In this document: one piece after another, positions 1-64,000 of the stretch
Layout of the letters: each line of letters starts with the position of its first letter
Position numbering within the stretch: position 1 is the stretch's first letter
Position numbers and translations under genes: made by a program
Assembly: GCA_944386655.1 (NCBI GenBank)
Contig: CALXBX010000051.1
Coordinates: 3,106 to 67,105 of the forward strand
DNA from: an uncultured Clostridia bacterium
GTDB lineage: Bacteria > Bacillota > Clostridia > TANB77 > CAG-508
Length of the DNA: 64,000 nucleotides
Reading direction: 5' to 3'
The notes under the pieces: model-generated
Told to the model about the DNA's origin: nothing
Databases searched by the model: none
What the model saw: the letters and a program-made list of their open reading frames with translations, nothing else

Positions 1-1
1 A

Positions 2-244
2 ACTACAACGATTGGCATACGATATCGTTATGAAAAAAGAAATGTTTTGCCAAGAGAAAAGGTAGAAGTAAATACAGAATATGGATTAGTGCAAGCAAAA
101 CAGGTAAAATTAGGAGAAGAAACCTATACTTATCCAGAATATGAAAGTCTTAAAAAGATTGCTGAGGAGCAGAATATTCCATTAAAAGACTTATATCAAT
201 TGGAGAATTGGGATAAAAAAATTATGGAAATAAGTAACCAATAA
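2..244 (+). CDS. larC: 3' end of LarC-type nickel insertion protein (partial, begins upstream of the window)
   Basis: The frame is open from the window edge. TTTIGIRYRYEKRNVLPREKVEVNTEYGLVQAKQV...PEYESLKKIAEEQNIPLKDLY resembles the conserved LarC C-terminal domain. The last codons and stop lie inside repeat box A. Confidence 0.6.
   Translation, partial: TTTIGIRYRYEKRNVLPREKVEVNTEYGLVQAKQVKLGEETYTYPEYESLKKIAEEQNIPLKDLYQLENWDKKIMEISNQ
221..240 (+). repeat. Box A: ATTATGGAAATAAGTAACCA, one of 5 same-orientation copies bounding the pilin-cargo gene blocks
   Basis: Identical 20-mer at 3369-3388 and 7931-7950, 1 mismatch at 12499-12518, 3 mismatches at 13637-13656. Confidence 0.85.
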
Positions 245-324
245 AAAACAAAAATAAATAATAAGAAAAAATAAAGAAACGATATAATCCTTCTCGTAGA
301 GAATAAAAACGAGGAGGATTTATT

Positions 325-1971
325 ATGCAGGAACAAAAGAATAAAGAAAGAGGAATTACACTAATTGCCTTAGTGGTAACGATAATTGTGCTAATTATTT
401 TGGCTGGAGTAAGCATTAACATGCTAGTAGGGGATAATGGAATTATTACGCAAGCACAGTCTGCACAAAGAGAAACAGAAGAAGCAGAAGCAAGAGAAAA
501 ATTAGAAATGGCATTACTAGACTTGCAAATGGAAAAGTATACAAATCCAAATTACAATGATGAGCAATTTATTACAGATTATCTAGCAAGTCAAGGAATG
601 GTAGCACAAGATGATATAGTGATAGTAGGAGATTACCAATTTATCATAGATAGAGAAAATCTAAGAGTAACACAGAGTTTAGGAAAAGGAAATGAAAGTT
701 CAACAATAGAAATAGGACTAAGCAGCCAATTAGCAAGCGATTACACAAAGGCAACACTAAGTGTAGAAATACAAGGAAGTGATGCGATTAGTAAAATACA
801 AATTAATGGAGCAGAAGTAAGTGTACCAGAGAAAACAGAGAATAAATATACATTAACGCAAGATGTGACGACAAATGGAAACTATAATGTTTATGTATTA
901 GACAGTAATGAAGAATACAAAATAGCACAGATTCAAATAGCAGGAATTTCAGAAGATATGCAAATTAGCACAAAAGAACAATTAGAGAGCCTTAGAGATA
1001 GGGTAAATAATGGAGCAACCTATGAAGGAAGAACAATAACCTTGCAGAATGATATCGACTTACAAGGAAATGAAGATAATCAGTGGATGCCAATAGGAAG
1101 AGATGATAGTCTTGCTTTTAAAGGGACTTTTTATGGAAATAATCATATGATTAAAAACATATATATAGATACTACGGAAGGTAATCAAGGTTTATTTGGT
1201 ACAGTATTAAATACAACCATACAAGATATAACAGTAACAGGAAGTATTGTAAATGCAGGTTCAGCCACAGGAGGAATAGTAGGAGCTTTAGGAAATTCGA
1301 TAATTATGAACTGTCATAATGAAGTAACTATATATAGTGGAGCAGGAATTCATGTTGGCGGTATTGCTGGTTATATGGATTCAAAATCCTCTGTTGTAAA
1401 TTGTAGTAACAACAGCAATATTACAGCATTAGGACGTTCAAGTAATGAACAGATGGAATCTTTTACAGGAGGAATAGCAGGAACGTGTGAAGGAAAAATT
1501 GAAAAGTGCTATAATGTAGGAGATATCTATGGATATTGCTTAGCAGGAGGAATAGCAGGAGGTATTTTACAAGGAGAAATTAGAGATTGTTATAATACAG
1601 GAAATATTAAAGTTGATTATAGAAAAGCAGGAGGAATAGTAGGTTATATTCATTATTACAGTGGTGGAACTGTAGGTTACACTAGAATTATCAATACTTA
1701 TAGTACAGGTATAGTGACAGGAACAACTCAAATTGGAGCTAGCATAGGTATGATTGCACTTGAGGAATCTACCATATTGCAGGCAGATAACAATTATGCC
1801 ATAAATCAAAATGATTTATCAGCAATAGGAGGAAATGTAACGAATACAAATGTAAAAGCTGAATTAAAAACAAGTGAAGAACTAAAACAATTAGCAACTA
1901 CTTTAGGAGAAGCATTTAAAAAAGATATAGAAAATATTAATGGTGGATATCCTGTTTTACAATGGCAATAA
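325..1971 (+). CDS. Prepilin-like N-terminal module fused to a GLUG-motif repeat domain
   Basis: GGAGG RBS 7 nt upstream. N-terminus is MQEQKNKERG|ITLIALVVTIIVLIILAGVSINMLVGDNGIITQAQ. The C-terminal half has repeated GGIAG/GGIVG (GLUG-type) motifs and ends INGGYPVLQWQ, as many GLUG proteins do. Confidence 0.7.
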   Translation: MQEQKNKERGITLIALVVTIIVLIILAGVSINMLVGDNGIITQAQSAQRETEEAEAREKLEMALLDLQMEKYTNPNYNDEQFITDYLASQGMVAQDDIVIVGDYQFIIDRENLRVTQSLGKGNESSTIEIGLSSQLASDYTKATLSVEIQGSDAISKIQINGAEVSVPEKTENKYTLTQDVTTNGNYNVYVLDSNEEYKIAQIQIAGISEDMQISTKEQLESLRDRVNNGATYEGRTITLQNDIDLQGNEDNQWMPIGRDDSLAFKGTFYGNNHMIKNIYIDTTEGNQGLFGTVLNTTIQDITVTGSIVNAGSATGGIVGALGNSIIMNCHNEVTIYSGAGIHVGGIAGYMDSKSSVVNCSNNSNITALGRSSNEQMESFTGGIAGTCEGKIEKCYNVGDIYGYCLAGGIAGGILQGEIRDCYNTGNIKVDYRKAGGIVGYIHYYSGGTVGYTRIINTYSTGIVTGTTQIGASIGMIALEESTILQADNNYAINQNDLSAIGGNVTNTNVKAELKTSEELKQLATTLGEAFKKDIENINGGYPVLQWQ

Positions 1972-1993
1972 AATATATTATAGCTAGGTGAAA

Positions 1994-2027
1994 ATATGGT
2001 GTACAAAAATGTACATCATATTTTTTT
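1994..2027 (+). terminator. Rho-independent terminator after the GLUG gene
   Basis: ATATGGTGTAC-AAAAAT-GTACATCATAT stem (one G.U) followed by a T7 run. A homologous copy is at 5410-5441. Confidence 0.75.
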
Positions 2028-2125
2028 ATGTCAAAAAGATATTAAATAAAAACAACCAAATAGGAGAAAAGAAAAAGTAAATGGGATAAAATTTCTTAAA
2101 ACAAAAAACGAAAGAGGGGAATGAA

Positions 2126-3286
2126 GTGAATAACAAAAGAAAACAAAAAGAGAGCGGTATTACATTAATAGCATTAGTGGTAACAATCATTGTTTTGATA
2201 ATCTTAGCAGGTGTAAGCATTAATATGATAATAGGAGATAATGGAATTATTACTCAGGCACAGAAAGCAGCAGAAGATACAAAATTGGCACAGGAAAAAG
2301 AAGCAATATCGTTAGCAATCTTAGAAAATGAATTAAGCGGTACAGAGCTGGAAATAGGAACAACATTATATAGCAAAACATTAGCAAATGGAAATAGATG
2401 GCATATATTAACTAATAAAAACGATGGGACAAGCTATGGAGATGGCTGGATATATATTCCGGAAAATACTAGTATTTCTAATTTTGGACAAACAACACAA
2501 AATTGGCTTGTCCATTCGCAAACAGGAGAGATACTATCTATAAGTATGGAAGATTATACAGAGACTTATTATGGAATGAACCTAGCTGTAACGGAAGGAC
2601 TGCTATTAAATGTAGATCCAGTGAATATGGAAGATGAAGATAGTTGGGGAGAAGGAGTAACATTATATGGAGTAACGCCGGGAGACGGTTATGGTTACAA
2701 TGGAGATGCTATTTTATTTGACGGAGTGAATGATTATATAGAGATTTATGCAGATACGCCAATTGACAAAGGGTTTACTTTTGAATTTTATGGAAAATCT
2801 GAAGATGATAGAATTAATATGTTAGCAAAAACCTTAATTGGAGAACAGGAAAATTATATTGGTAGATTTAGAATTAATATGATAGGAAATCAATTTAGAG
2901 CAGCATTTGCAGGAGGAGATGCTGGATCTGATTGGGGAATGTCTGACAATAATAAACATTGGATAGCAAAGCAATTAAATGGGGACTTTAGTGCTGAAAA
3001 TGGAGAATATCTTACGATGACAGTAAACTTAGAAACAGATACTATTACATTATATTTAAATGGTGAAAATATAGGTGCTACTGTATGTAATCATGATTGG
3101 TTGATATCAGGACAGTTAACGAATGGAGAAATTCCATTTACTATAGGATTAATAATTGCTGGAACAGAATATACGGAAACTTATTCTTCCATGGAACTAT
3201 ATGCATGTAGGTTATATAATAGAGTACTAACAGACGAAGAAATAACAGATAATTATGAAACAACAGTTGCTTATAGAGAACAATAA
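2126..3286 (+). CDS. Prepilin-like N-terminal module fused to a LamG/concanavalin-A-like lectin domain
   Basis: GTG start after AGAGGGG. N-terminus is MNNKRKQKESG|ITLIALVVTIIVLIILAGVSINMIIGDNGIITQAQ. LamG_3 hallmarks are FDGVNDYIEI, LYLNGENIG and the terminal RLYNRVLTDEEI. Confidence 0.8.
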   Translation: MNNKRKQKESGITLIALVVTIIVLIILAGVSINMIIGDNGIITQAQKAAEDTKLAQEKEAISLAILENELSGTELEIGTTLYSKTLANGNRWHILTNKNDGTSYGDGWIYIPENTSISNFGQTTQNWLVHSQTGEILSISMEDYTETYYGMNLAVTEGLLLNVDPVNMEDEDSWGEGVTLYGVTPGDGYGYNGDAILFDGVNDYIEIYADTPIDKGFTFEFYGKSEDDRINMLAKTLIGEQENYIGRFRINMIGNQFRAAFAGGDAGSDWGMSDNNKHWIAKQLNGDFSAENGEYLTMTVNLETDTITLYLNGENIGATVCNHDWLISGQLTNGEIPFTIGLIIAGTEYTETYSSMELYACRLYNRVLTDEEITDNYETTVAYREQ

Positions 3287-3322
3287 ATATCCATTTAAGT
3301 CAGTCTTTTTTATGACATGTCA

Positions 3323-3343
3323 CAAAAATGTCAGGGATAAGTG
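3323..3343 (+). repeat. Short repeat CAAAAATGTCAGGGATAAGTG (copy 1 of 2)
   Basis: An identical 21-mer lies at 10174-10194. It is preceded by the palindrome TTTTTATGACA/TGTCACAAAAA. Confidence 0.7.
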
Positions 3344-3368
3344 GGAAACCTAAGAATAATGTCGAAAA

Positions 3369-3388
3369 ATTATGGAAATAAGTAACCA
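3369..3388 (+). repeat. Box B (ATTATGGAAATAAGTAACCA)
   Basis: Identical to box A. Roughly 100 nt of downstream leader is also near-identical to 241-324. Confidence 0.85.
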
Positions 3389-3472
3389 ATAAAAAACAAA
3401 ATAAAGAGATAAGAAAAAATAAAGAAACGATATAATCCTTCTCGTAGAGAAAAATAACTAGGAGGATTTATT

Positions 3473-5380
3473 ATGCAGGAACAAAAGAATAAAGAAAGAG
3501 GAATTACTTTAATAGCCTTAGTGGTGACGATAATTGTGCTAATTATCTTAGCGAGTGTTTCTATTAATATGCTAGTAGGAGAAAATGGTCTTATTACAAT
3601 GGCACAGAGGGCGAAAAATGAGACAGAACAAGTGCAAAAAGAGGAAGAACAGGAATTAGCAGGGATATTTGGAAAGAATTATGCAGATTATAATGGAGAA
3701 TTACATATAGAAGGAGAAAAAGTTTTAAATCAATATAATGAACAAATTCAATTAAATGGATTATATTATGGTTATGGAAATTCAGAATATACAGAAGCAT
3801 TATTAACGGCATTGAAAAATAAAGGTGTAAATATGATAAAAATAGGATATAGCTATAGTGGAGGAACAGAACCATATAATAAAGAAGGAAATATGGAAGC
3901 AATGTATTCTTTTATAGATCAGTTGTTAGCGATGAACTTTTATATCGACATTATATATTGGTCAGGTAATGACTTGAATCAGGAAGGATATACTAAAGTA
4001 AATGAAGCTACAGATTATTTTACTCAAATAGCTAATAAATACCCAGATAATACACAAATCTTATATGAAATTTGTAATGAGCCTTTTGATAATACTTGGG
4101 GAGAAGTTAAGCAATATGCAGATAGTGTAATTCCTGAAATTAGGCAAATAAGTGAAAATGCAATAATATCTGTTCCAACAAATGATAATCTTTTTAATGA
4201 GACATTTCTATCAGATTTATTAAATTATAATAATATTATGTATGTAACTCATATATATGCAGAAGGAACGATTGCTGTTAAAAGCATGACTGCCGCAATT
4301 GCTAACAATAGTATACCTGTATTTATTTCGGAGTGGTCAAATAATAATGGGAATGAGACAAGCTATAATAATGAAGTAACAGATAATTTAATATATATAA
4401 TAAATAAATATAAACTAGCAAATTCTGCGTGGTATTTTTATGGTTCGAGTACAAGAGATTCGGAGTTTTTCATGATAAAAAAAGAGTATTGGGAAGAAGT
4501 GTTAAAAACTGGAAACATAAATGATAATGTGCTTGGAATAGCAGGAAAATATTATTTCGACTTTATACAAGGTTTCAATAAAGGGAAAGAAGAAGGAAAT
4601 TTAGTAAATGCTAATTATATTAATTCTTTAATGTTCTGGGAGGAAAAATACAGAACAAATATTACGAAAATAATATTTGAAGATAAAATAAATGTACCGG
4701 ATAATGCTTTAATGGTGTGGGATGTATCTGACAATAATTCTGGAACAATTATAGCATATTTAATAGATGATGGTAAAAATAATGGAACATATGAGTTATA
4801 CATTTGTGGAAATAATGAAAAAGTAAAAGTTGTTTCATTATCTCTCACTTTTCGTGATTTTACAAAGTTAGAATATATAGATATAACACAGATGGATACT
4901 AGAAAGGTTAAATCAATGTATAATATGTTTGGAAATAATCAAAATTTACAAACAATAATTGGTTTAGAAAATATAGATACATCAAATGTAACTAATATGC
5001 AAGAAATGTTTTATGCCTGCGCACAGTTAACTAAATTAGATGTAAGTAATTTTAATACATCAAATGTAATTAACATGAGCTCTATGTTTAATGGAGCAGG
5101 CATGAGGAATTCCAATTTTGAGTTGATTTTGGGAGAAAAGTTTGATACCTCTAAGGTTACTAATATGACATATATGTTCTATTTAACTGGAATTGCAAAT
5201 CCAAATTTTATTTTAGATTTGAGAAGCTTCACATTTAAAGATGATGTAGATGTTACAAATATATTTACTTTTATGAAAGCAACAACAATAGTCTATGTAA
5301 AAGATGAAGAAATGCAACAGTTTGTTATAAATGCAAGAGGAGAAAATGCATGGTCTACAGCAAATGTTTTAATTAAATAG
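3473..5380 (+). CDS. Prepilin-like N-terminal module fused to a divergent GH5 (cellulase family A) domain and DUF285/BspA-type repeats
   Basis: N-terminus is MQEQKNKERG|ITLIALVVTIIVLIILASVSINMLVGENGLIT. It has the ILYEICNEPF acid/base motif, THIYAEG and FISEWS. The C-terminus has FNTSNVxNMxxMF-type DUF285 repeats. Confidence 0.7.
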   Translation: MQEQKNKERGITLIALVVTIIVLIILASVSINMLVGENGLITMAQRAKNETEQVQKEEEQELAGIFGKNYADYNGELHIEGEKVLNQYNEQIQLNGLYYGYGNSEYTEALLTALKNKGVNMIKIGYSYSGGTEPYNKEGNMEAMYSFIDQLLAMNFYIDIIYWSGNDLNQEGYTKVNEATDYFTQIANKYPDNTQILYEICNEPFDNTWGEVKQYADSVIPEIRQISENAIISVPTNDNLFNETFLSDLLNYNNIMYVTHIYAEGTIAVKSMTAAIANNSIPVFISEWSNNNGNETSYNNEVTDNLIYIINKYKLANSAWYFYGSSTRDSEFFMIKKEYWEEVLKTGNINDNVLGIAGKYYFDFIQGFNKGKEEGNLVNANYINSLMFWEEKYRTNITKIIFEDKINVPDNALMVWDVSDNNSGTIIAYLIDDGKNNGTYELYICGNNEKVKVVSLSLTFRDFTKLEYIDITQMDTRKVKSMYNMFGNNQNLQTIIGLENIDTSNVTNMQEMFYACAQLTKLDVSNFNTSNVINMSSMFNGAGMRNSNFELILGEKFDTSKVTNMTYMFYLTGIANPNFILDLRSFTFKDDVDVTNIFTFMKATTIVYVKDEEMQQFVINARGENAWSTANVLIK

Positions 5381-5409
5381 ATGTTGTTAAGAAAATAATA
5401 AATATAAAA

Positions 5410-5441
5410 ATATGGTGTGCGAAAAAGTACATCATATTTTT
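5410..5441 (+). terminator. Rho-independent terminator after the first GH5 gene
   Basis: ATATGGTGTGC-GAAAAA-GTACATCATAT stem followed by a T run. It is a paralog of 1994-2027. Confidence 0.7.
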
Positions 5442-5542
5442 ATGTTAAAAAGATAACAGCTAAAAACGAAAAAGTAAAAGACAGAGGAAAATAGCTAAGA
5501 TAAAATAATTCGTGTAAAAATAAGAAACGAAAGAAGGAAAGA

Positions 5543-7930
5543 GTGATGCAGAATAAAAGCAAAAAAAGAAATACAGGGATTACCTTAATTGCACTAATCA
5601 TAACAATTATCATTTTAATTACATTAGCGGGAGTTTCTATTAATATGCTAGTAGGAGAAAATGGTCTTATTACAATGGCACAGAGGGCAAAGAATGAGAC
5701 AGAACAAGCACAAAGAGAGGAAGAACAGGCATTAGCAGGAATATTTGGAAAGAATTATGTGGATTATAATGGACAGTTAAGCATAAAAGAAGGAAAATTA
5801 ACAAATCAGTATGAGGAAAATGTAGTTTTAAGAGGAATGAGTGCGGGAAATGGAAAGGGAATAGAAAGCTTAACAGAAAAATACTATAATAAAGAGTCTT
5901 TATCCGTAATAAAAAGTTGGGGAGCAAATGTACTTAGAATACCAGTAGATACAGATGCGTATTATCAAGGATATGCTTCTAATCCAGATATTATCAATAG
6001 AGTGTCTGAAATTGCAGATATATGTATAGAATTAGATATGTATGCCATAATAGATTGGCATGTGTTATATGAAGGAAATCCAAATACTTATGCAGAACAA
6101 GCAAAAGAATTCTTTAGTCAGATAGCAACTAAATATAAGGATGTGCCAAATATTTTATATGAAATCTGTAATGAACCAAACGGAGATGATGTGACATGGG
6201 AAGTAATAAAAAATTATGCAAATGAGATAATACCAGTAATAAGAAATATAGATAGTGATTCTATTGTAATAGTAGGCACACCTTCATGGAGCCATAATGT
6301 GGATGAAGTAGTTGGTAGTGAATTAGAACATAGTAATATAATGTATACATCTCATATGTATGCATCCACTCTAAATTCTGATAGAATGAATAGACTTAAA
6401 ACCGCAGTTGAGAATAATATACCAGTAATTGTTACAGAGTTTGGAACAGCAGTGACAGGGTGGGGAACACAGGATGGATTGTTGTTAGAAAATTCAAATA
6501 TAATTGCAAATTATATGGAAGAAAATAATATAAGTTGGTGTAATTGGAGTATGACTGACCATTATGAAGGCTTGGCACTGGTAAAATATAATCAATGGGA
6601 TAATTCTTTAAATGATAATATTCTAAGTGAAAGTGGAAAATATATAAAACAATTATTACAAAATGCACAAATACAAAATAATCCAGTTATGATGGAATAT
6701 GAAGAAAATTATGCATTTTGGAATGAAGAATATAGAAATAATGTTACTAGTATTATCATAGAAAATGAAATAGACAATGATAAAATTAATAATGCAGTAG
6801 AACATTGGGATGTATCGTTTGCAAACAACAATAGTGTTATAGCATATATAGAAAATGATTCAGAAAATGCTGGCAAATATATATTGCATATAACAGGAGA
6901 AGGTGGAGTATATTGTGCTCCCAATAGTAGGAATTTATTTAGTGATTTTATAAGTTTAAAAAATGTAGATTTTAATAATTTAGATACAACCAATGTTAAT
7001 GATATGGGATTTATGTTTTCTGGAGATGTTGAGCTTGAAAGTATAGATTTAAAAAATTTCAAAACGAATAATGTTACGTATATGGAAAGAATTTTTTACA
7101 ATTGTGCAAATTTAAAAACTTTGGACTTCTCGAGTTTTGACTTTACAAAAGTAGTAAGATTTTATGAAGCATTTGGGAAATGTACTAATTTAGAAAGTAT
7201 AAAATTTCCAACACAAAAAAGTGATATGATAAGTGTGTTGGGATTATTTAGTCATTGTGAAAATTTAAAAGAGATAGATTTGAGTTCATTTAATACAGAA
7301 AGAGTTACCGCAATGAATGGAATGTTTTCCTATTGTTATAATATTGAAGGTATAAATTTTGGAGATACTTTTAGTACAGAAAATGTTACTTCTATGAGAG
7401 AAATGTTTTACCAATGTAATTCATTAAAAAAATTAGATTTAAGCAAATTTAATACATCTAAGGTTACAGATATGTATTATATGTTTGGAGGTTGCTATAG
7501 TTTACAAACTCTTGATTTAAAGAACTTTAATACAGAAAACGTAGAGAACATGAGTAGAATGTTTCATAACTGCAATAGCCTTACTACTTTAAATGTGTCA
7601 TCATTTAACACATCTAAGGTTACAAATATGGCATATATGTTTCAGGTATGTAGACAATTAACACAATTAGATTTAAGTAATTTTGATACATCTAATGTAA
7701 CAGATATGACTTTTATGTTGAGTAATTTGAATAATGTACAGAAAATTAATTTAAGTAATGCTAATTTTGATAGTGTAAAAAGTTATGATAACATGCTAAC
7801 TTATACTAATTCTTGGAAAAATGCAATAATAATAGTAAAAGATGAAAATGCAAAAAGTTTTATACAGTCACGTTTAGATGAAGTTGGTAATACGGCAGAA
7901 ATACAGATAAGTAACGGACAACAAGAATAG
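5543..7930 (+). CDS. Prepilin-like N-terminal module fused to a GH5 glycoside hydrolase and about 8 DUF285/BspA-type repeats
   Basis: Start is GTG 5543 or ATG 5546 after AAGGAA. N-terminus is ..KKRNTG|ITLIALIITIIILITLAGVSINMLVGENGLIT. A full GH5 residue set is visible: VLRIPV, IIDWHV, ILYEICNEPNG, SHMYAS, VIVTEFG. Repeats follow the pattern FNTxxVTxMxxMF. Confidence 0.8.
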   Translation: MMQNKSKKRNTGITLIALIITIIILITLAGVSINMLVGENGLITMAQRAKNETEQAQREEEQALAGIFGKNYVDYNGQLSIKEGKLTNQYEENVVLRGMSAGNGKGIESLTEKYYNKESLSVIKSWGANVLRIPVDTDAYYQGYASNPDIINRVSEIADICIELDMYAIIDWHVLYEGNPNTYAEQAKEFFSQIATKYKDVPNILYEICNEPNGDDVTWEVIKNYANEIIPVIRNIDSDSIVIVGTPSWSHNVDEVVGSELEHSNIMYTSHMYASTLNSDRMNRLKTAVENNIPVIVTEFGTAVTGWGTQDGLLLENSNIIANYMEENNISWCNWSMTDHYEGLALVKYNQWDNSLNDNILSESGKYIKQLLQNAQIQNNPVMMEYEENYAFWNEEYRNNVTSIIIENEIDNDKINNAVEHWDVSFANNNSVIAYIENDSENAGKYILHITGEGGVYCAPNSRNLFSDFISLKNVDFNNLDTTNVNDMGFMFSGDVELESIDLKNFKTNNVTYMERIFYNCANLKTLDFSSFDFTKVVRFYEAFGKCTNLESIKFPTQKSDMISVLGLFSHCENLKEIDLSSFNTERVTAMNGMFSYCYNIEGINFGDTFSTENVTSMREMFYQCNSLKKLDLSKFNTSKVTDMYYMFGGCYSLQTLDLKNFNTENVENMSRMFHNCNSLTTLNVSSFNTSKVTNMAYMFQVCRQLTQLDLSNFDTSNVTDMTFMLSNLNNVQKINLSNANFDSVKSYDNMLTYTNSWKNAIIIVKDENAKSFIQSRLDEVGNTAEIQISNGQQE

Positions 7931-7950
7931 ATTATGGAAATAAGTAACCA
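7931..7950 (+). repeat. Box C (ATTATGGAAATAAGTAACCA)
   Basis: Identical 20-mer starting immediately after the GH5 stop codon. About 45 nt downstream still resembles the box A flank. Confidence 0.85.
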
Positions 7951-8087
7951 CAAGAAAACAAAAATAAATAATAAGAGGAAATCAAGAAAAGTACCTTGCC
8001 AAAATAAAGAAAAAAATATATAATTCCCCTAGAAACAAGTATATAAAAAACAAACTTGTTGCATAATAATACAAAAGGAGAAAAGCA

Positions 8088-8642
8088 ATGACAGAGAAAG
8101 AAAAAATGTTGCAGGGGCAATTATATGATGCCAATCATAATCCAGAATTAATTGCAGAGAGGCAAAAAGCAAAGGAAATTTGTTTTAACTATAATCAAAC
8201 CATACCAACGAATATGGAAAAAAGAACAGAAATATTGAAGAATTTATTAGGAAGTACAAAAAATAATTTCCTAATAGAGCCTTCTTTTCAATGTGATTAT
8301 GGGTATAATATTCATATAGGAGAAAACTTTTATGCTAATCATAATTTAGTGATATTAGATGCAGCAGAAGTCACCTTTGGAGACAATGTGTTAATAGGAC
8401 CAAACTGTGGATTTTATACAGCAGGACATCCTAGTAATGTAGAACAAAGAAGAGCAGGGTTAGAATATGCAAAACCAATTCATATTGGAGATGATGTATG
8501 GATAGGTGGAAATGTAGCAGTTTTGCCGGGAGTTACTATAGGAAATAATAGCATTATAGGAGCAGGTAGTGTAGTGAACAAAGATATTCCATCGGGAGTA
8601 ATAGCAGTAGGAAATCCTTGCAAAGTAGTGAAAAAAATATAA
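8088..8642 (+). CDS. maa: Maltose/galactoside O-acetyltransferase family (hexapeptide repeat)
   Basis: MTEKEKMLQGQLYDANHNPELIAERQKAKEICFNYN is the Mac-type N-terminal domain. It is followed by left-handed beta-helix hexapeptide repeats (IGDDVWIGGNVAVLPGVTIGNNSIIGAGSVV). Confidence 0.85.
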   Translation: MTEKEKMLQGQLYDANHNPELIAERQKAKEICFNYNQTIPTNMEKRTEILKNLLGSTKNNFLIEPSFQCDYGYNIHIGENFYANHNLVILDAAEVTFGDNVLIGPNCGFYTAGHPSNVEQRRAGLEYAKPIHIGDDVWIGGNVAVLPGVTIGNNSIIGAGSVVNKDIPSGVIAVGNPCKVVKKI

Positions 8643-8650
8643 AAATTTCC

Positions 8651-8679
8651 TTGCAAACCCTAAGGTAATATAGTATAAT
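8651..8679 (+). promoter_or_regulatory. SigA-type promoter of the tyrS leader
   Basis: TTGCAA, 17-nt spacer, TATAAT. Confidence 0.7.
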
Positions 8680-8685
8680 TATAAA

Positions 8686-8922
8686 CAACTTTATTTAATT
8701 ATGTTTGAAAAGAAAATAGTAGGAGACTATTGTGACAAAAGAGAGATAATGAAAGGTGAAAATTATCCGTAAATAGAAAATCCGAATTACATTTCTTATA
8801 GTAATTAGCGTGTAAGCAGCGAGATGCTTAAAAATAAAGAGGCATGTAAAAAATTACATGTAAATAAAGGTGGTACCACGAGTCAAATCGTCCTTTACTA
8901 AAAGGATAGTTTGGCTCTTTTT
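8686..8922 (+). promoter_or_regulatory. T-box leader with a tyrosine (UAC) specifier controlling tyrS
   Basis: AGAGA motif in stem I. UAC followed by A at 8788-8791. Conserved T-box AAAGGTGGTACCACGAG at 8866-8882. Terminator stem 8881-8916 plus T run. Confidence 0.85.
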
Positions 8923-8952
8923 AGTATAAAAATAAAAGAGAGGAGAAAAAAG

Positions 8953-10191
8953 ATGACATTAGTAGAAGAATTAAAATGGAGGGGACTAATCAAAGACATT
9001 TCTAGTCCAGAACTAGAAGAAAAACTTAATCAAGGAGGATTAACTTTTTATATAGGAACAGACCCTACAGCAGATAGCTTGCACGTAGGACATTTATCTA
9101 GCTTTTTAATATCCAAAAGGCTAAAAGAAGCAGGACATACTCCTATCTTATTAGTAGGAGGAGGAACAGGAATGATAGGAGATCCTAGACCTACTACAGA
9201 AAGAGCGATGATATCTAAAGAAGAAGTAACCAAAAACTTTGAAGGACTAAAAGCACAAGTAGAAAAGTTATTTGGCTTTGAAGTTGTAAACAATTACGAC
9301 TGGCACAAAGATATCAACGTGTTAGATTTCTTAAGAGATTACGGAAAATACTTTAATATTAACTACATGTTAGATAAAGATATTATTAGAAGAAGATTAG
9401 ACACAGGTATTACTTATACAGAATTTTCTTACATGATTTTACAAGCGTTAGATTTTAAATATCTACATGAGCATAAAAATGTAGATTTGCAATGTGCAGG
9501 TTCCGACCAATGGGGAAATATTACAGCAGGAATTGATTTAATTAGAAAATCAACAGGAGATGAAGTATACGGCTTTACTATGCCACTTGTCACCGATTCC
9601 CAAGGAAAGAAATTTGGAAAGAGTGAAGGAAATGCTCTATGGCTTGATAAAGAAAAAACATCTAGTTATAAGCTATATCAATTCTTTGTAAATGTAGAAG
9701 ATTGTATGGTAATTGATTACCTAAAAATCTATACCTTCCTATCCAAAGAAGAAATAGAAGAATTAGAAAAAAGAAATCAAGAACACCCAGAACTAAGAGA
9801 AGCCCATAAAGCCCTTGCAAGAGAAATTATTACCTTTTTACATGGAAAAGAAGAATATGAAAGAGCCGTGAATCTTGCAGACCATTTATTCCATAATAAA
9901 TTCCAAGATTTATCTAAGAAAGATATAGAAGATTTATTTGGAAGCGAAGAAAAAAAGATAGTAGAAGAAGGAATGAGCATTTTAGATGCACTAGTTCAAG
10001 TAGGAGCAGCAAGCAGTAAAAGAGAAGCAAGAGAATTTGTAGCAAACGGAGCTGTTTCCATTAATGGTGAAAAAGTAACAGACGTAAATGCAGAAATAAC
10101 AGCGGCAAGCTTTATAGAAGGAACCTATATTGTTATCAAAAGAGGAAAGAAAAATTACTATATAGGAATGTCTCAAAAATGTCAGGGATAA
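8953..10191 (+). CDS. tyrS: Tyrosine--tRNA ligase
   Basis: MTLVEELKWRGLIKD..., HVGHL (HIGH) and KFGKS (KMSKS) motifs, C-terminal S4 domain. ATG 8953 follows AGAGAGGAG. The ORF-track start at 8911 lies inside the T-box terminator. Confidence 0.95.
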   Translation: MTLVEELKWRGLIKDISSPELEEKLNQGGLTFYIGTDPTADSLHVGHLSSFLISKRLKEAGHTPILLVGGGTGMIGDPRPTTERAMISKEEVTKNFEGLKAQVEKLFGFEVVNNYDWHKDINVLDFLRDYGKYFNINYMLDKDIIRRRLDTGITYTEFSYMILQALDFKYLHEHKNVDLQCAGSDQWGNITAGIDLIRKSTGDEVYGFTMPLVTDSQGKKFGKSEGNALWLDKEKTSSYKLYQFFVNVEDCMVIDYLKIYTFLSKEEIEELEKRNQEHPELREAHKALAREIITFLHGKEEYERAVNLADHLFHNKFQDLSKKDIEDLFGSEEKKIVEEGMSILDALVQVGAASSKREAREFVANGAVSINGEKVTDVNAEITAASFIEGTYIVIKRGKKNYYIGMSQKCQG

Positions 10192-10235
10192 GTGAGACAT
10201 GTCTCATTTAACCCTGACTTAAGTGGGACACTTAA
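10174..10235 (+). repeat. Palindromic element overlapping the tyrS stop codon (contains copy 2 of the 21-mer)
   Basis: The 21-mer is identical to 3323-3343. There is a 19-bp hairpin GTCAGGGATAAGTGAGACA/TGTCTCATTTAACCCTGAC (10181-10218, one mismatch), then TTAAGTG-GGA-CACTTAA (10219-10235). Confidence 0.75.
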
Positions 10236-10263
10236 AAAGAAAAAAGGGGAAAAAGGAAGAAAA

Positions 10264-11406
10264 ATGGCAGATAAACAAGAATGGGAAGAATTAGAAAAAT
10301 GGTATAGAGAGAAACAAGAGAAAAATAGAGAAGAATATGGTTTTGATAAAAGTGTTTTAGAAGAAAAGAAACCGTTAAAAGAATCGGTAAGAACTACCAT
10401 GCACTCTGTTGTAGAAATGAAAAATATTGTATGGATTATTTTGGTAGTTCTTTGCTGTATTCTTATCTTCTTTATTTTAAATAGATTATATTTTGCTACC
10501 CATAAAACAGACGAACAGAAAGTTATAGAAACAGCCAAAAGTTTATATGGCGTGGATTGTAGCGTTGTGCAGAAAAAAGAGTTAGAAGAAGGAAAAAATA
10601 AATATACTTTGCAAGTAAATAACCAACCGGAAGTGACATTTCAATGTGTGAAAACGGGAGGTGGTTATGCTTTTGATTATACATCTTATAGCCACCAACG
10701 CTATTTTGAACAGTGGAAAAGCGAGAAAAAAGAACAGTTTGTAGTAGAAGAGAAAACTACAACAGATGGATTATTCCAATATGAAACTTATATTCCAATA
10801 ACGGTAGAAGATTTTGAGGTTATTGAGAATAAAATTGAGGACATAGGAGAATTTGTAGAATATGCAGGAGAAAATTATTCCCCCTTTTGGAATGTGTATT
10901 TAGCTTATGGAGAAAGTAGAATTTATCCTTATAGTGGTATGCCCTCTCAAATAGATAAGGAACAAGCAGTAGAAGAGAGTAAGAGAACCTTTATAAATTA
11001 CATAATGAAGAAAGAGCCAGAAGAGGCAAGACAATTGTACTCTACAGAAATCTTAAATACTTATTGGAAACCAACTGCTTTAAAAGTGGTACTAAATGGA
11101 AAAGAAATACCGATAACGAATTCTGTAGTACAAATGTATTATTCTACACAAGAAAAAGAATATACATTACAACTCTATACAGAGTTCGTAAAACAAATAA
11201 ATGGAGTAGAAATTATTAGTAGAGCAGAAATGATGCCGACAGAATTTTCGTATGGAGGACATACCTACACTGTAACGAATAAGGATACAAATTTGGAAAA
11301 ATATCAATTAGGTTATACTTTGAGCCTACAGGAATTAGAAGAACTATTTCATGCGAAAATAGAATTGGATAAGGAAGAAGAAATAGCATGGATTACAATA
11401 CCATAA
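10264..11406 (+). CDS. Hypothetical single-pass membrane protein
   Basis: ATG after AAGGAAG. Charged N-terminus, one TM (IVWIILVVLCCILIFFIL), then an extracytoplasmic domain of about 280 aa with no motif I recognise. Confidence 0.5.
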   Translation: MADKQEWEELEKWYREKQEKNREEYGFDKSVLEEKKPLKESVRTTMHSVVEMKNIVWIILVVLCCILIFFILNRLYFATHKTDEQKVIETAKSLYGVDCSVVQKKELEEGKNKYTLQVNNQPEVTFQCVKTGGGYAFDYTSYSHQRYFEQWKSEKKEQFVVEEKTTTDGLFQYETYIPITVEDFEVIENKIEDIGEFVEYAGENYSPFWNVYLAYGESRIYPYSGMPSQIDKEQAVEESKRTFINYIMKKEPEEARQLYSTEILNTYWKPTALKVVLNGKEIPITNSVVQMYYSTQEKEYTLQLYTEFVKQINGVEIISRAEMMPTEFSYGGHTYTVTNKDTNLEKYQLGYTLSLQELEELFHAKIELDKEEEIAWITIP

Positions 11407-11508
11407 AATTTTTAGAAAAGGGCTTACAAAAAAATAAGTGGTATGATAAGATAGCATTAGGGGAAAAATAAAAGGGAATACATAAGAAAAAACAAAAGGA
11501 GAAAAAAT

Positions 11509-11952
11509 ATGCTATTTAATATTCTAGCAATTTTTGTAGGACTAGCCCTTCTAGTGATAGGTGCGGATATATTAGTAAAAGGGGCTAGCAACATAGCCAA
11601 AAAATTTCATATTCCAGAAATTTTAATAGGACTTACTATTGTAGCAATAGGAACAGCTCTTCCAGAAATGGTAACTTCTTTAATAGCAGTCATTACAGGC
11701 GATGCCGATATAGCAGTAGGAAATTTAATTGGTTCTAGTGTATTAAATTCTTTCCTTATTTTAGGAATAGGAGCAGCCATTACACCACTTACCATTTCAG
11801 CAGAATTTACAGAAAATTTATTACTTCTTATCTTCTCTACTGCCTTGCTTTGGTTGTTCTGCTATTTGCCAAAAAAAGATACGCTAACAAGACCAAAAGG
11901 ATTGATTTTAGTCCTAATTTTTGCAATATACATGATAAAATTATTTGTGTAA
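11509..11952 (+). CDS. Half-size Ca2+/cation antiporter (CaCA/YrbG-like) with a single alpha-repeat
   Basis: MLFNILAIFVGLALLVIGADILVKGASNIAKKFHIPEILIGLTIVAIGTALPE is the N-terminal Na_Ca_ex repeat. The ORF stops after about 5 TM segments (147 aa), whereas full-length family members have two repeats. Confidence 0.6.
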   Translation: MLFNILAIFVGLALLVIGADILVKGASNIAKKFHIPEILIGLTIVAIGTALPEMVTSLIAVITGDADIAVGNLIGSSVLNSFLILGIGAAITPLTISAEFTENLLLLIFSTALLWLFCYLPKKDTLTRPKGLILVLIFAIYMIKLFV

Positions 11953-12034
11953 AGAAAAAACATATATTTTTCGCATAAGAAAGCAAGAAGCTGGAAATAA
12001 TGAAAATAAGAAAACAAAAAGGAGTGGAAAATAT

Positions 12035-12472
12035 ATGGAAAAAACCGTAAGTTGTTTAAATCAATTTTTAGCAGATTTAGCAGTATTTTATAGAAAACTG
12101 CAAAATTTTCATTGGAATGTAGAGGGAAAAGATTTTTATGTTATTCATGCAAAACTAGAAGAATATTACGATGACATCAATGAGCAAATTGACGAAATAG
12201 CAGAATACATCTTAAGCATAGGAGGGCAACCTTTGGGAACTATGAAAGACTACATGCAAATTACAAAAATACAAGAGGCGGAAAATGTAAAAGTAAAAAG
12301 TGATGCTGTATTATCTTGTTTAATAAAAGATTATGAAACTATTTTGCAAGAAGCAAAACAAATCAAACAGGAAAGTGATACAAACAATGATGCACAAACC
12401 TCTACTATGATGGATGACTATATTGAAGATTATAGTAAAAAGTTATGGATGTTACGTCAAACAATGGCATAG
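12035..12472 (+). CDS. dps: Dps-family DNA-protection/ferritin-like protein
   Basis: LNQFLADLAVFYRKLQNFHWNVEGKDFYVIHAKLEEYYDDINEQIDEIAEYI. ATG 12035 follows AAAGGAG. Confidence 0.9.
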   Translation: MEKTVSCLNQFLADLAVFYRKLQNFHWNVEGKDFYVIHAKLEEYYDDINEQIDEIAEYILSIGGQPLGTMKDYMQITKIQEAENVKVKSDAVLSCLIKDYETILQEAKQIKQESDTNNDAQTSTMMDDYIEDYSKKLWMLRQTMA

Positions 12473-12498
12473 AGGAAAAGATAATAATATATTAAAAA

Positions 12499-12518
12499 AT
12501 TATGGAAACAAGTAACCA
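12499..12518 (+). repeat. Box D (ATTATGGAAACAAGTAACCA)
   Basis: 19/20 identity to box A. It is followed by the same GATATAATCCTTCT leader. Confidence 0.8.
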
Positions 12519-12601
12519 GCAAAAAATAAAGAGTTATAAAATGAAAAATAGTAAAAAAGATATAATCCTTCTTGTTAAAAGAGACAAGGAGGATTTTTAT
12601 T

Positions 12602-13606
12602 ATGCAAAAGAATAAAGAAAACGGAATTACAATGGTTACATTAGCAGTAACTATTATTGTAATAATCATTTTAGCTGGTGTAAGTATTAACACTTTAATT
12701 GGAGATAATGGAATTATTACGAAGGCGCAGCAAGCAAGAAAAAATATAGAATTAGCACAAGTAGAAGAACAAACGTCTTTGAATCAGTTGTATGAACAGA
12801 TGGAGCAAGAAGGAAAATATGAAGAAGATGAGGAATCACAACAAAAAGATGAAATGATAAAGTCCTTGCAAGAACAGTTAGAAGAACGAAGTAAAGAAAT
12901 AGAAGAATTAAAAAAACAATTGCAGATTTACAAATTAAAAGAAGGGGATTATATTCAATATGATACAGGAGTAGAAGGAGTAGGTAAAATAACTTGTAGA
13001 GTCTTGTATACAGCAAGTTCAAAGTATGGATTACAAATTATTGCAGATGAAGGCGTAGAAACAGTATCATTAGGAGTGATGGATAACCTTGAAGCATCAA
13101 AAACAAGTTATAATAATGCGATAGAAACATTAAATCGTAAAGCGGAAACATATATTAATACAACATATGCTACAGATGCAAGATGTGTAGGAAGTGTGCC
13201 AACAGTAGAAAATGGAGTATTTATCAATAAAAATTCGGAAACAGCAGGACCTGTTACAATGCAATTTGCATACAATGGAAGTACGAGTATAGATGCTAAA
13301 GGAGAAGATACAAATTATACGGCAGATGAAGAACAATTGAGAAGTTTCAATCTTTTAGTAACAGGCTATGAATATTGGTTATCTTCTCGTTATATATTTT
13401 CCAATTCTACTGGCTGTGGGTTAAATATACGCAGAATAACAGCATCTGGAAGTTTATTTTATGGCGACATGTGTTCTATTTATTATACAGGAAAAGCTGT
13501 TGGAAGAGGTTATGACTTTGCTCTTCGTCCTTGCATTCTTTTAAGAGACGATATAGAAATAGTAGGTGGAAATGGAAGTGAAGAAAAACCGTATATAATA
13601 GGTTAA
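12602..13606 (+). CDS. Prepilin-like N-terminal module fused to a coiled-coil and an unknown C-terminal domain
   Basis: ATG after AAGGAGG. N-terminus is MQKNKENG|ITMVTLAVTIIVIIILAGVSINTLIGDNGIITKAQQA. This is followed by a Glu/Lys-rich coiled segment and a Cys-containing domain of about 210 aa (..YWLSSRYIFS..RPCILL). Confidence 0.65.
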   Translation: MQKNKENGITMVTLAVTIIVIIILAGVSINTLIGDNGIITKAQQARKNIELAQVEEQTSLNQLYEQMEQEGKYEEDEESQQKDEMIKSLQEQLEERSKEIEELKKQLQIYKLKEGDYIQYDTGVEGVGKITCRVLYTASSKYGLQIIADEGVETVSLGVMDNLEASKTSYNNAIETLNRKAETYINTTYATDARCVGSVPTVENGVFINKNSETAGPVTMQFAYNGSTSIDAKGEDTNYTADEEQLRSFNLLVTGYEYWLSSRYIFSNSTGCGLNIRRITASGSLFYGDMCSIYYTGKAVGRGYDFALRPCILLRDDIEIVGGNGSEEKPYIIG

Positions 13607-13636
13607 GCATAAAAAATGCAAGAAATAATGTTGAGA

Positions 13637-13656
13637 ATTATGAAAATGAGTAAACA
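13637..13656 (+). repeat. Box E (degenerate: ATTATGAAAATGAGTAAACA)
   Basis: 17/20 identity to box A, same orientation, 30 nt after the stop of gene 12602-13606. Confidence 0.55.
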
Positions 13657-13675
13657 ACAGGATAAAATACGCACA

Positions 13676-13704
13676 TTGACATTTCCTTCCCATAAGTATA
13701 TACT
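13676..13704 (+). promoter_or_regulatory. SigA-type promoter of the class B PBP gene
   Basis: TTGACA, 17-nt spacer, TATACT. Confidence 0.65.
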
Positions 13705-13734
13705 TTAAAAAAGAAATAGAGAGGGGAGAAGAAA

Positions 13735-15768
13735 ATGTACCAGAAAAGTAAAAAGGTAGTGATAATAGTTGCCATTTTTGTAATTTTATTAGCGGTAAGT
13801 GTGGCTGGGTTCTTTATATGGTATAACAATACAAAAGCAAATCCAGAAGATACATTGGTGTCTTATATAGATGCTTTAAAAGCAAAAGATTACGAAACCA
13901 TGTATAGTAAAATTAGCAAGGAAAGTAAAGATAGTACTACAAAAGAAGATTTTATAGCGAGAAATAAAAATATTTATGAAGGTATAGAAGCAAGCAATTT
14001 ATCGATTAGTATTGCTCAAGTAACAGAGGAAGGAAATAAAGCACAAATTGTTTATTCTACTACCATGCAGACTGTGGCAGGACAAATGAGTTTCTCTAAT
14101 ACAGCAAATTTAGTAAAAAATGCAGAAAATGGATATGATATAGAATGGTCTTCTAATCTTATTTTCCCAGAATTGCAAGATGATTATAAAGTAAGAGTAC
14201 AAACCTTAGAAGGAACAAGAGGAAGAATATTAGATAGAAACGATGTCGTTCTTGCAGGAAAACAAACAGCCTCTTCTATTGGATTAGTACCAGGAAAAAT
14301 GGGAGAAAATAAGGAAGAAGACATAGCAAATATTGCTACTTTGTTAGACATTTCAGAAAATACGATTCAAAATGCACTATCAGCTTCTTATGTAAAAGAT
14401 GACACCTTTGTACCTTTAAAAACAGTACAAAAAGGGGAACAAGAGTTAAAAAATCAATTGTTAGAAATTTCTGGCATTAAAATTATAGATACAACTGCAC
14501 GTGTCTATCCATTAGGAGAAGCAACCTCTCACCTATTAGGATATGTACAAACTATTAGTGCAGAAGAATTAAAAGAAAATGTAAATAGAGGGTATACCAA
14601 TACCAGTGTAATAGGAAAAACTGGTTTAGAAAAGACATATGAAGACACCTTAAAAGCTACAGATGGAGCGGAAATTTATATTGTAGATGCAGAAGGAAAT
14701 AAAAAGAAAACACTTGCTAAAAAGCAAGAGCAAAATGGTAAAGACGTGAAATTAACCATAGATTCTACTATTCAACAAAAATTATACAATCAATTAAAAG
14801 AAGATAAGGCAGCAGCAGTTGCTATGAATCCAAATACAGGAGAAATTTTAGCATTAGTCAGTTGTCCTACTTTCAATTCGAATGATTTTAGCTTAGGAAT
14901 GACGACAAACCAATGGAATCGTTTGTCTCAAGATGAAACAAAACCATTATACAATCGTTATCTTCAAACTTATGTGCCAGGTTCTGGATTTAAACCAATT
15001 ACAGGTGCAATTGGTTTAGATACAAGCTCTTTTACAGCAGAAGAAGATTTTGGAACAAGTGGAACAAAATGGCAAGCATCAAATAGCTGGAGAGATTTCT
15101 ATGTTACCACACTAACAACTTATAGCGGACCAGCTAATTTGCAAAACGCTCTTATTTATTCGGATAATATTTACTTTGCAAAAGCAGGAATAAAAATAGG
15201 AAAACAAAATTTTATGAATAAATTAAATGTTTTAGGATTTGCAAAAAAGATTTCTTTTGAACAAGAACTAGCCATGTCTACTTATTCTAACAATAGTAGT
15301 TTTGATACAGAAACACAGTTAGCAAATACTGGCTATGGACAAGGGGAGCTTTTAGTTAATCCCGTACATATGGCAATGATATATTCTAGTTTCGCTAACG
15401 AAGGAAATATGCTTCAAGCATATTTGCTATATAAAGAAGATAAAACACCTACCTATTATGCAGAGCAAGTATTTTCGAAGGAAACAGCAAATACTATAAA
15501 GGAAGATTTAATACAGGTAGTGGAAAATCCAAATGGAACAGCACATAGTGCTAAGATAAATGGTGTGGTTTTAGCTGCTAAAACAGGAACTGCAGAAATA
15601 AAGGATAGCAAAGAGGATACCGAAGGAACGGAATTAGGATGGTTTAATGCTTTTACTGCGGACAAAAATGCCCAAAATCCATTATTAATTGTTAGCATGG
15701 TAGAAGATGTAAAGGGAAGAGGCGGAAGCCATTATGTGTTAGAAAAAATAAAGCCAATGTTTGAATAA
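13735..15768 (+). CDS. Class B penicillin-binding protein (transpeptidase) with a MecA-type NTF2-like N-terminal domain
   Basis: N-terminal TM. The NTF2-like segment reads YIDALKAKDYETMYSKISKES. Transpeptidase motifs are SGFK (SxxK), SDN and KTGT. Confidence 0.9.
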   Translation: MYQKSKKVVIIVAIFVILLAVSVAGFFIWYNNTKANPEDTLVSYIDALKAKDYETMYSKISKESKDSTTKEDFIARNKNIYEGIEASNLSISIAQVTEEGNKAQIVYSTTMQTVAGQMSFSNTANLVKNAENGYDIEWSSNLIFPELQDDYKVRVQTLEGTRGRILDRNDVVLAGKQTASSIGLVPGKMGENKEEDIANIATLLDISENTIQNALSASYVKDDTFVPLKTVQKGEQELKNQLLEISGIKIIDTTARVYPLGEATSHLLGYVQTISAEELKENVNRGYTNTSVIGKTGLEKTYEDTLKATDGAEIYIVDAEGNKKKTLAKKQEQNGKDVKLTIDSTIQQKLYNQLKEDKAAAVAMNPNTGEILALVSCPTFNSNDFSLGMTTNQWNRLSQDETKPLYNRYLQTYVPGSGFKPITGAIGLDTSSFTAEEDFGTSGTKWQASNSWRDFYVTTLTTYSGPANLQNALIYSDNIYFAKAGIKIGKQNFMNKLNVLGFAKKISFEQELAMSTYSNNSSFDTETQLANTGYGQGELLVNPVHMAMIYSSFANEGNMLQAYLLYKEDKTPTYYAEQVFSKETANTIKEDLIQVVENPNGTAHSAKINGVVLAAKTGTAEIKDSKEDTEGTELGWFNAFTADKNAQNPLLIVSMVEDVKGRGGSHYVLEKIKPMFE

Positions 15769-15797
15769 AAAATAACAAAAGAAGGGAAGGATAAATA

Positions 15798-16793
15798 ATG
15801 CCAGAAAGAGTAGTGGTAACTGGGGCTACAGGTCATATTGGTAATGCTTTATTACGAGAATTGCAAAAACAAAATTACGAAGTAGTTGCCTTTGTATTAG
15901 AAGGAGAAGATACAAAATGTATAGAAGATTTGGGTTGCCAAATTGTTTATGGAAATGTGCAAGATAGGAAGAGTCTTAAAGAAGCTTTTAGAGGAGCAAC
16001 AATGGTATTTCATTTAGCTGGAATCATAGAAATTGGCAGTACCAATAAAAAGAAATTATGGCAGGTAAATGTAGAAGGAACGAAAAATGTATGGAGAGCA
16101 TGTAAGGAAGAAAAAGTAAAAAGATTAATTTATACAAGCTCTGTTCATGCTATTCCAGAAAAACCAAAAGGACAAGAAATAGCAGAAACTACCACTTTTT
16201 CAAAAGACCTAGTAAAGGGAAGTTATGCTAAAACAAAGGCGGAGGCAACTGCATTTTTGCTTAGTAAAGCCAAAGAAGATGTGGAAATAGTAATTGTACA
16301 TCCTTCTGGAGTAATTGGTCCATATGAATATACTATTTCTAATTTAGGACAACTCATCATAGATTGTGCTAATAAAAAAATAGGAGCTTATTTAGAAGGT
16401 GGGTATAACTTTGTAGATGTAAGAGATGTAGCAAAAGGAACCATGTTAGCAGCACAAAAAGGAAAAACAGGAGAATGCTATATCTTAGCCGGTCATCAAA
16501 TTAGTGTAAAAGATTTAATGCATAAAATAGAAGAAATTACAAAAGTACCAGCTCCTAAATTCAAAATAGCAAGATGGTTTGCCTATATAACAGGTGTGTT
16601 TTCAGAATGCTATTCCAAAATAGTAAAAGAAAAACCACTGTTTACATCTTATGCCGTATATACATTAGGTACCAATAGCAACTTTAGTAATAAAAAAGCA
16701 GAAGAAAAGCTAGGTTATACCATAAGACCTATGGAAGAAACTTTAAAAGATACTATAGAATGGTTCCAAAGGCAAGGAAGAATAAACAAGTAA
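15798..16793 (+). CDS. NAD(P)-dependent epimerase/dehydratase-family SDR (dihydroflavonol-reductase-like)
   Basis: VVVTGATGHIGNALLREL Rossmann motif and YAKTK catalytic YxxxK. Confidence 0.75.
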   Translation: MPERVVVTGATGHIGNALLRELQKQNYEVVAFVLEGEDTKCIEDLGCQIVYGNVQDRKSLKEAFRGATMVFHLAGIIEIGSTNKKKLWQVNVEGTKNVWRACKEEKVKRLIYTSSVHAIPEKPKGQEIAETTTFSKDLVKGSYAKTKAEATAFLLSKAKEDVEIVIVHPSGVIGPYEYTISNLGQLIIDCANKKIGAYLEGGYNFVDVRDVAKGTMLAAQKGKTGECYILAGHQISVKDLMHKIEEITKVPAPKFKIARWFAYITGVFSECYSKIVKEKPLFTSYAVYTLGTNSNFSNKKAEEKLGYTIRPMEETLKDTIEWFQRQGRINK

Positions 16794-16826
16794 AAAAAGC
16801 AACTGACGAAGGAGTTTTTCACTTTG

Positions 16827-17271
16827 TTAGTTGCTTTTTAAGTTTAAAATAGCATTTCTAGCTAATTCGTCACAACGATTGTTATATTCATTATCGCTAT
16901 GTCCTTTTACTTTAATAAATTCTATTTTATGTATTTGTGTAAACTGATATAAGCTTTGCCAAAGCTCTTTATTCTTTACAGGAGAACCATCTGCTGTTTT
17001 CCAACCTTTTTTCATCCAATTATAAATCCATCCTTGTGTAAATCCGTTAATCACATAAGCACTATCGCTATAAACCTTAATAGAGCAAGGAAATTTTATG
17101 AGTTTTAAAGCTTCTACTACGGCTGTGAGTTCCATAATATTGTTGGTAGTATTAGGATTAGCACCTGAAATTTCTTTTTTGTGATTTCCATACATTAAAA
17201 TGGCTCCCCAACCTCCTGGGCCTGGATTTCCGAGAACATGCTCCATCTGTATAAATAATGACTTCTTCCAT
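16827..17271 (-). pseudogene. rnhA: Ribonuclease HI interrupted by a 1-nt frameshift after codon 13
   Basis: The main frame (to 17246) reads [14 protein letters not shown]...[11 protein letters not shown]...[16 protein letters not shown]. The expected N-terminus [13 protein letters not shown] (ATG 17271, AAAGGA RBS), which carries the first catalytic Asp, sits in another frame. The junction is ..GCATGTTCT-C-GGAAATCCA.. near 17233-17236. Confidence 0.7.
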
Positions 17272-17288
17272 ATATTTTTGTCCTTTCA

Positions 17289-17317
17289 TTGTAAAATTGT
17301 TTCATTTATGGTATTAT
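17289..17317 (+). promoter_or_regulatory. Extended -10 SigA-type promoter of tmcAL-coaE
   Basis: TTGTAA, 17-nt spacer ending in TGG, TATTAT. Confidence 0.6.
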
Positions 17318-17357
17318 ATCAATAGTGGAAAAAATAAACAAGAGGGAAGGGAAAAGT

Positions 17358-18590
17358 ATGGCAACGGTTTTAGGAATTATTGCAGAATATAATCCATTTC
17401 ATAATGGACACCTATATCACATACAAGAAAGCAAAAAACAAACTGGAGCAGAGTATGTGATTTGCATTATGACAGGAAATTTTACCCAACGTGGAGATAC
17501 TTCTTTAGTAAATAAATGGGTAAAAGCTAGAATGTGCTTGGAAAATGGAGCAGATATTGTCATAGAATTACCAACGATTTATAGTATTTCTAGTGCAGAA
17601 AATTTTGCAGAAGGAGCCATTAAAATATTAGATAGCCTAAAAATTGTAGATACTTTGTCCTTTGGAACAGAAACACAGGACCTAGCAGCACTCAATAATA
17701 TTGCTAATGTGGTTTATTATGAGCCAAAAGAATATGTTAGCCTTCTAAATCATGAACTTGGAAAAGGTGTTTCCTTCCCGAAAGCAAGAGAAAACGCAGT
17801 TCTCATGTATTTAAATGATATTAAACGATATGCCAATATTTTATCTGGAGCTAACAATATTTTGGCAATCGAATATATAAAAGCCCTTCGTAGATTAAAG
17901 AGCAATTTAAAGCCCTTTTCTGTGCAACGAAAAAAAGTGTATTATAACGATGAACATATTGTAGATGATTTTGCTAGTGCTACTGCCATTCGAAAAATGG
18001 TAAAAAGAGAGCAATATGAAGATATACGAAAAGTAGTACCAAAAAATAGTTATGCCTTATTACAAGAAGAGATAAAAAGAGGCAATATTGTGATGGGATT
18101 AGAAAGTTTTGAAAAAGAAATTTTATATACCTTAAGGAAAATGACAGTAAAAGAAATACAAAACTTACCTGATGTAACAGAGGGGTTAGAAAATAATATA
18201 AAAAATGCAGCAAATTCTTGTAACAATTTACTAGATTTAATGAACATTATTAAATCGAAAAGATATACGCAAACGAGAATTCAAAGAATCCTATTATATA
18301 GTTTATTAGGAATTACAAAAAAAGATATGGAAATAGCCAGAAAAATAACACCATATACAAGAGTACTAGGCTTTAACGAAAAAGGAAAAGAAATGTTATC
18401 GGATATATGCCATATTAACCCAAAAATCAATATTGTAACTTCTGTAAAGAAATTTATAGATAATAGTAGTCATAAAAATTTAAAAGAAATGCTAGAAAAA
18501 GATATTTTTGCTACCAATGTATATACATTAGGCTATGCGTATGATTCATGGGCAAATTTAGATTATACCAACAAATTAATAGTATTATAA
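17358..18590 (+). CDS. tmcAL: tRNA(Met) cytidine acetate ligase (YlbM/UPF0348 nucleotidyltransferase)
   Basis: MATVLGIIAEYNPFHNGHLYHIQESKKQTGAEYVICIMTGNFTQRGD closely resembles B. subtilis YlbM. ATG follows GGGAAGGGAAAAG. Confidence 0.9.
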   Translation: MATVLGIIAEYNPFHNGHLYHIQESKKQTGAEYVICIMTGNFTQRGDTSLVNKWVKARMCLENGADIVIELPTIYSISSAENFAEGAIKILDSLKIVDTLSFGTETQDLAALNNIANVVYYEPKEYVSLLNHELGKGVSFPKARENAVLMYLNDIKRYANILSGANNILAIEYIKALRRLKSNLKPFSVQRKKVYYNDEHIVDDFASATAIRKMVKREQYEDIRKVVPKNSYALLQEEIKRGNIVMGLESFEKEILYTLRKMTVKEIQNLPDVTEGLENNIKNAANSCNNLLDLMNIIKSKRYTQTRIQRILLYSLLGITKKDMEIARKITPYTRVLGFNEKGKEMLSDICHINPKINIVTSVKKFIDNSSHKNLKEMLEKDIFATNVYTLGYAYDSWANLDYTNKLIVL

Positions 18591-18608
18591 AAAGGATGGA
18601 GATTATAT

Positions 18609-19193
18609 ATGAAAATTATTGGAGTAACAGGTAGTTCAGGTGCTGGAAAAACAGAGGTATGTAAAATATTACAAGAACAATATGATGCAGAAGTAATTGA
18701 CGCAGATGCAGTAGCTAAAAATTTATCCAAAAAAGGAACACTATATCTCAATTCTATTGTAAGCCATTTTGGAACAGATATTGTATACAAAAATGGTGCA
18801 TTAAATCGTAAAAAATTAGCAAATATGATATACGAAGATGACCAGAAAAGAGAACAATTAAATAGATGTACTTTTGACTTTATTGTACAAGATATCAAAA
18901 AACGTATTAATAAAGTAAATCATAAAGAAATGATTTTGATTGATGCTCCTTTACTTTTTGAAAGTGGACTAAATAGCATTTGTGACAATGTAATTGTGGT
19001 TTTAGCAAAGCAAGAAGAACAAATCAAAAGAATATGTAAAAGAGATGGCATTACAGAAGAGGTAGCTAAAAAACGATTAAATGCCCAAAATACGAATGAA
19101 TACTTTGAAGAAGTGGGAGATATTATCATCGTAAATGACAACACGCTAGAAGGTTTAAAACAAAAAGTAGCAGCAATTGAAAAAGAGATTTAA
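18609..19193 (+). CDS. coaE: Dephospho-CoA kinase
   Basis: MKIIGVTGSSGAGKTEV P-loop and the family-typical length. Confidence 0.9.
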   Translation: MKIIGVTGSSGAGKTEVCKILQEQYDAEVIDADAVAKNLSKKGTLYLNSIVSHFGTDIVYKNGALNRKKLANMIYEDDQKREQLNRCTFDFIVQDIKKRINKVNHKEMILIDAPLLFESGLNSICDNVIVVLAKQEEQIKRICKRDGITEEVAKKRLNAQNTNEYFEEVGDIIIVNDNTLEGLKQKVAAIEKEI

Positions 19194-19236
19194 TTTTACA
19201 ATTATATTACAAAATAATAACATTTCTGTGACAGTA

Positions 19237-19265
19237 TTGAATTGCAAATGCTTTTAGCATATAAT
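19237..19265 (+). promoter_or_regulatory. SigA-type promoter
   Basis: TTGAAT, 17-nt spacer, TATAAT. Confidence 0.6.
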
Positions 19266-19309
19266 GAAGAAAAAATAATGTTCTTTTGAAAAAGCTTGGA
19301 GGGGAGTGT

Positions 19310-19852
19310 ATGGAAGAGACATTTGCAGACTATATTTTAGCGGAAAAAGACTGGGTTAGAAAAATGGAAATTGTCTACTATTTAGAGAAAAAAACAAAAA
19401 TATTTTTTGATAAAAGCGTAATTCTAAAAACAGAAATGGCAAAATTATTTATAGAAACAATGCATTTAGATGTGGACGAAAATGTGGTTATTACAGCTTG
19501 TCTATTATGTAATTGTAAGAAAAAGGATAGTTTTACGGATTTAGATGAAATTCATAATTATGCTAAAAAAGGAGCAGAATATTTAGCTACACTTGGCTTT
19601 TCAGATAGATTTTGTAAAATTTGTGAAGAAGTCAATCGTTATAGTGGAAGTGAACCTAGAGAAAAAGAGAGTGATATTTTAGAGTTGGTAGACCAATTTG
19701 GAGGAATGGTATCAGATAGACCAGAAAGAAAAGGTTTTTCTGTAGAAGATGCTTTAACCCTGTTAGAATATAGAAACTTAAAAGGAAAAGATAATAGATA
19801 TCTACCACAATTTAAAGAATTTATTACACAAATGCAGGAGGTGTATGTATAA
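19310..19852 (+). CDS. Hypothetical protein, possibly a degenerate HD-domain fold
   Basis: ATG after GGAGGGGAG. LFIETMHLDVDENVVITACLLCNCKK is laid out like H..(20-25 residues)..LLHDxGK of HD domains, but His-Asp is replaced by Cys-Asn. Confidence 0.4.
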   Translation: MEETFADYILAEKDWVRKMEIVYYLEKKTKIFFDKSVILKTEMAKLFIETMHLDVDENVVITACLLCNCKKKDSFTDLDEIHNYAKKGAEYLATLGFSDRFCKICEEVNRYSGSEPREKESDILELVDQFGGMVSDRPERKGFSVEDALTLLEYRNLKGKDNRYLPQFKEFITQMQEVYV

Positions 19853-20109
19853 TGGAAAATCGTATTACAGAGGCTATAACTTATATGATTGAACAAAATA
19901 AAAAATCTTCAGATACAAAACAGGCAGTCATTAATGCAGCTAATTCTTATGAATATATAAAAACAGCACAAAGAATATTAGAAGAAACAATGTTAAATGA
20001 AAGAAAAGAAGTAAAAGATGTTCATCTTGCTCCTAGTGTAGAGGACATAAAGAGAGAAATGGAAACCATTGTTATGAGAAGAACAAATGAAGGAGAAAAA
20101 GAAAGATAA
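19852..20109 (+). CDS. Small hypothetical protein, translationally coupled to the upstream gene (TAATG overlap)
   Basis: The stop and start codons overlap. 85 aa, charged and helical, no recognisable motif. Confidence 0.4.
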   Translation: MENRITEAITYMIEQNKKSSDTKQAVINAANSYEYIKTAQRILEETMLNERKEVKDVHLAPSVEDIKREMETIVMRRTNEGEKER

Positions 20110-20136
20110 AAGCTAGAAAATCTAGCTTTTCTTTTC
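20108..20136 (+). terminator. Rho-independent terminator
   Basis: AAAAGCTAGA-AAA-TCTAGCTTTT followed by CTTTTC. Confidence 0.75.
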
Positions 20137-20214
20137 GTGTGAGAGGGAAAATTTTAATTTTCCCTACTCGATTGCTACAGGTATGTGATTTAAATAAAGA
20201 AAAGGAGCTAAAAA

Positions 20215-21405
20215 ATGTACGAAATATTTGCAGATTTACATGTTCATATAGGAAGAACAGAAAATGGAAAACCAGTAAAAATAACAGCGGCAAGATCTTT
20301 AAATTTTGCCAATATTGCAAAAGAATGCTATGAGAGAAAAGGAATACAAGTAGTAGGTATTATTGATTGTGCCTCTCCTTATGTAATAGAAGATATAGAG
20401 AATTTTTTGAAAACAGGAGAAGCTTACGAAATAGAAGAGGGAGGCATTATTTATAAAGACGAAATTTGTATTTTATTAGGAAGTGAAGTAGAAACTTCTG
20501 AACAGGGAAGAAATGGAAAAGCAGGAGCAGCACATAATCTTTGCTTTTTTCCACACTTGCAAGATATCAAGGCTTTTTCTAAGGAAATGAGCAGGCATAT
20601 CAAAAATATAACCTTAAGTACGCAACGTTCCGATATTTCTGGCTATGAATTAATCGATATTGTAGAGAAATATCATGGTATAGTAATTCCTGCCCATATC
20701 TTTACACCACATAAAAGTTATTACGGCAATTGCACAGACCGTTTAGCATACATTTTTAAAGAAAAATTGGATAAAGTTTTTGCGGTAGAATTAGGTCTTA
20801 GTTCCGATACAGAATTAGCAGATGAAATTTCAGAATTAGAAACAAAAACCTTCCTTACCAATTCGGATGCACATTCGCTACCTAAAATTGCAAGAGAATA
20901 CAATAAAATGCTAGTAGAAGCAATTTCTTTTCAAGAAATTGTAAAAGCCCTAAAAGGAGAAGATGGTAGAAAAATATTAGCTAATTATGGCTTAGACCCA
21001 AAATTGGGAAAATATCATAGAACATATTGTGATGATTGCAATCAAACAATTGAAACCAAAGAGCCAGTAGAAATTTGTCCAAAATGCGGTGGAAAAAATA
21101 TTACTTTTGGTGTTTTTGATAGAATAGAACTTATTAAAGATAAAAAAGAAAGTAGAAGTCCAGCAAATAGACCAAAGTATATTTATCAAGTACCTCTTAG
21201 CTTTATTCCAGGAGTAGGAAACAAAGTGATGGATAAATTATTAACCCATTTTGGAACAGAGATGAATATTCTTCACAAAACCACAAAAGACGATATAGAA
21301 GCCGTAGTAGGAGAAAAAATTGCCACAGCCATAGTAAAGGCAAGAGAAGGCAGAGCGCAAATACAAGCTGGTGGCGGAGGCGTTTATGGAAAAGTAAAAG
21401 AATAA
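20215..21405 (+). CDS. PHP-domain protein of the TIGR00375/endonuclease Q-like family
   Basis: ADLHVHIGR metal-binding start, IPAHIFTPH, TNSDAHS, a CxxC...CxxC zinc finger (CDDCNQ..CPKCGG) and a C-terminal helical domain. Confidence 0.55.
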   Translation: MYEIFADLHVHIGRTENGKPVKITAARSLNFANIAKECYERKGIQVVGIIDCASPYVIEDIENFLKTGEAYEIEEGGIIYKDEICILLGSEVETSEQGRNGKAGAAHNLCFFPHLQDIKAFSKEMSRHIKNITLSTQRSDISGYELIDIVEKYHGIVIPAHIFTPHKSYYGNCTDRLAYIFKEKLDKVFAVELGLSSDTELADEISELETKTFLTNSDAHSLPKIAREYNKMLVEAISFQEIVKALKGEDGRKILANYGLDPKLGKYHRTYCDDCNQTIETKEPVEICPKCGGKNITFGVFDRIELIKDKKESRSPANRPKYIYQVPLSFIPGVGNKVMDKLLTHFGTEMNILHKTTKDDIEAVVGEKIATAIVKAREGRAQIQAGGGGVYGKVKE

Positions 21406-21485
21406 GAAAATAAATTTTAGTTCTAATCTTTTTCGTTATGGAATAGACATTATGTAGAAGGAAAATAGAGAGGAAGGAAAAAGAT

Positions 21486-22145
21486 TTGAACAGAAAACAA
21501 GAGAAAAGAACACCAAAAAAAGGGAGAACCTGGCTTCCCCTTATCAAACAACATATTAGCAATCATAAAAGAGAATATTGTATTGTAGCACTGCTTTTTT
21601 TAATAGGTATTGTAGTAGGCATTCTTTTTGTAAATCATATGGCACAAGCAGAAATGACGGAAATACAGGAATATTTGAATAATTTTATAACCGCACTAAA
21701 AACAGATTATCAAATTGACCAAGGCGTATTATTAAAAAATTCTATAGTGCAATATATCTTATTGGCAGTTTTACTTTGGTTTATGGGGTCTACTGTAATT
21801 GGAATTCCGGTAGTATATGCCATAGTGGCGATAAGAGGATTTAGTTTAGGTTATACGGTATCTACTATTATAGCAACTTTAGGAGCAGGAAAAGGAATTT
21901 TATTTTGCCTAAGTAGTATGCTTTTACAAAATATATTAGTAATTCCTGCTATTTTAGCCCTAGCCGTTAGTGGCATTAAATTGTACCAATCTATTATAAA
22001 AGATAATCGTAGAGAAAATATAAAATTAGAAATATGTAGACATACAATTTTTTCTATTTTTATGCTCATATTACTATTATTCTCCTCTGTAGTAGAAGCA
22101 TATTTATCTAGCAATTTACTAATGTGGACAGTAAATATGATGTAG
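21486..22145 (+). CDS. spoIIM: Stage II sporulation protein M
   Basis: TTG start after AGGAAGGAAAAAG. Multi-pass membrane protein with the SpoIIM-like core LWFMGSTVIGIPVVYAIVAIRGFSLGYTVS. The spoIIM-xerD neighbourhood is typical. Confidence 0.8.
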   Translation: MNRKQEKRTPKKGRTWLPLIKQHISNHKREYCIVALLFLIGIVVGILFVNHMAQAEMTEIQEYLNNFITALKTDYQIDQGVLLKNSIVQYILLAVLLWFMGSTVIGIPVVYAIVAIRGFSLGYTVSTIIATLGAGKGILFCLSSMLLQNILVIPAILALAVSGIKLYQSIIKDNRRENIKLEICRHTIFSIFMLILLLFSSVVEAYLSSNLLMWTVNMM

Positions 22146-22282
22146 GGATAGAAAAAAATTGTAGAATTTTGTAAAAATGACTTTACTTTTTTTTAGGAAT
22201 TTGATATAACATATATAGTTTATGTAAATTGTATCAATTTGTACATAAAAAATAAAATCAATAAGAGAATAGGGGAGCTGAA

Positions 22283-23164
22283 ATGGAAAAACAAATTAAA
22301 CTTTTTTTAGAATTTCTTCAAAATGATAAGAAGGTATCAGACAATACCTTACAATCTTATAAAAGAGACATTGTGTATTATCACAAATATTTAGAGAGTA
22401 ATAATTTAAATTATGCAAAAATGGAGGAAGAAGATATTAAAGATTATCTAGCCCATTTGCAAGAAGTAGGAAAGAAACCATCTACTGTTTCTAGAAGTTT
22501 AGCATCAATTCGTTCTTTTTATCAATTTTTAGTAAAAAATAAAAAAGCTAAAAAAGATCCAACTGCTAACATACAATCTCCAAAAATTGAAAAAAAGGCA
22601 CCAAGTGTATTAACTGCAAAAGAAGTAGAATTACTATTAGACCAACCAAAAGATGTTGATTTAAAAGGAACTAGAGATAAAGCAATGTTAGAGTTTGCTT
22701 ATGCAACAGGAATGAGAGTAACAGAAATTATTTCCTTAGATATTGAGGATATTAATCTAGAAGAAGGCTATGCTGTATGCCATACAGGAACAAAACAAAG
22801 AACTATCCCATTAGGCTCTATGTCTTTAAAAGCCCTAAAAGAATATATAGAAGAAGCAAGACCAATTTTAATTAAAGATGAAAGTGTAAAAGCACTATTT
22901 GTAAATATTAATGGTCAAAGATTAACCAGACAAGGTTTCTGGAAAATTGTAAAATATTATAAAGAACAAGCTCATATTACAAAAGATATTACACCACATG
23001 TACTTAGACATTCTTTTGCAACACATCTTTTACAAAATGGAGCAGACTTAAAAGCAATTCAAACCATGCTTGGACATTCCGATATTTCTTCTACACAAGT
23101 GTATATGCAATTTCAAGATGAAGGTTTGAAAAATGTTTATAGAAAAGCTCACCCAAGAGCATAA
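22283..23164 (+). CDS. xerD: Tyrosine recombinase XerD
   Basis: The N-terminal SAM-like domain reads FLEFLQNDKKVSDNTLQSYKRDI. The catalytic R..HxxR..Y set is visible (ATGMRVTE, HVLRHSFATHLL, LGHSDISSTQVY). Confidence 0.85.
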   Translation: MEKQIKLFLEFLQNDKKVSDNTLQSYKRDIVYYHKYLESNNLNYAKMEEEDIKDYLAHLQEVGKKPSTVSRSLASIRSFYQFLVKNKKAKKDPTANIQSPKIEKKAPSVLTAKEVELLLDQPKDVDLKGTRDKAMLEFAYATGMRVTEIISLDIEDINLEEGYAVCHTGTKQRTIPLGSMSLKALKEYIEEARPILIKDESVKALFVNINGQRLTRQGFWKIVKYYKEQAHITKDITPHVLRHSFATHLLQNGADLKAIQTMLGHSDISSTQVYMQFQDEGLKNVYRKAHPRA

Positions 23165-23187
23165 AATAGAGGGATAAAATAGAAGAA

Positions 23188-23219
23188 GAGTAACCTTTTG
23201 GTAAAGGTGCTCTTTTTTT
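23188..23219 (+). terminator. Rho-independent terminator after xerD
   Basis: GAGTAACCTTT-TGGT-AAAGGTGCTC stem (one bulge) followed by T7. Confidence 0.6.
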
Positions 23220-23327
23220 GGTGTGTAAAAAATCTGCCACCTTATTTTTAAGACAAAAAGAGTGCTAAAGGAAGTAATACGAAAATAAAATGTTGGTAAG
23301 GAAAAGAAAAATAAAGGAGCCAAGTAA

Positions 23328-24302
23328 ATGCCTATAAAATATTTAAAAGTAGAGACCGACATTAGACAAAAAGTAAAAGATTATACCGCACCACTACAGG
23401 CAATTATATTATTGAAAGACGAAAATGGAGAAGAGAGAATGATGTCTGAACAATTAAAAGATTTTTCTATTGCTATGCAGAAATATGGACTAACATGGAG
23501 TGAAAGATATAATGCCTATATCATACCGGACGAAATTTGTTTTCAAGAAGAAAAACTGAAACAGCTTGTCGAGTTGGTAAAAAACACATTAATAAGATAT
23601 AATCAAGGGGGAAATATAGTTACTCCAGAGGAACGAGAAAGAGAAAAAAATCAAAGCTATTATACAAAAGAATATGGAGTAAACTATTTACAAAATTTTA
23701 TTCATAGTAAATTAGGAAAACCAGAAGCCATCATTGTATTAGACCCTGCAGCCGGAGAGGGAAATTTAATAGATGGCTTGAAAATTCCTAAAAATGCTAT
23801 ATGGGCGGTAGAACCAGATAGAAAATGTTGTGAAGTATTACAACAAAAAGGTTATAAAAATATTATCAATACTAATTTTGAAGTAGCAGTGGCTAAGCAG
23901 TTAATTCCAAGACCAACGCATATTATTATGAATCCACCTTTTCGTAAGCAAAAAGATATTCAATTTTATAATTTGGCTTGTAAAATAGCGGAAGATAAAG
24001 GTGTTATAGCAGGTATAGTTAGTGAAAATAGTATCTATCAAGAATTAGCAAAATATGATTTAGTATTAGATTACAATAACCCCATTGGGCAAGCTATGGA
24101 AATTTTAAAAAGCTCTTATATAGAAAAACTATCCAATCAGATGATAGAATTTTTAAAAAATATAGTAAGAGCAGAATGGATTTCTTTTGAAAATGTAAAA
24201 AGTAAACTTAGTTTTGAAAATACTTGTGCAAGAGCATTTTTCATTAGAGAGGTACTAGGGGAAAGAAAAATTAATGACAAATATCTTGACAGCCAAGCAT
24301 AA
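23328..24302 (+). CDS. Orphan SAM-dependent methyltransferase-like protein with an NPPF motif and an unknown N-terminal domain
   Basis: Motif I IIVLDPAAGEGNLIDGL and motif IV IIMNPPF, in gamma-type order. The N-terminal domain (about 130 aa) is unknown. No obvious long target-recognition domain and no adjacent nuclease gene. Confidence 0.55.
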   Translation: MPIKYLKVETDIRQKVKDYTAPLQAIILLKDENGEERMMSEQLKDFSIAMQKYGLTWSERYNAYIIPDEICFQEEKLKQLVELVKNTLIRYNQGGNIVTPEEREREKNQSYYTKEYGVNYLQNFIHSKLGKPEAIIVLDPAAGEGNLIDGLKIPKNAIWAVEPDRKCCEVLQQKGYKNIINTNFEVAVAKQLIPRPTHIIMNPPFRKQKDIQFYNLACKIAEDKGVIAGIVSENSIYQELAKYDLVLDYNNPIGQAMEILKSSYIEKLSNQMIEFLKNIVRAEWISFENVKSKLSFENTCARAFFIREVLGERKINDKYLDSQA

Positions 24303-24404
24303 TAAGGTTAAAATAAAATAGGAGACAAAATATATTCTAAAAATTAATTAGAGTGATATATATTTATGTACATTGAAAATAAAATAAGAAAGAGGTGTAA
24401 AATT

Positions 24405-25946
24405 ATGGAGATCATAATTAATATCGCCGTATTTCTAGTCTCAGCCGTTATTTTCACTTTTGTAGGAATAACAATTCGTAAGAAAATAGCAGAATCTAAA
24501 ATGAAAAGTGCAGAAAGTGAAGCAAAAAGAATTATTGAACTAGCAAATAAAGAAGCAGAAAATAAGAAAAAAGAAGAAATTTTTAAAGCAAAAGAAGAGA
24601 TTATGAATGCTAGACAAGAATTAGACAAAGAGATTAGGGAAAGAAGGGGCGAAGTACAAGGTCAAGAAAGACGTTTAATCCAAAAAGAAGAAAATCTTGA
24701 GAGAAAAATGGAAAACTTAGACAAAAAGGAAAGGGAACTAGATGGTAAATTGCAAGCACAACAAAAAAGAAAAGAGGAAATAGATAACCTTTATGAGCAA
24801 AAAATGGAAGAACTTCAAAAAGTGGCAGGACTAACCGCAGAAGAAGCAAAAAAACAATTGCTTGCAGAGCTAGAAAAGCAGATTACAAATGAGCAAGCAA
24901 CCATTATTAGGGAACAAGAGCAAAAAGCAAAAGAGACCGCAGACCGAAAAGCAAAAGAGTTAATTAGCTATGCTATTCAAAAATGTGCAGCAGACCATTC
25001 TCAAGAAACAACCGTATCGATTGTACCACTTCCTAACGATGATATGAAAGGAAGAATTATTGGTAGAGAGGGAAGAAATATAAAGGCATTAGAAACCTTA
25101 ACAGGAATAGACTTGATTATTGATGATACACCAGAGGCTGTTGTCATTTCAGGTTTTGACCCATTAAGAAGAGAAGTAGCCAAAATTGCTCTTGAAAAAT
25201 TAATAGATGATGGAAGAATTCATCCAGCGAAGATAGAAGAAATGGTAGAAAAGGCAAAAGAAGAATTAGAGCAAACCATTAAAGAAGAAGGAGAAAGGGC
25301 AGCTATGGAGGCAGGCGTGTTAGATTTACATCCAGATATTATTGCCTTACTTGGAAAACTAAGATATAGGACAAGTTATGGACAAAATGTTTTAAATCAT
25401 TCCATAGAAGTTTCTAATTTGGCAAGAATTATGGCAGAAGAGATGGGATTAAACCCTAAAATAGCTAGAAGAGCAGGACTTCTTCATGATATTGGAAAAG
25501 CATTAGACCACGATATGGAAGGAACACACGTAGAAATAGGTGTAGAAATATTGAGAAAATATAAAGAAAATGATATTGTGATAAATGCAGTAGAAGCGCA
25601 TCATGGAGATGTAGAGCCTTTAAGTTTAGAAGCCGTATTAGTACAAGCAGCAGATGCTATTTCAGCGTCTAGACCAGGTGCTAGAAGAGAAACGCTAGAA
25701 GCCTATATTAAAAGACTAGAAAAATTAGAAGAAATTGCAGATTCTTTTGATGGAGTAGAAAAATCATTTGCTATCCAAGCAGGACGAGAAGTAAGAATTA
25801 TTGTAAAACCAGAGAAAATTTCTGATAGCAAAATGACATTACTTGCTAGAGATGTTGCTAAAAAAGTAGAAGAAGAAATGGATTATCCAGGACAAATAAA
25901 AGTCAACATCATTAGAGAGACAAGAGTAGTAGATTATGCTAAATAG
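24405..25946 (+). CDS. rny: Ribonuclease Y
   Basis: N-terminal TM, long coiled coil, KH domain ([15 protein letters not shown]) and HD domain (LLHDIGKA). ATG follows AGAGG. Confidence 0.95.
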
Positions 25947-25971
25947 TGCAATTTAGAGATGAACCTTAGGT

Positions 25972-26108
25972 GAACTTTAGGGACGTTCCTTAAAGTTCAT
26001 TTTCTTTTCTTTGTAATAAAAAACTTGCATTTAAAAACTTAATAATAAACATTTACCTTAAATTATAAATAATAACTCTTTGAACTTTAAGGAACGTCCC
26101 TAAAGTTC
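25972..26108 (+). repeat. REP doublet 1: two inverted copies of a 27-nt palindromic unit separated by 83 nt
   Basis: GAACTTTAGGGACGTTCCTTAAAGTTC at 25972-25998 and its reverse complement at 26082-26108. Each folds as a 12-bp stem with a 3-nt loop. Confidence 0.85.
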
Positions 26109-26123
26109 AAAGAGTTAAAAGAA

Positions 26124-26160
26124 AAAAGCTTTAGATGGAAAAATATCTAAGGCTTTTTTC
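26124..26160 (+). terminator. Rho-independent terminator (rny unit)
   Basis: AAAGCTTTAGAT...ATCTAAGGCTTT stem followed by T6. Confidence 0.7.
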
Positions 26161-26263
26161 TTTGCAAATGTGTCCAAAACTTAAATTTTTCTAAAAAACC
26201 TTTCTTTTTTTGGAAATATATAATATAATAGGCTCATAAATTTATGCCAAGGAGGAAATCAAA

Positions 26264-28996
26264 ATGAGTAGTAGTGGCAAAACAAGTAAACATGCAAAAA
26301 GTGATATGGAAAAAACAAAACAATATAAAATAAAGAAAAGTAAGAAAAATAAAAAGTCCTCAAATGATGAGGAAACAAAAGTAATGAAAAATGGAAAAAC
26401 TTATCAAAAGGTAAAAAAACCAAAACAGAAAAAACATAAAGTTTTAAAAAGAGTAATTTTAGGTTTCTTTTTAGTTTGTTTAATATTGGTTATTATTGCA
26501 CTAGGAATTGTAGCAGGCATCTTCTTTAGTGATAAATATGAGGTATCTAAAGATGTTTTAAGTATTGAAAAGAGAAATTCTACCGTAGTAGATGCAGATG
26601 GAAATGTAATTGCTACTTTAGCGGGAGAAGAAAACAGAAAACCAATTTCTTTAGATGAAATGCCAGAATACTTGCCACAAGCCTTTATTGCAATAGAGGA
26701 CAAGAGATTTTATGAACATGGAGCAGTAGACTGGGGAAGAACCTTATATGCAGCATTTACTTATGTGGTAAATGGTGGAAAATCTTCTTTTGGCGGAAGT
26801 ACCATTACACAACAATTAATTAAAAATTTATACGATGATGATGATAGAAGTGGTTTAGCAGGAATTGAGAGAAAAATTAGGGAGATGGCACGTGCTTATA
26901 ACCTAGAAAAGGTTGCTTCCAAGGATGAAATATTAGAAACTTACTTAAATTATATTTATCTAGGTGGCTATAAAGATGGAATTGATGTAATGGGAGTAGA
27001 GGTAGCGTCTGAATACTATTTCTCTAAATCAGCAAAGGATTTGACTATTGCACAATCTGCTTTCTTAGCAGGAATTAATAATACACCAAATAGTTATTAC
27101 CCATTTGACCCAGAAACAGATAATACAGAAAAAATACAAACAAGAACTAAAACGGTACTAACAGAAATGAAAGACCAAGGCAAAATATCAGAAGAAGAAT
27201 ATAATACAGCTGTAGCAGAAGTGGATGCAGGGTTAGGTTTCCAAAAAGGAAACGTAAGCAATGCAGTGAATTATTCTTACCATACATCCGCTGCTATTGA
27301 GCAAGTAATTGCCGATTTAATGGAACAAGAAGAAGATTTATCCTATAAAGCAGCAAAAGCAAGAGTATTTAGTAATGGATATACTATTTATACAACACAA
27401 AAAACAGAGATACAGAATACAATGGAAGCAGAATACAAAAAAGATACTTATGTGGTAAATGGTAGAGAAAAGAGAGATGGACAATTAATTAATACAGGGC
27501 ACAGCCAATCTGCAATGGTCATTATAGACCATACAACGGGGCAAGTAGTTGGTACAATGGGGGCTTTAGGTTCAGATTCAGATGTTTCTGGCATGAATAG
27601 AGCCACACAAGGAAAAATACAGCCAGGCTCTTCATTTAAACCAATTGCTGTAATTGCTCCAGCACTAGAAGAAGGAATTATTACAGCAGCTACTGTATAT
27701 GATGATACAAAAACAACCTTTGGAGGAAATTATAGTCCTAAAAATTCTGGAAGTTATAGAGGACTTCAAACTGTAAGAAATGCAATTGCACACTCTTCTA
27801 ACGTAATTAATGTAAAAATTTTGGCAGAACTAGGAACCTCTAAATCTATAGAATTCTTGCATAATATTGGAGTGGAAAATGTAGGCGATAGTGCAGATTT
27901 ATCTTTAGCTTTGGGAACACCAAGTGTAACTCCATTGGAGATGGCAGCAGCTTATGCAGCGATTGCAAACGATGGTGTCTATATAGAACCTACTTTCTAT
28001 ACAAAAGTAGAAGATAGCAATGGAAATACAGTAGTAGAGGCAACACAGGAAAGCAGAAGAGTAATGAGTGAGGACAATGCCTATATTCTAAAATCTATCT
28101 TAACAGCACCAGTAAAAAGTGGTACAGCTACAAACTGTACAATCTCTGGAATGGATGTAGCTGCTAAAACAGGTTCTACAGAAGAATATCGTGATAGATG
28201 GCTATGTGGATTTACGCCATATTATACTGCAGCTACTTGGTTTGGTTTTGATAACCCAGAAAGACCAAGGGGAGGAAATATAAGCAATAGCAGTAATACA
28301 GCATCTATTATTTGGATAACGATTATGAGAAATATTCATAAAGGTTTGCCAAGTGCATCTTTCCAGAAAACGAATAATATTGTATCTGCAACTATTTGCT
28401 TGGATTCTGGAAAAGTAGCCACTTCTTCTTGTAGTAGAACTACTTCAGAAATATTTGTAAAAGGAACTGTACCAGGTGCTTGTGAAGGACATCAAAAGCT
28501 AAAAATTTGTACCGATACAGGAAAAATTGCTAATGAATATTGTCCAAATGTAGAAGAAAAAACATATTTAGTAAAACCAGAAAAAGAAAATACAAAATTA
28601 TGGTCAACACCGGATGGAGGAAAATATAATATTCCAACAGAGACTTGTACAACGCATACTGCACCTGAAAAGGTAAAAGTACCAAATGTACTAGGAAAAA
28701 CAGAAGCACAAGCTAAAAAAGCTTTAGAAGATTTAGGACTAAAGGTACAAACAAAATATGATAATGATAGTAGTGAAGATAATGGAGTAGTATTAGCACA
28801 AAGTCAAAAAGAGGGAGCAGAAGTAGAAAAAGGAGCAACTATTACCATTACAATTAATCGAAAACAGAGCAATACACAATCGAATACACAAAGCAATAAT
28901 ACAGTAAATAAAACGAATACACAATCGAATAGTGTAGTAGGTGGTGGAGGAACAACAGGTGGAGACAAAACCAATACGAATGATGATAATACTTAA
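26264..28996 (+). CDS. Class A penicillin-binding protein (glycosyltransferase + transpeptidase) with a C-terminal PASTA domain and Asn/Thr/Gln-rich tail
   Basis: Lys-rich cytoplasmic tail and TM. GT51 motifs are AFIAIEDKRFYEHGAVD and GGSTITQQL. Transpeptidase motifs are SSFK, SSN and KTGS. The PASTA segment reads VPNVLGKTEAQAKKALEDLGLKV. Confidence 0.9.
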   Translation: MSSSGKTSKHAKSDMEKTKQYKIKKSKKNKKSSNDEETKVMKNGKTYQKVKKPKQKKHKVLKRVILGFFLVCLILVIIALGIVAGIFFSDKYEVSKDVLSIEKRNSTVVDADGNVIATLAGEENRKPISLDEMPEYLPQAFIAIEDKRFYEHGAVDWGRTLYAAFTYVVNGGKSSFGGSTITQQLIKNLYDDDDRSGLAGIERKIREMARAYNLEKVASKDEILETYLNYIYLGGYKDGIDVMGVEVASEYYFSKSAKDLTIAQSAFLAGINNTPNSYYPFDPETDNTEKIQTRTKTVLTEMKDQGKISEEEYNTAVAEVDAGLGFQKGNVSNAVNYSYHTSAAIEQVIADLMEQEEDLSYKAAKARVFSNGYTIYTTQKTEIQNTMEAEYKKDTYVVNGREKRDGQLINTGHSQSAMVIIDHTTGQVVGTMGALGSDSDVSGMNRATQGKIQPGSSFKPIAVIAPALEEGIITAATVYDDTKTTFGGNYSPKNSGSYRGLQTVRNAIAHSSNVINVKILAELGTSKSIEFLHNIGVENVGDSADLSLALGTPSVTPLEMAAAYAAIANDGVYIEPTFYTKVEDSNGNTVVEATQESRRVMSEDNAYILKSILTAPVKSGTATNCTISGMDVAAKTGSTEEYRDRWLCGFTPYYTAATWFGFDNPERPRGGNISNSSNTASIIWITIMRNIHKGLPSASFQKTNNIVSATICLDSGKVATSSCSRTTSEIFVKGTVPGACEGHQKLKICTDTGKIANEYCPNVEEKTYLVKPEKENTKLWSTPDGGKYNIPTETCTTHTAPEKVKVPNVLGKTEAQAKKALEDLGLKVQTKYDNDSSEDNGVVLAQSQKEGAEVEKGATITITINRKQSNTQSNTQSNNTVNKTNTQSNSVVGGGGTTGGDKTNTNDDNT

Positions 28997-29016
28997 AATA
29001 AAGAAAGGAAAGAAAT

Positions 29017-30420
29017 ATGCAAATTACTTTATATAATACCTTAACCAAAAGGAAAGAAAATTTTGAACCATTACAGAAAGAAGCAGTACGAATTTATACA
29101 TGTGGTCCAACCGTATATAGCTATGCACATATCGGTAATTTTAGGACATATGTATTTATGGATAATTTAAGAAGAACTTTAGAGTATAATGGCTATACTC
29201 TAAAACATGTAATGAACATTACAGATGTAGGGCATTTAGAGTCTGATGCAGATGAGGGAGAAGACAAAATGGAAAAAGCAGCTAGAAAAGAGAATAAAGA
29301 CCCTTATGAAATTGCAAAATTTTATGCAGACATATTTTTTAAAGATATGGGAAGACTAAATATAGAAAAGCCAGAAATCATTGCAAAAGCAACAGACCAC
29401 ATTCCAGAAATGATGTCTTTTGTAGAAGAATTAATCAAAAATGGATATGCTTATGAAACATCAAGAGCTATCTATTTTGATATTTCTAAATTAGATAAGT
29501 ATCCGGTTCTATCTAATCGTAAGTTAGATGATCAAATTGCAGGAGCTAGAGTAGAAGTAGATCCAGAAAAAAGAAATCCTTATGATTTTGCTGTGTGGAT
29601 TAAAGCACCAGAAAACCATATTATGAAATGGGAAAGCCCTTGGGGACTATCTTATCCAGGCTGGCATTTGGAATGCTCTGCCATGAGTAGAAAATATTTA
29701 GGAGATGTTTTCGATATTCATACTGGTGGCGTAGACCACATTCCAACCCATCACGAAAATGAAATTGCACAGAGTAAAGGATGCACAGGAAAAGTACCAG
29801 CTAAAATATGGATGCATGTAGAATTTTTACAAGTGGATGGCGGAAAAATGTCTAAAAGCTTGGGAAATACATACACATTGGACCAATTACAAGAAAAAGG
29901 AATAGAACCATTAGCTTTTAAACTATTCTGCTATACAGCCCATTATAGAACAAAACTAAATTTCACATTTGATAGTGCACTTTCTACACAAAAAGCATTA
30001 AATCGTTTAAGAGAAGCCTATGTAAAACACGAAGAAGCACCAAAAGGAAAAATAGAAGAAAGCAAAATACAATCCTACAAAGAACGCTTTTTAGAAGCAA
30101 TTAATGATGATTTAAATATGCCACTTGCTATGGGAGTGGTGTGGGAGATTGCTAGAAACGAAGTAAAGGCAAAAGAATGGGCAGACTTATTATTAGAGTT
30201 AGATAAAGTATTAGCCTTAGATTTAAAAAATAGCAAAGCCTATTTAGAAACAGAAAGAAAAATAGAATTACCAGAAGAAATTCAAAAAATGATAGAAGAA
30301 AGAAAAATAGCAAGAGAAAATAAAGATTGGGCAAAATCAGATGATTTAAGAGAAAAGATAGAGCAAGCTGGATATAGCGTGAAAGATACAAAAGAAGGTA
30401 TGACAGTAGAAAAGGCATAA
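29017..30420 (+). CDS. cysS: Cysteine--tRNA ligase
   Basis: YTCGPTVYSYAHIGNFR (HIGH) and KMSKS motifs. Confidence 0.95.
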   Translation: MQITLYNTLTKRKENFEPLQKEAVRIYTCGPTVYSYAHIGNFRTYVFMDNLRRTLEYNGYTLKHVMNITDVGHLESDADEGEDKMEKAARKENKDPYEIAKFYADIFFKDMGRLNIEKPEIIAKATDHIPEMMSFVEELIKNGYAYETSRAIYFDISKLDKYPVLSNRKLDDQIAGARVEVDPEKRNPYDFAVWIKAPENHIMKWESPWGLSYPGWHLECSAMSRKYLGDVFDIHTGGVDHIPTHHENEIAQSKGCTGKVPAKIWMHVEFLQVDGGKMSKSLGNTYTLDQLQEKGIEPLAFKLFCYTAHYRTKLNFTFDSALSTQKALNRLREAYVKHEEAPKGKIEESKIQSYKERFLEAINDDLNMPLAMGVVWEIARNEVKAKEWADLLLELDKVLALDLKNSKAYLETERKIELPEEIQKMIEERKIARENKDWAKSDDLREKIEQAGYSVKDTKEGMTVEKA

Positions 30421-30441
30421 TTCTTTTAGCAAAGCACGTGC

Positions 30442-31539
30442 ATGGAGAAAGGAATGAAAAGGAAAATGGCAAAAGAAGAAAAAAATATAGAAAATAGTAA
30501 CTTCTTTAAAAAAGTTTGGATATGTATTACGGACTTTGAAAAATATCCAGAACTTGCTGCACAAAAAGGAACAAAAACATTAATTTATATTGCAATCTTA
30601 ATGGCAATTTTCTCACTAGTAGTAACTATAATGAATACGTTTCAATTTTCTAATCAAATAGAGGAGGCAGTAACCTATTTTCAGGAAGAAATACCAGATT
30701 TAAATTTAGAAAATGGAATATTAACAGTAGACCAAGAAAATCCTATCATCATAGAAAATGAAGAAAGCGTGATTCCTCTTATTATTATTGATACGAATGC
30801 GGAAATTACAGAAGAGCAAAGAGAAGAATATCGCAGTAAAATGCAAACTGTAGAGAATGCCTTATTATTCTTAAGAGAAAATGTAAGTATAAAAACAGCA
30901 GCCACAGATGGAATCCTAGAATATTCTTACCAAACGCTAATGGAGCAATATGGTATAGAAAAATTAGATAAAGAGAGCATGATTAGCTATGTAAGTGGTA
31001 ATAATAGAAATGTAATACTAGTAAGTACAGGAATGATGACTTTTATTTATTCTTTTATGGTATATATGGTAAGTGTGTTAATGGACGCCTTTCTGTTAGG
31101 TATAGTAGCCTATGTAACTGCAATGGTATTACGTCTTCGTTTAAAATTTAGTGCTATGTGTAATATGGCTGCCTATAGCCTAACTTTACCAATTTTATTA
31201 AATTTGGGTTATATTATTTTAAATATGCTAACTGGTTTTGAAATGAAATATTTTGAAATTATGTATATTGGTATTGCCTATATTTATATAGTGGCAGCCA
31301 TTATGATGATAAAGTCTGATGTGATGAAAAAAAGGCAAGAACTTGCTCAAATTATAGAAGAACAAGCTAGGGTAAAACAAGAAATGGATAGACAAAAAGA
31401 GGAAGAAGAAAGACAAAAGGAAGAACAAAGAAGAGAGGAAGAAAAACGTAAGAAGAAGGAAGAAGAAAAGAAAAAAGAACAAGAAAAAGAAAAAAAGGAA
31501 AAACCTGTGGGAGAAGAACCACAAGGAGAAAATGGATAA
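30442..31539 (+). CDS. Multi-pass membrane protein (DUF1189-like) with a Glu/Lys-rich C-terminal tail
   Basis: N-terminus is FFKKVWICITDFEKYPE, followed by several TM segments. The start codon is ambiguous (30442, 30454 or 30466). Confidence 0.45.
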   Translation: MEKGMKRKMAKEEKNIENSNFFKKVWICITDFEKYPELAAQKGTKTLIYIAILMAIFSLVVTIMNTFQFSNQIEEAVTYFQEEIPDLNLENGILTVDQENPIIIENEESVIPLIIIDTNAEITEEQREEYRSKMQTVENALLFLRENVSIKTAATDGILEYSYQTLMEQYGIEKLDKESMISYVSGNNRNVILVSTGMMTFIYSFMVYMVSVLMDAFLLGIVAYVTAMVLRLRLKFSAMCNMAAYSLTLPILLNLGYIILNMLTGFEMKYFEIMYIGIAYIYIVAAIMMIKSDVMKKRQELAQIIEEQARVKQEMDRQKEEEERQKEEQRREEEKRKKKEEEKKKEQEKEKKEKPVGEEPQGENG

Positions 31540-31563
31540 TGGAAAGAAAGGGATTAACAGTCT

Positions 31564-33393
31564 ATGAGTCATGAGAAAGAAAAAGATAAGATAGAGGACG
31601 AAAAAGCAAAAAATAAAAAGAAAAACAAAAAATATACCATTTTAATGGTTATTTTAACTATTTTGTTCTTACTATTAGCTGGCATTTTGGCTTACATGGT
31701 TCTACAAGGAAATACAGCAGAAGATAGAGAAATTGCCTATACAGATTTAATTAAACAAATAACAGATGGGGAAGTAGAAAAGGTAGAAATGACAGTAGGT
31801 AGTACCACTGTCAAAGTAAAATTAAAAGATGTGGAAGAAGAAAAAACAGCAATTGTTCCTAATACACAAGCTTTTATAGAGTTAGTACAAGACAAAGTAG
31901 CAGAAGGAAATAACATAGAGCTAATACAAAATCCACAAAATGTGATATTGCTTATTTTAGATAGATTGTACAGTATTTTGCCAATGCTTTTAATTGTTGT
32001 ATTATTTGTATTAGTACTTAAAATGCAAGGATTAGGAGAAAAAGGAAAAGTATATGATAGTGAAGCAGTAAAAGAAAAAATAAAATTTGACGATGTAGCA
32101 GGATTAGATGAAGAAAAACATGAAATGATGGAAATTGTACAATTTCTAAAAGAACCAAAAAAATTCAATGAAATGGGAGCAAAAATACCAAGAGGTGTGT
32201 TACTATACGGAAAACCTGGTACAGGAAAAACTTTAATTGCAAAAGCAATTGCAGGAGAAGCAGGTGTTCCTTTTATTTCTATGAGTGGATCAGAATTTAT
32301 AGAAATGTTTGCTGGACTAGGAGCTTCTCGTGTAAGAAAATTATTTGAAAAAGCAAGAAAAGTAGCACCATGTATTGTATTTATTGATGAAATAGATGCT
32401 ATTGGTTCCAGAAGAAGTAATGGAAGTGGAGCAGAAACAGAAAATAATCAAACATTAAATCAGCTATTAGTAGAGATGGATGGATTCGATACAGAAGAAA
32501 CTATTATTGTACTTGCTGCAACCAACCGACCAGAAATGCTAGATAAAGCCCTTTTAAGACCAGGAAGATTTGATAGACAAATTACAATACCAGTTCCAGA
32601 TTTAAGAGGAAGAGAACAAATTTTACAGATACATGCCAAAGGCAAAAAGCTTGCACAAGATATCAATTTAAAAAGTATCGCAGAAGATACAGCAGGTTTT
32701 ACAGGGGCAGAATTAGCTAATATTTTAAATGAGGCTGCTATTATTGCTACAACAAATAAGCATGAAGAAATAGAAAAAACAGACTTAGAAGAAGCTGTAA
32801 AAAAAGTAACAGTAGGACTTCAAAAAACAAGTAGAGTGATATCCGATAAGGATAAAAAATTAACAGCATACCACGAAGCAGGACATGCCATTGTTAGTAG
32901 ATATTTAGAAACACAAGAACCAGTAAAAGAAATATCTATTATCCCAAGAGGCGTAGCTGGCGGGTATACTATGTACAAAACAAACGAAGACAAAAATTAT
33001 ATTGCCAAAACAGAAATGCTAGAACGTTTGGTAGTTTTATTAGGTGGACGAGCAGCAGAAAAAATAGCTTTAAATGATATCTCCACCGGAGCTAGTAACG
33101 ATATAGAAGTGGCAACCAAAATAGCAAAAGACATGGTAACTGTTTATGGAATGAGTGATGTAGTAGGAACCATTTTTATCAATGTAGAAAAAGAACCATA
33201 TGAACTAGAATTATTAGGAGACAAATTCAGCAATGCGATTGGAGCAGAAGTAAAACTATTATTAGATAATGCTTATCAAAAAGCACAAAGTATTTTACGA
33301 GAACATATGGATAAATTACAAGCTATCGCAGAAGAATTACTAAAAAAAGAAGTGCTAACAGCAGAAGACTTCGAAAAATTCTTTGAACTTTAG
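31564..33393 (+). CDS. ftsH: ATP-dependent zinc metalloprotease FtsH
   Basis: Two TM segments, AAA+ Walker A GKPGTGKT, Walker B IVFIDEID, and zinc site HEAGHA. The stop codon lies inside a REP unit. Confidence 0.95.
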
Positions 33394-33516
33394 GGACGTT
33401 CCTTAAAGTTCAAAGAATTTAGCTACAATTTTTAGGGACAATTCTTAAATTGTTCATTGGAAGGTAGGAGTTGTTATTAAATTGAAATTGAACTTTAAGG
33501 AACGTCCCTAAAGTTC
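33385..33516 (+). repeat. REP doublet 2: inverted copies of the same 27-nt unit, with a degenerate third copy between them
   Basis: 33385-33411 is identical to 25972-25998. 33490-33516 is identical to 26082-26108. The degenerate copy is at 33427-33453. The unit is flanked by the extended palindrome TTCTTTGAAC..GTTCAAAGAA. Confidence 0.85.
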
Positions 33517-34359
33517 AATTTTTTTCCCATTTAAGTAATCTAAAATACCACTAGGTGTAGTAAAGCGAAAAATAAGGCAATAACTACACAAATTTTGCGT
33601 TTTTTGACCAAATTTTTTATTTACTAAATGATTTCCATATTTCTCGTCACCTAGAATAGGAAAACCAATATGCGCCATATGTGCTCTAATTTGGTGGGTG
33701 CGCCCAGTCTCTATAGAAATATCCAAAAGGGAAGTATTTTGTTTTTTGTCTTCTTTTAGTACTGTATAAGAAGTAACAATTGGTCTATATCCTTTTTTAG
33801 GTGTATCGGAAATATAGACCATAGATTTTTTAGCATCTTTAAATAAATAGGCATGCAAAGTATCTTTCTTTTTTGGCAGAATGCCATAAACCATTGCTGA
33901 ATAGTGTTTTTCTATTTCGTGTTGTTTAAATTTTGTCTCTAAGATAGAAAGGCTATCCTCATCTTTTGCAAATAAAACAAGTCCAGTTGTATTTCTATCA
34001 ATTCTATGGCATGGTTCTAAATAGGAGAAAGAAAATTGAGATTGCAAATAAGAAGTCATAGAATTTTCTCCTACCACTTCTATACCAGCTGGCTTGTTAG
34101 CTACTAAAATATTATCATCTTCATAAATTACCCTAATTTCTTTTAAAAAAGGAAATAAGAATTCGTCAGAAATATAAACTTGTAGCGTATCTCCTAGATG
34201 TAGAGTAATATTTTCATGAATCTTTTTACCATTTACACGGATATCCTTTTGGCGTAGTGCTTTGTAAAAAGTACCAGAGCTCATAGAAGGATATAAATCC
34301 GATAAAAAAGTATGTAATTTTCTTTGATTATATTTTTCATTTACTACTAAATTTTTCAT
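33508..34359 (-). CDS. RluA-family 23S rRNA pseudouridine synthase with an N-terminal S4 domain
   Basis: HRIDRNTTGLVLFAK catalytic Asp motif and GRTHQIRAHMAHIG. The stop codon lies inside a REP unit. Confidence 0.85.
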   Translation of the reverse strand: MKNLVVNEKYNQRKLHTFLSDLYPSMSSGTFYKALRQKDIRVNGKKIHENITLHLGDTLQVYISDEFLFPFLKEIRVIYEDDNILVANKPAGIEVVGENSMTSYLQSQFSFSYLEPCHRIDRNTTGLVLFAKDEDSLSILETKFKQHEIEKHYSAMVYGILPKKKDTLHAYLFKDAKKSMVYISDTPKKGYRPIVTSYTVLKEDKKQNTSLLDISIETGRTHQIRAHMAHIGFPILGDEKYGNHLVNKKFGQKTQNLCSYCLIFRFTTPSGILDYLNGKKIEL

Positions 34360-34394
34360 ATATCCATTATATAAGATAAAATTTAAAAAATCAA

Positions 34395-34423
34395 TTGCAT
34401 TTTTAGAAGAGATATGCTAGAAT
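34395..34423 (+). promoter_or_regulatory. SigA-type promoter of secG-rnr
   Basis: TTGCAT, 17-nt spacer, TAGAAT. Confidence 0.6.
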
Positions 34424-34483
34424 TAGAAAATAAATAACATCTGCACGATATAATCTGTAAAAAAGAAAGGGAAGGAAATAAAA

Positions 34484-34732
34484 ATGGAAATCGTAAAATA
34501 TGTATTATTAGGAATATATGTCATTGTTTGTATTGCTCTAATTATTGTAGCAACTATACAAACAAAGGACAAAGGTGGCGCATCTGAAACAATTATGGGT
34601 TCTTCTACCAATAATTTTTATGAAAAGAATAAAGGAAGAACAAGAGAAGGAAGACTAAAAAGAATGACCGTTATATTAGGTATTGCTTTTGTAGTTTTAT
34701 CAGTAGTAGTAGGAATTTTGTATGCAATTTAA
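34484..34732 (+). CDS. secG: Preprotein translocase subunit SecG
   Basis: 82 aa with two TM segments, a central GGASE..G..S motif, and the conserved position upstream of rnr. Confidence 0.85.
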   Translation: MEIVKYVLLGIYVIVCIALIIVATIQTKDKGGASETIMGSSTNNFYEKNKGRTREGRLKRMTVILGIAFVVLSVVVGILYAI

Positions 34733-34806
34733 ATAGAAGGATAAAATAAGGATGTGGCAAAAATATTATGCTACATCTTTTTGTTTGAAAAAGTATAGGA
34801 GTGAAT

Positions 34807-36957
34807 ATGGAAGAAAGAGAAAAGTTAATTTTAGATTTTATGAAAGAGGAACAATATGTTCCTATGAAAGCAAAGGAAATAGCTTTGTTTTTAGAAGTAC
34901 CAAAACAAGAGTATAGAGAATTTACCTTGGTACTGGATAGATTAGAAAAACAATATTTTATACAAAAAAGCAGGAAAGGTAAATATAGTTTAATAGATGA
35001 AACAAGGTACAAAAAAGGAATTTTTCGTGCCAATGAAAAAGGCTTTGGATTTGTAAAGATAAATGATGACGAAGAAGTGCATATTGCGAGAAATCAAACC
35101 AATGGAGCATTAAATGAGGATGAAGTGTTAGTAGAAATCTTGAAAGAGACAAAAAATAAAAATAGGGAAGGAAGAGTTGTTTCTATTTTAAAACATGCTA
35201 AAACTACCTTAGTTGGAACTTTCCAAAATCATAAAACTTTCGGATTTGTAGTACCAGATGATAGAAAGTTTGGAACCGATATTTACATTCCTAAAAAATA
35301 TTTTCATGGTGCTCATACTAGAGACAAAGTAGTTGTAGAATTAACTGTATTTGTGGAACAAGGAAAGTCAGCAGAAGGAAAAATCATAGAGGTGCTAGGA
35401 AAAACAGATGAAACAGGAGTGGACATGCTTTCTTTAGTGAAAGAATATAGCCTTCCTTACGAATTTCCTAAACCTGTTTTAGAAGAGGCAAAGGCAATCA
35501 AAGAGCAAATTCTAAAAAAAGAAATTCCACGTCGATTAGACTTAAGAAATAAAGAAATATTTACCATAGATGGAGAAGATGCCAAAGATTTAGATGATGC
35601 TGTTTTTGTAGAAGAATTGGAAAACGGAAATTATCGCTTAGGCGTATGTATTGCAGATGTTAGCTATTATGTGAAAGAAAATTCTAAACTAGATAAAGAG
35701 GCCTTTATACGTGGTACTAGTGTCTATATGTTGGACAGGGTGATTCCTATGCTTCCAAAAGAACTTTCTAATGGTGTGTGCAGTTTAAATGCAGGAAAAG
35801 ATAGATTGGCTTTAAGTGTCATTATGGAAATAGATAAACAGGGTAAGGTGGTATCCTCTGATATACAAAAAGCCATTATTTGTGTTACGAAGAGAATGAG
35901 TTATCATGAAGTATCTATTTTACTAGATAGTATAGAAGGAAAAGAAATTACAAAAGAACAAGAAAAGATAGTAGAAGATAACAAAAATTACCTTGCACAT
36001 TTTGAAAGAATGGCAAAATGCGCGAAAATACTAAAGATAAGAAGAGAAAAACAAGGAAGTTTAAATTTGGAACTTCCGGAGAGCAAATTACTGTTGGATG
36101 AAAATGGTTATGTGTTAGATATAAAACCATATGAGCTTACTTTTGCCAATGAAATTATAGAACAATTTATGCTAACCGCCAATGAGACTGTGGCAGAACA
36201 ATTCTATTGGTTAGAAGCTCCTTTCATTTACAGAGTGCATGAAGAACCGGACGAAGATAAAATAAAAGAATTAAATACCTTTTTATATAACTTAGGATAT
36301 CGTGTAAAAGCTTCCAAGGATAATATTCATCCTAAAGCTTTTGCAGAAGTGTTAGATAAAATAAAAGGAAAAGAAGAAGAAAAGGTAATTTCTCATTTTA
36401 TACTACGCACATTAAAAGTGGCAAGATATGAAAGTGAAAATAAAGGACATTTTGGTATTGCAAGTAAATGTTATTGCCATTTTACTTCTCCTATTCGTAG
36501 ATATCCAGATTTATTTATTCATAGAATCATTTCTCATTATATAGATAAGGACTATTCTGTAGAAGAAGAGTGGAAAGAGAAAGAAGAGGCGTTAGCTATT
36601 AAGGCAGCAGAGCAGTCTTCAGAATGTGAAAAGGTAGCAAAAGAAGTAGAGAGAGAAAGTGTAGATATGAAGATGGCAGAATATATGGAAGGGAAAATAG
36701 GCGAAATTTATGAGGGAATTGTTTCTTCTATTACTTCTTTTGGTATGTTTGTAGAATTAGAAAATACCGTAGAGGGATTAATTCGCTTTGAACATATGGG
36801 AGAAGATTACTTCTTCTATGACGAAAACAGAAAAATGCTAATAGGAGAAAGAACAAAGAAAGCGTACCATATAGGAGATAAAGTAACCATTCGAGTAATA
36901 GATGCTAATAAAGAATTAAGGAGAATAGATTTTGAATTAGTAGAAAATCCACTATAG
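34807..36957 (+). CDS. rnr: Ribonuclease R
   Basis: Cold-shock-like N-terminal domains (GFGFV), RNB domain (TIDGEDAKDLDDAV, HFGIAS..YCHFTSPIRRYPD) and a C-terminal S1 domain. ATG 34807 follows AGGAG (alternative GTG at 34801). Confidence 0.95.
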   Translation: MEEREKLILDFMKEEQYVPMKAKEIALFLEVPKQEYREFTLVLDRLEKQYFIQKSRKGKYSLIDETRYKKGIFRANEKGFGFVKINDDEEVHIARNQTNGALNEDEVLVEILKETKNKNREGRVVSILKHAKTTLVGTFQNHKTFGFVVPDDRKFGTDIYIPKKYFHGAHTRDKVVVELTVFVEQGKSAEGKIIEVLGKTDETGVDMLSLVKEYSLPYEFPKPVLEEAKAIKEQILKKEIPRRLDLRNKEIFTIDGEDAKDLDDAVFVEELENGNYRLGVCIADVSYYVKENSKLDKEAFIRGTSVYMLDRVIPMLPKELSNGVCSLNAGKDRLALSVIMEIDKQGKVVSSDIQKAIICVTKRMSYHEVSILLDSIEGKEITKEQEKIVEDNKNYLAHFERMAKCAKILKIRREKQGSLNLELPESKLLLDENGYVLDIKPYELTFANEIIEQFMLTANETVAEQFYWLEAPFIYRVHEEPDEDKIKELNTFLYNLGYRVKASKDNIHPKAFAEVLDKIKGKEEEKVISHFILRTLKVARYESENKGHFGIASKCYCHFTSPIRRYPDLFIHRIISHYIDKDYSVEEEWKEKEEALAIKAAEQSSECEKVAKEVERESVDMKMAEYMEGKIGEIYEGIVSSITSFGMFVELENTVEGLIRFEHMGEDYFFYDENRKMLIGERTKKAYHIGDKVTIRVIDANKELRRIDFELVENPL

Positions 36958-37920
36958 CGAACAAAATAAAAATATAGAAAAGGAGCATTGCAAGTAAAAA
37001 AGTTGGCAATGTTCTTTTTATTTGTTTCGTAAAAATAATTTATTGATGTTATTTTTCAAATTTTATTTGGAGAAGTGGGTAGCGAGAGAATCACAAAAGA
37101 TTTTTTAAGTAGTATTTTAGAAGAGCCAATAGAAGAAATTAATTTAGACGAAAATATAGTACTAAGAAGAGAATATTTAAAAGGAAAAATGGGAGTAGTA
37201 GATGTACTAGCAAAAATAAATGAAAAAGAGTATTGTCATATAGAGATGCAAGTAGGAGAAAATAACCACATAAAGGAAAGACTGTTATATTATTGGTCAA
37301 GACGATATGCAAAAACGATAAAAGAGAGTGAGGAATATCAAGCATTAAAAAGAACCATATCTATATTAATTACAGATTTTGAAGTAAAAGGCTTGGAAGA
37401 CTTAAGAATGCATAGTAAATGGAAGATAATCGAAGAAAATGGCGGAAAACACGTGTTGACAAATGATTTAGAGTTACATATAATAGAATTACCGAAAGTA
37501 AAGAAAATGCAGGAAACGAAAGAAAATAGCAAGTTACTAAAATGGCTAAAATTCCTAGAAAATCCTGAAAGTGAAGAGGTGGAAATATATATGAAGGAAA
37601 ATGTAAATATGAAAGAAGCAAGAACAAAACTAGAGGGAATAAGCGAGGATAAAAGACTGCAGAGAATAGCAGAACTAAGAGAAAAAGCTATATTAGATGA
37701 AAAAGAGGCAAAATATACAGGGTATATGAACGGACTAGAAGAAGGTAGAAAAAGCATAGAACAAATTGTTCGAAGAATGAAAAAAGCCAATTTTAGCATA
37801 GATACCATTAAAGAGATGACAGGTCTAACAGAAGAAGAGATAGAAAAAATATAAAAGAAAGCCGAAATTCGTTATAAAGGACAAATAAAGCAAAAAAATC
37901 CACTATAGCGAACAAAATAA
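36944..37920 (+). mobile_element. Roughly 0.95-kb insertion carrying an Rpn-family nuclease gene, bounded by perfect 26-bp direct repeats
   Basis: AAAATCCACTATAGCGAACAAAATAA at 36944-36969 (includes the rnr stop codon) and at 37895-37920. A degenerate third copy is at 37924-37947. Confidence 0.5.
37075..37854 (+). CDS. Rpn/YhgA-like PD-(D/E)XK recombination-promoting nuclease (putative transposase family), possibly 5'-truncated
   Basis: The core GVVDVLAKINEKEYCHIEMQV matches the family D..E.Q motif. Family-like sequence (IFQILFGEVGSERITKDFLSSIL) extends upstream of the GTG, back to a stop at 37036, with no good start or RBS. Confidence 0.6.
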   Translation: MGSERITKDFLSSILEEPIEEINLDENIVLRREYLKGKMGVVDVLAKINEKEYCHIEMQVGENNHIKERLLYYWSRRYAKTIKESEEYQALKRTISILITDFEVKGLEDLRMHSKWKIIEENGGKHVLTNDLELHIIELPKVKKMQETKENSKLLKWLKFLENPESEEVEIYMKENVNMKEARTKLEGISEDKRLQRIAELREKAILDEKEAKYTGYMNGLEEGRKSIEQIVRRMKKANFSIDTIKEMTGLTEEEIEKI

Positions 37921-37943
37921 TACAAAATCCGCTATAGGAGACA

Positions 37944-37985
37944 AAAACATCGTAAATTTATAAAAAATACGATGTTTTATTTTTG
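37944..37985 (+). terminator. Rho-independent terminator (probably the original rnr terminator)
   Basis: AAAACATCGTA...TACGATGTTTT 11-bp stem followed by ATTTTT. Confidence 0.75.
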
Positions 37986-38057
37986 CAGAAAAACAACAAT
38001 AAAACAACTAATTAGTTTAAAATTTTACATAAAATTATCAAAAAAAGGAAAAATCTG

Positions 38058-38086
38058 TTGAAAAAAAAATAAGGTAATGCTATAAT
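38058..38086 (+). promoter_or_regulatory. SigA-type promoter of EPS locus 1
   Basis: TTGAAA, 17-nt spacer, TATAAT. Confidence 0.6.
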
Positions 38087-38165
38087 GAAAAAGGCTAAAA
38101 AATATAACAAAGTTACATAAAGTGCATATTAGCTAAAGTGGAAAAATCGAAAAGGGGGAAAACAC

Positions 38166-38798
38166 ATGTATCAACATGTAATTAAAAGATTATTTGACTT
38201 TATTTTAGCATTAGTTTTATTAATTCTTGCAGCAATACCAATGGCAATTGTAGCTATCTGTATAAAAATAGAAGATGGCGGACCAGTAATTTATAAGTCT
38301 AAAAGAATGGGAAAGGGCTGCAAAGTTTTTAATACATATAAATTTAGATCTATGAAAGTAAATCGTGAAGAATTACATAGCAATTTGACGCATGAACAAA
38401 TGGTGACAAAAGTAGGTAAATTTATTCGCAAAACAAGTCTAGATGAATTACCACAATTAATTAATATTTTAAAAGGAGAAATGAGTTTTATTGGACCAAG
38501 ACCATGGATTCCAGATTATTATGAATGGTTTACGCCAGAACAAAAAAGAAGAAGTGATGTGTTGCCAGGTATTTCTGGTTTGGCACAAGTAAAAGGAAGA
38601 AATGGTATCAATATATTCAAAAAAATAGAATATGATTTATATTACGTAGATCATATTAGCTTTGTATTGGATATAAAATTAGTAATAGAAACGGTAGTGC
38701 AAGTGTTTAAGAAAACAAATGCTGAGATTTCTGAGCAAGGAATTAAAGAAGAAATACGAGAATTGCAAGAACAAGCAGCATATACAAAAGTAGGATAA
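38166..38798 (+). CDS. Priming phosphoglycosyl transferase (small monotopic bacterial sugar transferase)
   Basis: KRLFDFILALVLLILAAIPMAIVAICIKIEDGGPVIYKSKRMGKGCKVFNTYKFRSM, DELPQL and GPRP motifs. Confidence 0.9.
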   Translation: MYQHVIKRLFDFILALVLLILAAIPMAIVAICIKIEDGGPVIYKSKRMGKGCKVFNTYKFRSMKVNREELHSNLTHEQMVTKVGKFIRKTSLDELPQLINILKGEMSFIGPRPWIPDYYEWFTPEQKRRSDVLPGISGLAQVKGRNGINIFKKIEYDLYYVDHISFVLDIKLVIETVVQVFKKTNAEISEQGIKEEIRELQEQAAYTKVG

Positions 38799-38815
38799 GG
38801 AGAGGAATAAACAAA

Positions 38816-39922
38816 ATGAAAATAATGATGATAGCTCCCAAAACAAGTACCTTTATCAATTTTAGAGGAGATTTAATGAAGGCTATTTCAGAAAAAGAAA
38901 ACGAAATTGTAGCCGTTTGTCCAGAAGGGGGATTTGAAGATACTTTAAAGGAATTAGGAGCAAGATGTGTACTAATTTCTTTAAAGAAAAATTCTACTAC
39001 TATTTTGGATAATCTAGCGTATTTAAACCATTTAACAGAAATTATTAAACAAGAAAAACCAGATAAAATCTTTGCTTATACCATAAAACCAGTTATATTT
39101 GGTTCTATTGCAGCAAAAAGAGCAAAAGTAAAAGAAATGTATTCCATGATAACAGGTCTTGGATATGTATATGCTGTAGAATCTTTTAAAACAAAAATTC
39201 TACAGCTAATTTGCGGAATAGGGTATAAAATAGCATTTAAATATAACAAGAAAGTCATTTTTCAAAATAAAGATGATATAGAAGAGTTTGTACAAAGAAA
39301 ATATTTAAAGAAAGAAAAATGTGAGTTAGTAGATGGCTCTGGAGTGAATATGGATAGATTTAAGAGAAATCCATTGCCAGAAGGAAATACTTTTTTAATG
39401 GTATCTCGTATTTTAAAACAAAAAGGTGTTAGAGAATATTTTGAGGCTGCTAAGATAGTAAAAGAGAAATATCCAGACACGAAATTTTTATATGTAGGAG
39501 CAGAGGACAAGACACAATTAGCTTTAAACTTAGATGAAGTAAGGAGCGAATTCTTAGATTCTGGAATTATTGATTATTGTGGAGAATCCAATGATGTACC
39601 ATCTTACATTGCAAAATCTACTTGTTTCGTATTACCTTCTTATTATAGAGAAGGAGTGCCTAGGACACTTTTAGAAGCACTTGCTATGGGAAGGCCAATA
39701 CTTACAACAGATACGGTTGGTTGTAGAGAAACTGTAAAAGAAGGAGTAAATGGATTTTTTGTACCTGTAAAAGATAGCAAGGCTTTAGCAGAAAAAATGA
39801 TATATATGATAGAACATAGAGAAGAATTAGAAAAAATGTCTGATGCAAGCTATAACTATTGTAAAGAAAGATTTGATGTAAATATTATTAATAAAAGAAT
39901 GTTAGAAATTATGGAAATATAA
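38816..39922 (+). CDS. GT4-family glycosyltransferase
   Basis: The C-terminal GT-B domain carries an E-x7-E type motif (REGVPRTLLEALAMGRPILTTD). Confidence 0.8.
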   Translation: MKIMMIAPKTSTFINFRGDLMKAISEKENEIVAVCPEGGFEDTLKELGARCVLISLKKNSTTILDNLAYLNHLTEIIKQEKPDKIFAYTIKPVIFGSIAAKRAKVKEMYSMITGLGYVYAVESFKTKILQLICGIGYKIAFKYNKKVIFQNKDDIEEFVQRKYLKKEKCELVDGSGVNMDRFKRNPLPEGNTFLMVSRILKQKGVREYFEAAKIVKEKYPDTKFLYVGAEDKTQLALNLDEVRSEFLDSGIIDYCGESNDVPSYIAKSTCFVLPSYYREGVPRTLLEALAMGRPILTTDTVGCRETVKEGVNGFFVPVKDSKALAEKMIYMIEHREELEKMSDASYNYCKERFDVNIINKRMLEIMEI

Positions 39923-39991
39923 AAATAGGAATAGACATTTTGGGGAAACAATGATAAGATACAAATACAAAATAAAAGGAAAGAGGAATGG

Positions 39992-41293
39992 ATGAAGATG
40001 ATAAAAATAGCAGTAGCAGGAACAGGATATGTAGGATTAGTAGCAGGAGTATGTTTTGCAGAAAAAGGACATGATGTAACCTGTGTGGATGTGGATGAAA
40101 ACAAAGTAAAAATTATGAGGGAAGGAAAATCCCCTATTTATGAAGAAGGACTAGAAGAGTTAATGCAAAAAAACATTGCAGCAGGGAGATTACATTTTAC
40201 GACAGATTACAAAATAGCATATAAGGATGCAGATGCTATATTCATAGGAGTAGGAACACCAGAACAACCAGATGGGTCTGCAAATTTATCTTATGTAGCA
40301 ACTGTTTCTAGACAAATAGCAGAATCTATTGAAAAAGATTGTTTAGTAGTAGTAAAATCTACAGTTCCAGTAGGAACAAATGATAAAGTAGAACAATTTA
40401 TTAAGGATTCTTTAGTAAATGATGTAAAAGTAGAAGTAGCAAGTAACCCAGAATTTTTAGCACAAGGACATGCTGTAAGAGATACATTAGAGGCAAAAAG
40501 AATTGTAATAGGAACCAATAGTAAAGAAGCAGAAGAGTTATTAATGAAAATATATGAACCATTTAAACTTCCTATTGTTTCTGTAAATAGAAGAAGCGCA
40601 GAAATGATTAAGTATGCATCCAATGACTTTTTAGCATTAAAAATTTCATATATGAATGATATCGCAAACCTTTGTGAATTAGTAGGAGCTAATATTGAAG
40701 ATGTAGCAAAAGGTATGAGTTATGATCCAAGAATAGGGGCAAGTTTCTTACATGCTGGAATTGGCTATGGAGGAAGTTGCTTCCCAAAAGATACAAAAGC
40801 ATTGAGTTATTTAGCAAAACAAAATGGCTATACTTTAAGAACAGTACAAGCTGCTGTGGATGTAAATAAAACTCAAAAAACAAAATTATATAGAAAAGCA
40901 TGTGATAGATTAATTACTTTTGACCATTTAAAAGTAGCTGTGTTAGGACTTGCTTTTAAAGCAGGAACAGATGACTTAAGAGAAGCTCCATCTTTAGACA
41001 ATGTAGCTTTATTACTAGAACAAGGAGCAGATATTTATGCTTATGACCCAGTAGCAATGGATAACTTTAAAAAGAAATATCCAACACAAATTCATTATGT
41101 AGAAAAACCAGAAGAAGCTTTAGAAAAAGCGAATGTATGCTTTATCTTTACAGAGTGGGATGAGATAAAATCTATTAAGCCAGAAACTTACAAAAAGCTT
41201 ATGAGAACACCACTTGTATATGATGGAAGAAATATTTATGAATTAGAAGATATGAAAGAAGCAGGAATAGAATACTATTCGATAGGAAGATAA
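39992..41293 (+). CDS. ugd: UDP-glucose 6-dehydrogenase
   Basis: IAVAGTGYVGLVAGVCFAEKGHDV Rossmann fold and the catalytic GGSCFPKD motif. Confidence 0.9.
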   Translation: MKMIKIAVAGTGYVGLVAGVCFAEKGHDVTCVDVDENKVKIMREGKSPIYEEGLEELMQKNIAAGRLHFTTDYKIAYKDADAIFIGVGTPEQPDGSANLSYVATVSRQIAESIEKDCLVVVKSTVPVGTNDKVEQFIKDSLVNDVKVEVASNPEFLAQGHAVRDTLEAKRIVIGTNSKEAEELLMKIYEPFKLPIVSVNRRSAEMIKYASNDFLALKISYMNDIANLCELVGANIEDVAKGMSYDPRIGASFLHAGIGYGGSCFPKDTKALSYLAKQNGYTLRTVQAAVDVNKTQKTKLYRKACDRLITFDHLKVAVLGLAFKAGTDDLREAPSLDNVALLLEQGADIYAYDPVAMDNFKKKYPTQIHYVEKPEEALEKANVCFIFTEWDEIKSIKPETYKKLMRTPLVYDGRNIYELEDMKEAGIEYYSIGR

Positions 41294-41313
41294 TAAAAGG
41301 AGAAGAATAGTCT

Positions 41314-42390
41314 ATGAAGGAAGAAAGTAAAAGGATTTATTGGATAGACGCCGCAAAAATTATAGCAATGTTTTTAATTGTTTTATCTCATACTATAGCA
41401 TATTCTGAACAATTGCAATGGTTATATAAATATGTAAGTTCTTTTCATGTGGTATTATTTTTTACAATATCAGGACTTACTTTTTATACAAAAAAATATC
41501 ATAACTACAAAGAGTTTTTTATAAAAAAATTTAAAAGTATTATGGTTCCTTATTTTGTCTTTGCAGTATTATTTCTAATTCCATTATATATGTTTGGAAA
41601 TAGTGCAGCACAAGATTTGGGAAGGACAGATATTGATATAGGTGTAACAAAGTCAATTGTTGGAATATTTTATGGAAATGGTCACGATAATTATTTAAGA
41701 CAAAATTCAGCACTTTGGTTTCTGCCATGTCTATTTGTTGTAGAAAACGTATATTACTTTATAGAAAAATTAAAAACAAAGAAAAAATATCTGATAGCAA
41801 TGATAGGTTCTTTAATTATTGGAGCACTAGATTATTACTTTTTACCAATCAGACTTCCATGGGGATTAGATATAGGCTTTGTGATGATTTTCTTTTTTAC
41901 AATAGGAAAACTACTAATGAATTATGATGACCAGAAAGAAAAACAAATCCTTAAAAATAGAAAAATACAAATTGTATTATCCATATGTTTTATTATAATA
42001 GGGTTAATACTACAAAGTTTTAATGATAGAGTAATGTATATGCATAATCAATATGGAAATTATGGACTTTTTATAATTTCAGCATTTTTTAGTACGGTTG
42101 GATATATATACTTTATAAAGAATATTCCTTATAGTAAATTTTTACAGTACGCAGGGCAAAGGACAATGTCTATATTGATATTTCATAAATTAATAGTTGT
42201 TTTATTTCAAACAAAAATAAAGCCAATAGCTAACTTACTTAATGAAAGTCCATCATTCTTGGTGGAATTACTTACAGCCTTAGCAATAGTATTTGTTTCC
42301 ATAGTTTTATCTCTGATAGTAGATAAAATAATTAGTAAAGTTTGTCCAGAACTATTAGGTGAAAAGCGAGAAAGGAAAAGTGTAAAATGA
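41314..42390 (+). CDS. Acyltransferase family 3 membrane O-acetyltransferase
   Basis: About ten TM segments. The N-terminus IYWIDAAKIIAMFLIVLSH is typical of acyltransferase_3. Confidence 0.8.
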   Translation: MKEESKRIYWIDAAKIIAMFLIVLSHTIAYSEQLQWLYKYVSSFHVVLFFTISGLTFYTKKYHNYKEFFIKKFKSIMVPYFVFAVLFLIPLYMFGNSAAQDLGRTDIDIGVTKSIVGIFYGNGHDNYLRQNSALWFLPCLFVVENVYYFIEKLKTKKKYLIAMIGSLIIGALDYYFLPIRLPWGLDIGFVMIFFFTIGKLLMNYDDQKEKQILKNRKIQIVLSICFIIIGLILQSFNDRVMYMHNQYGNYGLFIISAFFSTVGYIYFIKNIPYSKFLQYAGQRTMSILIFHKLIVVLFQTKIKPIANLLNESPSFLVELLTALAIVFVSIVLSLIVDKIISKVCPELLGEKRERKSVK

Positions 42391-43361
42391 AAACGTATTT
42401 AATAACAGGTGGAGCAGGATTTATAGGGTCTCATTTAACAGATAAGCTACTAACAGAAGGAAATAAAGTAATTGTAATAGATAATTTTAATGATTTTTAT
42501 AATCCAGCAATTAAAGAAAATAATATAAAACATAATTTAAATAATCCAAACTATAAATTAGAAAGAATTGATATTAGAAATCAAAATGATGTAAATAGAG
42601 TCTTCACAGAAAATAAGATAGACAATATTATGCATTTAGCTGCAGTGGCAGGAGTAAGACCTTCTATAGAGAATCCAATACTTTATCAAGAAGTAAATTG
42701 TTTAGGAAGTCAAATTATACTAGAAGCAATGAAGAAATATGATGTAAAAAATATAGTATTTGCTTCTTCTAGCTCTGTATATGGCAACACAAAAACAGTA
42801 CCTTTTAAAGAAACAGATATTGTAGATTATGCTATTAGTCCTTATGCAGCAACAAAAAAAGCAAATGAAGTAATGACCCATGTATACCATAAATTATTTG
42901 GATTTAATGTTATTATGCTTAGATTTTTTACAGTGTATGGGGAAAGACAAAGACCGGATTTAGCAATTAATAAATTTACAAGACTTATTATGGAAGGAAA
43001 ACCAATTCCTGTATTTGGAGATGGGACAACTTCTCGAGATTATACATATGTAAAAGATATTATTGATGGTATTACAAAATCTTTAAATTATATAGAGACA
43101 CATGAAGATGTTTATGAAATACTAAATTTAGGAGAATCTGAGCCAATTACATTAAACCAAATGATTGAAACAATCGAAGGAGCTGTGGGGAAAAAGGCAA
43201 TTATAGATAGAAAGCCAATGCAGCCAGGAGATGTAAATAGGACTTATGCAGATATTACAAAAGCAAAACAACTAATAGGATATGCGCCTAAAACGTCTTT
43301 TAAAGAAGGAATACAAAATTTTGTAAATTGGTATAAAGATAATAAAAATTTATATGAGTAA
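42387..43361 (+). CDS. NAD-dependent sugar-nucleotide epimerase (UDP-glucuronate 4-epimerase-like)
   Basis: ITGGAGFIGSHL and YAATK motifs. Adjacent to ugd. The start overlaps the upstream gene by 4 nt. Confidence 0.7.
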   Translation: MKTYLITGGAGFIGSHLTDKLLTEGNKVIVIDNFNDFYNPAIKENNIKHNLNNPNYKLERIDIRNQNDVNRVFTENKIDNIMHLAAVAGVRPSIENPILYQEVNCLGSQIILEAMKKYDVKNIVFASSSSVYGNTKTVPFKETDIVDYAISPYAATKKANEVMTHVYHKLFGFNVIMLRFFTVYGERQRPDLAINKFTRLIMEGKPIPVFGDGTTSRDYTYVKDIIDGITKSLNYIETHEDVYEILNLGESEPITLNQMIETIEGAVGKKAIIDRKPMQPGDVNRTYADITKAKQLIGYAPKTSFKEGIQNFVNWYKDNKNLYE

Positions 43362-43376
43362 TAACGGAGTTATAGT

Positions 43377-44498
43377 ATGGAAGAAAACAGAAAAAAAATA
43401 GTACATTTAATAAATGATATAGCTATTGGGGGAGGAGCCCAAAAAATGCTATATAATATTACAAAATATGCAGATTTAAATAAATTTGAGATTTCTGTAA
43501 TTTCTTTATTGCCATTAGATGACTATAAAGAAGAACTAGAGAAAAATGGCATGAAAGTAATAGTTATGAATGTAAAAAAACATCCATTTAAAACGATAAG
43601 AAATATCATTAACATTTTAAAACAAACAGATACTTTATTCTGTTGGATGTATGCATCTAATTTGGTTGGTTATATATGTGGAAGACTATCAAAAGTGTCA
43701 ATTATAAATTTTGGAATTAGACACTCTGATGTAGGGAAAGATATGATGAAACTTTCAGGAAGGATTGTAAATAAATTAGGAGCTTGGTGTAGTCATAGTA
43801 AATATGTTACAAATGTAATTTATAATGGAGAGAAAGCTAAAAAAGTTCATGAGCAGCTAGGGTATGATACAAAAAAATCGAAAGTAATTATTAATGGATG
43901 TGATACGGAAAAATTTAAATATGATAAAGAAGCAAGAAAAAGAATTTTGAAGGAAGATAGTCATCTGAAAAATGATGCTATTTGGATTATTTCAGCTACA
44001 CGATATCATAAAATAAAAAATATTCCTGTTTTTTTAGAAGCCATAAAATTAGTAAAAAAACAGATTGATAATATTCAAGTGTTTATGTGTGGAAAAGGAT
44101 TAGATGAAAATAACCAAGAATTAGTAGAATGCATTCAAAAAAATCAATTAGTCTTAAATCAGGATATTTTCTTAAAAGGGTTGGTAAACAATTTGCCAGA
44201 ATTATTCTCAGCATGTGATTTATATGTATTGCATTCTGGTGCAGAAGCGTTTCCTAATACATTATTAGAGGCTATGGCTTGTGAAATAGAGTGTGTTGCA
44301 ACAAATGCAGGAGATGTAGAAAAGATACATCCAAATAAAAATAATATAGTGCCTGTAGGAGAAGTAGATAGTTTGTCAAAAAAAATAATAGAAGTAATAA
44401 GAGTTAACAATAAGAATAGACATCCTGAATATAGAAACGTGGTACAACAAAAGTTTTCCATAAGAAACGTGGTAAAAAATTATGAAAGATATTATTAA
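43377..44498 (+). CDS. GT4-family glycosyltransferase
   Basis: GT-B C-terminal motif EAFPNTLLEAMACEIECVATNAGD. Confidence 0.75.
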   Translation: MEENRKKIVHLINDIAIGGGAQKMLYNITKYADLNKFEISVISLLPLDDYKEELEKNGMKVIVMNVKKHPFKTIRNIINILKQTDTLFCWMYASNLVGYICGRLSKVSIINFGIRHSDVGKDMMKLSGRIVNKLGAWCSHSKYVTNVIYNGEKAKKVHEQLGYDTKKSKVIINGCDTEKFKYDKEARKRILKEDSHLKNDAIWIISATRYHKIKNIPVFLEAIKLVKKQIDNIQVFMCGKGLDENNQELVECIQKNQLVLNQDIFLKGLVNNLPELFSACDLYVLHSGAEAFPNTLLEAMACEIECVATNAGDVEKIHPNKNNIVPVGEVDSLSKKIIEVIRVNNKNRHPEYRNVVQQKFSIRNVVKNYERYY

Positions 44499-44511
44499 GG
44501 AGAAGTAGTAT

Positions 44512-45588
44512 ATGGTAAGAGTTTTGCATATTATAGGTAAAATGAATACGGGTGGGGCAGAAACTTTTATTATGAATGTATACAGAAATATTGATAGAAA
44601 TAAAGTTCAATTTGACTTTGTAGTACATACAAATAAAAAATGCGATTATGATGATGAAATTGAAAGGTTAGGAGGAAAAATATATAGAATTCTACCCTTG
44701 TCAAAACATCCAATAAAGAATATGTTAGAATTGAGACAAATATTAAAACAAAGTACATATAGAATAATACATAGACATACCAATTCTTCTATGATAGTGA
44801 CGGATTTGATAGTTGCAAAAATATCAGGCATAAAAAAAATTATTGTTCATTCACATAGTACAAATGCAAAAAATTCATTTTTACATAAGTTATTTAGACC
44901 TCTTATGCGTAAACTAGCAGATATAAAATACGCATGTAGCCAAGAAGCAGGAGAATGGTTATTTGGTAAAAAGCAAAAATTTGAAATAATTACTAACGGA
45001 ATAGATATAAAACAATATCAATATAATAAAGAAATAAGAAATGAAGTAAGAAAAGAATTGGGTATCAAAGAAAATGAAGTGCTAGTAGGGCATGTTGGAC
45101 GATTCAATGAAGTTAAAAATCATGAATTTTTGATTGATATTTTTTATGAATTGCAAAAAGATATAAATGCAAAATTAGTGTTAGTAGGAAAGGGAGATTT
45201 ACAAGAAAAAATAAAAGAAAAAGTACACCAATTGGGAATAGAAGACAAGGTTATTTTTTTAGGAATAAGAAAAGATGTAAACAGGATACTACAAGCTATG
45301 GATATTTTTTTGTTTCCATCTTTATATGAAGGATTACCACTAACATTAATAGAAGCACAAGCGGCAGGGCTTAAAATATTGGCATCAGATACAATTACAA
45401 AACAATGTAACCTTACAGGGAATATAACTTTCCTTAGCCTGAAAGGAAATGCAGACTTTTGGAAGAAAGAATTGTTACATATATTAGAAAATAATAATAG
45501 AACAGGGGATATAAGTGCTTTATATGAAAATGGATTTGATGCAATGCAAACAGCACAGAAATTACAAAAAATGTATTTAGATGAATAA
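44512..45588 (+). CDS. GT4-family glycosyltransferase
   Basis: MNTGGAETFIMN N-terminus and EGLPLTLIEAQAAGLKILASD motif. Confidence 0.8.
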   Translation: MVRVLHIIGKMNTGGAETFIMNVYRNIDRNKVQFDFVVHTNKKCDYDDEIERLGGKIYRILPLSKHPIKNMLELRQILKQSTYRIIHRHTNSSMIVTDLIVAKISGIKKIIVHSHSTNAKNSFLHKLFRPLMRKLADIKYACSQEAGEWLFGKKQKFEIITNGIDIKQYQYNKEIRNEVRKELGIKENEVLVGHVGRFNEVKNHEFLIDIFYELQKDINAKLVLVGKGDLQEKIKEKVHQLGIEDKVIFLGIRKDVNRILQAMDIFLFPSLYEGLPLTLIEAQAAGLKILASDTITKQCNLTGNITFLSLKGNADFWKKELLHILENNNRTGDISALYENGFDAMQTAQKLQKMYLDE

Positions 45589-45598
45589 AGGAGTAATT

Positions 45599-46759
45599 GT
45601 GGGAAGCATGGTTTTGTTCAAAAGAAATAAGATTGCATTAAATAATTTTTTAATAGCGTTAATATTAGGAAGTAAAATTATATCCGATACGGTAGGTCTT
45701 GGATTAATAATTTTAATTGGAGCAATCATCTTATTAGTTATTAATAATTTTGAAAAGAAAGTTAAGACGAGATATATTTTATGTGATATATTTTTGATTT
45801 TAATAGGTTTATATTTTTTTATAGATTACCAAATATATGGGGGAAATATATATAAAAATAACTATTTAAGTACATTTATTATATATATATGCATCTCTGT
45901 GGTTTATGTTAGATCTGAAATTCAAGTAGATAAAATGGCTAATATCTTAATACTAATATATATTCTATGTTCTCCATTATTTCTAACAAAAAATTTCGAA
46001 AGAACCGATTCGGGAACCTTAATGAATTTTAGTTATGATATATTGCCACTTATTATCACTATCATTTTAAAAATTTTATTTTTAAAGGTACAGAAAAAAA
46101 AGGAATGGTTTTTAATAGTTTTAACGTTACCATACCTATATTTCATATTTACTTATTCCTCCAGAAATATATACATTGCTAGTATTTTTTGTTTAGTTAT
46201 ATGCTTAATAATGAAAAAGAAAATAATTGCAAAGATACTAATCCTATTAGTGATATCTATGGTATTAATTGTTGTATTCCAAAATGCATTAGATATATTA
46301 TATACAATACAAGGAGAATTAATGAAATATGATTTATCATTTAAAATTATAGATAAAAATATAACGTTAATAGAAGAAGATAATATTACTAACGGAAGAG
46401 ATGCAACATATAAAAAAGCAATTAATGAAATAAAAGAAGAACCAATTACTGGTAGAGGAATAGGAAGTTTTAATGAAAAATATGGAACATATCCACATAA
46501 TTTTATTTTACAAATGTTATATGAAGGTGGAATAATATTATTAATTATTTTTAGTGTACCAATATTATATGGTGGATATGCTATGATATTGAAAAAAAAT
46601 ATCTCAAAACAAGATCAATTTATGTTAGTATTTTTATTTTGCAATGCAATTATTAGATTGCTCATTTCATATGAGTATTGGAGAGAAATGTATTTTTGGA
46701 TGTATATAGCATTATCTTTATGTATATTAGCAACAAATAGAAAAAAAGAGGGAGTTTAA
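45599..46759 (+). CDS. Wzy-type polymerase / O-antigen ligase family membrane protein
   Basis: GTG 45599 lies 5 nt after AAGGAG (the ORF-track ATG at 45581 lies inside the upstream gene). About ten TM segments. The loop reads GRGIGSF..YPHNFILQMLYEGG. Confidence 0.65.
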   Translation: MGSMVLFKRNKIALNNFLIALILGSKIISDTVGLGLIILIGAIILLVINNFEKKVKTRYILCDIFLILIGLYFFIDYQIYGGNIYKNNYLSTFIIYICISVVYVRSEIQVDKMANILILIYILCSPLFLTKNFERTDSGTLMNFSYDILPLIITIILKILFLKVQKKKEWFLIVLTLPYLYFIFTYSSRNIYIASIFCLVICLIMKKKIIAKILILLVISMVLIVVFQNALDILYTIQGELMKYDLSFKIIDKNITLIEEDNITNGRDATYKKAINEIKEEPITGRGIGSFNEKYGTYPHNFILQMLYEGGIILLIIFSVPILYGGYAMILKKNISKQDQFMLVFLFCNAIIRLLISYEYWREMYFWMYIALSLCILATNRKKEGV

Positions 46760-47758
46760 ATGATAACTGTAATTATACCAACATATAATCGATGTGATTA
46801 TATAGAACGAGCTATTCAAAGTGTTTTAATACAAACATATCAGGATTTTGAATTGATTATTGTAGATGATAATAATCCTAATACACCAGCAAGGTTGGAA
46901 CTAGAAAGAAAAATGGAGAAATATGTAAAAAATCCTAAAATTCGTTACATACAACATGATAGAAATAAAAATGGAGCAGCCGCAAGAAATACGGGGATTA
47001 AATTAGCAAAAGGAGAATATATATCTTTTTTGGATGATGATGATTTTTATATTTCCACAAGATTAGAAACTCTTTATAATGCTTTGGAAAAAAATCGCGA
47101 GTATGATGCAGTCTATACGGCAAGTGCAATTATTAATGAGAAAAAAGAAATTATATCACTAATTCCGGCTATTAAGAGTGGAGATATAAGTAAAGAGATA
47201 TTATTAAAAAAAATGACTATTGGAACAGGAAGTAATTTGTTTTTTAGGGCGGAAGCTCTAAAAAGTATTGGAGGGTTTGATGAGAGTTTTCGTAGACATC
47301 AAGATATAGAGGTACTAGTAAGGTTTTGCCAAAAATATAAAATTTTAAATATAAATAAAATTTTAGTAGTAAAAGATAATGGAAATAGAATTAATAAACC
47401 TAAAAAAGTAGAAGAATTACTTAAAGTAAAAGAAAACTATATGAATTCTTTTAGAAGTTTTGTAGAAAATTTCCCAGAAAAAGAAAGAAATCAATTTTAT
47501 TTTGTCCATTTTTTAGAAATATTGTATTTAATTATGGCAAATGGGGAATTTAACAAATATAAAATGATAAAAGAAATGGTCAAAAAATATGGAAAGTTTA
47601 CTATTAAGATTAAATTAAAATTAATTAGATATGGGGTTTATAAATTTTTAAAAATCGATAGAATAAGAGAGAAGTTTGATAATAAGAAAAATAGAAAGAT
47701 GATAGATAAAACGATATTAAAAGAAATTGATGAAATAAATATCGTGAAGGAAGGTTAA
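46760..47758 (+). CDS. GT2-family glycosyltransferase
   Basis: ITVIIPTYNRCDYIERAIQSVLIQTYQDFELIIVDDN and a DDDD acceptor region. Confidence 0.85.
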   Translation: MITVIIPTYNRCDYIERAIQSVLIQTYQDFELIIVDDNNPNTPARLELERKMEKYVKNPKIRYIQHDRNKNGAAARNTGIKLAKGEYISFLDDDDFYISTRLETLYNALEKNREYDAVYTASAIINEKKEIISLIPAIKSGDISKEILLKKMTIGTGSNLFFRAEALKSIGGFDESFRRHQDIEVLVRFCQKYKILNINKILVVKDNGNRINKPKKVEELLKVKENYMNSFRSFVENFPEKERNQFYFVHFLEILYLIMANGEFNKYKMIKEMVKKYGKFTIKIKLKLIRYGVYKFLKIDRIREKFDNKKNRKMIDKTILKEIDEINIVKEG

Positions 47759-47760
47759 GT

Positions 47761-49104
47761 TTGAAAAATAGAAAAGTTATAATTTGTTTGGTATTTATAA
47801 TAAGCATTATATTGATATATGGAATTTTCATATATATACATCATATGGATGAGATAATAACAGATATTAAAATCGCTAGATATGGAGAACCAATTAATTT
47901 AGAAACGAGTACAATAAATAATGAATTTTTTGGAATATCTGATGATTTCTCAAATGCAAGAAAAACAACGGAAGGAATTAATGAAGCAATAAAGTATGCT
48001 AGTAGAAATAATATAGAGTACATAAAACTAGAAAAAGGAAATTATATGATTATGCCTAATAAAAGTGAAAATGGGAAAAAGGGAATTATATTGTATTCTA
48101 ATATAACACTAGATTTTAATGGCTCTACAATAAAGGCTGAAACCAATAATGCATCTAATTATAGCATGATAACTATTTCAGATGTGGAAAATGTAAATTT
48201 AATTAATGGTATAATGGTAGGAGATAAAAACACACATGAATATGACGAAAATTCTACACATGAATGGGGAATGGGAATTACTATAAAAAGTGCAAAAAAT
48301 ATAGTAATTAAAAATCTTCATATTAGTGATATGACGGGAGATGGAATTTATGTAAGCAAAAATACAGAAAACATAAATTCAACTAATATACAAATTTCTA
48401 ACTGTAATATATATAATTGCAGAAGACAAGGAATAACAATTATTAGTGCTGATGGAGTAATTATAAAGGAAAATGAAATTCATGATATAAATGGAACAAA
48501 TCCACAGGCTGCTATTGATTTAGAATCTAATTTAGAGGAAGAAAGAATTGAAAATATAGAAATTTGCAATAATAATATGTATAATTTTGGAAATATATAT
48601 GCGATAAAGGTGCAAAAAAATGTATATTCAACTGATATACACGATAATAAAATATATAGTTCTATTATTGTTCTTGATGCTAAAGAAAAAATTACAATAA
48701 GAAATAATGAAATATACAATGGTGATATTATATTACATAATAGTTTAGCCTATAGAAATCAAGGCAGATTTATAGAAAAAGCAATTTTAGAAAACAATAA
48801 TATATATTCTGGAAATATACAGGCGAATAGAGTGTATAATTTAAAAGTAACACAAAATCATATAACGAATGGAATGATTACTATTATTTCTACTAACACT
48901 ATTTTAGAAGATAATATGGTTGTGAACGAAAAGCAGGAGGAACAGGAGTATGCATATAAAATAGAACCATTAAACTATAAAGATGTTTTTTATGTATATA
49001 AAGACAATAATCAGTCTAGCGGAAAAATAAAACAAAATGAAATAATAGAAGAAAATGGAATTTTAATGTTGACAGATGATATTACAAAAATTCCAATAGA
49101 ATAG
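47761..49104 (+). CDS. Membrane-anchored right-handed parallel beta-helix repeat protein
   Basis: TTG start and N-terminal TM. Repeated about-22-aa turns (IVIKNLHISDMTGDGIYV, CRRQGITIISADGVIIKENEIHD, NPQAAIDLES). Confidence 0.6.
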   Translation: MKNRKVIICLVFIISIILIYGIFIYIHHMDEIITDIKIARYGEPINLETSTINNEFFGISDDFSNARKTTEGINEAIKYASRNNIEYIKLEKGNYMIMPNKSENGKKGIILYSNITLDFNGSTIKAETNNASNYSMITISDVENVNLINGIMVGDKNTHEYDENSTHEWGMGITIKSAKNIVIKNLHISDMTGDGIYVSKNTENINSTNIQISNCNIYNCRRQGITIISADGVIIKENEIHDINGTNPQAAIDLESNLEEERIENIEICNNNMYNFGNIYAIKVQKNVYSTDIHDNKIYSSIIVLDAKEKITIRNNEIYNGDIILHNSLAYRNQGRFIEKAILENNNIYSGNIQANRVYNLKVTQNHITNGMITIISTNTILEDNMVVNEKQEEQEYAYKIEPLNYKDVFYVYKDNNQSSGKIKQNEIIEENGILMLTDDITKIPIE

Positions 49105-49114
49105 GAGAAAAAAT

Positions 49115-50149
49115 ATGAAAATAGGAGTTATAACACCATATGATTCATCAAATGCAGGAGCTTTTTTACAAGCATATGCTTTGAAGACTGTTTTGGAGAA
49201 AAATGGGAATAAGGTATATTATATAAAGCTTAGAGATGAAGCACAATTAAAAAGATTTTTCTTAGGCAACAAAAAAAATATACGAAGTTTTATCAGTAGA
49301 TATTTCTTTAATAGGAAAAAATATCATATATTTCAGGAAGCAACAAGACAAGCATTTGATACAATAGAATTAAAGAATATAGATGAAGAAAATCTAGAGG
49401 CAATTATTATTGGTAGTGATGAAGTTTGGAATGTAAATAAAGAATATTATAGGCAAAAATGTTTTTATGGGATAGGTTATCAGGTACCTAAAAAGATTGC
49501 CTATGCACCTAGTTGTGGAACTGCTAAATTAGAAGATTATACCAACTATGAGTATATAAAAGAAGGAATGAAAGAATTAGATGCAATATTTCCAAGAGAT
49601 GAACAAACAAAAGGGATTACAGAAAAATTAACCAACAGGAAATGTGAAACAGTATTGGATCCTACTTTATTAGTTGATTTAAAAGGAATCAAACCTAATA
49701 TCGAAATAAAGAATAATTATCTGTTGGTGTATGGATATAGCTTTAATATAAAACAGCAAGAGTATATAAAAAAATTTGCTAAGAAGCATAATTGTATTAC
49801 CTTATCTGTTTGTATAAAACATTCTTGGTGTGATAAAAATTTAAATTGTTCACCATTAGAATTTATAGAAATGATAAAGAATGCACAGTATGTTATAACA
49901 AAAACTTTTCATGGAACGATTTTTTCTATACTAAACAAAAAGAATTTTGTTACATTTAAAGGAAGTCAAAAAATAAGTGATTTATTAGAAAAACTAATGT
50001 TGTCAGATAGATTGATAGATGAGAATAGTTGTACATATGAAAACTTTGAAAAAAAATTAGAGGAAAAAATTAATTTTAATGAAAGTCATTCTGTAATACT
50101 GAGAGAAAGAGAAAGATCATTAAAAGAATTGCAAGAGGCTTTGGAATAG
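49115..50149 (+). CDS. Polysaccharide pyruvyl transferase family protein
   Basis: The N-terminus KIGVITPYDSSNAGAFLQAYAL and overall layout fit the PS_pyruv_trans family. Confidence 0.65.
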   Translation: MKIGVITPYDSSNAGAFLQAYALKTVLEKNGNKVYYIKLRDEAQLKRFFLGNKKNIRSFISRYFFNRKKYHIFQEATRQAFDTIELKNIDEENLEAIIIGSDEVWNVNKEYYRQKCFYGIGYQVPKKIAYAPSCGTAKLEDYTNYEYIKEGMKELDAIFPRDEQTKGITEKLTNRKCETVLDPTLLVDLKGIKPNIEIKNNYLLVYGYSFNIKQQEYIKKFAKKHNCITLSVCIKHSWCDKNLNCSPLEFIEMIKNAQYVITKTFHGTIFSILNKKNFVTFKGSQKISDLLEKLMLSDRLIDENSCTYENFEKKLEEKINFNESHSVILRERERSLKELQEALE

Positions 50150-50159
50150 AGGATAGAAA

Positions 50160-51710
50160 ATGGAAAAAACAAGAACAGAAAATGCAGTATTAAATTCAGT
50201 ATTTTCAATTTTAAGTAAATTAACAACAGTTTTACTTAGTTTTGTTGTAAGAACGATTTTTGTAAGGGTATTAACTAAAGAATACTTAGGTCTTAATGGA
50301 TTGTTTTCAAACATTATAACAATGCTATCCTTAATGGATTTAGGGATAGGAATTGCAATTCCTTATAGTTTATATAAACCTTTAGCGGAAAAAAATACAG
50401 ACAAGATTAATGCATTAATGAAATTTTACAAAAAGGTTTATAATGTAATAGGAATTACAGTATTGGCTATTGGATTAAGTATTACTCCTTTTTTAAACTT
50501 ATTTATTAAAGAGATGCCAGATATTCCATACATACAAGTAATATATATGTTGTTTGTATTAAATTCAGCTATATCTTATTTGTATGTATATAAACAATCA
50601 TTAATACAGGCTGATCAAAAAAATTATGTTGTTACTAAAATTTCTATTGGAGTGGCAATTATAAAATCTATTATAGAGATAATTGTATTAGTAATATTCA
50701 AAAATTATATACTATATCTAAGTATTAGTATTATAGCTACTTTACTTCAAAACATTATCATATCCAAGAAATGTGAAAAGATGTATCCATATATAAAAGA
50801 AAAATCATCAGGGACTATTCAAAAAGAAGAAATTAAGGATATGGTAAAAAATATAAAATCTTTATTTATATACCGAATTGCAATGGTAATTGTAAATGGA
50901 ACTGATAATATGATTATTTCTAAAATGATAGGATTAGTAGAAGTTGGAATATATTCTAATTATTCAATGGTTATAAATGCTGTAAATAGTGTTATATCAC
51001 AAGCTTTTTCATCAATAACATCTAGTATAGGTAATTTTATTGTAACTAAAGATAAGGATGATGCAGAGAAGCTTTTTCACAATATAAATTTTTGTACTTT
51101 CTATATCTATGGAATATGTTCAATATGTTTAATTGCTTTATTAAATCCTTTTATACAATGGTGGTTAGGAGAAGAATATTTGTTATCGTTTGCGACTACT
51201 TTTGTACTAGGTTTAAATGTCTATGTACTAGGAATGCAAAATGTAGCTGTTAATTTTAGAAATGCATATGGATTGTTTTGGGAGGCAAGATATAGACCTA
51301 TAGCTACTGTAATAGTAAATATTATAACATCTATTATATTGGCAAAGTGGATAGGGATTACAGGAGTTTTTATAGGAACGTTTATTTGTAGAATTACAAC
51401 AACAACTATTTTTGATCCCTTAGTCCTTTATAAATATGGATTTAAAAAATCTTCAAAAGAATTCTTTAAAAAATATAGTATTTATATGTTAATATTTTTA
51501 TTAGTGGCAATTATTTGTGCAGGTGCACAGTATTTTATTAAAGGAAATACAATTTGGACATTATTAATAAAAGGAATTATGGTCTTTCTTATTTCTAATA
51601 TATTCTTTGTATTAATTTTTAGAAATAGAGATGAATTTTCTTATTTTTCTAATAAAATAAAAGAAATACGAGAAAAGATAATAAAAAAATGGAAAAGAAA
51701 AGGAACATAA
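50160..51710 (+). CDS. Wzx-type oligosaccharide flippase (MOP superfamily)
   Basis: 12-14 TM segments. The N-terminus reads NAVLNSVFSILSKLTTVLLSFVVRTIFVRVLTKEYLGLNGLF. Confidence 0.8.
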   Translation: MEKTRTENAVLNSVFSILSKLTTVLLSFVVRTIFVRVLTKEYLGLNGLFSNIITMLSLMDLGIGIAIPYSLYKPLAEKNTDKINALMKFYKKVYNVIGITVLAIGLSITPFLNLFIKEMPDIPYIQVIYMLFVLNSAISYLYVYKQSLIQADQKNYVVTKISIGVAIIKSIIEIIVLVIFKNYILYLSISIIATLLQNIIISKKCEKMYPYIKEKSSGTIQKEEIKDMVKNIKSLFIYRIAMVIVNGTDNMIISKMIGLVEVGIYSNYSMVINAVNSVISQAFSSITSSIGNFIVTKDKDDAEKLFHNINFCTFYIYGICSICLIALLNPFIQWWLGEEYLLSFATTFVLGLNVYVLGMQNVAVNFRNAYGLFWEARYRPIATVIVNIITSIILAKWIGITGVFIGTFICRITTTTIFDPLVLYKYGFKKSSKEFFKKYSIYMLIFLLVAIICAGAQYFIKGNTIWTLLIKGIMVFLISNIFFVLIFRNRDEFSYFSNKIKEIREKIIKKWKRKGT

Positions 51711-51714
51711 TTAT

Positions 51715-52851
51715 ATGGAAAATTTATATTTAAAAGAAAAAAATAAAAAAGATTGCAATGGATGTGGAGCATGTATATATGTGTGCCCAAAACATTGTAT
51801 CCACATGGAAGAAGATGAAGAAGGGTTTCTTTATCCAGTTATCCATGAAGAAGAGTGCATTCATTGCAATAAATGTAAAAATATTTGTAGTAATTATAGT
51901 AAGAAACAAAAAGAAATCAATAAAGCATATATTGCTATCAATACATGCGAAGAAGAAAGAAAAAATAGTGCATCGGGTGGCATGTTTTATATTTTGGCAA
52001 AATATGTGATAGAAAAGAATGGAGTTGTATTTGGAGTAAAGTATAACGAAGATTTAACAGCAGTACATGATTATGCAACTACGTTGGAAGAATGCAAGTC
52101 TTTTATGGGCTCTAAATACGTAAGAAGTAAAACAGAAGGAATCTATGAAAAAGTAAAAGAATTTTTGATGCAAGAAAAGTATGTTTTATTTACAGGTACT
52201 CCTTGCCAGATAGCTGGTTTAAAAACATTTTTAAGTAAAGAATATGAAAAATTATTAACTTGTGAAATTATCTGTCATGCAAATCCATCTCCTAAAATTT
52301 TTGGAAAATATGTAGAAGAATTAGAACAGAAAAAGGCTTTAAAAGTAAAAGATATTAAGTTTAGGAGTAAAGAAAATGGGTGGGATAATTCTACGCCAAT
52401 TATAGAATATGAAAATGGAGAAAAAGAAGAAGATATTACTTTTTATAAAGGTTTTATAGCAGAGTTATTTAACAGACCTTCTTGCCATTCTTGTGCATTT
52501 GTAGGAAATAAAGGGTATGCTGATTTTACCATAGGAGATTTATGGGGAATACAAAAAGTTGCACCAGAGATGAACGATAATAAGGGAGTATCTTTACTAA
52601 TTGTTAATTCTAATAAAGCAGAAAAGATTTTTTCAGAAATAAAAGAAAATTTATCTTTCAAATCTATAGATGTAGATTTGGCACTTTCATATAATCATGC
52701 AACCAATAGTCCTATGCATCCAAAAAGGGAAAAGTTCTTTAAAGTGGTAAATCAAGAAGGGAATGTAATAAAATACATAAAAAAATATACAAAGCCATCA
52801 CTTTGGAGACGTATAAAGAGAAAATTAAAACGAATTCTAGTAAATAATTAA
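51715..52851 (+). CDS. FrhB/FdhB-like (coenzyme F420 hydrogenase beta-type) protein with two 4Fe-4S motifs
   Basis: CNGCGACIYVCP and CIHCNKCKNIC ferredoxin motifs followed by an FrhB_FdhB-type C-terminal domain. Confidence 0.7.
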   Translation: MENLYLKEKNKKDCNGCGACIYVCPKHCIHMEEDEEGFLYPVIHEEECIHCNKCKNICSNYSKKQKEINKAYIAINTCEEERKNSASGGMFYILAKYVIEKNGVVFGVKYNEDLTAVHDYATTLEECKSFMGSKYVRSKTEGIYEKVKEFLMQEKYVLFTGTPCQIAGLKTFLSKEYEKLLTCEIICHANPSPKIFGKYVEELEQKKALKVKDIKFRSKENGWDNSTPIIEYENGEKEEDITFYKGFIAELFNRPSCHSCAFVGNKGYADFTIGDLWGIQKVAPEMNDNKGVSLLIVNSNKAEKIFSEIKENLSFKSIDVDLALSYNHATNSPMHPKREKFFKVVNQEGNVIKYIKKYTKPSLWRRIKRKLKRILVNN

Positions 52852-52990
52852 TGAGAGAGGCCATCCCTTTTAATGTTGAAGATGCAGATTTATATGAGTA
52901 TTGTTTACAATTTTTTAAAAAATTTAATATAATAAAAGAAAATTGGGAGATAGAATACCAAACAGAATTATAGTAAGTGGAGGAATAAGT

Positions 52991-53755
52991 ATGAGTATTA
53001 GTCCAATACAATTAAAAGAAAAATACATAAACTGGCTAGAAAATGAAATATCTGTAAAAAACATTGGTGAATATTTTGAAATTACAAGTCCTTTTCTAGA
53101 TAGATATAATGACTATTTACAAATATATGCTAAATTGGAAAATGACAACGAAATTTTTTTAACAGATGATGCTTACACAATAAATAATTTGAAGATGTCT
53201 GGAATTGATATAAATAGTCTAAAGAGAAAACAAATATTAGAAAATTTTTTGAAGAAATATAGAGTACAATTAAATGGTGATGCATTAGAAATAAGAGCAG
53301 GAATGGAAGATTTCCCTCAAAAGATATTATTTCTATTACAAGCCATGCTCAATGTGGATGATATGTTTATGCTTTCACAAAATAAAGTATCTTCTATATT
53401 TTTAGATGATATAAAAGAATTTTTCGATAATAATGAAATTTTTTATAGTGAGAATGTTAGTTTTATAGGAAAATCAGGTTTCTTTTACTCTTATGATTAT
53501 TTGATACAAAGAACAAAAAATAAGCCAGAAAGATTATGTAAGGCTATAAACAACCCTAATAGGCAGAATTTTCAATCAACTATGTTTATGTGGAATGATA
53601 CAAAAGAAACAAGAAATACGGATAGTAATTTAATTGTTTTTTTAAATGATGCAGAAAGAATAGAACCCAGTGTAATAGAAGGATTTAAAAATTACAATGT
53701 AACAACAATACCATGGAGCAATAGAAAAGACTATTTATACATGTTAACAGCTTAA
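52991..53755 (+). CDS. DUF1828 + DUF1829 two-domain protein
   Basis: ATG 52991 follows GGAGG. YINWLENEISVKNIGEYFEITSPFLDRYNDYLQIYAKL matches my recollection of DUF1828. Confidence 0.55.
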   Translation: MSISPIQLKEKYINWLENEISVKNIGEYFEITSPFLDRYNDYLQIYAKLENDNEIFLTDDAYTINNLKMSGIDINSLKRKQILENFLKKYRVQLNGDALEIRAGMEDFPQKILFLLQAMLNVDDMFMLSQNKVSSIFLDDIKEFFDNNEIFYSENVSFIGKSGFFYSYDYLIQRTKNKPERLCKAINNPNRQNFQSTMFMWNDTKETRNTDSNLIVFLNDAERIEPSVIEGFKNYNVTTIPWSNRKDYLYMLTA

Positions 53756-53758
53756 CAC

Positions 53759-53801
53759 AAAAAGCAGAAGAGTAATTTAAAAAATTATCCTTCTGCTTTT
53801 C
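53759..53801 (+). terminator. Rho-independent terminator
   Basis: AAAGCAGAAG...CTTCTGCTTT stem followed by a T run. Confidence 0.7.
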
Positions 53802-53822
53802 TAACATTTAAGAATTGATATT

Positions 53823-53859
53823 TTAAAAAGTGTCGATTAAAATCCTTAAAAAGTGTCGA
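53823..53859 (+). promoter_or_regulatory. Tandem direct repeat TTAAAAAGTGTCGA x2 (23-nt period), a candidate regulator binding site
   Basis: Identical 14-mers at 53823-53836 and 53846-53859, about 60-95 nt upstream of the -35 of the LRR-dockerin gene. Confidence 0.45.
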
Positions 53860-53917
53860 CTGAAAGTCTAATATATTACAACAATATAATTTATAGATTA
53901 CATTTTTGTAACAAATC

Positions 53918-53946
53918 TTGACAAAAGAAAACAATATCGATATGAT
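53918..53946 (+). promoter_or_regulatory. SigA-type promoter of the LRR-dockerin/cohesin pair
   Basis: TTGACA, 17-nt spacer, TATGAT. Confidence 0.65.
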
Positions 53947-53978
53947 TTTTGTAGAAAAATTGCGTAGAAGGAGAAAAA

Positions 53979-55742
53979 ATGAAACAGAAATTAATAGCAA
54001 GAATTCTATTATGTATCGCTATTGTTTTCTTCATGTTTACTATTACTTCCTACGCCGCAGAGGACGAGGATGTAACAAATTATTTTCAAGATGAAAACCT
54101 AAAACAGGCTATATTGGAGAAAGTAAGAGATGTAACAGGAAATAGTACAAAAGAAACAATTCTGCAATCTGATATAGAAGCGATTACAGCAGATGACCTG
54201 CCAAGTGGAAAGCAATTGAATTTAGCTGGAAAAAATATTACAAATTTAGCAGGATTAGAATTATTGGCGGATAAAGGAATAGAGTGGATTTACTTAGATT
54301 GGAACCAAATTACAGACATGAGTGTGCTAGGGCAGTTCTCTTCACTTACTAAAATAAGTGCTAGTGGAAATCAAGTAACAGATATTCGTTTTTTACAAAA
54401 TTTAAAAAATCTAGAGAATATTAATTTTAGCAATAATGCCATTACAGATATGACAGCCATTACAAGTTTAACGAACTTAAAGTATCTTTATCTAGATAAC
54501 AACCAAATTACAAATGTTACAGGAATTAGCAATTTAGTAAACTTAAGAGAGTTATCTATAGCAGGCAATCAAATAACAAATTGTGATGAAATTACAAAAT
54601 TAGCAAATTTAGAAAATGCAGATGTTAGTAGAAATCAAATAAAAACAATTGCAGGATTTGCACAAAATACATCTATTACAAAAATAAATTTGAATTATAA
54701 TCAATTAGAAAGTCTTTCTGGATTAGAAAAATGTAGCAATTTAGAGATATTAAGTGCAAGCAACAATTGTGTGACAGACATATCCTCTATAGCGAACTTA
54801 TCAAAATTATATAATGTAAATTTGAATAAAAATGAAATTATAGATATCACACCTTTATATAACAATACTATAGTAAAGTATGTATATCTAGATAATAACC
54901 ATATTATTGACACAGACGCATTGGAAACTCTTGCAAATGTAGAAAAAATAACAATTTATAATCAATCTACTTATACTATTATCACAGAAGAATATGCTAC
55001 AGCAGAAAAAATTCAATTAAATCTTACTTCTTTATTTCAAAATTTAAAAAAGGAAGGTAGCAAGGTTTATGCAGCGGATGCAGAATATGAAATGGATAAT
55101 AATATTACTTATGAAGTAGCAAACGATATGTCTTATCTTATTTTTTCTACAGAAGATGTAAAGAAGGAAGATTTGGTCTTTAGAATAAAGGATACAAGTC
55201 ATACCTATGTTACTTTAACGATTACTTATCAAGAACAAGAAAAACCAGCTCCAGTACCACCTATCACACAAACCAATACGCAATCTAACGAAGTGGTAAA
55301 TACGAATACAGTAGTAGAAGAACCAACACAACCAGGGGACAATGAGCCAGAAGCACCACAAGTGCCTACCAGTACACTATATAGTATACAAAATGGATAT
55401 ATTAAAAATGTAACAGACCAAACAACATTAGAAGCCTTTTTGAAAAATATTACATTAGGAGGGGCAGGCTATGTGGTAAGAGGACAGACCGTTCTAAAAA
55501 ATACAGATATAGTTGCAACTGGCGATGTTTTAAAAACAGATGCAGAAAATTATACTGTTATTGTACAGGCGGATACTTCTGGAGACGGAATCGTAAATAT
55601 TATGGATTTAATGCAGGCTAAAAGGCATGTATTAAAAAATAGATTATTAACAGGTAATAGCTTCTTAGCTGCAGAGTTAACAGGAGATGGAACGGTGAAC
55701 ATTATGGATATTATGAGAATTATTAGGATAATTATGAAATAG
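53979..55742 (+). CDS. Secreted internalin-like LRR protein with a C-terminal type I dockerin module
   Basis: Signal peptide ending SYA|AE. About 11 22-aa LRRs (LxxLxxLxLxxNxIxDIxxL). Dockerin duplicate DTSGDGIVNIMDLMQAKRHVL ... LTGDGTVNIMDIMRIIRII. Confidence 0.75.
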   Translation: MKQKLIARILLCIAIVFFMFTITSYAAEDEDVTNYFQDENLKQAILEKVRDVTGNSTKETILQSDIEAITADDLPSGKQLNLAGKNITNLAGLELLADKGIEWIYLDWNQITDMSVLGQFSSLTKISASGNQVTDIRFLQNLKNLENINFSNNAITDMTAITSLTNLKYLYLDNNQITNVTGISNLVNLRELSIAGNQITNCDEITKLANLENADVSRNQIKTIAGFAQNTSITKINLNYNQLESLSGLEKCSNLEILSASNNCVTDISSIANLSKLYNVNLNKNEIIDITPLYNNTIVKYVYLDNNHIIDTDALETLANVEKITIYNQSTYTIITEEYATAEKIQLNLTSLFQNLKKEGSKVYAADAEYEMDNNITYEVANDMSYLIFSTEDVKKEDLVFRIKDTSHTYVTLTITYQEQEKPAPVPPITQTNTQSNEVVNTNTVVEEPTQPGDNEPEAPQVPTSTLYSIQNGYIKNVTDQTTLEAFLKNITLGGAGYVVRGQTVLKNTDIVATGDVLKTDAENYTVIVQADTSGDGIVNIMDLMQAKRHVLKNRLLTGNSFLAAELTGDGTVNIMDIMRIIRIIMK

Positions 55743-55754
55743 GAGGAAAAGCAA

Positions 55755-56525
55755 ATGAAGAAAAAGCAAATTATAGTGGGAATAGCAATATTTTTATTAA
55801 TTGTTTTATCTGTTGGTTTTGTATGGGCAAGTGTAGAAGATAATTGTGAAGTGACTTTACAAACCAATAGTACAGAAATTACACAATCACAAAGGCAAGT
55901 AACAATAATGATTAATTTAGATGCTTACGATGGAGACGGATATTTAGGGTATGAAGGCACTTTACAATATGATACAAACGTATTTGAAGATGCTACTATT
56001 ACCTCCTTAAGTGATTGGGAAACAGCAAATTATGATAAAGCATCACAGAGAATCATGGCAACTACAACAACTGCTAAAGCAGGTACACAAATTGCACAAA
56101 TTACTTTAGATTTAAAGGAAGGAATTACAAAGACTTCTACTACAGTCAGCATTACAGATTTAATTTTTTCTGATGGAAATTCACAAAAAACATTTTCACA
56201 AACATTCAACTACTCATTCCCTTATAATGCAGTAGAAGAAGAGCCAAATATAGACCCAGAAGAAAACCCAAATGCCAATGTTTTAACAAATCAGGTGATT
56301 AATGTAGTAACTAATCAGGTGGTAAATGAAACTGCCAATACTATTCAAAATACTGCACAGGATATAACTATAGAAGCAGTAGCAGGGGCTAACAGAGATC
56401 AAACTACAGCAACTACAACTATCCCACAAACTGGTAGTGGCTTAGGATGGATAGTTACATTAGGAGTAATTGGTGTTATTGGAGCTGCAGCATATATTCG
56501 TTATCGTTCTATACCATTAAAATAA
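55755..56525 (+). CDS. Cohesin-like domain protein with a C-terminal sortase sorting signal (IPQTG + TM + RYRS)
   Basis: Signal peptide. Beta-rich domain of about 140 aa (VTIMINLDAYDGDGYLGYEGTLQYDTNVFE). Asn/Thr/Gln linker. IPQTGSGLGWIVTLGVIGVIGAAAYIRYRS. Confidence 0.55.
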   Translation: MKKKQIIVGIAIFLLIVLSVGFVWASVEDNCEVTLQTNSTEITQSQRQVTIMINLDAYDGDGYLGYEGTLQYDTNVFEDATITSLSDWETANYDKASQRIMATTTTAKAGTQIAQITLDLKEGITKTSTTVSITDLIFSDGNSQKTFSQTFNYSFPYNAVEEEPNIDPEENPNANVLTNQVINVVTNQVVNETANTIQNTAQDITIEAVAGANRDQTTATTTIPQTGSGLGWIVTLGVIGVIGAAAYIRYRSIPLK

Positions 56526-56560
56526 AAGTCAAAAATCTTATATAAAAACCGACCATTATA

Positions 56561-56599
56561 GGCCTAGAAGTAAAAAGAGGCTTCTAGGTCATTCTTTTT
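56561..56599 (+). terminator. Rho-independent terminator
   Basis: GGCCTAGAAG...CTTCTAGGTC stem followed by ATTCTTTTT. Confidence 0.65.
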
Positions 56600-56610
56600 A
56601 CTTAAAAGGC

Positions 56611-56639
56611 TTGAAAAAGCGTAAAAATTTTTATATAAT
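56611..56639 (+). promoter_or_regulatory. SigA-type promoter of EPS locus 2
   Basis: TTGAAA, 17-nt spacer, TATAAT. Confidence 0.65.
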
Positions 56640-56680
56640 AATACGGTAAATAATTTGGAAAAAAGGGAGTTTTAAAAAGA

Positions 56681-57412
56681 ATGGAAGAGTTAGATTTAAA
56701 AGAATTATTTAACATATTTTGGAGCAGAAAAATACAAATAGGTATTATTATTGCTATTTTTTTAGTAATAGGATTTATTTATACATTTGTTTTTGTAAAA
56801 CCAGATTATGCATCTACTACAACTGTTATTTTAGCACAGTCTTCTAGTGCTACAACAGGAACAGAAACTGGTTCAGATACTATTACAGCAAATGATTTAA
56901 CATTAAACCAAAAATTAGTATCTACCTATAGTGAACTACTTACAAGCCCAAGAATTTTAAGTGAAGTAATTAGTAATTTACGTATAGACAGAACAGAGGC
57001 TTCTTTAAAAAATAGCATTACAGTTAGTGCGGTGGAAGATACAGATTTAATTCAAATTAGAGTAACAGATGCAAGTCCAGAAACAGCTAAAAGAATTGCA
57101 GAAGAAGTGGCAAGGGTATTTATTGAGCAAGTGGCTAATGGAGTATATAAAATTAATAATGTACAAGTATGGGATGAAGCAGAAGTGCCAACAGAACCGT
57201 ATAATATTAACCATGGAAAAGATTTAGTTATTTTCTTATTTATTGGTATTGTAATTGGTGTAGTTTATGCGCTAATAGCCAATATGCTAGATACTACAGT
57301 GAAGTCAAAAGAAGATATAGAGAAAAAATTAGGATTATCTGTACTTACTACTATTCCAATTTGTGATTTTGATTTAAGTATGAAAACTGTAAATAAAGGA
57401 GGTAGGAAATAA
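56681..57412 (+). CDS. Wzz/CpsC-type chain-length determinant (BY-kinase transmembrane modulator)
   Basis: LDLKELFNIFWSRKIQIGIIIAIFLVIGFIY, a second C-terminal TM, and position immediately upstream of the kinase. Confidence 0.85.
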   Translation: MEELDLKELFNIFWSRKIQIGIIIAIFLVIGFIYTFVFVKPDYASTTTVILAQSSSATTGTETGSDTITANDLTLNQKLVSTYSELLTSPRILSEVISNLRIDRTEASLKNSITVSAVEDTDLIQIRVTDASPETAKRIAEEVARVFIEQVANGVYKINNVQVWDEAEVPTEPYNINHGKDLVIFLFIGIVIGVVYALIANMLDTTVKSKEDIEKKLGLSVLTTIPICDFDLSMKTVNKGGRK

Positions 57413-58443
57413 TGAAAAAAGAGATTATAACCTTTAAAGAGCCAAAATCTCCTATTTCGGAAGTTTTTAGAACATTAAGAACCAATATACAATTTATGAA
57501 TACAAAAAGAGGACTAAAATCTTTATTAGTAACTAGTACATCTCCTTCTGAGGGAAAAAGCTGGGTGTCTGCTAATTTAGCAGTTACTTTTGCACAAGCA
57601 GGAAAAAAAGTAATTTTAATAGATTGTGACATGAGAAAGGGAAGACAATTCTCTATTTTTGGAGTAGCTCCAACACCAGGACTTTCTAATTTCTTATCAG
57701 GAGTAAATTCGAATGGAGAAGAGAGCAATAATAATATTTTGTCTTATATTAAAGAAACAGAGGTAAAAAATTTATATTTAATACCTGCTGGAAATATTCC
57801 ACCAAATCCATCAGAATTATTGGTTTCAGGATTGTTACCAGATGCCATAGATACTTTGAGAGAAGTATGTGATTTAATTATTTTTGATGGAACTCCAAGT
57901 GATTTAGTAACAGATGCTGTTATTGTTTCTCGCTATGTAGATACTACTTTAATTGTAACAGCTTATAAAGAAACCAAAATGGACGCCTTAGAAAAAGTGA
58001 AAAAAGATATAGAAAATGTAGGAGGAAAAATTGCAGGAGTGGTTATTAACAAAATGCCTGTAACACAAAAAGAATATTATTCTTCTTACTATTATGGAAG
58101 TAGCAATGTAACAGCACAAAGAACATCAAAAACTAGTAATAAAGTACCAATTAAAAAAGTAAGTGCAAAACAAGAAGAACAATTGAGAATTGAACGTATG
58201 AAGGCGGAGACTAAAAATAAAGCAAAAGAGATTTTAAAACAAAATAGGGAAGAAACAAAACCAAAAACTTCTAGTATTTATGATTTTGAAAAAGATGAAC
58301 AGGCATCTGCAAAGCAGGTTCCTATACAAACGAATTCTAATAATGCTACTTCTTCTGAAGGTCTAAAATCACCAGAAGAATTAATTAAACAGATGAATGA
58401 TTATTTAGAAGAGGAAAGAGAAAAATTAAAAAAAGGAGAATAA
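57412..58443 (+). CDS. CpsD/CapB-type tyrosine autokinase (BY-kinase) with an extra C-terminal tail of about 110 aa
   Basis: Walker A TSPSEGKS, Walker A' ILIDCDMRKG, Walker B LIIFDGTP. The Tyr cluster YYSSYYYGSS is followed by a Lys/Glu/Ser-rich extension. Confidence 0.85.
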   Translation: MKKEIITFKEPKSPISEVFRTLRTNIQFMNTKRGLKSLLVTSTSPSEGKSWVSANLAVTFAQAGKKVILIDCDMRKGRQFSIFGVAPTPGLSNFLSGVNSNGEESNNNILSYIKETEVKNLYLIPAGNIPPNPSELLVSGLLPDAIDTLREVCDLIIFDGTPSDLVTDAVIVSRYVDTTLIVTAYKETKMDALEKVKKDIENVGGKIAGVVINKMPVTQKEYYSSYYYGSSNVTAQRTSKTSNKVPIKKVSAKQEEQLRIERMKAETKNKAKEILKQNREETKPKTSSIYDFEKDEQASAKQVPIQTNSNNATSSEGLKSPEELIKQMNDYLEEEREKLKKGE

Positions 58444-58446
58444 CAT

Positions 58447-59211
58447 ATGATTGATGTACATTCTCATATTGTATTTGGAGTAGATGATGGAGCAAAAGAA
58501 ATAGAACAGTCTGCCAAAATGCTACAAGAAGCAAAAGAGGCAGGATTTCATAAAATTATAGTAACTCCTCATTATATGGAAGAATATTACAAATGTAATA
58601 AAAAAGAAATTGCAGAAAAAATAGAGCAAATTCGAGAAAAAATGCCAATAGATATGCAAATTTTTCAAGGCAATGAAATTTATATTACAAATCGTATTAA
58701 TAGCTTATTAGAAGAAGAAAAAGCCACTACATTGAATAATAGCCAATATGTGCTATTTGAATTACCAATTAATGCAGAACCTTTTAACATTACAGAAGTG
58801 GTATATCAAATATTGGAGCAAGGTAGAGTACCTATTTTGGCACATCCGGAAAGATATCCTTATATTCAGAAAAATCCAAATAAATTAATACCGCTTATAG
58901 AAGATGGGGTTTTAATGCAATGTAATTATGGGAGCATAATAGGTATATATGGAAAAGAACCAAAAGAAACAATAAAGAAGTTGTTAGAACATCACATGGT
59001 ACATTTTTTGGGATCAGACACGCATAGACCAAATAGCATTTATCCACGAATACCACAAGCGGTGGAAGAAATAAATAAAATAGTAGGAGAAGAAGAACAA
59101 AAACTTTTAACTACAGTACATCCAGAGGCAATTATTCAAAATCAAAAAATAGAGGAAATAGAAAATCCTATACCAATAAAAAAGAAAAGTTTTTTTAAAT
59201 TATTTAATTAA
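58447..59211 (+). CDS. CpsB/CapC-type PHP-family tyrosine-protein phosphatase
   Basis: MIDVHSHIVFGVDDGA and GSDTH motifs. Confidence 0.9.
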   Translation: MIDVHSHIVFGVDDGAKEIEQSAKMLQEAKEAGFHKIIVTPHYMEEYYKCNKKEIAEKIEQIREKMPIDMQIFQGNEIYITNRINSLLEEEKATTLNNSQYVLFELPINAEPFNITEVVYQILEQGRVPILAHPERYPYIQKNPNKLIPLIEDGVLMQCNYGSIIGIYGKEPKETIKKLLEHHMVHFLGSDTHRPNSIYPRIPQAVEEINKIVGEEEQKLLTTVHPEAIIQNQKIEEIENPIPIKKKSFFKLFN

Positions 59212-59285
59212 AGTGTCTTGCAATATTTTTTCACTATGATATAATAACCTAAAAGAAAATATAAACAAAAGAGGAGGATGCAAAA

Positions 59286-59630
59286 ATGAATCTACCAATA
59301 ATCAACTTTACACAGCCAATGTCAGTATTAGTAGCTTTAGTATTATTTGTACTAATTGTATGGTTAGGAAAAGAAACGAAAAAGAGTTTTATTCCATGTA
59401 TTATGTTATTAGTTTTCTTAACATTGTTAGTAAGTCATGCAATAGAGTTATATGCAATGGATTCTTCTATGCAAGGAATGATTTCTAATATTGCTATTAC
59501 TATTGCCATTGATTTTGTATTTATTCTATTATCTTTCTTTTCTTATTTATGGATTGATGATATTGAAGCAAAAGCAACAAAGAAAAAGAGCATAGATAAC
59601 AGTTTAGACTGGTTTTGGAAAAAAGTATAA
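59286..59630 (+). CDS. Small hypothetical membrane protein (3 TM segments)
   Basis: GGAGG RBS and three hydrophobic segments. No recognisable family. Confidence 0.45.
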   Translation: MNLPIINFTQPMSVLVALVLFVLIVWLGKETKKSFIPCIMLLVFLTLLVSHAIELYAMDSSMQGMISNIAITIAIDFVFILLSFFSYLWIDDIEAKATKKKSIDNSLDWFWKKV

Positions 59631-59674
59631 AACAAATTAATAGAATTTTGTAAAAAAAGTAGACAAAGAAAAAG

Positions 59675-59720
59675 AGAAATGTTAAAATAAAAAAATAGTA
59701 ATTTTAACATTTCTTTTTTA
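59675..59720 (+). terminator. Rho-independent terminator
   Basis: AGAAATGTTAAAAT...ATTTTAACATTTCT 14-bp stem followed by T6. Confidence 0.8.
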
Positions 59721-59796
59721 CATATAGAAAAGAAATAAAGAGTTTTTACGAAAATATATGGAAAAGTGGAATGAAAAAAGGAGGAATCAAAAGAAA

Positions 59797-60891
59797 ATGG
59801 CAGGAAAACATTCAGAAAACTATGGAGATAGAGAAAATAGATCTACCTATACTACTAAAGCAAAACCAAAGAAAAAAAGAAGAGGTTTAAAAATTTTTGG
59901 AATTGTTGTATTAGTGTTAGTTGTTTTACTAGCAGGAGTAGTAGGAGGCGCTTATTGGTATGTAACAGATAAGTTTGGCAAAATGCAACAAGTGTCTATT
60001 GATGAGGAAGAGCTAGATATTGATGCACAAGTAGCAGAAAATCTATCTGGTTATCGAAATATTGCTTTATTTGGCGTAGATAGTAGAGATGATAATTTAG
60101 GTAGAGGAAATAGAAGCGATTGTATTATTATTGCTAGTATTAATAACAAAACAAAGGAAATAAAATTACTTTCCGTTTATAGAGATACCTATGTGCAAAT
60201 AGAAGGACATGGTTTAGATAAAATTACACATGCGTATTCTTATGGAGAAGCACCTTTAGCACTAAGTACCTTAAATACAAATTTGGACCTAAATATTAAA
60301 GAATTTGTTACCGTCAACTTTGACTTAGTAGCAGAAGCTGTTAATTTATTAGGAGGAGTTAGCATTAATATTGAGCAATCAGAAATCAAATATATTAATG
60401 AATATATAGATGCTACCTCTAATTCTACAGGAATTGCTTCTAAGCATGTTACACAAACAGGTATGCAAACTTTAGATGGTGTGCAAGCAGTAGCTTATTC
60501 TAGAATTCGTTATACGGCAGGAGGAGATTATAAAAGAACAGAGCGTATGAGGGATGTACTAACAGCTATGCTTCAAAAAATTAAGACTAAAAGTATTGGA
60601 GAAATTAATAATTTCTTAGATACTATTTTGCCAAAAGTATATACCAATATTGAAGCAAATGACATTATTGGCTTAATTCCGGATATGATGAATTTTAAAG
60701 TTACAGAAAGTATTGGTTGGCCATATGAGGTAAAAGGAATTACTTTAAGTGCATGGTACGGAGTACCAGTTACATTAGAAGAAAATGTGACAAGATTACA
60801 TGAAGAACTATTTGGAGAAGAAAATTACACACCAACTAGTACAGTACAACAAATTAGTGATAGTATTATTAAAAAGACAGGATATCAATAA
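59797..60891 (+). CDS. LytR-CpsA-Psr (LCP) family glycopolymer phosphotransferase
   Basis: N-terminal TM. The LCP core reads NIALFGVDSRDDNLGRGNRSDCIIIASIN..LLSVYRDTYV. ATG 59797 follows GGAGG (alternative 59758 has no RBS). Confidence 0.85.
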   Translation: MAGKHSENYGDRENRSTYTTKAKPKKKRRGLKIFGIVVLVLVVLLAGVVGGAYWYVTDKFGKMQQVSIDEEELDIDAQVAENLSGYRNIALFGVDSRDDNLGRGNRSDCIIIASINNKTKEIKLLSVYRDTYVQIEGHGLDKITHAYSYGEAPLALSTLNTNLDLNIKEFVTVNFDLVAEAVNLLGGVSINIEQSEIKYINEYIDATSNSTGIASKHVTQTGMQTLDGVQAVAYSRIRYTAGGDYKRTERMRDVLTAMLQKIKTKSIGEINNFLDTILPKVYTNIEANDIIGLIPDMMNFKVTESIGWPYEVKGITLSAWYGVPVTLEENVTRLHEELFGEENYTPTSTVQQISDSIIKKTGYQ

Positions 60892-60936
60892 AAAATATAC
60901 TAGAAAATTTTTCTAATTTTTCTGTATTTATAAAAA

Positions 60937-60966
60937 AGGCAGTCTAGCAAAAAGACTGTCTTTTTG
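60937..60966 (+). terminator. Rho-independent terminator
   Basis: AGGCAGTCT-AGCAAAA-AGACTGTCT stem followed by a T run. Confidence 0.7.
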
Positions 60967-61064
60967 TATGCTTATAGAGAGAAATACCTGTTTTTGACAG
61001 AAGAAAATGATGGAAAATGGACTTAAGAAAATATTACAAGATTACTGAAAATATGACAAAAGAG

Positions 61065-61093
61065 TTGACAACCATGCGACATAATTATATAAT
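61065..61093 (+). promoter_or_regulatory. SigA-type promoter
   Basis: TTGACA, 17-nt spacer, TATAAT. Confidence 0.7.
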
Positions 61094-61119
61094 AAAACAA
61101 ATAAATGGAGGGGAATGCT

Positions 61120-61845
61120 ATGAGTTCCAATATCGCAAATGATAATGTGATTTTAAGAGATAGTTTAGAAGTAATCAATATAAAGACGAATACAGAAAAT
61201 GAAAAGAAAACTAATTTTAAAGAAAGAATATATAATGTAGTAAAAAGAGGAATGGATATTATAGGGAGTTTAGTAGGAATAGTATTATTAGTTCCTATTA
61301 CAATTGTAATTTGGATAGGAAGGCTTATCCTTAAAGAAAATGATGGGCCACTTTTTTATGAACAATTAAGAATAGGAAAAAATGGTAAACAATTTCGATT
61401 ATACAAATATCGTTCTATGGTGATGGATGCAGACAAAAAGTTAGCAGAATATTTAAAAGAAAATGAAGAAGCAAGAAAAGAATATAAAAAATATAAAAAA
61501 TTAAAAGAAGATCCACGTATCACCAGAATAGGAAATGTAATTAGAAAGTTTAGTATTGATGAATTCCCACAGTTTATTAATGTGTTAAAGGGAGACATGA
61601 GTTTAGTTGGTCCAAGACCATATTTGCCAAGAGAAAGAGAAGATATGGGAGAAAATTATGATACGATTGTTACAGTAAAGCCGGGAATTACAGGATATTG
61701 GCAAGTAAATGGAAGAAATGATATTGATTTTGAAGAAAGAACACAAATGGATGTAGCATATGTACATGATAAATGTACATGGTTTGATATTAAATTAATT
61801 ATTAAAACTTTTTTGAAAATCTTTAAAAAAGAAGGGGCTATCTAG
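61120..61845 (+). CDS. Second priming phosphoglycosyl transferase (bacterial sugar transferase family)
   Basis: VKRGMDIIGSLVGIVLLVPI..DGPLFYEQLRIGKNGKQFRLYKYRSM, DEFPQF and GPRP motifs. ATG 61120 follows GGAGGGG. Confidence 0.9.
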   Translation: MSSNIANDNVILRDSLEVINIKTNTENEKKTNFKERIYNVVKRGMDIIGSLVGIVLLVPITIVIWIGRLILKENDGPLFYEQLRIGKNGKQFRLYKYRSMVMDADKKLAEYLKENEEARKEYKKYKKLKEDPRITRIGNVIRKFSIDEFPQFINVLKGDMSLVGPRPYLPREREDMGENYDTIVTVKPGITGYWQVNGRNDIDFEERTQMDVAYVHDKCTWFDIKLIIKTFLKIFKKEGAI

Positions 61846-62642
61846 TGAAAAATATTAAAGTAATTGTAGCAACACATAAAAAATACCAAATGCCAGAAGA
61901 AAACATGTATTTACCTGTTTTTGTAGGAGCGGAAGGAAAAGAAGAAAATATAACTAAAGGGTATCAAAGAGATGATAAGGGAGAAAATATATCTGGAAAA
62001 AATCCTTATTATTGTGAATTAACAGGATTATATTGGGCGTGGAAAAATTTAGATGCAGACTATATAGGGTTAGTACATTATAGAAGATATTTTACTATGG
62101 AAAAACATTTGCCAAAAGATGAAGAAAATCGTTTTGAAGTAGTATTAAAGGAAAAAGAGACAAAAAAACTATTAGAAGAAGCAGATATTTTATTGCCAAA
62201 GAAAAGGCACTACTATATAGAAAATCTGTATGCACATTATATACATACTATGTATGGAGAGACACTAGAGGAAACTAGGAATATTATAGAAAATAAATAT
62301 CCAGAGTATTTGCCAGAATTCGACAAGTTAAAGAAGAGAACATCGGCACATATGTTTAATATGTTTATTATGAAAAGGGAATATTTAGATAAATATTGTA
62401 CTTTTTTATTTTCTGTTTTAGATGATTTGGAGAAAAGAGTAGATATTACTAAATATGATAGTTTTCATGCAAGATTTTTTGGTAGAATTTCAGAATTGTT
62501 ATTAGATATATGGTTAGAAACCAATCATCTGAATTATAAAGAAATAAAAGTGATGGATATGCAACCTATTAATTGGATACATAAAGGAAGCTCTTTTTTA
62601 ATGGCAAAATTTATGGGGAAAAAATATGAAAAAAGTTTTTAA
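61845..62642 (+). CDS. DUF4422-family putative glycosyltransferase
   Basis: KVIVATHKKYQMPEENMYLPVFVGAEGK...YCELTGLYWAWKNLDADYIGLVHYRRYF. Confidence 0.75.
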   Translation: MKNIKVIVATHKKYQMPEENMYLPVFVGAEGKEENITKGYQRDDKGENISGKNPYYCELTGLYWAWKNLDADYIGLVHYRRYFTMEKHLPKDEENRFEVVLKEKETKKLLEEADILLPKKRHYYIENLYAHYIHTMYGETLEETRNIIENKYPEYLPEFDKLKKRTSAHMFNMFIMKREYLDKYCTFLFSVLDDLEKRVDITKYDSFHARFFGRISELLLDIWLETNHLNYKEIKVMDMQPINWIHKGSSFLMAKFMGKKYEKSF

Positions 62643-62658
62643 GGAGAAGAAATAGAAA

Positions 62659-63777
62659 ATGATAATATATTCTATATTAATATTTTTTTGTCTACTTTTT
62701 TATTTTTTAGAAAGAAAAGGCAAATTAAAAAAAACAAACATATTTTTTTGGGCTTTAATAACAGGAATATTTTTAGTGTCAGCATTTAGATACGATGTGG
62801 GACAAGACTACCAACATTGGACAGATGTATATGAGTGGATAAAAGAAGGTTTGCCTGCAGGAAATTATGTAGAAATAGGTTATAGATTTCTAAATGCTTT
62901 TATACAAATTTTACCATTCTCACATGTGTACTTACTATTTATAGTTACTTCTGCCTTTATTATTTTTGGCTTTGGATATTTAATTTATAAGAATGTCGAT
63001 AAGAAATATTGGTTCCTTGCCGTATTTATATTTATAGGTTCAGGTATCTTTTTTGCTAGCTTAAATTTAGTTAGACAGTATGTGGCAGTTGTAATTACCA
63101 CACTTGGAATACCGTTTTTACTAAAGAAAAAATATGCAATTTTTATCTTATTTACACTATTAGCAACATTATTTCATACAAGTGCACTAATCATGATAGC
63201 TTTTATGATATTTTATTTGTTATTTAAAGAACAAAAACATCATAAAGCACTTATAGTGATTTATGCTCTATCCATCTTATTTATGATAGTAGATTTAAGA
63301 CAAATTATAGGCTGGTTTCAATTCATGATACCAGAACGTTGGAGATGGTATTTACAATCGGAATTTTTAACAGATAGAAATTATAGTGCGATTGTAAAGC
63401 AATTGGTACCAAATGCAATACTCATTTTTGTTTTATGGAAAAGAAAAGAAATGATAGAAAAAAATAAAATAAATGATATATTTATTTTAATGCTTTTTGT
63501 TAATGTTGTGATAACAAATTGCTTTTATGGCGTATTGGTTCTATTAAGATTATCCTATTTCTTTGATGTATCACTTATATTTATTGTTCCTGTTATCTTT
63601 GAACTTTTAGAACAATATGATAAAAAAATAGAAAAATTAGGAAAACTAGGAAGCTTAGAAAAGTTAGGAAAATTATCTATCATAGGATATTATATTTTGT
63701 TAACAGTAGTGACTATTTTTATTATGAATGGGCATGGGGTTATGCCATATCAGACGATATTTAGTACGATGTTATAA
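62659..63777 (+). CDS. EpsG-family polymerase-like membrane protein
   Basis: FRYDVGQDYQHWTDVY and EIGYRFLN motifs with about ten TM segments. Confidence 0.75.
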   Translation: MIIYSILIFFCLLFYFLERKGKLKKTNIFFWALITGIFLVSAFRYDVGQDYQHWTDVYEWIKEGLPAGNYVEIGYRFLNAFIQILPFSHVYLLFIVTSAFIIFGFGYLIYKNVDKKYWFLAVFIFIGSGIFFASLNLVRQYVAVVITTLGIPFLLKKKYAIFILFTLLATLFHTSALIMIAFMIFYLLFKEQKHHKALIVIYALSILFMIVDLRQIIGWFQFMIPERWRWYLQSEFLTDRNYSAIVKQLVPNAILIFVLWKRKEMIEKNKINDIFILMLFVNVVITNCFYGVLVLLRLSYFFDVSLIFIVPVIFELLEQYDKKIEKLGKLGSLEKLGKLSIIGYYILLTVVTIFIMNGHGVMPYQTIFSTML

Positions 63778-63806
63778 AAAAAGGATAAAACATGCCTAAG
63801 AGGGGA

Positions 63807-64000
63807 GAGACAGATTTTGCAGAAATCAAAAGTAGCAAACAATACAATTATGTTAATGATATTTAATGTAGCTAAAATTCTTTTTCCTTTTATCACATTA
63901 CCTTATTTAACTAGAGTGTTAAGTACGGATACGTATGGTACAGTTACTTATGTAAAAACGGTAATGACATATATGCAACTATTAGTAGATTTTGGATTTG
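63807..64000 (+). CDS. 5' part of a second Wzx-type flippase (runs off the window)
   Basis: TTG after AGGGGAGAG. My own translation gives LQKSKVANNTIMLMIFNVAKILFPFITLPYLTRVLSTDTYGTVTYVKTVMTYMQLLVDFGF, a typical flippase N-terminus. Confidence 0.7.

Follow-up and report, generated by a model that had tools for sequence, protein, structure and literature searches.

The 64,000-nucleotide (64 kb) stretch of DNA from an uncultured Clostridia bacterium that was analyzed here in its full length (the window) carries five genes that open with one shared N-terminal module and differ in the cargo behind it. Gene 1 (325–1971, + strand; 548 aa) encodes a pilin-type module at residues 1 to ~58, with its cleavage Gly at residue 10 and Ala at +5, followed by a beta-rich region and then GLUG repeats (Glug, 1.1e-9 in a Pfam scan); its exact protein is present on eight gut metagenome contigs. 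Gene 2 (2126–3286, + strand; 386 aa, GTG start) joins the module to a small beta domain and a LamG/ConA-like lectin domain (Laminin_G_3, 5.8e-7). More than 5000 proteins match it over its full length at E ≤ 1e-5; the 120 matches listed are 43–97% identical, and every name seen was “hypothetical protein”. The product of gene 3 (3473–5380, + strand; 635 aa) has a GH5 catalytic domain immediately after the module (Cellulase, 3.6e-27, residues 86–321) and DUF285/PARCEL repeats (DUF285, 2e-21), and that of gene 4 (5546–7930, + strand; 794 aa) a GH5_2-like endoglucanase domain (Cellulase, 5.5e-55) and nine DUF285/PARCEL repeats (DUF285, 9.2e-47; NCBIfam PARCEL repeat, 1.4e-67 over 9 stretches). Finally, gene 5 (12602–13606, + strand; 334 aa) combines the module with an E/K/Q-rich helical stalk and a Cys-containing C-terminal domain, for which Pfam, NCBIfam and PDB sequence searches returned no significant family; the protein is 30% identical to a module protein of another array (L080). 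All five open reading frames of the original prediction were confirmed on the + strand with the shared N-terminus, and the Pfam assignments bear out its claim that their cargo is unrelated. Its coordinates stand except for the start of gene 4, which moves from 5543 to 5546, since the ATG called there on metagenome contigs is more likely.

The module is 42–58 aa long and consists of a basic leader with a final Gly, followed by ITLIALVVTIIVLIILAGVSINMLVG(D/E)NGIITxAQ. From gene 1 to gene 5, the leaders read MQEQKNKERG, MNNKRKQKESG, MQEQKNKERG, MQNKSKKRNTG, and MQKNKENG, all of them short, hydrophilic and Gly-terminated, as is expected of class III leaders of 6–26 aa. The Gly is followed by 26 uncharged, mostly hydrophobic residues (ITLIALVVTIIVLIILAGVSINMLVG), where a stretch of ~21 is expected. 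A six-frame motif scan of the 64 kb found exactly five copies of the module and no canonical pilin of the form G↓FTLxE (the arrow marks the cleavage site). Over the 42 residues from the cleavage Gly, the modules are 57–88% identical between genes, and the remainders of the proteins are 24–36% identical in forced global alignments. The residue at +5 is indeed not Glu, as had been noted, being Ala in genes 1–4 (G↓ITLIA) and Thr in gene 5 (G↓ITMVT).

The noncoding DNA around these genes is also repeated. A shared upstream element of ~100 nt (TTATGGAAATAAGTAACCA ... GATATAAT), the most strongly conserved part of the homologous leaders and apparently promoter-like in sequence, lies on the + strand before gene 1 (213–315), gene 3 (3361–3463; 89% identical to the first copy), a Mac-type acetyltransferase gene (7923–8025; gene at 8088–8642, Mac/Hexapep in Pfam), and gene 5 (12491–12593). 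The first copy belongs to repeat families D5/D7/D10 (4–5 copies, 67–94% identity), and the last two were placed by sequence repeat and alignment. A hairpin in the last copy (12564–12595) covers the ribosome-binding site ahead of gene 5. The homologous leaders of the original prediction were thus recovered, as was its pair of homologous terminators: intrinsic terminators on the + strand, each a hairpin followed by a U-run, lie 3′ of gene 1 (1991–2025; −17.1 kcal/mol, z −6.3) and of gene 3 (5407–5441; −22.7 kcal/mol, z −9.7) and are 91% identical to one another. Strain comparison supports the interchangeability of the cassettes that had been suggested. In the sister strain L094, a crossover inside the module has removed gene 3, and the upstream element at 7923–8025 is the junction of a cassette insertion in a sister strain. 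The array probably evolves through recombination in the module and the upstream element, by which cargo cassettes would be swapped, deleted, and inserted between strains.

Genes 3 and 4 encode predicted glycoside hydrolases of family 5 with intact catalytic motifs. The motif ILYEICNEP is found in both, and VTEFG, which the original prediction had also pointed out, in gene 4, with ISEWS in its place in gene 3, so that the catalytic-motif counterparts of gene 3 are NEP and SEWS. The closest solved structures to gene 4 are endoglucanases (6gjf, 2.9e-68; Cel5A, 1e-63), and its NEP and TEFG align opposite NEP and TEWG of 6gjf. Similar to subfamily 2-type endoglucanases such as Bacillus agaradhaerens Cel5A, with which it aligns over ~300 residues (E 1e-63 to 3e-68), gene 4 conserves the acid/base (NEP) and nucleophile (TE(F/W)G) motifs. 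However, the solved relatives listed were deposited as catalytic domains, whereas genes 3 and 4 bear a pilin-type N-terminus and C-terminal DUF285/PARCEL repeats.

Outside the window, the module profile matched 32,093 representative clusters at E ≤ 1e-3 and 20,409 at 1e-10. Among the best 150 clusters matched, the module is N-terminal in nearly all and the cargo is varied. In 68 family members, the cargo includes Glug (14), GH5 (5), DUF285 (5), FGE (5), GDSL (4, plus 2 Lipase_GDSL), LRR_5 (3), and CE4 (1). The cleavage Gly is invariant in sets of 17 and of 68 members; in the latter, where mean column identity is 12%, G(−1), T2, L3, and ~25 more module positions either do not vary or reach at least 90% conservation. 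In our judgement, this is more conservation than would be expected for a plain membrane anchor.

Several lines of evidence support homology of the module to the class III signal and alpha-1 helix of type IV pilins. When searched against the PDB, the module profile finds solved type IV major pilins and is in register with them at the cleavage Gly (MshA at E = 1.2e-3, geopilin, and PilA). In prepilin profile families, the N-termini stay below threshold: PF07963 falls just short of its gathering score of 21.2 bits in genes 1 and 3 (15.1 and 14.6 bits) and has no match in genes 2, 4, and 5, and TIGR02532 has no match at E ≤ 1 in the window proteins. Among relatives, PF07963 (N_methyl) reaches up to 20.4 bits, and 10 of the 68 family members match it at E ≤ 1e-3. 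The expected structure, a pilin alpha-1 helix joined to cargo, was recovered in its alpha-1 part in gene 2, the one protein of the five that was modeled. Its AF2 model (pLDDT 86) has a helix at residues 11–36, a break at GDNG, a second helix at 41–71, a beta domain at 79–148, and a jelly roll at 159–364, and its top Foldseek matches are the lectin-like domains of clostridial neurotoxin Hc. A model of residues 1–160 (pLDDT 80) retains the long helix pair (14–36 and 41–71) and adds five short strands, in which no pilin head is recognizable; a Foldseek search of this model against the PDB returned nothing at E ≤ 0.001, the best matches being SH3-like folds at E = 0.18, with PAK pilin at E = 1.4. 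Genes 3 and 4 have GH5 directly after alpha-1. The architecture of the module would be a basic leader with Gly and a ~26-residue hydrophobic alpha-1N helix, joined through a conserved G(D/E)NG hinge to an alpha-1C helix that is charged.

The window itself has no pilB, pilC, pilD, pilM, pilT, or A24 gene, in agreement with the original prediction, in tblastn searches with the machinery proteins of one related locus and a related A24 peptidase and in Pfam scans of most other open reading frames, and neither pilus machinery nor an A24 peptidase was found within 10 kb past its right end. In six related MAGs, which are only ~40–79% identical to the window in housekeeping proteins, the module heads proteins of 127–173 aa that are encoded within full type IV pilus loci (L023, L031, L032, L053, L068, and the partial L044). 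The order of these loci is pilMN-pilO-TM-[1–3 module pilins]-pilD-like-two minor pilins-pilB-pilT-pilC, and Pfam supports PilN, A24_N_bact (4.7e-30), T2SSE (1.4e-93 and 9e-45), and T2SSF (1.1e-26). With PilMN, PilO, PilB, PilT, and PilC, they are of the monoderm T4aP type, with the short module proteins as their putative major pilins, a finding that is decisive for the pilin homology of the module. The module of the short pilins is near-identical to the window type along the whole alpha-1N assembly interface. The class III prepilin reading of the original prediction is thus largely supported, but from outside the window, by PDB major pilins and by the pilus loci of relatives.

Modular genes and pilus loci also occur together in two of the MAGs. 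In CALXEW01, the pilus locus (L031) is intact and is accompanied by a module-GLUG protein that resembles gene 1 (L017), and CALXCM01 has a pilus locus (L023) and a module-FGE protein (L073). A further MAG, CAKPKJ01, has at least eight module open reading frames across five loci. The PilD-like protein of the pilus loci does not have the second catalytic Asp, so processing must rely on a separate A24 enzyme. Canonical Peptidase_A24 genes (1e-16 to 1e-19, both Asp motifs) lie near modular genes in four other MAGs, 0.6–3.8 kb from them in three loci (L011, L038, and L079) and ~9 kb in a fourth (L026), and the module variant of L011 and L038 is the closest to that of the window.

These data bear on whether the module could be a lineage-specific export signal for the Sec pathway, descended from pilins without retaining their function, and either left uncleaved or cut by SPase I at (I/L)TQA↓Q. 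The sub-threshold PF07963 scores, the missing Glu5, the conserved small-x-small motif (T-Q-A) ~33 residues past the Gly, and the absence of pilus machinery from the window would all be compatible with this. Yet a Sec signal does not explain why 68 divergent proteins all keep the −1 Gly and the basic leader. The hydrophobic stretch runs uninterrupted for 26 residues, and the TQA motif falls inside the predicted helix at 41–71. The best PDB matches are pilins, and the module heads proteins encoded between pilO and pilD in six loci. We therefore consider an export signal of this kind very improbable.

The missing Glu5 had been taken as the mark of tip or initiator minor pilins, and this part of the original prediction is not supported, since the putative major pilins of the pilus loci have Ala5 as well. 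Every family member inspected has Ala at +5, with Thr, Ser, or Gly as rare exceptions. Neither the window nor 1.1 Mb of related loci yielded a canonical Glu5 pilin, and the sole acidic +5 residue seen was Asp, in one small minor pilin that is encoded downstream of pilD. Because Ala5 extends across the family, short pilins included, the loss of Glu5 belongs to the lineage and not to a role. The GspK/PilK class, in which a single Glu5-less subunit stands among Glu5 pilins, was considered and set aside, as all module-bearing pilins of the loci are without Glu5; sequence similarity to GspK was not seen in the window proteins, which gave only weak GspG matches. Like GspK and PilK/PilX, the module proteins lack Glu5 and carry extra domains, as tip minor pilins may (PMC10191384, PMC8179133), but in those systems a single subunit is the exception and the major pilin keeps the residue. 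Prepilins are processed without Glu5, and subunits mutated at this position can assemble together with wild-type ones, although homopolymer assembly requires Glu5 in the bacterial pili studied (PMC4471445). In a narrower reading, the five proteins would cap a filament whose major pilin has a canonical Glu5 and is encoded at some other site. Studied systems do cap their tip complex with a Glu5-less subunit (PMC10191384), modular pilins are considered tip-exposed (PMC8179133), and bulky cargo is best accommodated at the tip. Since no such major pilin was found in the 1.1 Mb or the window, the short pilins bear the same Ala5 module, and acidity at +5 was seen only in the one Asp, we consider this tip-only arrangement unlikely.

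We propose instead, at a probability of roughly 60%, that the products of all five genes are modular type IV pilin-like proteins whose cargo is displayed through a pilus machine. Each protein would be inserted into the membrane N-in/C-out, and an A24 prepilin peptidase would cut off the leader after the Gly, probably with methylation of the new N-terminus. The PilB/PilC/PilMNO machine would then handle the alpha-1N helix as it does that of a major pilin, and so the cargo may cross the wall on the pilus, at its tip or along its shaft upon incorporation into the filament, or may stay at the base. The displayed set would comprise one adhesin-like domain (GLUG), one lectin (LamG), two endoglucanases (GH5, with DUF285 repeats), and one domain of no recognized family. 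This suggests that the pilus pathway exposes a large and variable set of surface proteins. Against pilus display, bulky cargo on many subunits is hard to fit into a filament except at the tip. The lack of machinery in the window, the sub-threshold profile scores, the missing Glu5, the failure to detect a pilin head, and the incomplete catalytic site of the PilD-like protein also weigh against it.

In another reading, the proteins would be cleaved by A24 and would need the type IV machinery, or only the peptidase, to reach the surface, without being polymerized into long pili. They would assemble close to the membrane or be released, as in the Sulfolobus bindosome or a type II secretion-like pathway. 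A pilin head is missing after alpha-1, GH5 is joined to alpha-1 directly, and the paralogues with bulky enzymes are many (at least eight module open reading frames in CAKPKJ01, and five within 13 kb here). In addition, a standalone A24 peptidase adjoins modular genes apart from the pilus locus, and archaeal sugar-binding proteins with class III signals reach the surface via the Bas system, for which a filament has never been observed (PMC4471445). However, near-identity to the short locus pilins along the alpha-1N interface suggests co-assembly and not mere cleavage. A helical stalk of ~30 residues would be unlikely to lift a glucanase beyond a monoderm wall, and the modular genes were not seen to have a second ATPase/platform pair of their own beside them, the one exception being a divergent Tad-like operon (L007). 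On balance, we think targeting without polymerization possible but rather unlikely, and filament display remains our preferred interpretation.

Modular pilins are known from Streptococcus sanguinis, where PilB carries a vWA module and PilC a ConA-like lectin module, and were surveyed by Raynaud et al. 2021 (PMC8179133), for whom a modular pilin combines a pilin motif with at least one non-pilus domain. The window proteins have such domains (Glug, Laminin_G_3, Cellulase, and DUF285), and their pilin motif is recognized through homology and context and not at the IPR012902 threshold. As in the S. sanguinis type, a class III signal and alpha-1 are joined to a domain that is not pilus-specific. 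In PilB and PilC, however, a small pilin fold lies between alpha-1 and the graft, whereas here no head was detected and GH5 follows alpha-1 directly. The modular pilins of the survey also differ in that here Ala replaces Glu5 family-wide, putative major pilins included. We infer that the five genes encode modular type IV pilins of a new form. Dataset S1 of the survey (PMC8179133) already contains fusions to LamG (PF13385), GLUG (IPR011493), DUF285 (IPR005046), and FGE-sulfatase (IPR005532), and a pilin-borne GH5 was not found in the text of that dataset so far as it was available to us. That survey covered ~1,200 proteins (PMC8179133), as compared with the 20,000–32,000 clusters matched by the present module, whose cargo includes glycoside hydrolase, esterase, and deacetylase domains. 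The window copies and most scanned members do not reach the IPR012902/PF07963 threshold, so the survey probably missed much of the family.

The archaeal bindosome-type system is alike in that many unrelated non-filament proteins carry a Glu5-less pilin-type signal and are exposed at the surface via a type IV filament machine (PMC4471445). It is archaeal, uses the PibD peptidase, and has solute-binding cargo; the analogy is one of logic only. More tentatively, and with somewhat less than even confidence, we suggest that a large, uncultured gut Clostridia lineage has made the pilin alpha-1 helix a general address label, with a Glu5-independent pilus machine, a split peptidase, and cargo shuffling. 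If so, endoglucanases, esterases, deacetylases, lectins, and repeat adhesins would be labeled, several to many per genome, and the machine would work without a residue considered essential for bacterial pilus assembly. The peptidase would be split between an inactive methyltransferase-domain paralogue in the pilus locus and a standalone A24 protease elsewhere. Functionally, such a system would correspond to a cellulosome built on pili. In the cellulosome-type cohesin-dockerin display of Clostridia too, a short conserved module is placed on many carbohydrate-active or adhesive domains for surface placement, but the dockerin is C-terminal and Ca-binding, whereas the present module is N-terminal, membrane-embedded, and pilin-derived, and the two are unrelated in sequence and mechanism. 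Separately, the Pfam scan showed that the window also encodes one dockerin protein and one cohesin protein.

Five genes, all on the forward strand, carry the pilin-type module (a basic leader ending in Gly, alpha-1N, a G(D/E)NG hinge and a charged helix), and a six-frame motif scan found this module exactly five times in the 64 kb, where the original prediction had placed it. Gene 1 (325-1971, 548 aa) carries Glug (1.1e-9), gene 2 (2126-3286, 386 aa, GTG start) carries Laminin_G_3 (5.8e-7), and genes 3 (3473-5380, 635 aa) and 4 (5543/5546-7930, 795/794 aa) each combine a GH5 Cellulase domain (3.6e-27 and 5.5e-55) with DUF285, which is the PARCEL repeat in NCBIfam; Pfam and NCBIfam agree on all of these cargo calls, as first read from the DNA. 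In gene 5 (12602-13606, 334 aa), the module is followed by a C-terminus without a family, which had no match in Pfam, NCBIfam or PDB sequences. The claim of a common module with unrelated cargo holds, as the 42 residues from the Gly are 57–88% identical, and the remainder is 24–36% identical in forced global alignments. It is also correct that the fifth residue after the putative cleavage Gly (+5) is not Glu: it is Ala in genes 1–4 and Thr in gene 5, and the six-frame scan found no canonical G-FTLxE pilin in the 64-kb window. Around 300 residues of the gene 4 GH5 domain align with solved GH5 endoglucanases (6gjf 2.9e-68, Cel5A ~1e-63) with the NEP and TE(F/W)G catalytic motifs in place, and the GH5 motifs are intact. 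According to Pfam, the GH5 domain of genes 3 and 4 begins ~20 residues past the end of the helical stalk. No LPXTG-type sorting motif is visible at the end of any of the five proteins, so that the module is their only evident attachment. The exact gene 1 protein is present on gut metagenome contigs, where gene 2 proteins are 97% identical, and the named relatives of the window proteins are all annotated as "hypothetical protein". Stool sample series with such contigs include BRZ and ONAT22, and GCA_047248085.1, a complete genome of the lineage, has a gene 2 orthologue at 50% identity.

The module heads a very large family. A 68-residue query returned more than 1,300 short proteins, with the pattern (K/R)GITLIALV(V/I)TI(I/V)VL(L/I)ILAGVSI.ML.G.NGI(I/L).QA and Ala5 in all 21 sequences fetched, and a profile of 17 modules compared with 1.84 billion cluster representatives gave 32,093 matches at E<=1e-3 and 20,409 at 1e-10; the match starts at or before residue 25 in nearly all of the best 150. 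Among 68 long representatives (overall column identity 12%), the -1 Gly, T2, L3 and ~25 further module positions show at least 90% conservation or do not vary at all. Their cargo includes Glug (14), GH5 (5), DUF285 (5), FGE-sulfatase-like domains (5), GDSL esterases (Lipase_GDSL_2 in 4, Lipase_GDSL in 2), BspA-type LRR (3), and polysaccharide deacetylase (1); with GH5 in 5 of 68, the module-GH5 fusion is recurrent and not peculiar to the window. The five in-register copies, the family of more than 20,000 clusters and the invariant Gly exclude chance or low-complexity similarity, and an origin of the module in phages or mobile elements was rejected after a tblastn search of 50,697 phage records returned nothing.

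The best PDB matches of the module profile are type IV major pilins, namely MshA (1.2e-3) and, weakly, geopilin (0.15) and PilA (0.28), all aligned in register from the leader Gly, and by this comparison the module is homologous to pilin N-termini. The predicted class III signal is borne out in part by PF07963: genes 1 and 3 score 15.1 and 14.6 bits, under the 21.2 threshold, but 10 of the 68 family members reach E<=1e-3, and most of the members scanned score too low for the pilin motif. Such scores might be compatible with a plain Sec signal or anchor, but this reading is unlikely. The conservation of alpha-1N looks stronger than a plain anchor needs and argues for interaction with the same partners as pilus subunits, as does the near-identity of alpha-1N between the modular proteins and short pilins encoded in related genomes. 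We put the probability that the module is pilin-derived and common to the lineage's pilus subunits at roughly 90%.

As originally noted, the window itself holds no pilus machinery: tblastn with the machinery proteins of L023, one of the module-carrying loci from related gut MAGs, and with the A24 peptidase of L038, another such locus, found no pilB, pilC, pilD, pilM, pilT or A24 in the 64 kb. The 10 kb past the right end of the window, where a second polysaccharide cluster lies, likewise contain no pilus machinery. Contigs with gene 1 break just upstream of it, and the contig of a sister strain (L094) has only a further GLUG paralogue there and no machinery.

Related genomes place the module in a pilus context. 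A scan of one genome per species gave at least 448 module-encoding stretches, and the best 80 loci were read over ~20 kb each. The 80 loci all belong to MAGs of uncultured organisms from the human or rabbit gut, which in nearly every case carry the label Clostridia, Clostridium or Clostridiaceae, and one MAG often contributes several. Arrays are common, with at least two module genes in the ~20 kb covered at about 19 of the 80. At six loci, each from a different MAG (L023, L031, L032, L053, L068, and L044 in part), one to three tandem proteins of 127–173 aa are headed by the module, in the conserved order rsmB, pilM/N, pilO, small membrane protein, module pilins, pilD-like gene, two small pilin-like genes, pilB, pilT, and pilC. 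Pfam on L031 recognised PilN (9e-5), A24_N_bact (4.7e-30), T2SSE (1.4e-93 for PilB, 9e-45 for PilT), T2SSF (1.1e-26), and, on a short pilin, N_methyl (3.7e-4). The module is used by short pilins inside pilus loci of these genomes, where they are the only major-pilin-like genes. The original prediction had read the loss of Glu5 as the sign of a tip role, which is contradicted by Ala5 in these short proteins and by a regular-expression search of 1.1 Mb of related loci that found no canonical Glu5 pilin. Of the two minor pilins downstream, one has Asp5 (G-IVGAD or G-FTGID), and in the other position +5 is Ser or Thr. Pilus and modular genes also occur in the same MAG: CALXEW01 has the intact L031 locus together with a gene-1-type module-GLUG protein (L017), and CALXCM01 has L023 and a module-FGE protein (L073). 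In another MAG, the array of L080 (DUF285, DUF285, a gene-5-like unknown, GLUG) resembles the window.

P0001 was considered as a short pilin of the window's own lineage and rejected, as it is a gene-1-like gene with an early end, on a contig that also encodes a group II intron-type reverse transcriptase. At L101 1430-3578, a gene-1-like module protein stops after 118 aa with a group II intron-type RVT_1 ~500 bp downstream, and the gene may therefore be interrupted. A different arrangement is seen in L007 (3175-8323; also L009 and L010), where two module genes precede a very divergent Tad-like operon with a CpaB-like SAF protein, two ParA-like proteins, a CpaF-like ATPase (frameshifted in the contig) and a TadB-like protein, of which Pfam recognises only SAF. 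No such operon turned up in the window or at the other loci checked.

From their sequences, the prepilin peptidase of this lineage appears to be split. The PilD-like protein of the pilus loci (L031 11011-11859; L023 11357-12169; also L032, L053, and L068) retains the first Asp motif together with its CxxC...CxxC N-terminal domain, and its second catalytic Asp (GxGD) is missing in each of the five loci; it matches only the A24_N_bact Zn-finger domain and not PF01478. A separate 250-aa protein without the N-domain (L038 5475-6227; L011 4158-4910; L079 12237-12986) has both Asp motifs (ID..IPNRL and G(L/F)GDVKL) and matches Peptidase_A24 at 1e-16 to 1e-19. This standalone A24 is encoded in a yqeG-A24-pepP-efp neighbourhood, and modular genes flank that neighbourhood in L011, L038, L079, and L026; the module variant of L011 and L038 (TIIVLIILA.) is the closest to that of the window. 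An A24 peptidase is present in related genomes, and its two Asp motifs make it a plausible processing enzyme for the lineage. Glu5 is dispensable for prepilin cleavage (PMC4471445).

An AlphaFold2 model of gene 2 (68 orthologues, mean pLDDT 86) has helices at 11–36 and 41–71 with a break at the conserved GDNG. Beyond these lie a small beta domain (79–148), a jelly roll (159–364) that by Foldseek is similar to the lectin-like Hc domains of clostridial neurotoxins, and a C-terminal helix. Residues 1–160 modelled alone (pLDDT 80) had no significant pilin match in Foldseek, the best being SH3-like folds (E=0.18). This, and the closeness of GH5 to the stalk in genes 3 and 4, suggest that the pilin-like part is alpha-1 only.

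In the host organism, the module proteins would be inserted N-in/C-out and the leader cut after the Gly, and the pilus machine would then handle them, so that the cargo would come to lie outside the wall. The chief rival to this reading is targeting without polymerisation, for which the archaeal bindosome offers a precedent by analogy (PMC4471445). On the other side, a helical stalk of ~30 residues seems too short to take a glucanase through a Gram-positive wall, which favours display on a filament as an argument, not as evidence. In our view, the pilus pathway probably processes and handles the five window proteins; their presence on filaments is a more tentative proposition.

The established modular pilins PilB and PilC of S. 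sanguinis are alike in joining a pilin N-terminus to a grafted domain. A 2021 survey reported ~1,200 modular pilins in 264 architectures, PF13385 among them (PMC8179133); the part of its Dataset S1 consulted lists IPR011493 (GLUG), IPR005046 (DUF285) and IPR005532 (FGE), and GH5 identifiers were not found in the text of that part (PMC8179133). A literature search returned no relevant paper on pilin-cellulase fusions, nor any for the module sequence string. Reviews present Glu5 as near-invariant among bacteria and as a requirement for homopolymer assembly (PMC10191384, PMC4471445). Here, in contrast to known modular pilins, Glu5 is lost family-wide, including in the putative major pilins, the pilin part is reduced to alpha-1, the family is larger and includes enzyme cargo, and an apparently split peptidase and cassette-like arrays are found. 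The feature is real and non-trivial, and we would classify it as a variant of the modular type IV pilins, from a lineage of uncultured gut Clostridia. The surprise for specialists comes mainly from the Glu5-less system and the scale of the family, and is limited by the absence of machinery from the window.

Should module proteins be carried by type IV pili, or need them, then some of the surface and carbohydrate-active proteins of an abundant, very diverse gut Clostridia group that is uncultured would be addressed by a signal that standard annotation misses in the window proteins. The lineage would then demonstrate that Glu5-less subunits suffice to build a type IV pilus in bacteria and would be a natural system to test the purpose of Glu5 and N-methylation, and pili would become scaffolds for enzymes besides adhesins. 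A dedicated module profile would label tens of thousands of proteins, and recombination at the common module would be an easy way for strains to come to differ in how they bind and degrade glycans.

Such recombination is observed. The sister strain (L094, 1-14322) is 94–95% identical in DNA to window positions 215-12201 in the shared parts; in it, a crossover inside the module region fuses the gene 3 leader and module to the gene 4 body, with loss of the 635-aa GH5 gene, and a leader-LamG paralogue with an AAA/PDDEXK_9 gene is inserted at the leader copy before Mac. Metagenome contigs tend to break at module genes, and together these differences and breaks indicate that cargo is shuffled by recombination at the conserved module and leader. 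The idea of interchangeable pilin-borne modules holds in general. A PD-(D/E)XK family transposase lies at 37075-37854 (PDDEXK_2, 1.7e-41), and its relatives adjoin module genes in several MAG loci.

The window is otherwise an ordinary low-GC (~30%) chromosome with sporulation-type genes, including TyrS, Dps/ferritin-like, two PBPs, RNase H, CoaE, SpoIIM, an XerD-like recombinase, RNase Y, CysS, FtsH, and RNase R, and two polysaccharide clusters. Between these clusters, a dockerin-LRR protein (53979-55742, dockerin C-terminal) adjoins a small cohesin protein (55755-56525), a second modular surface-display system that is unrelated to the module. A 404-aa membrane protein after tyrS (10192-11406) has no family match.

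The homologous leaders that had been proposed are present as an upstream element of ~100 nt (TTATGGAAATAAGTAACCA ... GATATAAT) ahead of genes 1, 3, and 5 (213-315, 3361-3463, 12491-12593) and a second, weaker leader common to genes 2 and 4; the terminator pair is also homologous, 91% identical with both copies folding strongly. Another copy of the ~100-nt element (7923-8025) precedes the Mac-type acetyltransferase gene (8088-8642) that follows gene 4, which suggests that this gene is co-regulated with the module genes. A known RNA element in the shared leaders was ruled out, as Rfam at gathering score has no family anywhere in 1-64000, including no T-box leader ahead of tyrS (8911-10191) or cysS (29017-30420). 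A hairpin (AATCCTTCTCG ... CGAGGAGGATT) at 281-322, 3429-3470, and 12564-12595 covers the Shine-Dalgarno just 5' of the start codons of genes 1, 3, and 5, with one compensatory C-G to T-A change ahead of gene 5; its 5' arm abuts or overlaps a putative -10 box, so that it may not be fully transcribed. In addition, a 30-nt repeat, 93% identical (ATGTC.CAAAAATGTCAGGGATAAGTG.GA), is found at 3317-3346, after gene 2, and at 10168-10197, at the end of tyrS.

Follow-up and report, generated by a model that had tools for sequence, protein, structure and literature searches.

Along the first part of a 64,000-nucleotide stretch of DNA from an uncultured Clostridia bacterium (the window), a 20-base sequence, here called the box, recurs next to genes for pilin-like proteins. 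The question raised by this arrangement is whether the box delimits gene blocks that are inserted, duplicated or exchanged, or whether it forms part of the control region of the genes that follow it.

Box copies and gene layout in the window

A scan of the window recovered all five box copies on the + strand at the coordinates given in the first-pass annotation, with exact matches at 221, 3369 and 7931, a 1-mismatch match at 12499 and a 3-mismatch match at 13637. The copies are all in direct orientation and far exceed the 0.03 matches expected in the window by chance. An additional, sixth match with 3 mismatches was found at 35821, in frame within the RNase R gene, indicating that matches of this quality can occur by chance in this genome. 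The proposed order of genes was borne out by Pfam (larC 3' end, GLUG, LamG, GH5+DUF285, GH5+DUF285, maa), and the features of the window are as follows.

47-244, + strand: larC 3' end; the last 7 codons and the stop (IMEISNQ*) are read from box A, and the Pfam Ni_insertion match ends at residue 50 of 65
221-240, + strand: box A, exact match, at the 5' edge of the GLUG/LamG operon's promoter module
241-280, + strand: A-rich spacer of the box A module, 40 nt, with no −35 hexamer and no sigma-70-type site called
281-290, + strand: decamer GATATAATCC, with TATAAT (283-288) as the presumed −10
287-319, + strand: hairpin; the 5' arm (287-297) begins inside the −10 and the 3' arm (309-319) holds the Shine-Dalgarno sequence AGGAGG
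325-1971, + strand: gene for a pilin-type N-terminus with GLUG cargo
2021-2125, + strand: degenerate second-class region upstream of the LamG gene, with box-like TTTATGTCAAAAAGATATTA and −10-like GATAAAAT
2126-3286, + strand: gene for a pilin-type N-terminus with LamG/ConA-like cargo
3300-3367, + strand: REP-like GTCAGGG palindrome remnant and AATGTCGAAA, a long-form upstream extension
3369-3388, + strand: box B, where the promoter module for the GH5 pair begins; −10 decamer at 3429-3438
3473-5380, + strand: gene for a pilin-type N-terminus with GH5 and DUF285
5546-7930, + strand: gene for a pilin-type N-terminus with GH5 and DUF285/LRR, preceded by a degenerate upstream region
7931-7995, + strand: truncated orphan copy of the module (box C with about 45 nt of spacer) preceding the maa promoter
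7996-8024, + strand: maa promoter, sigma-70-type TTGCCA-17-TATAAT, 11/12 matches
8088-8642, + strand: maa (maltose O-acetyltransferase-like)
12499-12518, + strand: box D (T11C) of gene 12602-13606; −10 decamer at 12559-12568, hairpin at 12564-12595
12602-13606, + strand: gene for a pilin-type N-terminus with a coiled coil and cargo of unknown function
13637-13656, + strand: box E, 3-mismatch match; 5 mismatches in the ortholog, and a similar 3-mismatch match in the RNase R gene

The window contains five pilin-like genes, and the module that begins with the box heads three operons (GLUG+LamG, GH5+GH5 and gene 12602-13606); the second genes of the pairs (2126 and 5543/5546) follow a degenerate upstream region with approximately 12/20 box matches. 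The similarity reported 3' of the box was reproduced, the B copy being 89% and the D copy 75% identical to the box A copy over 103 nt, as was its limitation to about 45 nt at box C. All module copies share a common 5' limit.

The claim that the box sits at both borders of every pilin-cargo block held in part: the window operons are headed by a box, but in L012, L017 and L020, and where the L121 array ends, a 3' box is missing, the gene of L013 is followed only by a decayed module without a box, and the counterpart of box E in L011, the ortholog of the D locus, has drifted to 5 mismatches. Judged from these matches, box E is probably a chance match or a decayed remnant, and block D does not convincingly appear to possess a 3' boundary. 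The look of block borders probably arises because promoter units stand head to tail and a truncated orphan copy precedes maa.

The box as the 5' edge of a portable promoter unit

The box is the most upstream conserved element, and the 5' edge, of a portable unit of approximately 105 bp, in which it is followed by an A-rich spacer of 39-41 nt, GATATAATCC, a hairpin pairing with the ribosome-binding site, the ATG and a pilin-type N-terminus. The unit runs on into conserved coding sequence for the pilin-type signal and N-terminal helix (MQ(E/K)QKNK..G|ITLIALVV...), and the repeated module DNA amounts to about 270 bp. Sixteen intact modules with the canonical decamer were compared, drawn from the window, from two sister MAGs and from other metagenomes; in all of them the box is oriented like the gene, and GATATAATCC begins 59-61 nt downstream of the box start. 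Module L118, with the variant decamer GATATAATTT and a spacer of 39 nt, was counted outside the 16. The spacer, 40 nt long in most intact modules, is 71% A over 18 copies (the 16 intact modules and two orphan copies upstream of maa). A −35 hexamer is absent and no sigma-70-type −35/−10 pair was called at box-module promoters.

The hairpin is supported by covariation, with 94% of cells paired compared with 52-63% in slid controls and compensatory changes at 3 pairs, and its predicted free energy of −16.7 kcal/mol falls to −2.9 if the transcript begins at about 295. The box was unpaired in predicted RNA folds and in single-strand DNA folds, and no Rfam family matched the window; the box lies outside the conserved structure, the −10-to-RBS hairpin being the one structured part, and was not classed as a cis-regulatory RNA. 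In 'long-form' modules, the unit is extended upstream by a REP-like GTCAGGG palindrome remnant followed by AATGTCGAAA, an extension also seen in L012, L016, L017, L018, L019, L020 and L114 and abutting the box directly in at least 8 modules.

The search of related genomes that had been suggested as a check found the box again, as the module edge before pilin-like genes, with the module heading dispersed genes in at least four related lineages of uncultured Clostridia. The genes headed by the module make up a dispersed multigene family whose products are pilin-like cargo proteins (GLUG, LamG, GH5/DUF285 and others), and in CAMMAC01 the GLUG and LamG orthologs occupy separate loci with a box each. 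The box module is confined to a single narrow group of uncultured gut Clostridia. Pilin-like proteins as a family are widespread, with 518 metagenome stretches confirmed by tblastn; among 80 pilin-like loci fetched, the box was present in L029 alone, and the pilin-like genes of other lineages have recurring upstream motifs of their own. Decayed modules and pseudogenes are frequent. Orphan boxes also precede unrelated genes, namely maa and an AAA-ATPase/PDDEXK_9 gene in L019, each 86-88 nt upstream of the gene's −10, and either these boxes are remnants or the box is not pilin-specific.

The encoded proteins resemble PilB (vWA) and PilC (ConA-like lectin) of Streptococcus sanguinis, pilins with bulky C-terminal modules, in fusing a class III signal peptide and N-terminal helix to large domains, including ConA/LamG-like ones (PMC6497953). 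They differ in having Ala rather than Glu at position 5, in their GH5, GLUG and DUF285 cargo and in forming a large dispersed family instead of one pil locus (PMC6497953).

Conservation of the box and a candidate operator

Ten related loci had been obtained with an exact-box search and are a biased sample. Constraint was assessed in seven modules that the exact-box scan had missed (three found via the protein, three neighbours in a fetched locus and window box D). Mismatches to the consensus numbered 10/140 in the box and 47/287 in the spacer (Fisher p = 0.009). Box positions 1-10 accounted for 1/70, with the −10 decamer comparably conserved, while positions 11-20 varied about as much as the spacer in these modules, found independently of the exact box; the spacer was 16% off consensus with 24% pairwise difference. 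Conservation of the box above the spacer is modest yet measurable, mainly at positions 1-10. Among GLUG orthologs the boxes are identical and the spacers differ at about 17/40 positions, and the T11C variant of box D recurs in its ortholog L011. Mean identity within genomes equalled that between genomes for every part of the module, giving no sign of recent homogenisation.

Two properties of a regulon site are therefore present, since the box keeps a fixed distance and orientation to the core promoter (59-61 nt, 16 modules) and is conserved above adjoining non-coding DNA in members sampled without bias. The reading preferred here, with a probability of roughly 0.55, is that the box is the outermost control element of the ~105-bp promoter unit copied before pilin-like genes, and an activator site is proposed. 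Among the explanations offered in the first-pass annotation, a distal operator about 45 nt upstream of TATAAT was the best supported, by fixed spacing and orientation, the lack of a −35 and conservation above the spacer; with the −35 hexamer missing, the box is best read as an activator site. In the proposed mechanism, the box core ATTATGGAAA would be recognised by a DNA-binding protein specific to the family, most simply an activator. The core would lie at about −74 to −65 if transcription starts approximately 7 nt after TATAAT, and the bound protein would act across the A-rich spacer to recruit RNA polymerase or position it. Transcripts from the unit's own promoter would start within the 5' arm of the hairpin and leave the ribosome-binding site free, and read-through transcripts from upstream would carry the whole hairpin, leading to poor translation or termination. 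No candidate regulator of the box was found in the window.

Several observations run counter to an operator. With its centre near −65 to −70 and 40 nt of spacer in between, the site would lie a long way from the polymerase; the spacer carries a pattern of its own (A-tracts), and the fixed spacing may partly reflect shared descent. Orphan boxes break the spacing rule, positions 11-20 of the box show no more conservation than the spacer, the maa promoter of strain X looks functional although it has no box, and two inter-strain junctions fall on box base 1. Class I-type activator-dependent promoters (CRP-dependent, UP-element-assisted) have an upstream site, classically at −61.5, and no −35. The box-module promoters are like them in their good −10, missing −35, fixed and oriented upstream site and intervening A/T-rich DNA, but show no visible dyad, and by the predicted start site the box would lie about one helical turn further upstream than −61.5. 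In the IS10 transposase gene, fold-back inhibits translation from read-through transcripts; the likeness is that an RBS-occluding hairpin forms only in transcripts begun upstream of the element's own promoter, the difference that the role of the present hairpin is proposed from sequence, covariation and folding alone.

The box may, at a rather low probability, be a functionless passenger, merely the 5' end of a copied promoter and pilin N-terminus whose copies are young or gene-converted. Its confinement to one narrow lineage, the 89% identity of the A and B copies across the whole module and the variability of positions 11-20 are consistent with this, and the frequent decayed modules and pseudogenes fit birth-and-death turnover. 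The near-invariance of positions 1-10 beside a spacer that is 16% off consensus, the equal identity within and between genomes and the same 5' limit in all copies argue against it.

The larC-maa interval in related strains

Box A was confirmed to encode the LarC ending ...IMEISNQ*, an independent assembly (L111) being identical over 400/400 nt. However, most close LarC variants end in ...W(D/E/K)KK* without a box, and box-joined larC alleles read the box in two frames (IMEISNQ*/IMEISNY* and LWK*), which refutes the suggestion of serial duplication seeded from the larC 3' end. The box as a leftover of larC was rejected because box-less LarC variants end in KK*. Joining of larC to the box was seen on at least three larC allele backgrounds, alongside box-less counterparts.

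In strains X and Y, both box-less, homology to the window runs up to position 220, and in strain Y it resumes at 7930, such that the segment specific to the window (221-7930) starts with a box and ends immediately before one. These two inter-strain junctions fall exactly on box base 1. Junctions so placed are more regular than random breakpoints would give. The orphan module upstream of maa is present in sister species L018 and strain type Y and absent from strain type X, which has a working-looking maa promoter without a box; in L018 a compound of palindrome and AATGTCGAAA separates an intact box from the maa promoter. Three genomes differ in the sequence that abuts box C on its left. In L130-132, larC is joined to the box and promoter as in the window and different cargo follows, homology to the window stopping at about 487, inside the conserved N-terminal coding part. 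In strain W' the same genes (98.75% identical) follow an upstream region without a box, the joint falling at the ribosome-binding site. Of the breakpoints between strains, the two on box base 1 coincide with box borders; several others fall elsewhere within the module or next to it: at the ribosome-binding site, past the −10, within the N-terminal coding part, and 82 nt before and 65 nt after a box. Taken together, the variable cargo behind the larC-box junction and the junctions on box base 1 indicate, from the genomes compared, that the larC-maa interval is a recombination-prone variable locus whose cargo behind that junction differs between lineages.

Could the box itself be the site at which a site-specific recombinase inserts, excises or swaps units of box, promoter and cargo at the larC 3' end and the maa 5' region? 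The box starts bounding segment 221-7930 against strain Y, the several larC backgrounds, the different cargo after one junction and the changing left flank of box C speak for it. It is nevertheless improbable, and cassette insertion at an attC/dif-like site is not supported: single-unit loci have no second box, the box has neither dyad symmetry nor single-strand structure, every unit has its own promoter and other junctions fall away from box base 1. The palindrome and GTCGAAA accompany the box at loci where a non-pilin gene is the left neighbour, so that homology crosses the supposed crossover point, and the larC junction could be explained by microhomology through the A-run that precedes each box. 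The predicted product of deletion between boxes A and C (~438 aa) was not among the 27 closest LarC matches (95-100% identity, 401 to 416 aa). No recombinase gene lies beside the arrays, and the ORFs scanned (1-41.3 kb and 52.9-53.8 kb) contained a single tyrosine recombinase, XerD-like, at 22283-23164 beside spoIIM and 14 kb from box C.

Integron attI/attC arrays resemble the locus in having a short conserved sequence between successive genes and gene content that varies by strain. Here, however, no integrase adjoins the array among the scanned ORFs, DNA folds of the box ±15 nt (−0.5 to −0.9 kcal/mol) are no better than those of shuffles, the genes are not promoterless (GATATAATCC in each unit) and single units are not flanked on both sides. 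Of the two inverted 11-bp arms and 6-8 bp centre of a ~28-bp dif/Xer site, the box offers only TGG...CCA (3 bp) as a pairing, and box flanks are not conserved between copies. In the Mycoplasma vsp, vpma and vsa loci (vis/RS/vrs sites), one promoter is moved by inversions via an adjacent Xer-like recombinase. Those loci likewise hold paralogs with a near-identical upstream region and signal sequence and divergent mature parts, and are recombination-prone and variable between strains, but the window copies are all direct, each gene has its own −10 and promoter, the box in all copies read is oriented like the gene behind it and no adjacent recombinase was found.

It is equally doubtful that the box and the preceding A-run are the crossover point of an unrecognised system swapping units of promoter, pilin signal and cargo, or, as a further and similarly doubtful part, that its fixed 'expression sites' are the final larC codons and the 5' flank of maa. 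Such a system would explain the junctions on base 1, the larC-box joint on several allele backgrounds and the differing cargo behind it and, if true, would give strain-specific repertoires of displayed enzymes and adhesins. Most improbable is that the box terminates a small non-autonomous REP/MITE or PATE element (GTCAGGG palindrome, GTCGAAA, box) with an outward promoter, as suggested by the abutment in at least 8 modules, the compound in L018 and the at least two families of REP-like palindromes in the genome, since many modules (A, D, L013, L014, L015, L121) have no palindrome, the palindrome also occurs alone (e.g. 10179-10220), and no linked transposase, target duplications or match in plasmid and phage collections were seen.

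On present evidence, the box is not a new kind of genetic element. Should it act as an operator, the genes behind it would form a small regulon in uncultured gut Clostridia that encodes pilin-signal cargo proteins (cellulase-family GH5 enzymes, lectin-like proteins and GLUG proteins), and the box would serve as a probe for fishing out the regulator. The shared promoter/signal module is likely to be a recombination handle at larC-maa: the ~270 bp module repeat and the A-run before the box would be a probable substrate for homologous and microhomology-mediated recombination, which would account for the gain, loss and exchange of cargo genes observed in the interval. The larC-maa interval is a hotspot at which close strains carry different sets of these surface or secreted proteins, with a bearing on strain-level variation in carbohydrate use and adhesion.

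Box copies and the promoter module

The coordinates of the five copies of the 20-nt box were confirmed, all on the + strand, and the gene layout along the window was borne out by Pfam, as follows.

47-244, C-terminus of LarC
221-240, + strand, box A, exact copy
325-1971, GLUG gene
2126-3286, LamG gene
3369-3388, + strand, box B, exact copy
3473-5380, GH5+DUF285 gene, first of the GH5 pair (GH5a)
5546-7930, GH5+DUF285/LRR gene (GH5b)
7931-7950, + strand, box C, exact copy
8088-8642, maa
12499-12518, + strand, box D, one mismatch
12602-13606, pilin-like gene, followed in the Pfam layout by a PBP gene
13637-13656, + strand, box E, three mismatches

The number of box matches expected by chance, as assessed by shuffling, was 0.03. 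A sixth match lies at 35821, in frame within the RNase R gene, so box matches with three mismatches can come from codon usage in this genome. All five cargo genes of the window open with a common class III-signal-like N-terminus, ..G/ITLIALVVTIIVLIILAGVS. Further along, a PD-(D/E)XK_2 'transposase' (Rpn-like) gene (37075-37854) and a DUF1828/DUF1829 gene (52943-53755) flank a polysaccharide-synthesis cluster.

Alignments and pattern scans placed the box at the head of a longer conserved module, in which the 20-nt box is followed by an A-rich spacer, the decamer GATATAATCC, a hairpin, AGGAGG, ATG and the leader peptide MQ(E/K)QKNK.... The spacer is 40 nt long in most copies (39-41 nt overall) and 71% A across 18 copies; helical phasing was rejected, as the A-tracts displayed no 10-11 nt periodicity. 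The hairpin (window positions 287-319, 3435-3467 and 12564-12595) has a 5' arm starting within TATAAT and the Shine-Dalgarno sequence within its 3' arm. Pairing was found in 94% of alignment cells, compared with 52-63% when the partner columns were slid, and compensatory changes were present at three pairs. The fold was estimated at -16.7 kcal/mol with the -10 region in the transcript and at only -2.9 kcal/mol if transcription starts near 295; as modelled, the full hairpin could form only in transcripts begun upstream of the module promoter, and a plausible role for it is to shield each gene from read-through, in the manner of fold-back inhibition. An Rfam scan of the window yielded zero matches to known RNA families, and folding identified no pairing partner for the box, either as RNA or as single-strand DNA. 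A consensus scan called no -35/-10 pair at the module promoters; the same scan called TTGCCA-17-TATAAT for maa (7996-8024). The second gene of each pair (LamG and GH5b) carries an older, degenerate module matching about 12 of 20 box positions, with GATAAAAT as its -10 and without the hairpin.

Distribution and constraint in related genomes

The search for the 20-mer in related genomes, suggested by the first-pass annotation, was carried out as an exact-box scan of species-representative genomes and returned 10 loci in two uncultured Clostridia MAGs, five per MAG and each on a different contig. The box heads an MQxQKNK pilin-like gene at six of these, although in locus L016 the gene is disrupted shortly past the signal helix; three are truncated modules without an intact pilin start behind (L014, L015 and L019 at 4236) and one is an orphan upstream of maa (L018). 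A neighbouring copy with two mismatches, at position 4811 of L019, lies upstream of an AAA-ATPase/PDDEXK_9 gene. A protein-based scan with the conserved N-terminus confirmed 518 related metagenome stretches, and the box was present in one of the 80 metagenome loci fetched (L029, which is identical in its upstream region to L012 of the related MAG CAMMAC01), indicating that it is restricted to one lineage. The genomes and assemblies positive for the box are those of the window species, CAMMAC01, CALXAS01 and ERZ2916219. In other lineages of the pilin-like family, motifs of their own recur upstream, such as TTTTAATTACAGGATGTRATATAAGTTTT and GGTATGATAATATATCATATAAAAGGT (loci L033, L040, L048, L049, L063, L068, L072, L074, L085 and L091; and L039, L069, L089, L099 and L108), and the family as a whole seems to be characterised by shared promoters specific to each lineage.

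Constraint was assessed on seven modules from outside the exact-box scan: L114, L118 and one of the two of L121, found through their proteins, three neighbours in a fetched locus (the other one of L121 and two in L019), and that of box D in the window. In all seven, the box shows 0-3 mismatches and keeps its normal spacing to the -10. Mismatches to the consensus amounted to 10/140 in the box versus 47/287 in the spacer (Fisher p = 0.009). At box positions 1-10 the figure was 1/70, defining ATTATGGAAA as the constrained core, and variation at positions 11-20 was about equal to that of the spacer.

A homolog search with the 71-aa N-terminus, used to obtain handles for contigs, returned mostly short proteins (47-125 aa), among which were several pilin N-termini cut short. 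The pilin-type N-terminus (window 325-440 and paralogs; L029-L108) has Ala rather than the usual Glu at mature position 5 (G/ITLIA) and is widespread in gut metagenomes. Decayed module copies are many (L014, L015, L016, L019 at 4236, L114, L118, L121 and downstream of LamG in L013), some being modules without a gene behind and some N-termini of 53-63 aa ended by deletion; in L120, a copy of the truncated L118-type gene, IS transposase genes follow directly. The pilin-like family is turning over by birth and death.

Block borders and the larC-maa interval

The operons are arranged head to tail and each opens with a module; the box after one block therefore belongs to the next. The exception is box C, where the module is cut short about 45 nt past the box; maa has a promoter of its own, with its -35 hexamer 46 nt downstream of this truncated module. 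The same orphan precedes maa in the sister species CALXAS01, where it follows a different gene and a terminator; it is thus older than the split from that species. The earlier statement that every block has a box at both borders did not hold more widely: a 3' box is missing at L012, L017 and L020 and where the L121 array ends, the gene in L013 is followed only by a decayed module that lacks the box, and in the ortholog L011 the sequence corresponding to box E has diverged to five mismatches. In CAMMAC01, the GLUG and LamG orthologs occupy separate loci, each with its own box.

Among strains with LarC proteins 95-100% identical, the interval occurs in five or more arrangements that differ in their pilin cargo.

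Arrangements of the larC-maa interval
Type W (window; L111 covers larC to GH5b): larC/boxA-GLUG-LamG-boxB-GH5a-GH5b/boxC-maa
Type W' (complete in L022; partial contigs L024, L026 and L028 share its upstream region): genes of W at 98.75% identity, box-less upstream joined at the ribosome-binding site (window 308/309)
Type X (L122): larC*, opposite-strand 72-aa gene, other promoter, GLUG' and LamG' (84% identity), then maa directly; box absent throughout
Type Y (L126-129; maa-proximal part also in L006-008): larC*, 72-aa gene, LamG'', degenerate box, AAA-ATPase/PDDEXK_9 gene, REP, boxC, maa
L130-132: larC/box-promoter, then another cargo gene, with window homology up to about 487

Across window positions 1-8100, comparison with L122, L126-129, L130-132 and L022 gave an identity mosaic (larC 98-99.5%, GLUG/LamG 81-84%, maa-tyrS 94%), and the interval is a hypervariable locus. 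The idea that strains break at box borders stood in part. The first base of a box is the exact breakpoint at two junctions (window 220/221 versus X and Y; 7930/7931 versus Y), but others lie elsewhere. W' is joined at the ribosome-binding site, and L014 and L015 after the -10. Both X and L130 have a junction within the part encoding the N-terminus, and X has two more, 82 nt ahead of box B and 65 nt past the first base of box C. A site-specific cassette (attC/dif-like) model may explain the two exact junctions; however, it fails most of its defining tests. No box A x box C deletion product (a LarC of about 438 aa) was present among the 27 closest LarC hits, which are 401-416 aa long.

Nor was serial duplication seeded from the larC 3' end borne out. 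Most close LarC variants (95-100% identity) end in ...W(D/E/K)KK-stop, and others read the box in one of two frames (...KKIMEISNQ-stop or ...IMEISNY-stop in the one, ...DWKKLWK-stop in the other). Box-less strains are identical or nearly so to the window through 220 and then diverge (GGGATAAAAAA/TAAATG... versus GGGATAAAAAA/ATTATGG... in the window), indicating that the IMEISNQ tail is a junction by-product and that larC is not the seed of the box. The junction sits within an A-run that is also present before most boxes, making microhomology joining plausible. Between close strains, a His-rich stretch of LarC (P0121-P0148) varies in length, and the whole proteins measure 397-416 aa.

Readings of the box

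The distal-operator option of the first-pass annotation gives the best fit: the box would be a cis-regulatory element to which a factor specific to the family would bind, at a promoter without a -35. It also bounds a portable promoter/leader/signal-peptide module on the outer side. From the sequence we infer factor binding, where transcription starts and what the hairpin does. Tandem units and recombination, with the repeated module of about 270 bp and the A-run as homology, would generate the block-border pattern and the strain polymorphisms. A purely passive repeat, without a function of its own, is disfavoured by near-invariant positions 1-10 beside a diverging spacer. The copies within a genome also show no sign of having been homogenised, which counts against it too: mean module identity within genomes equals that between genomes, which likewise does not support concerted evolution. 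A REP/MITE end draws only on a palindrome-GTCGAAA extension, frequent at box copies but missing from many.

Two palindrome families were observed. A REP-like perfect palindrome, GAACTTTAGGGACGTTCCTTAAAGTTC, recurs between genes (window 25972-26000, 26081-26111, 33382-33412 and 33489-33521) and in relatives (L008, L012, L015, L016 and L018). The second, with loop GTCAGGG/CCCTGAC (window 3328-3350 and 10179-10220; L011, L014 and L016-L020), is followed, where it adjoins the box, by AATGTCGAAA with TGTCGAA; this only resembles a Spo0A box and is absent from short-form modules, and the Spo0A reading was rejected. The AAA-ATPase/PDDEXK_9 gene, upstream of box C in some strains, has its own half-palindrome and box-like sequence (L126 8860-8955; L019 4760-4900), the latter with two mismatches in L019, degenerate in L126 and starting about 86 nt upstream of TATAAT in the TGGTATAAT promoter.

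Manual inspection found no convincing match of the box to sigma-54, sigma-D, sigma-H, cre, CodY, AbrB or LytTR consensus sequences, and no match linking it to a plasmid or phage was found. A leader peptide from the ATG in the box was rejected, as MEISNQ-stop occurs only in copies A and B and the other copies give unrelated lengths without a ribosome-binding site. ORFs on the minus strand that stop at the box (222-422, 7932-8120 and 13638-13829) were rejected as low-complexity translations of the T-rich strand, and a proposed older copy in the GH5b 3' end (AEIQISNGQQE-stop versus IMEISNQ-stop) was not significant (score 34 versus shuffles 26.4 ± 4.1, maximum 41).

Multigene families with a common promoter and signal sequence are already known. 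Pilins with bulky C-terminal domains, as here, are represented by PilB and PilC of S. sanguinis (PMC6497953); Glu5 is described there as critical for filament assembly, not for processing (PMC6497953), whereas the proteins here have Ala at this position. Given these precedents for both features, the box itself is a new, lineage-specific instance of a known feature type, and the variable larC-maa locus, a by-product of the analysis, is of more interest than the box.
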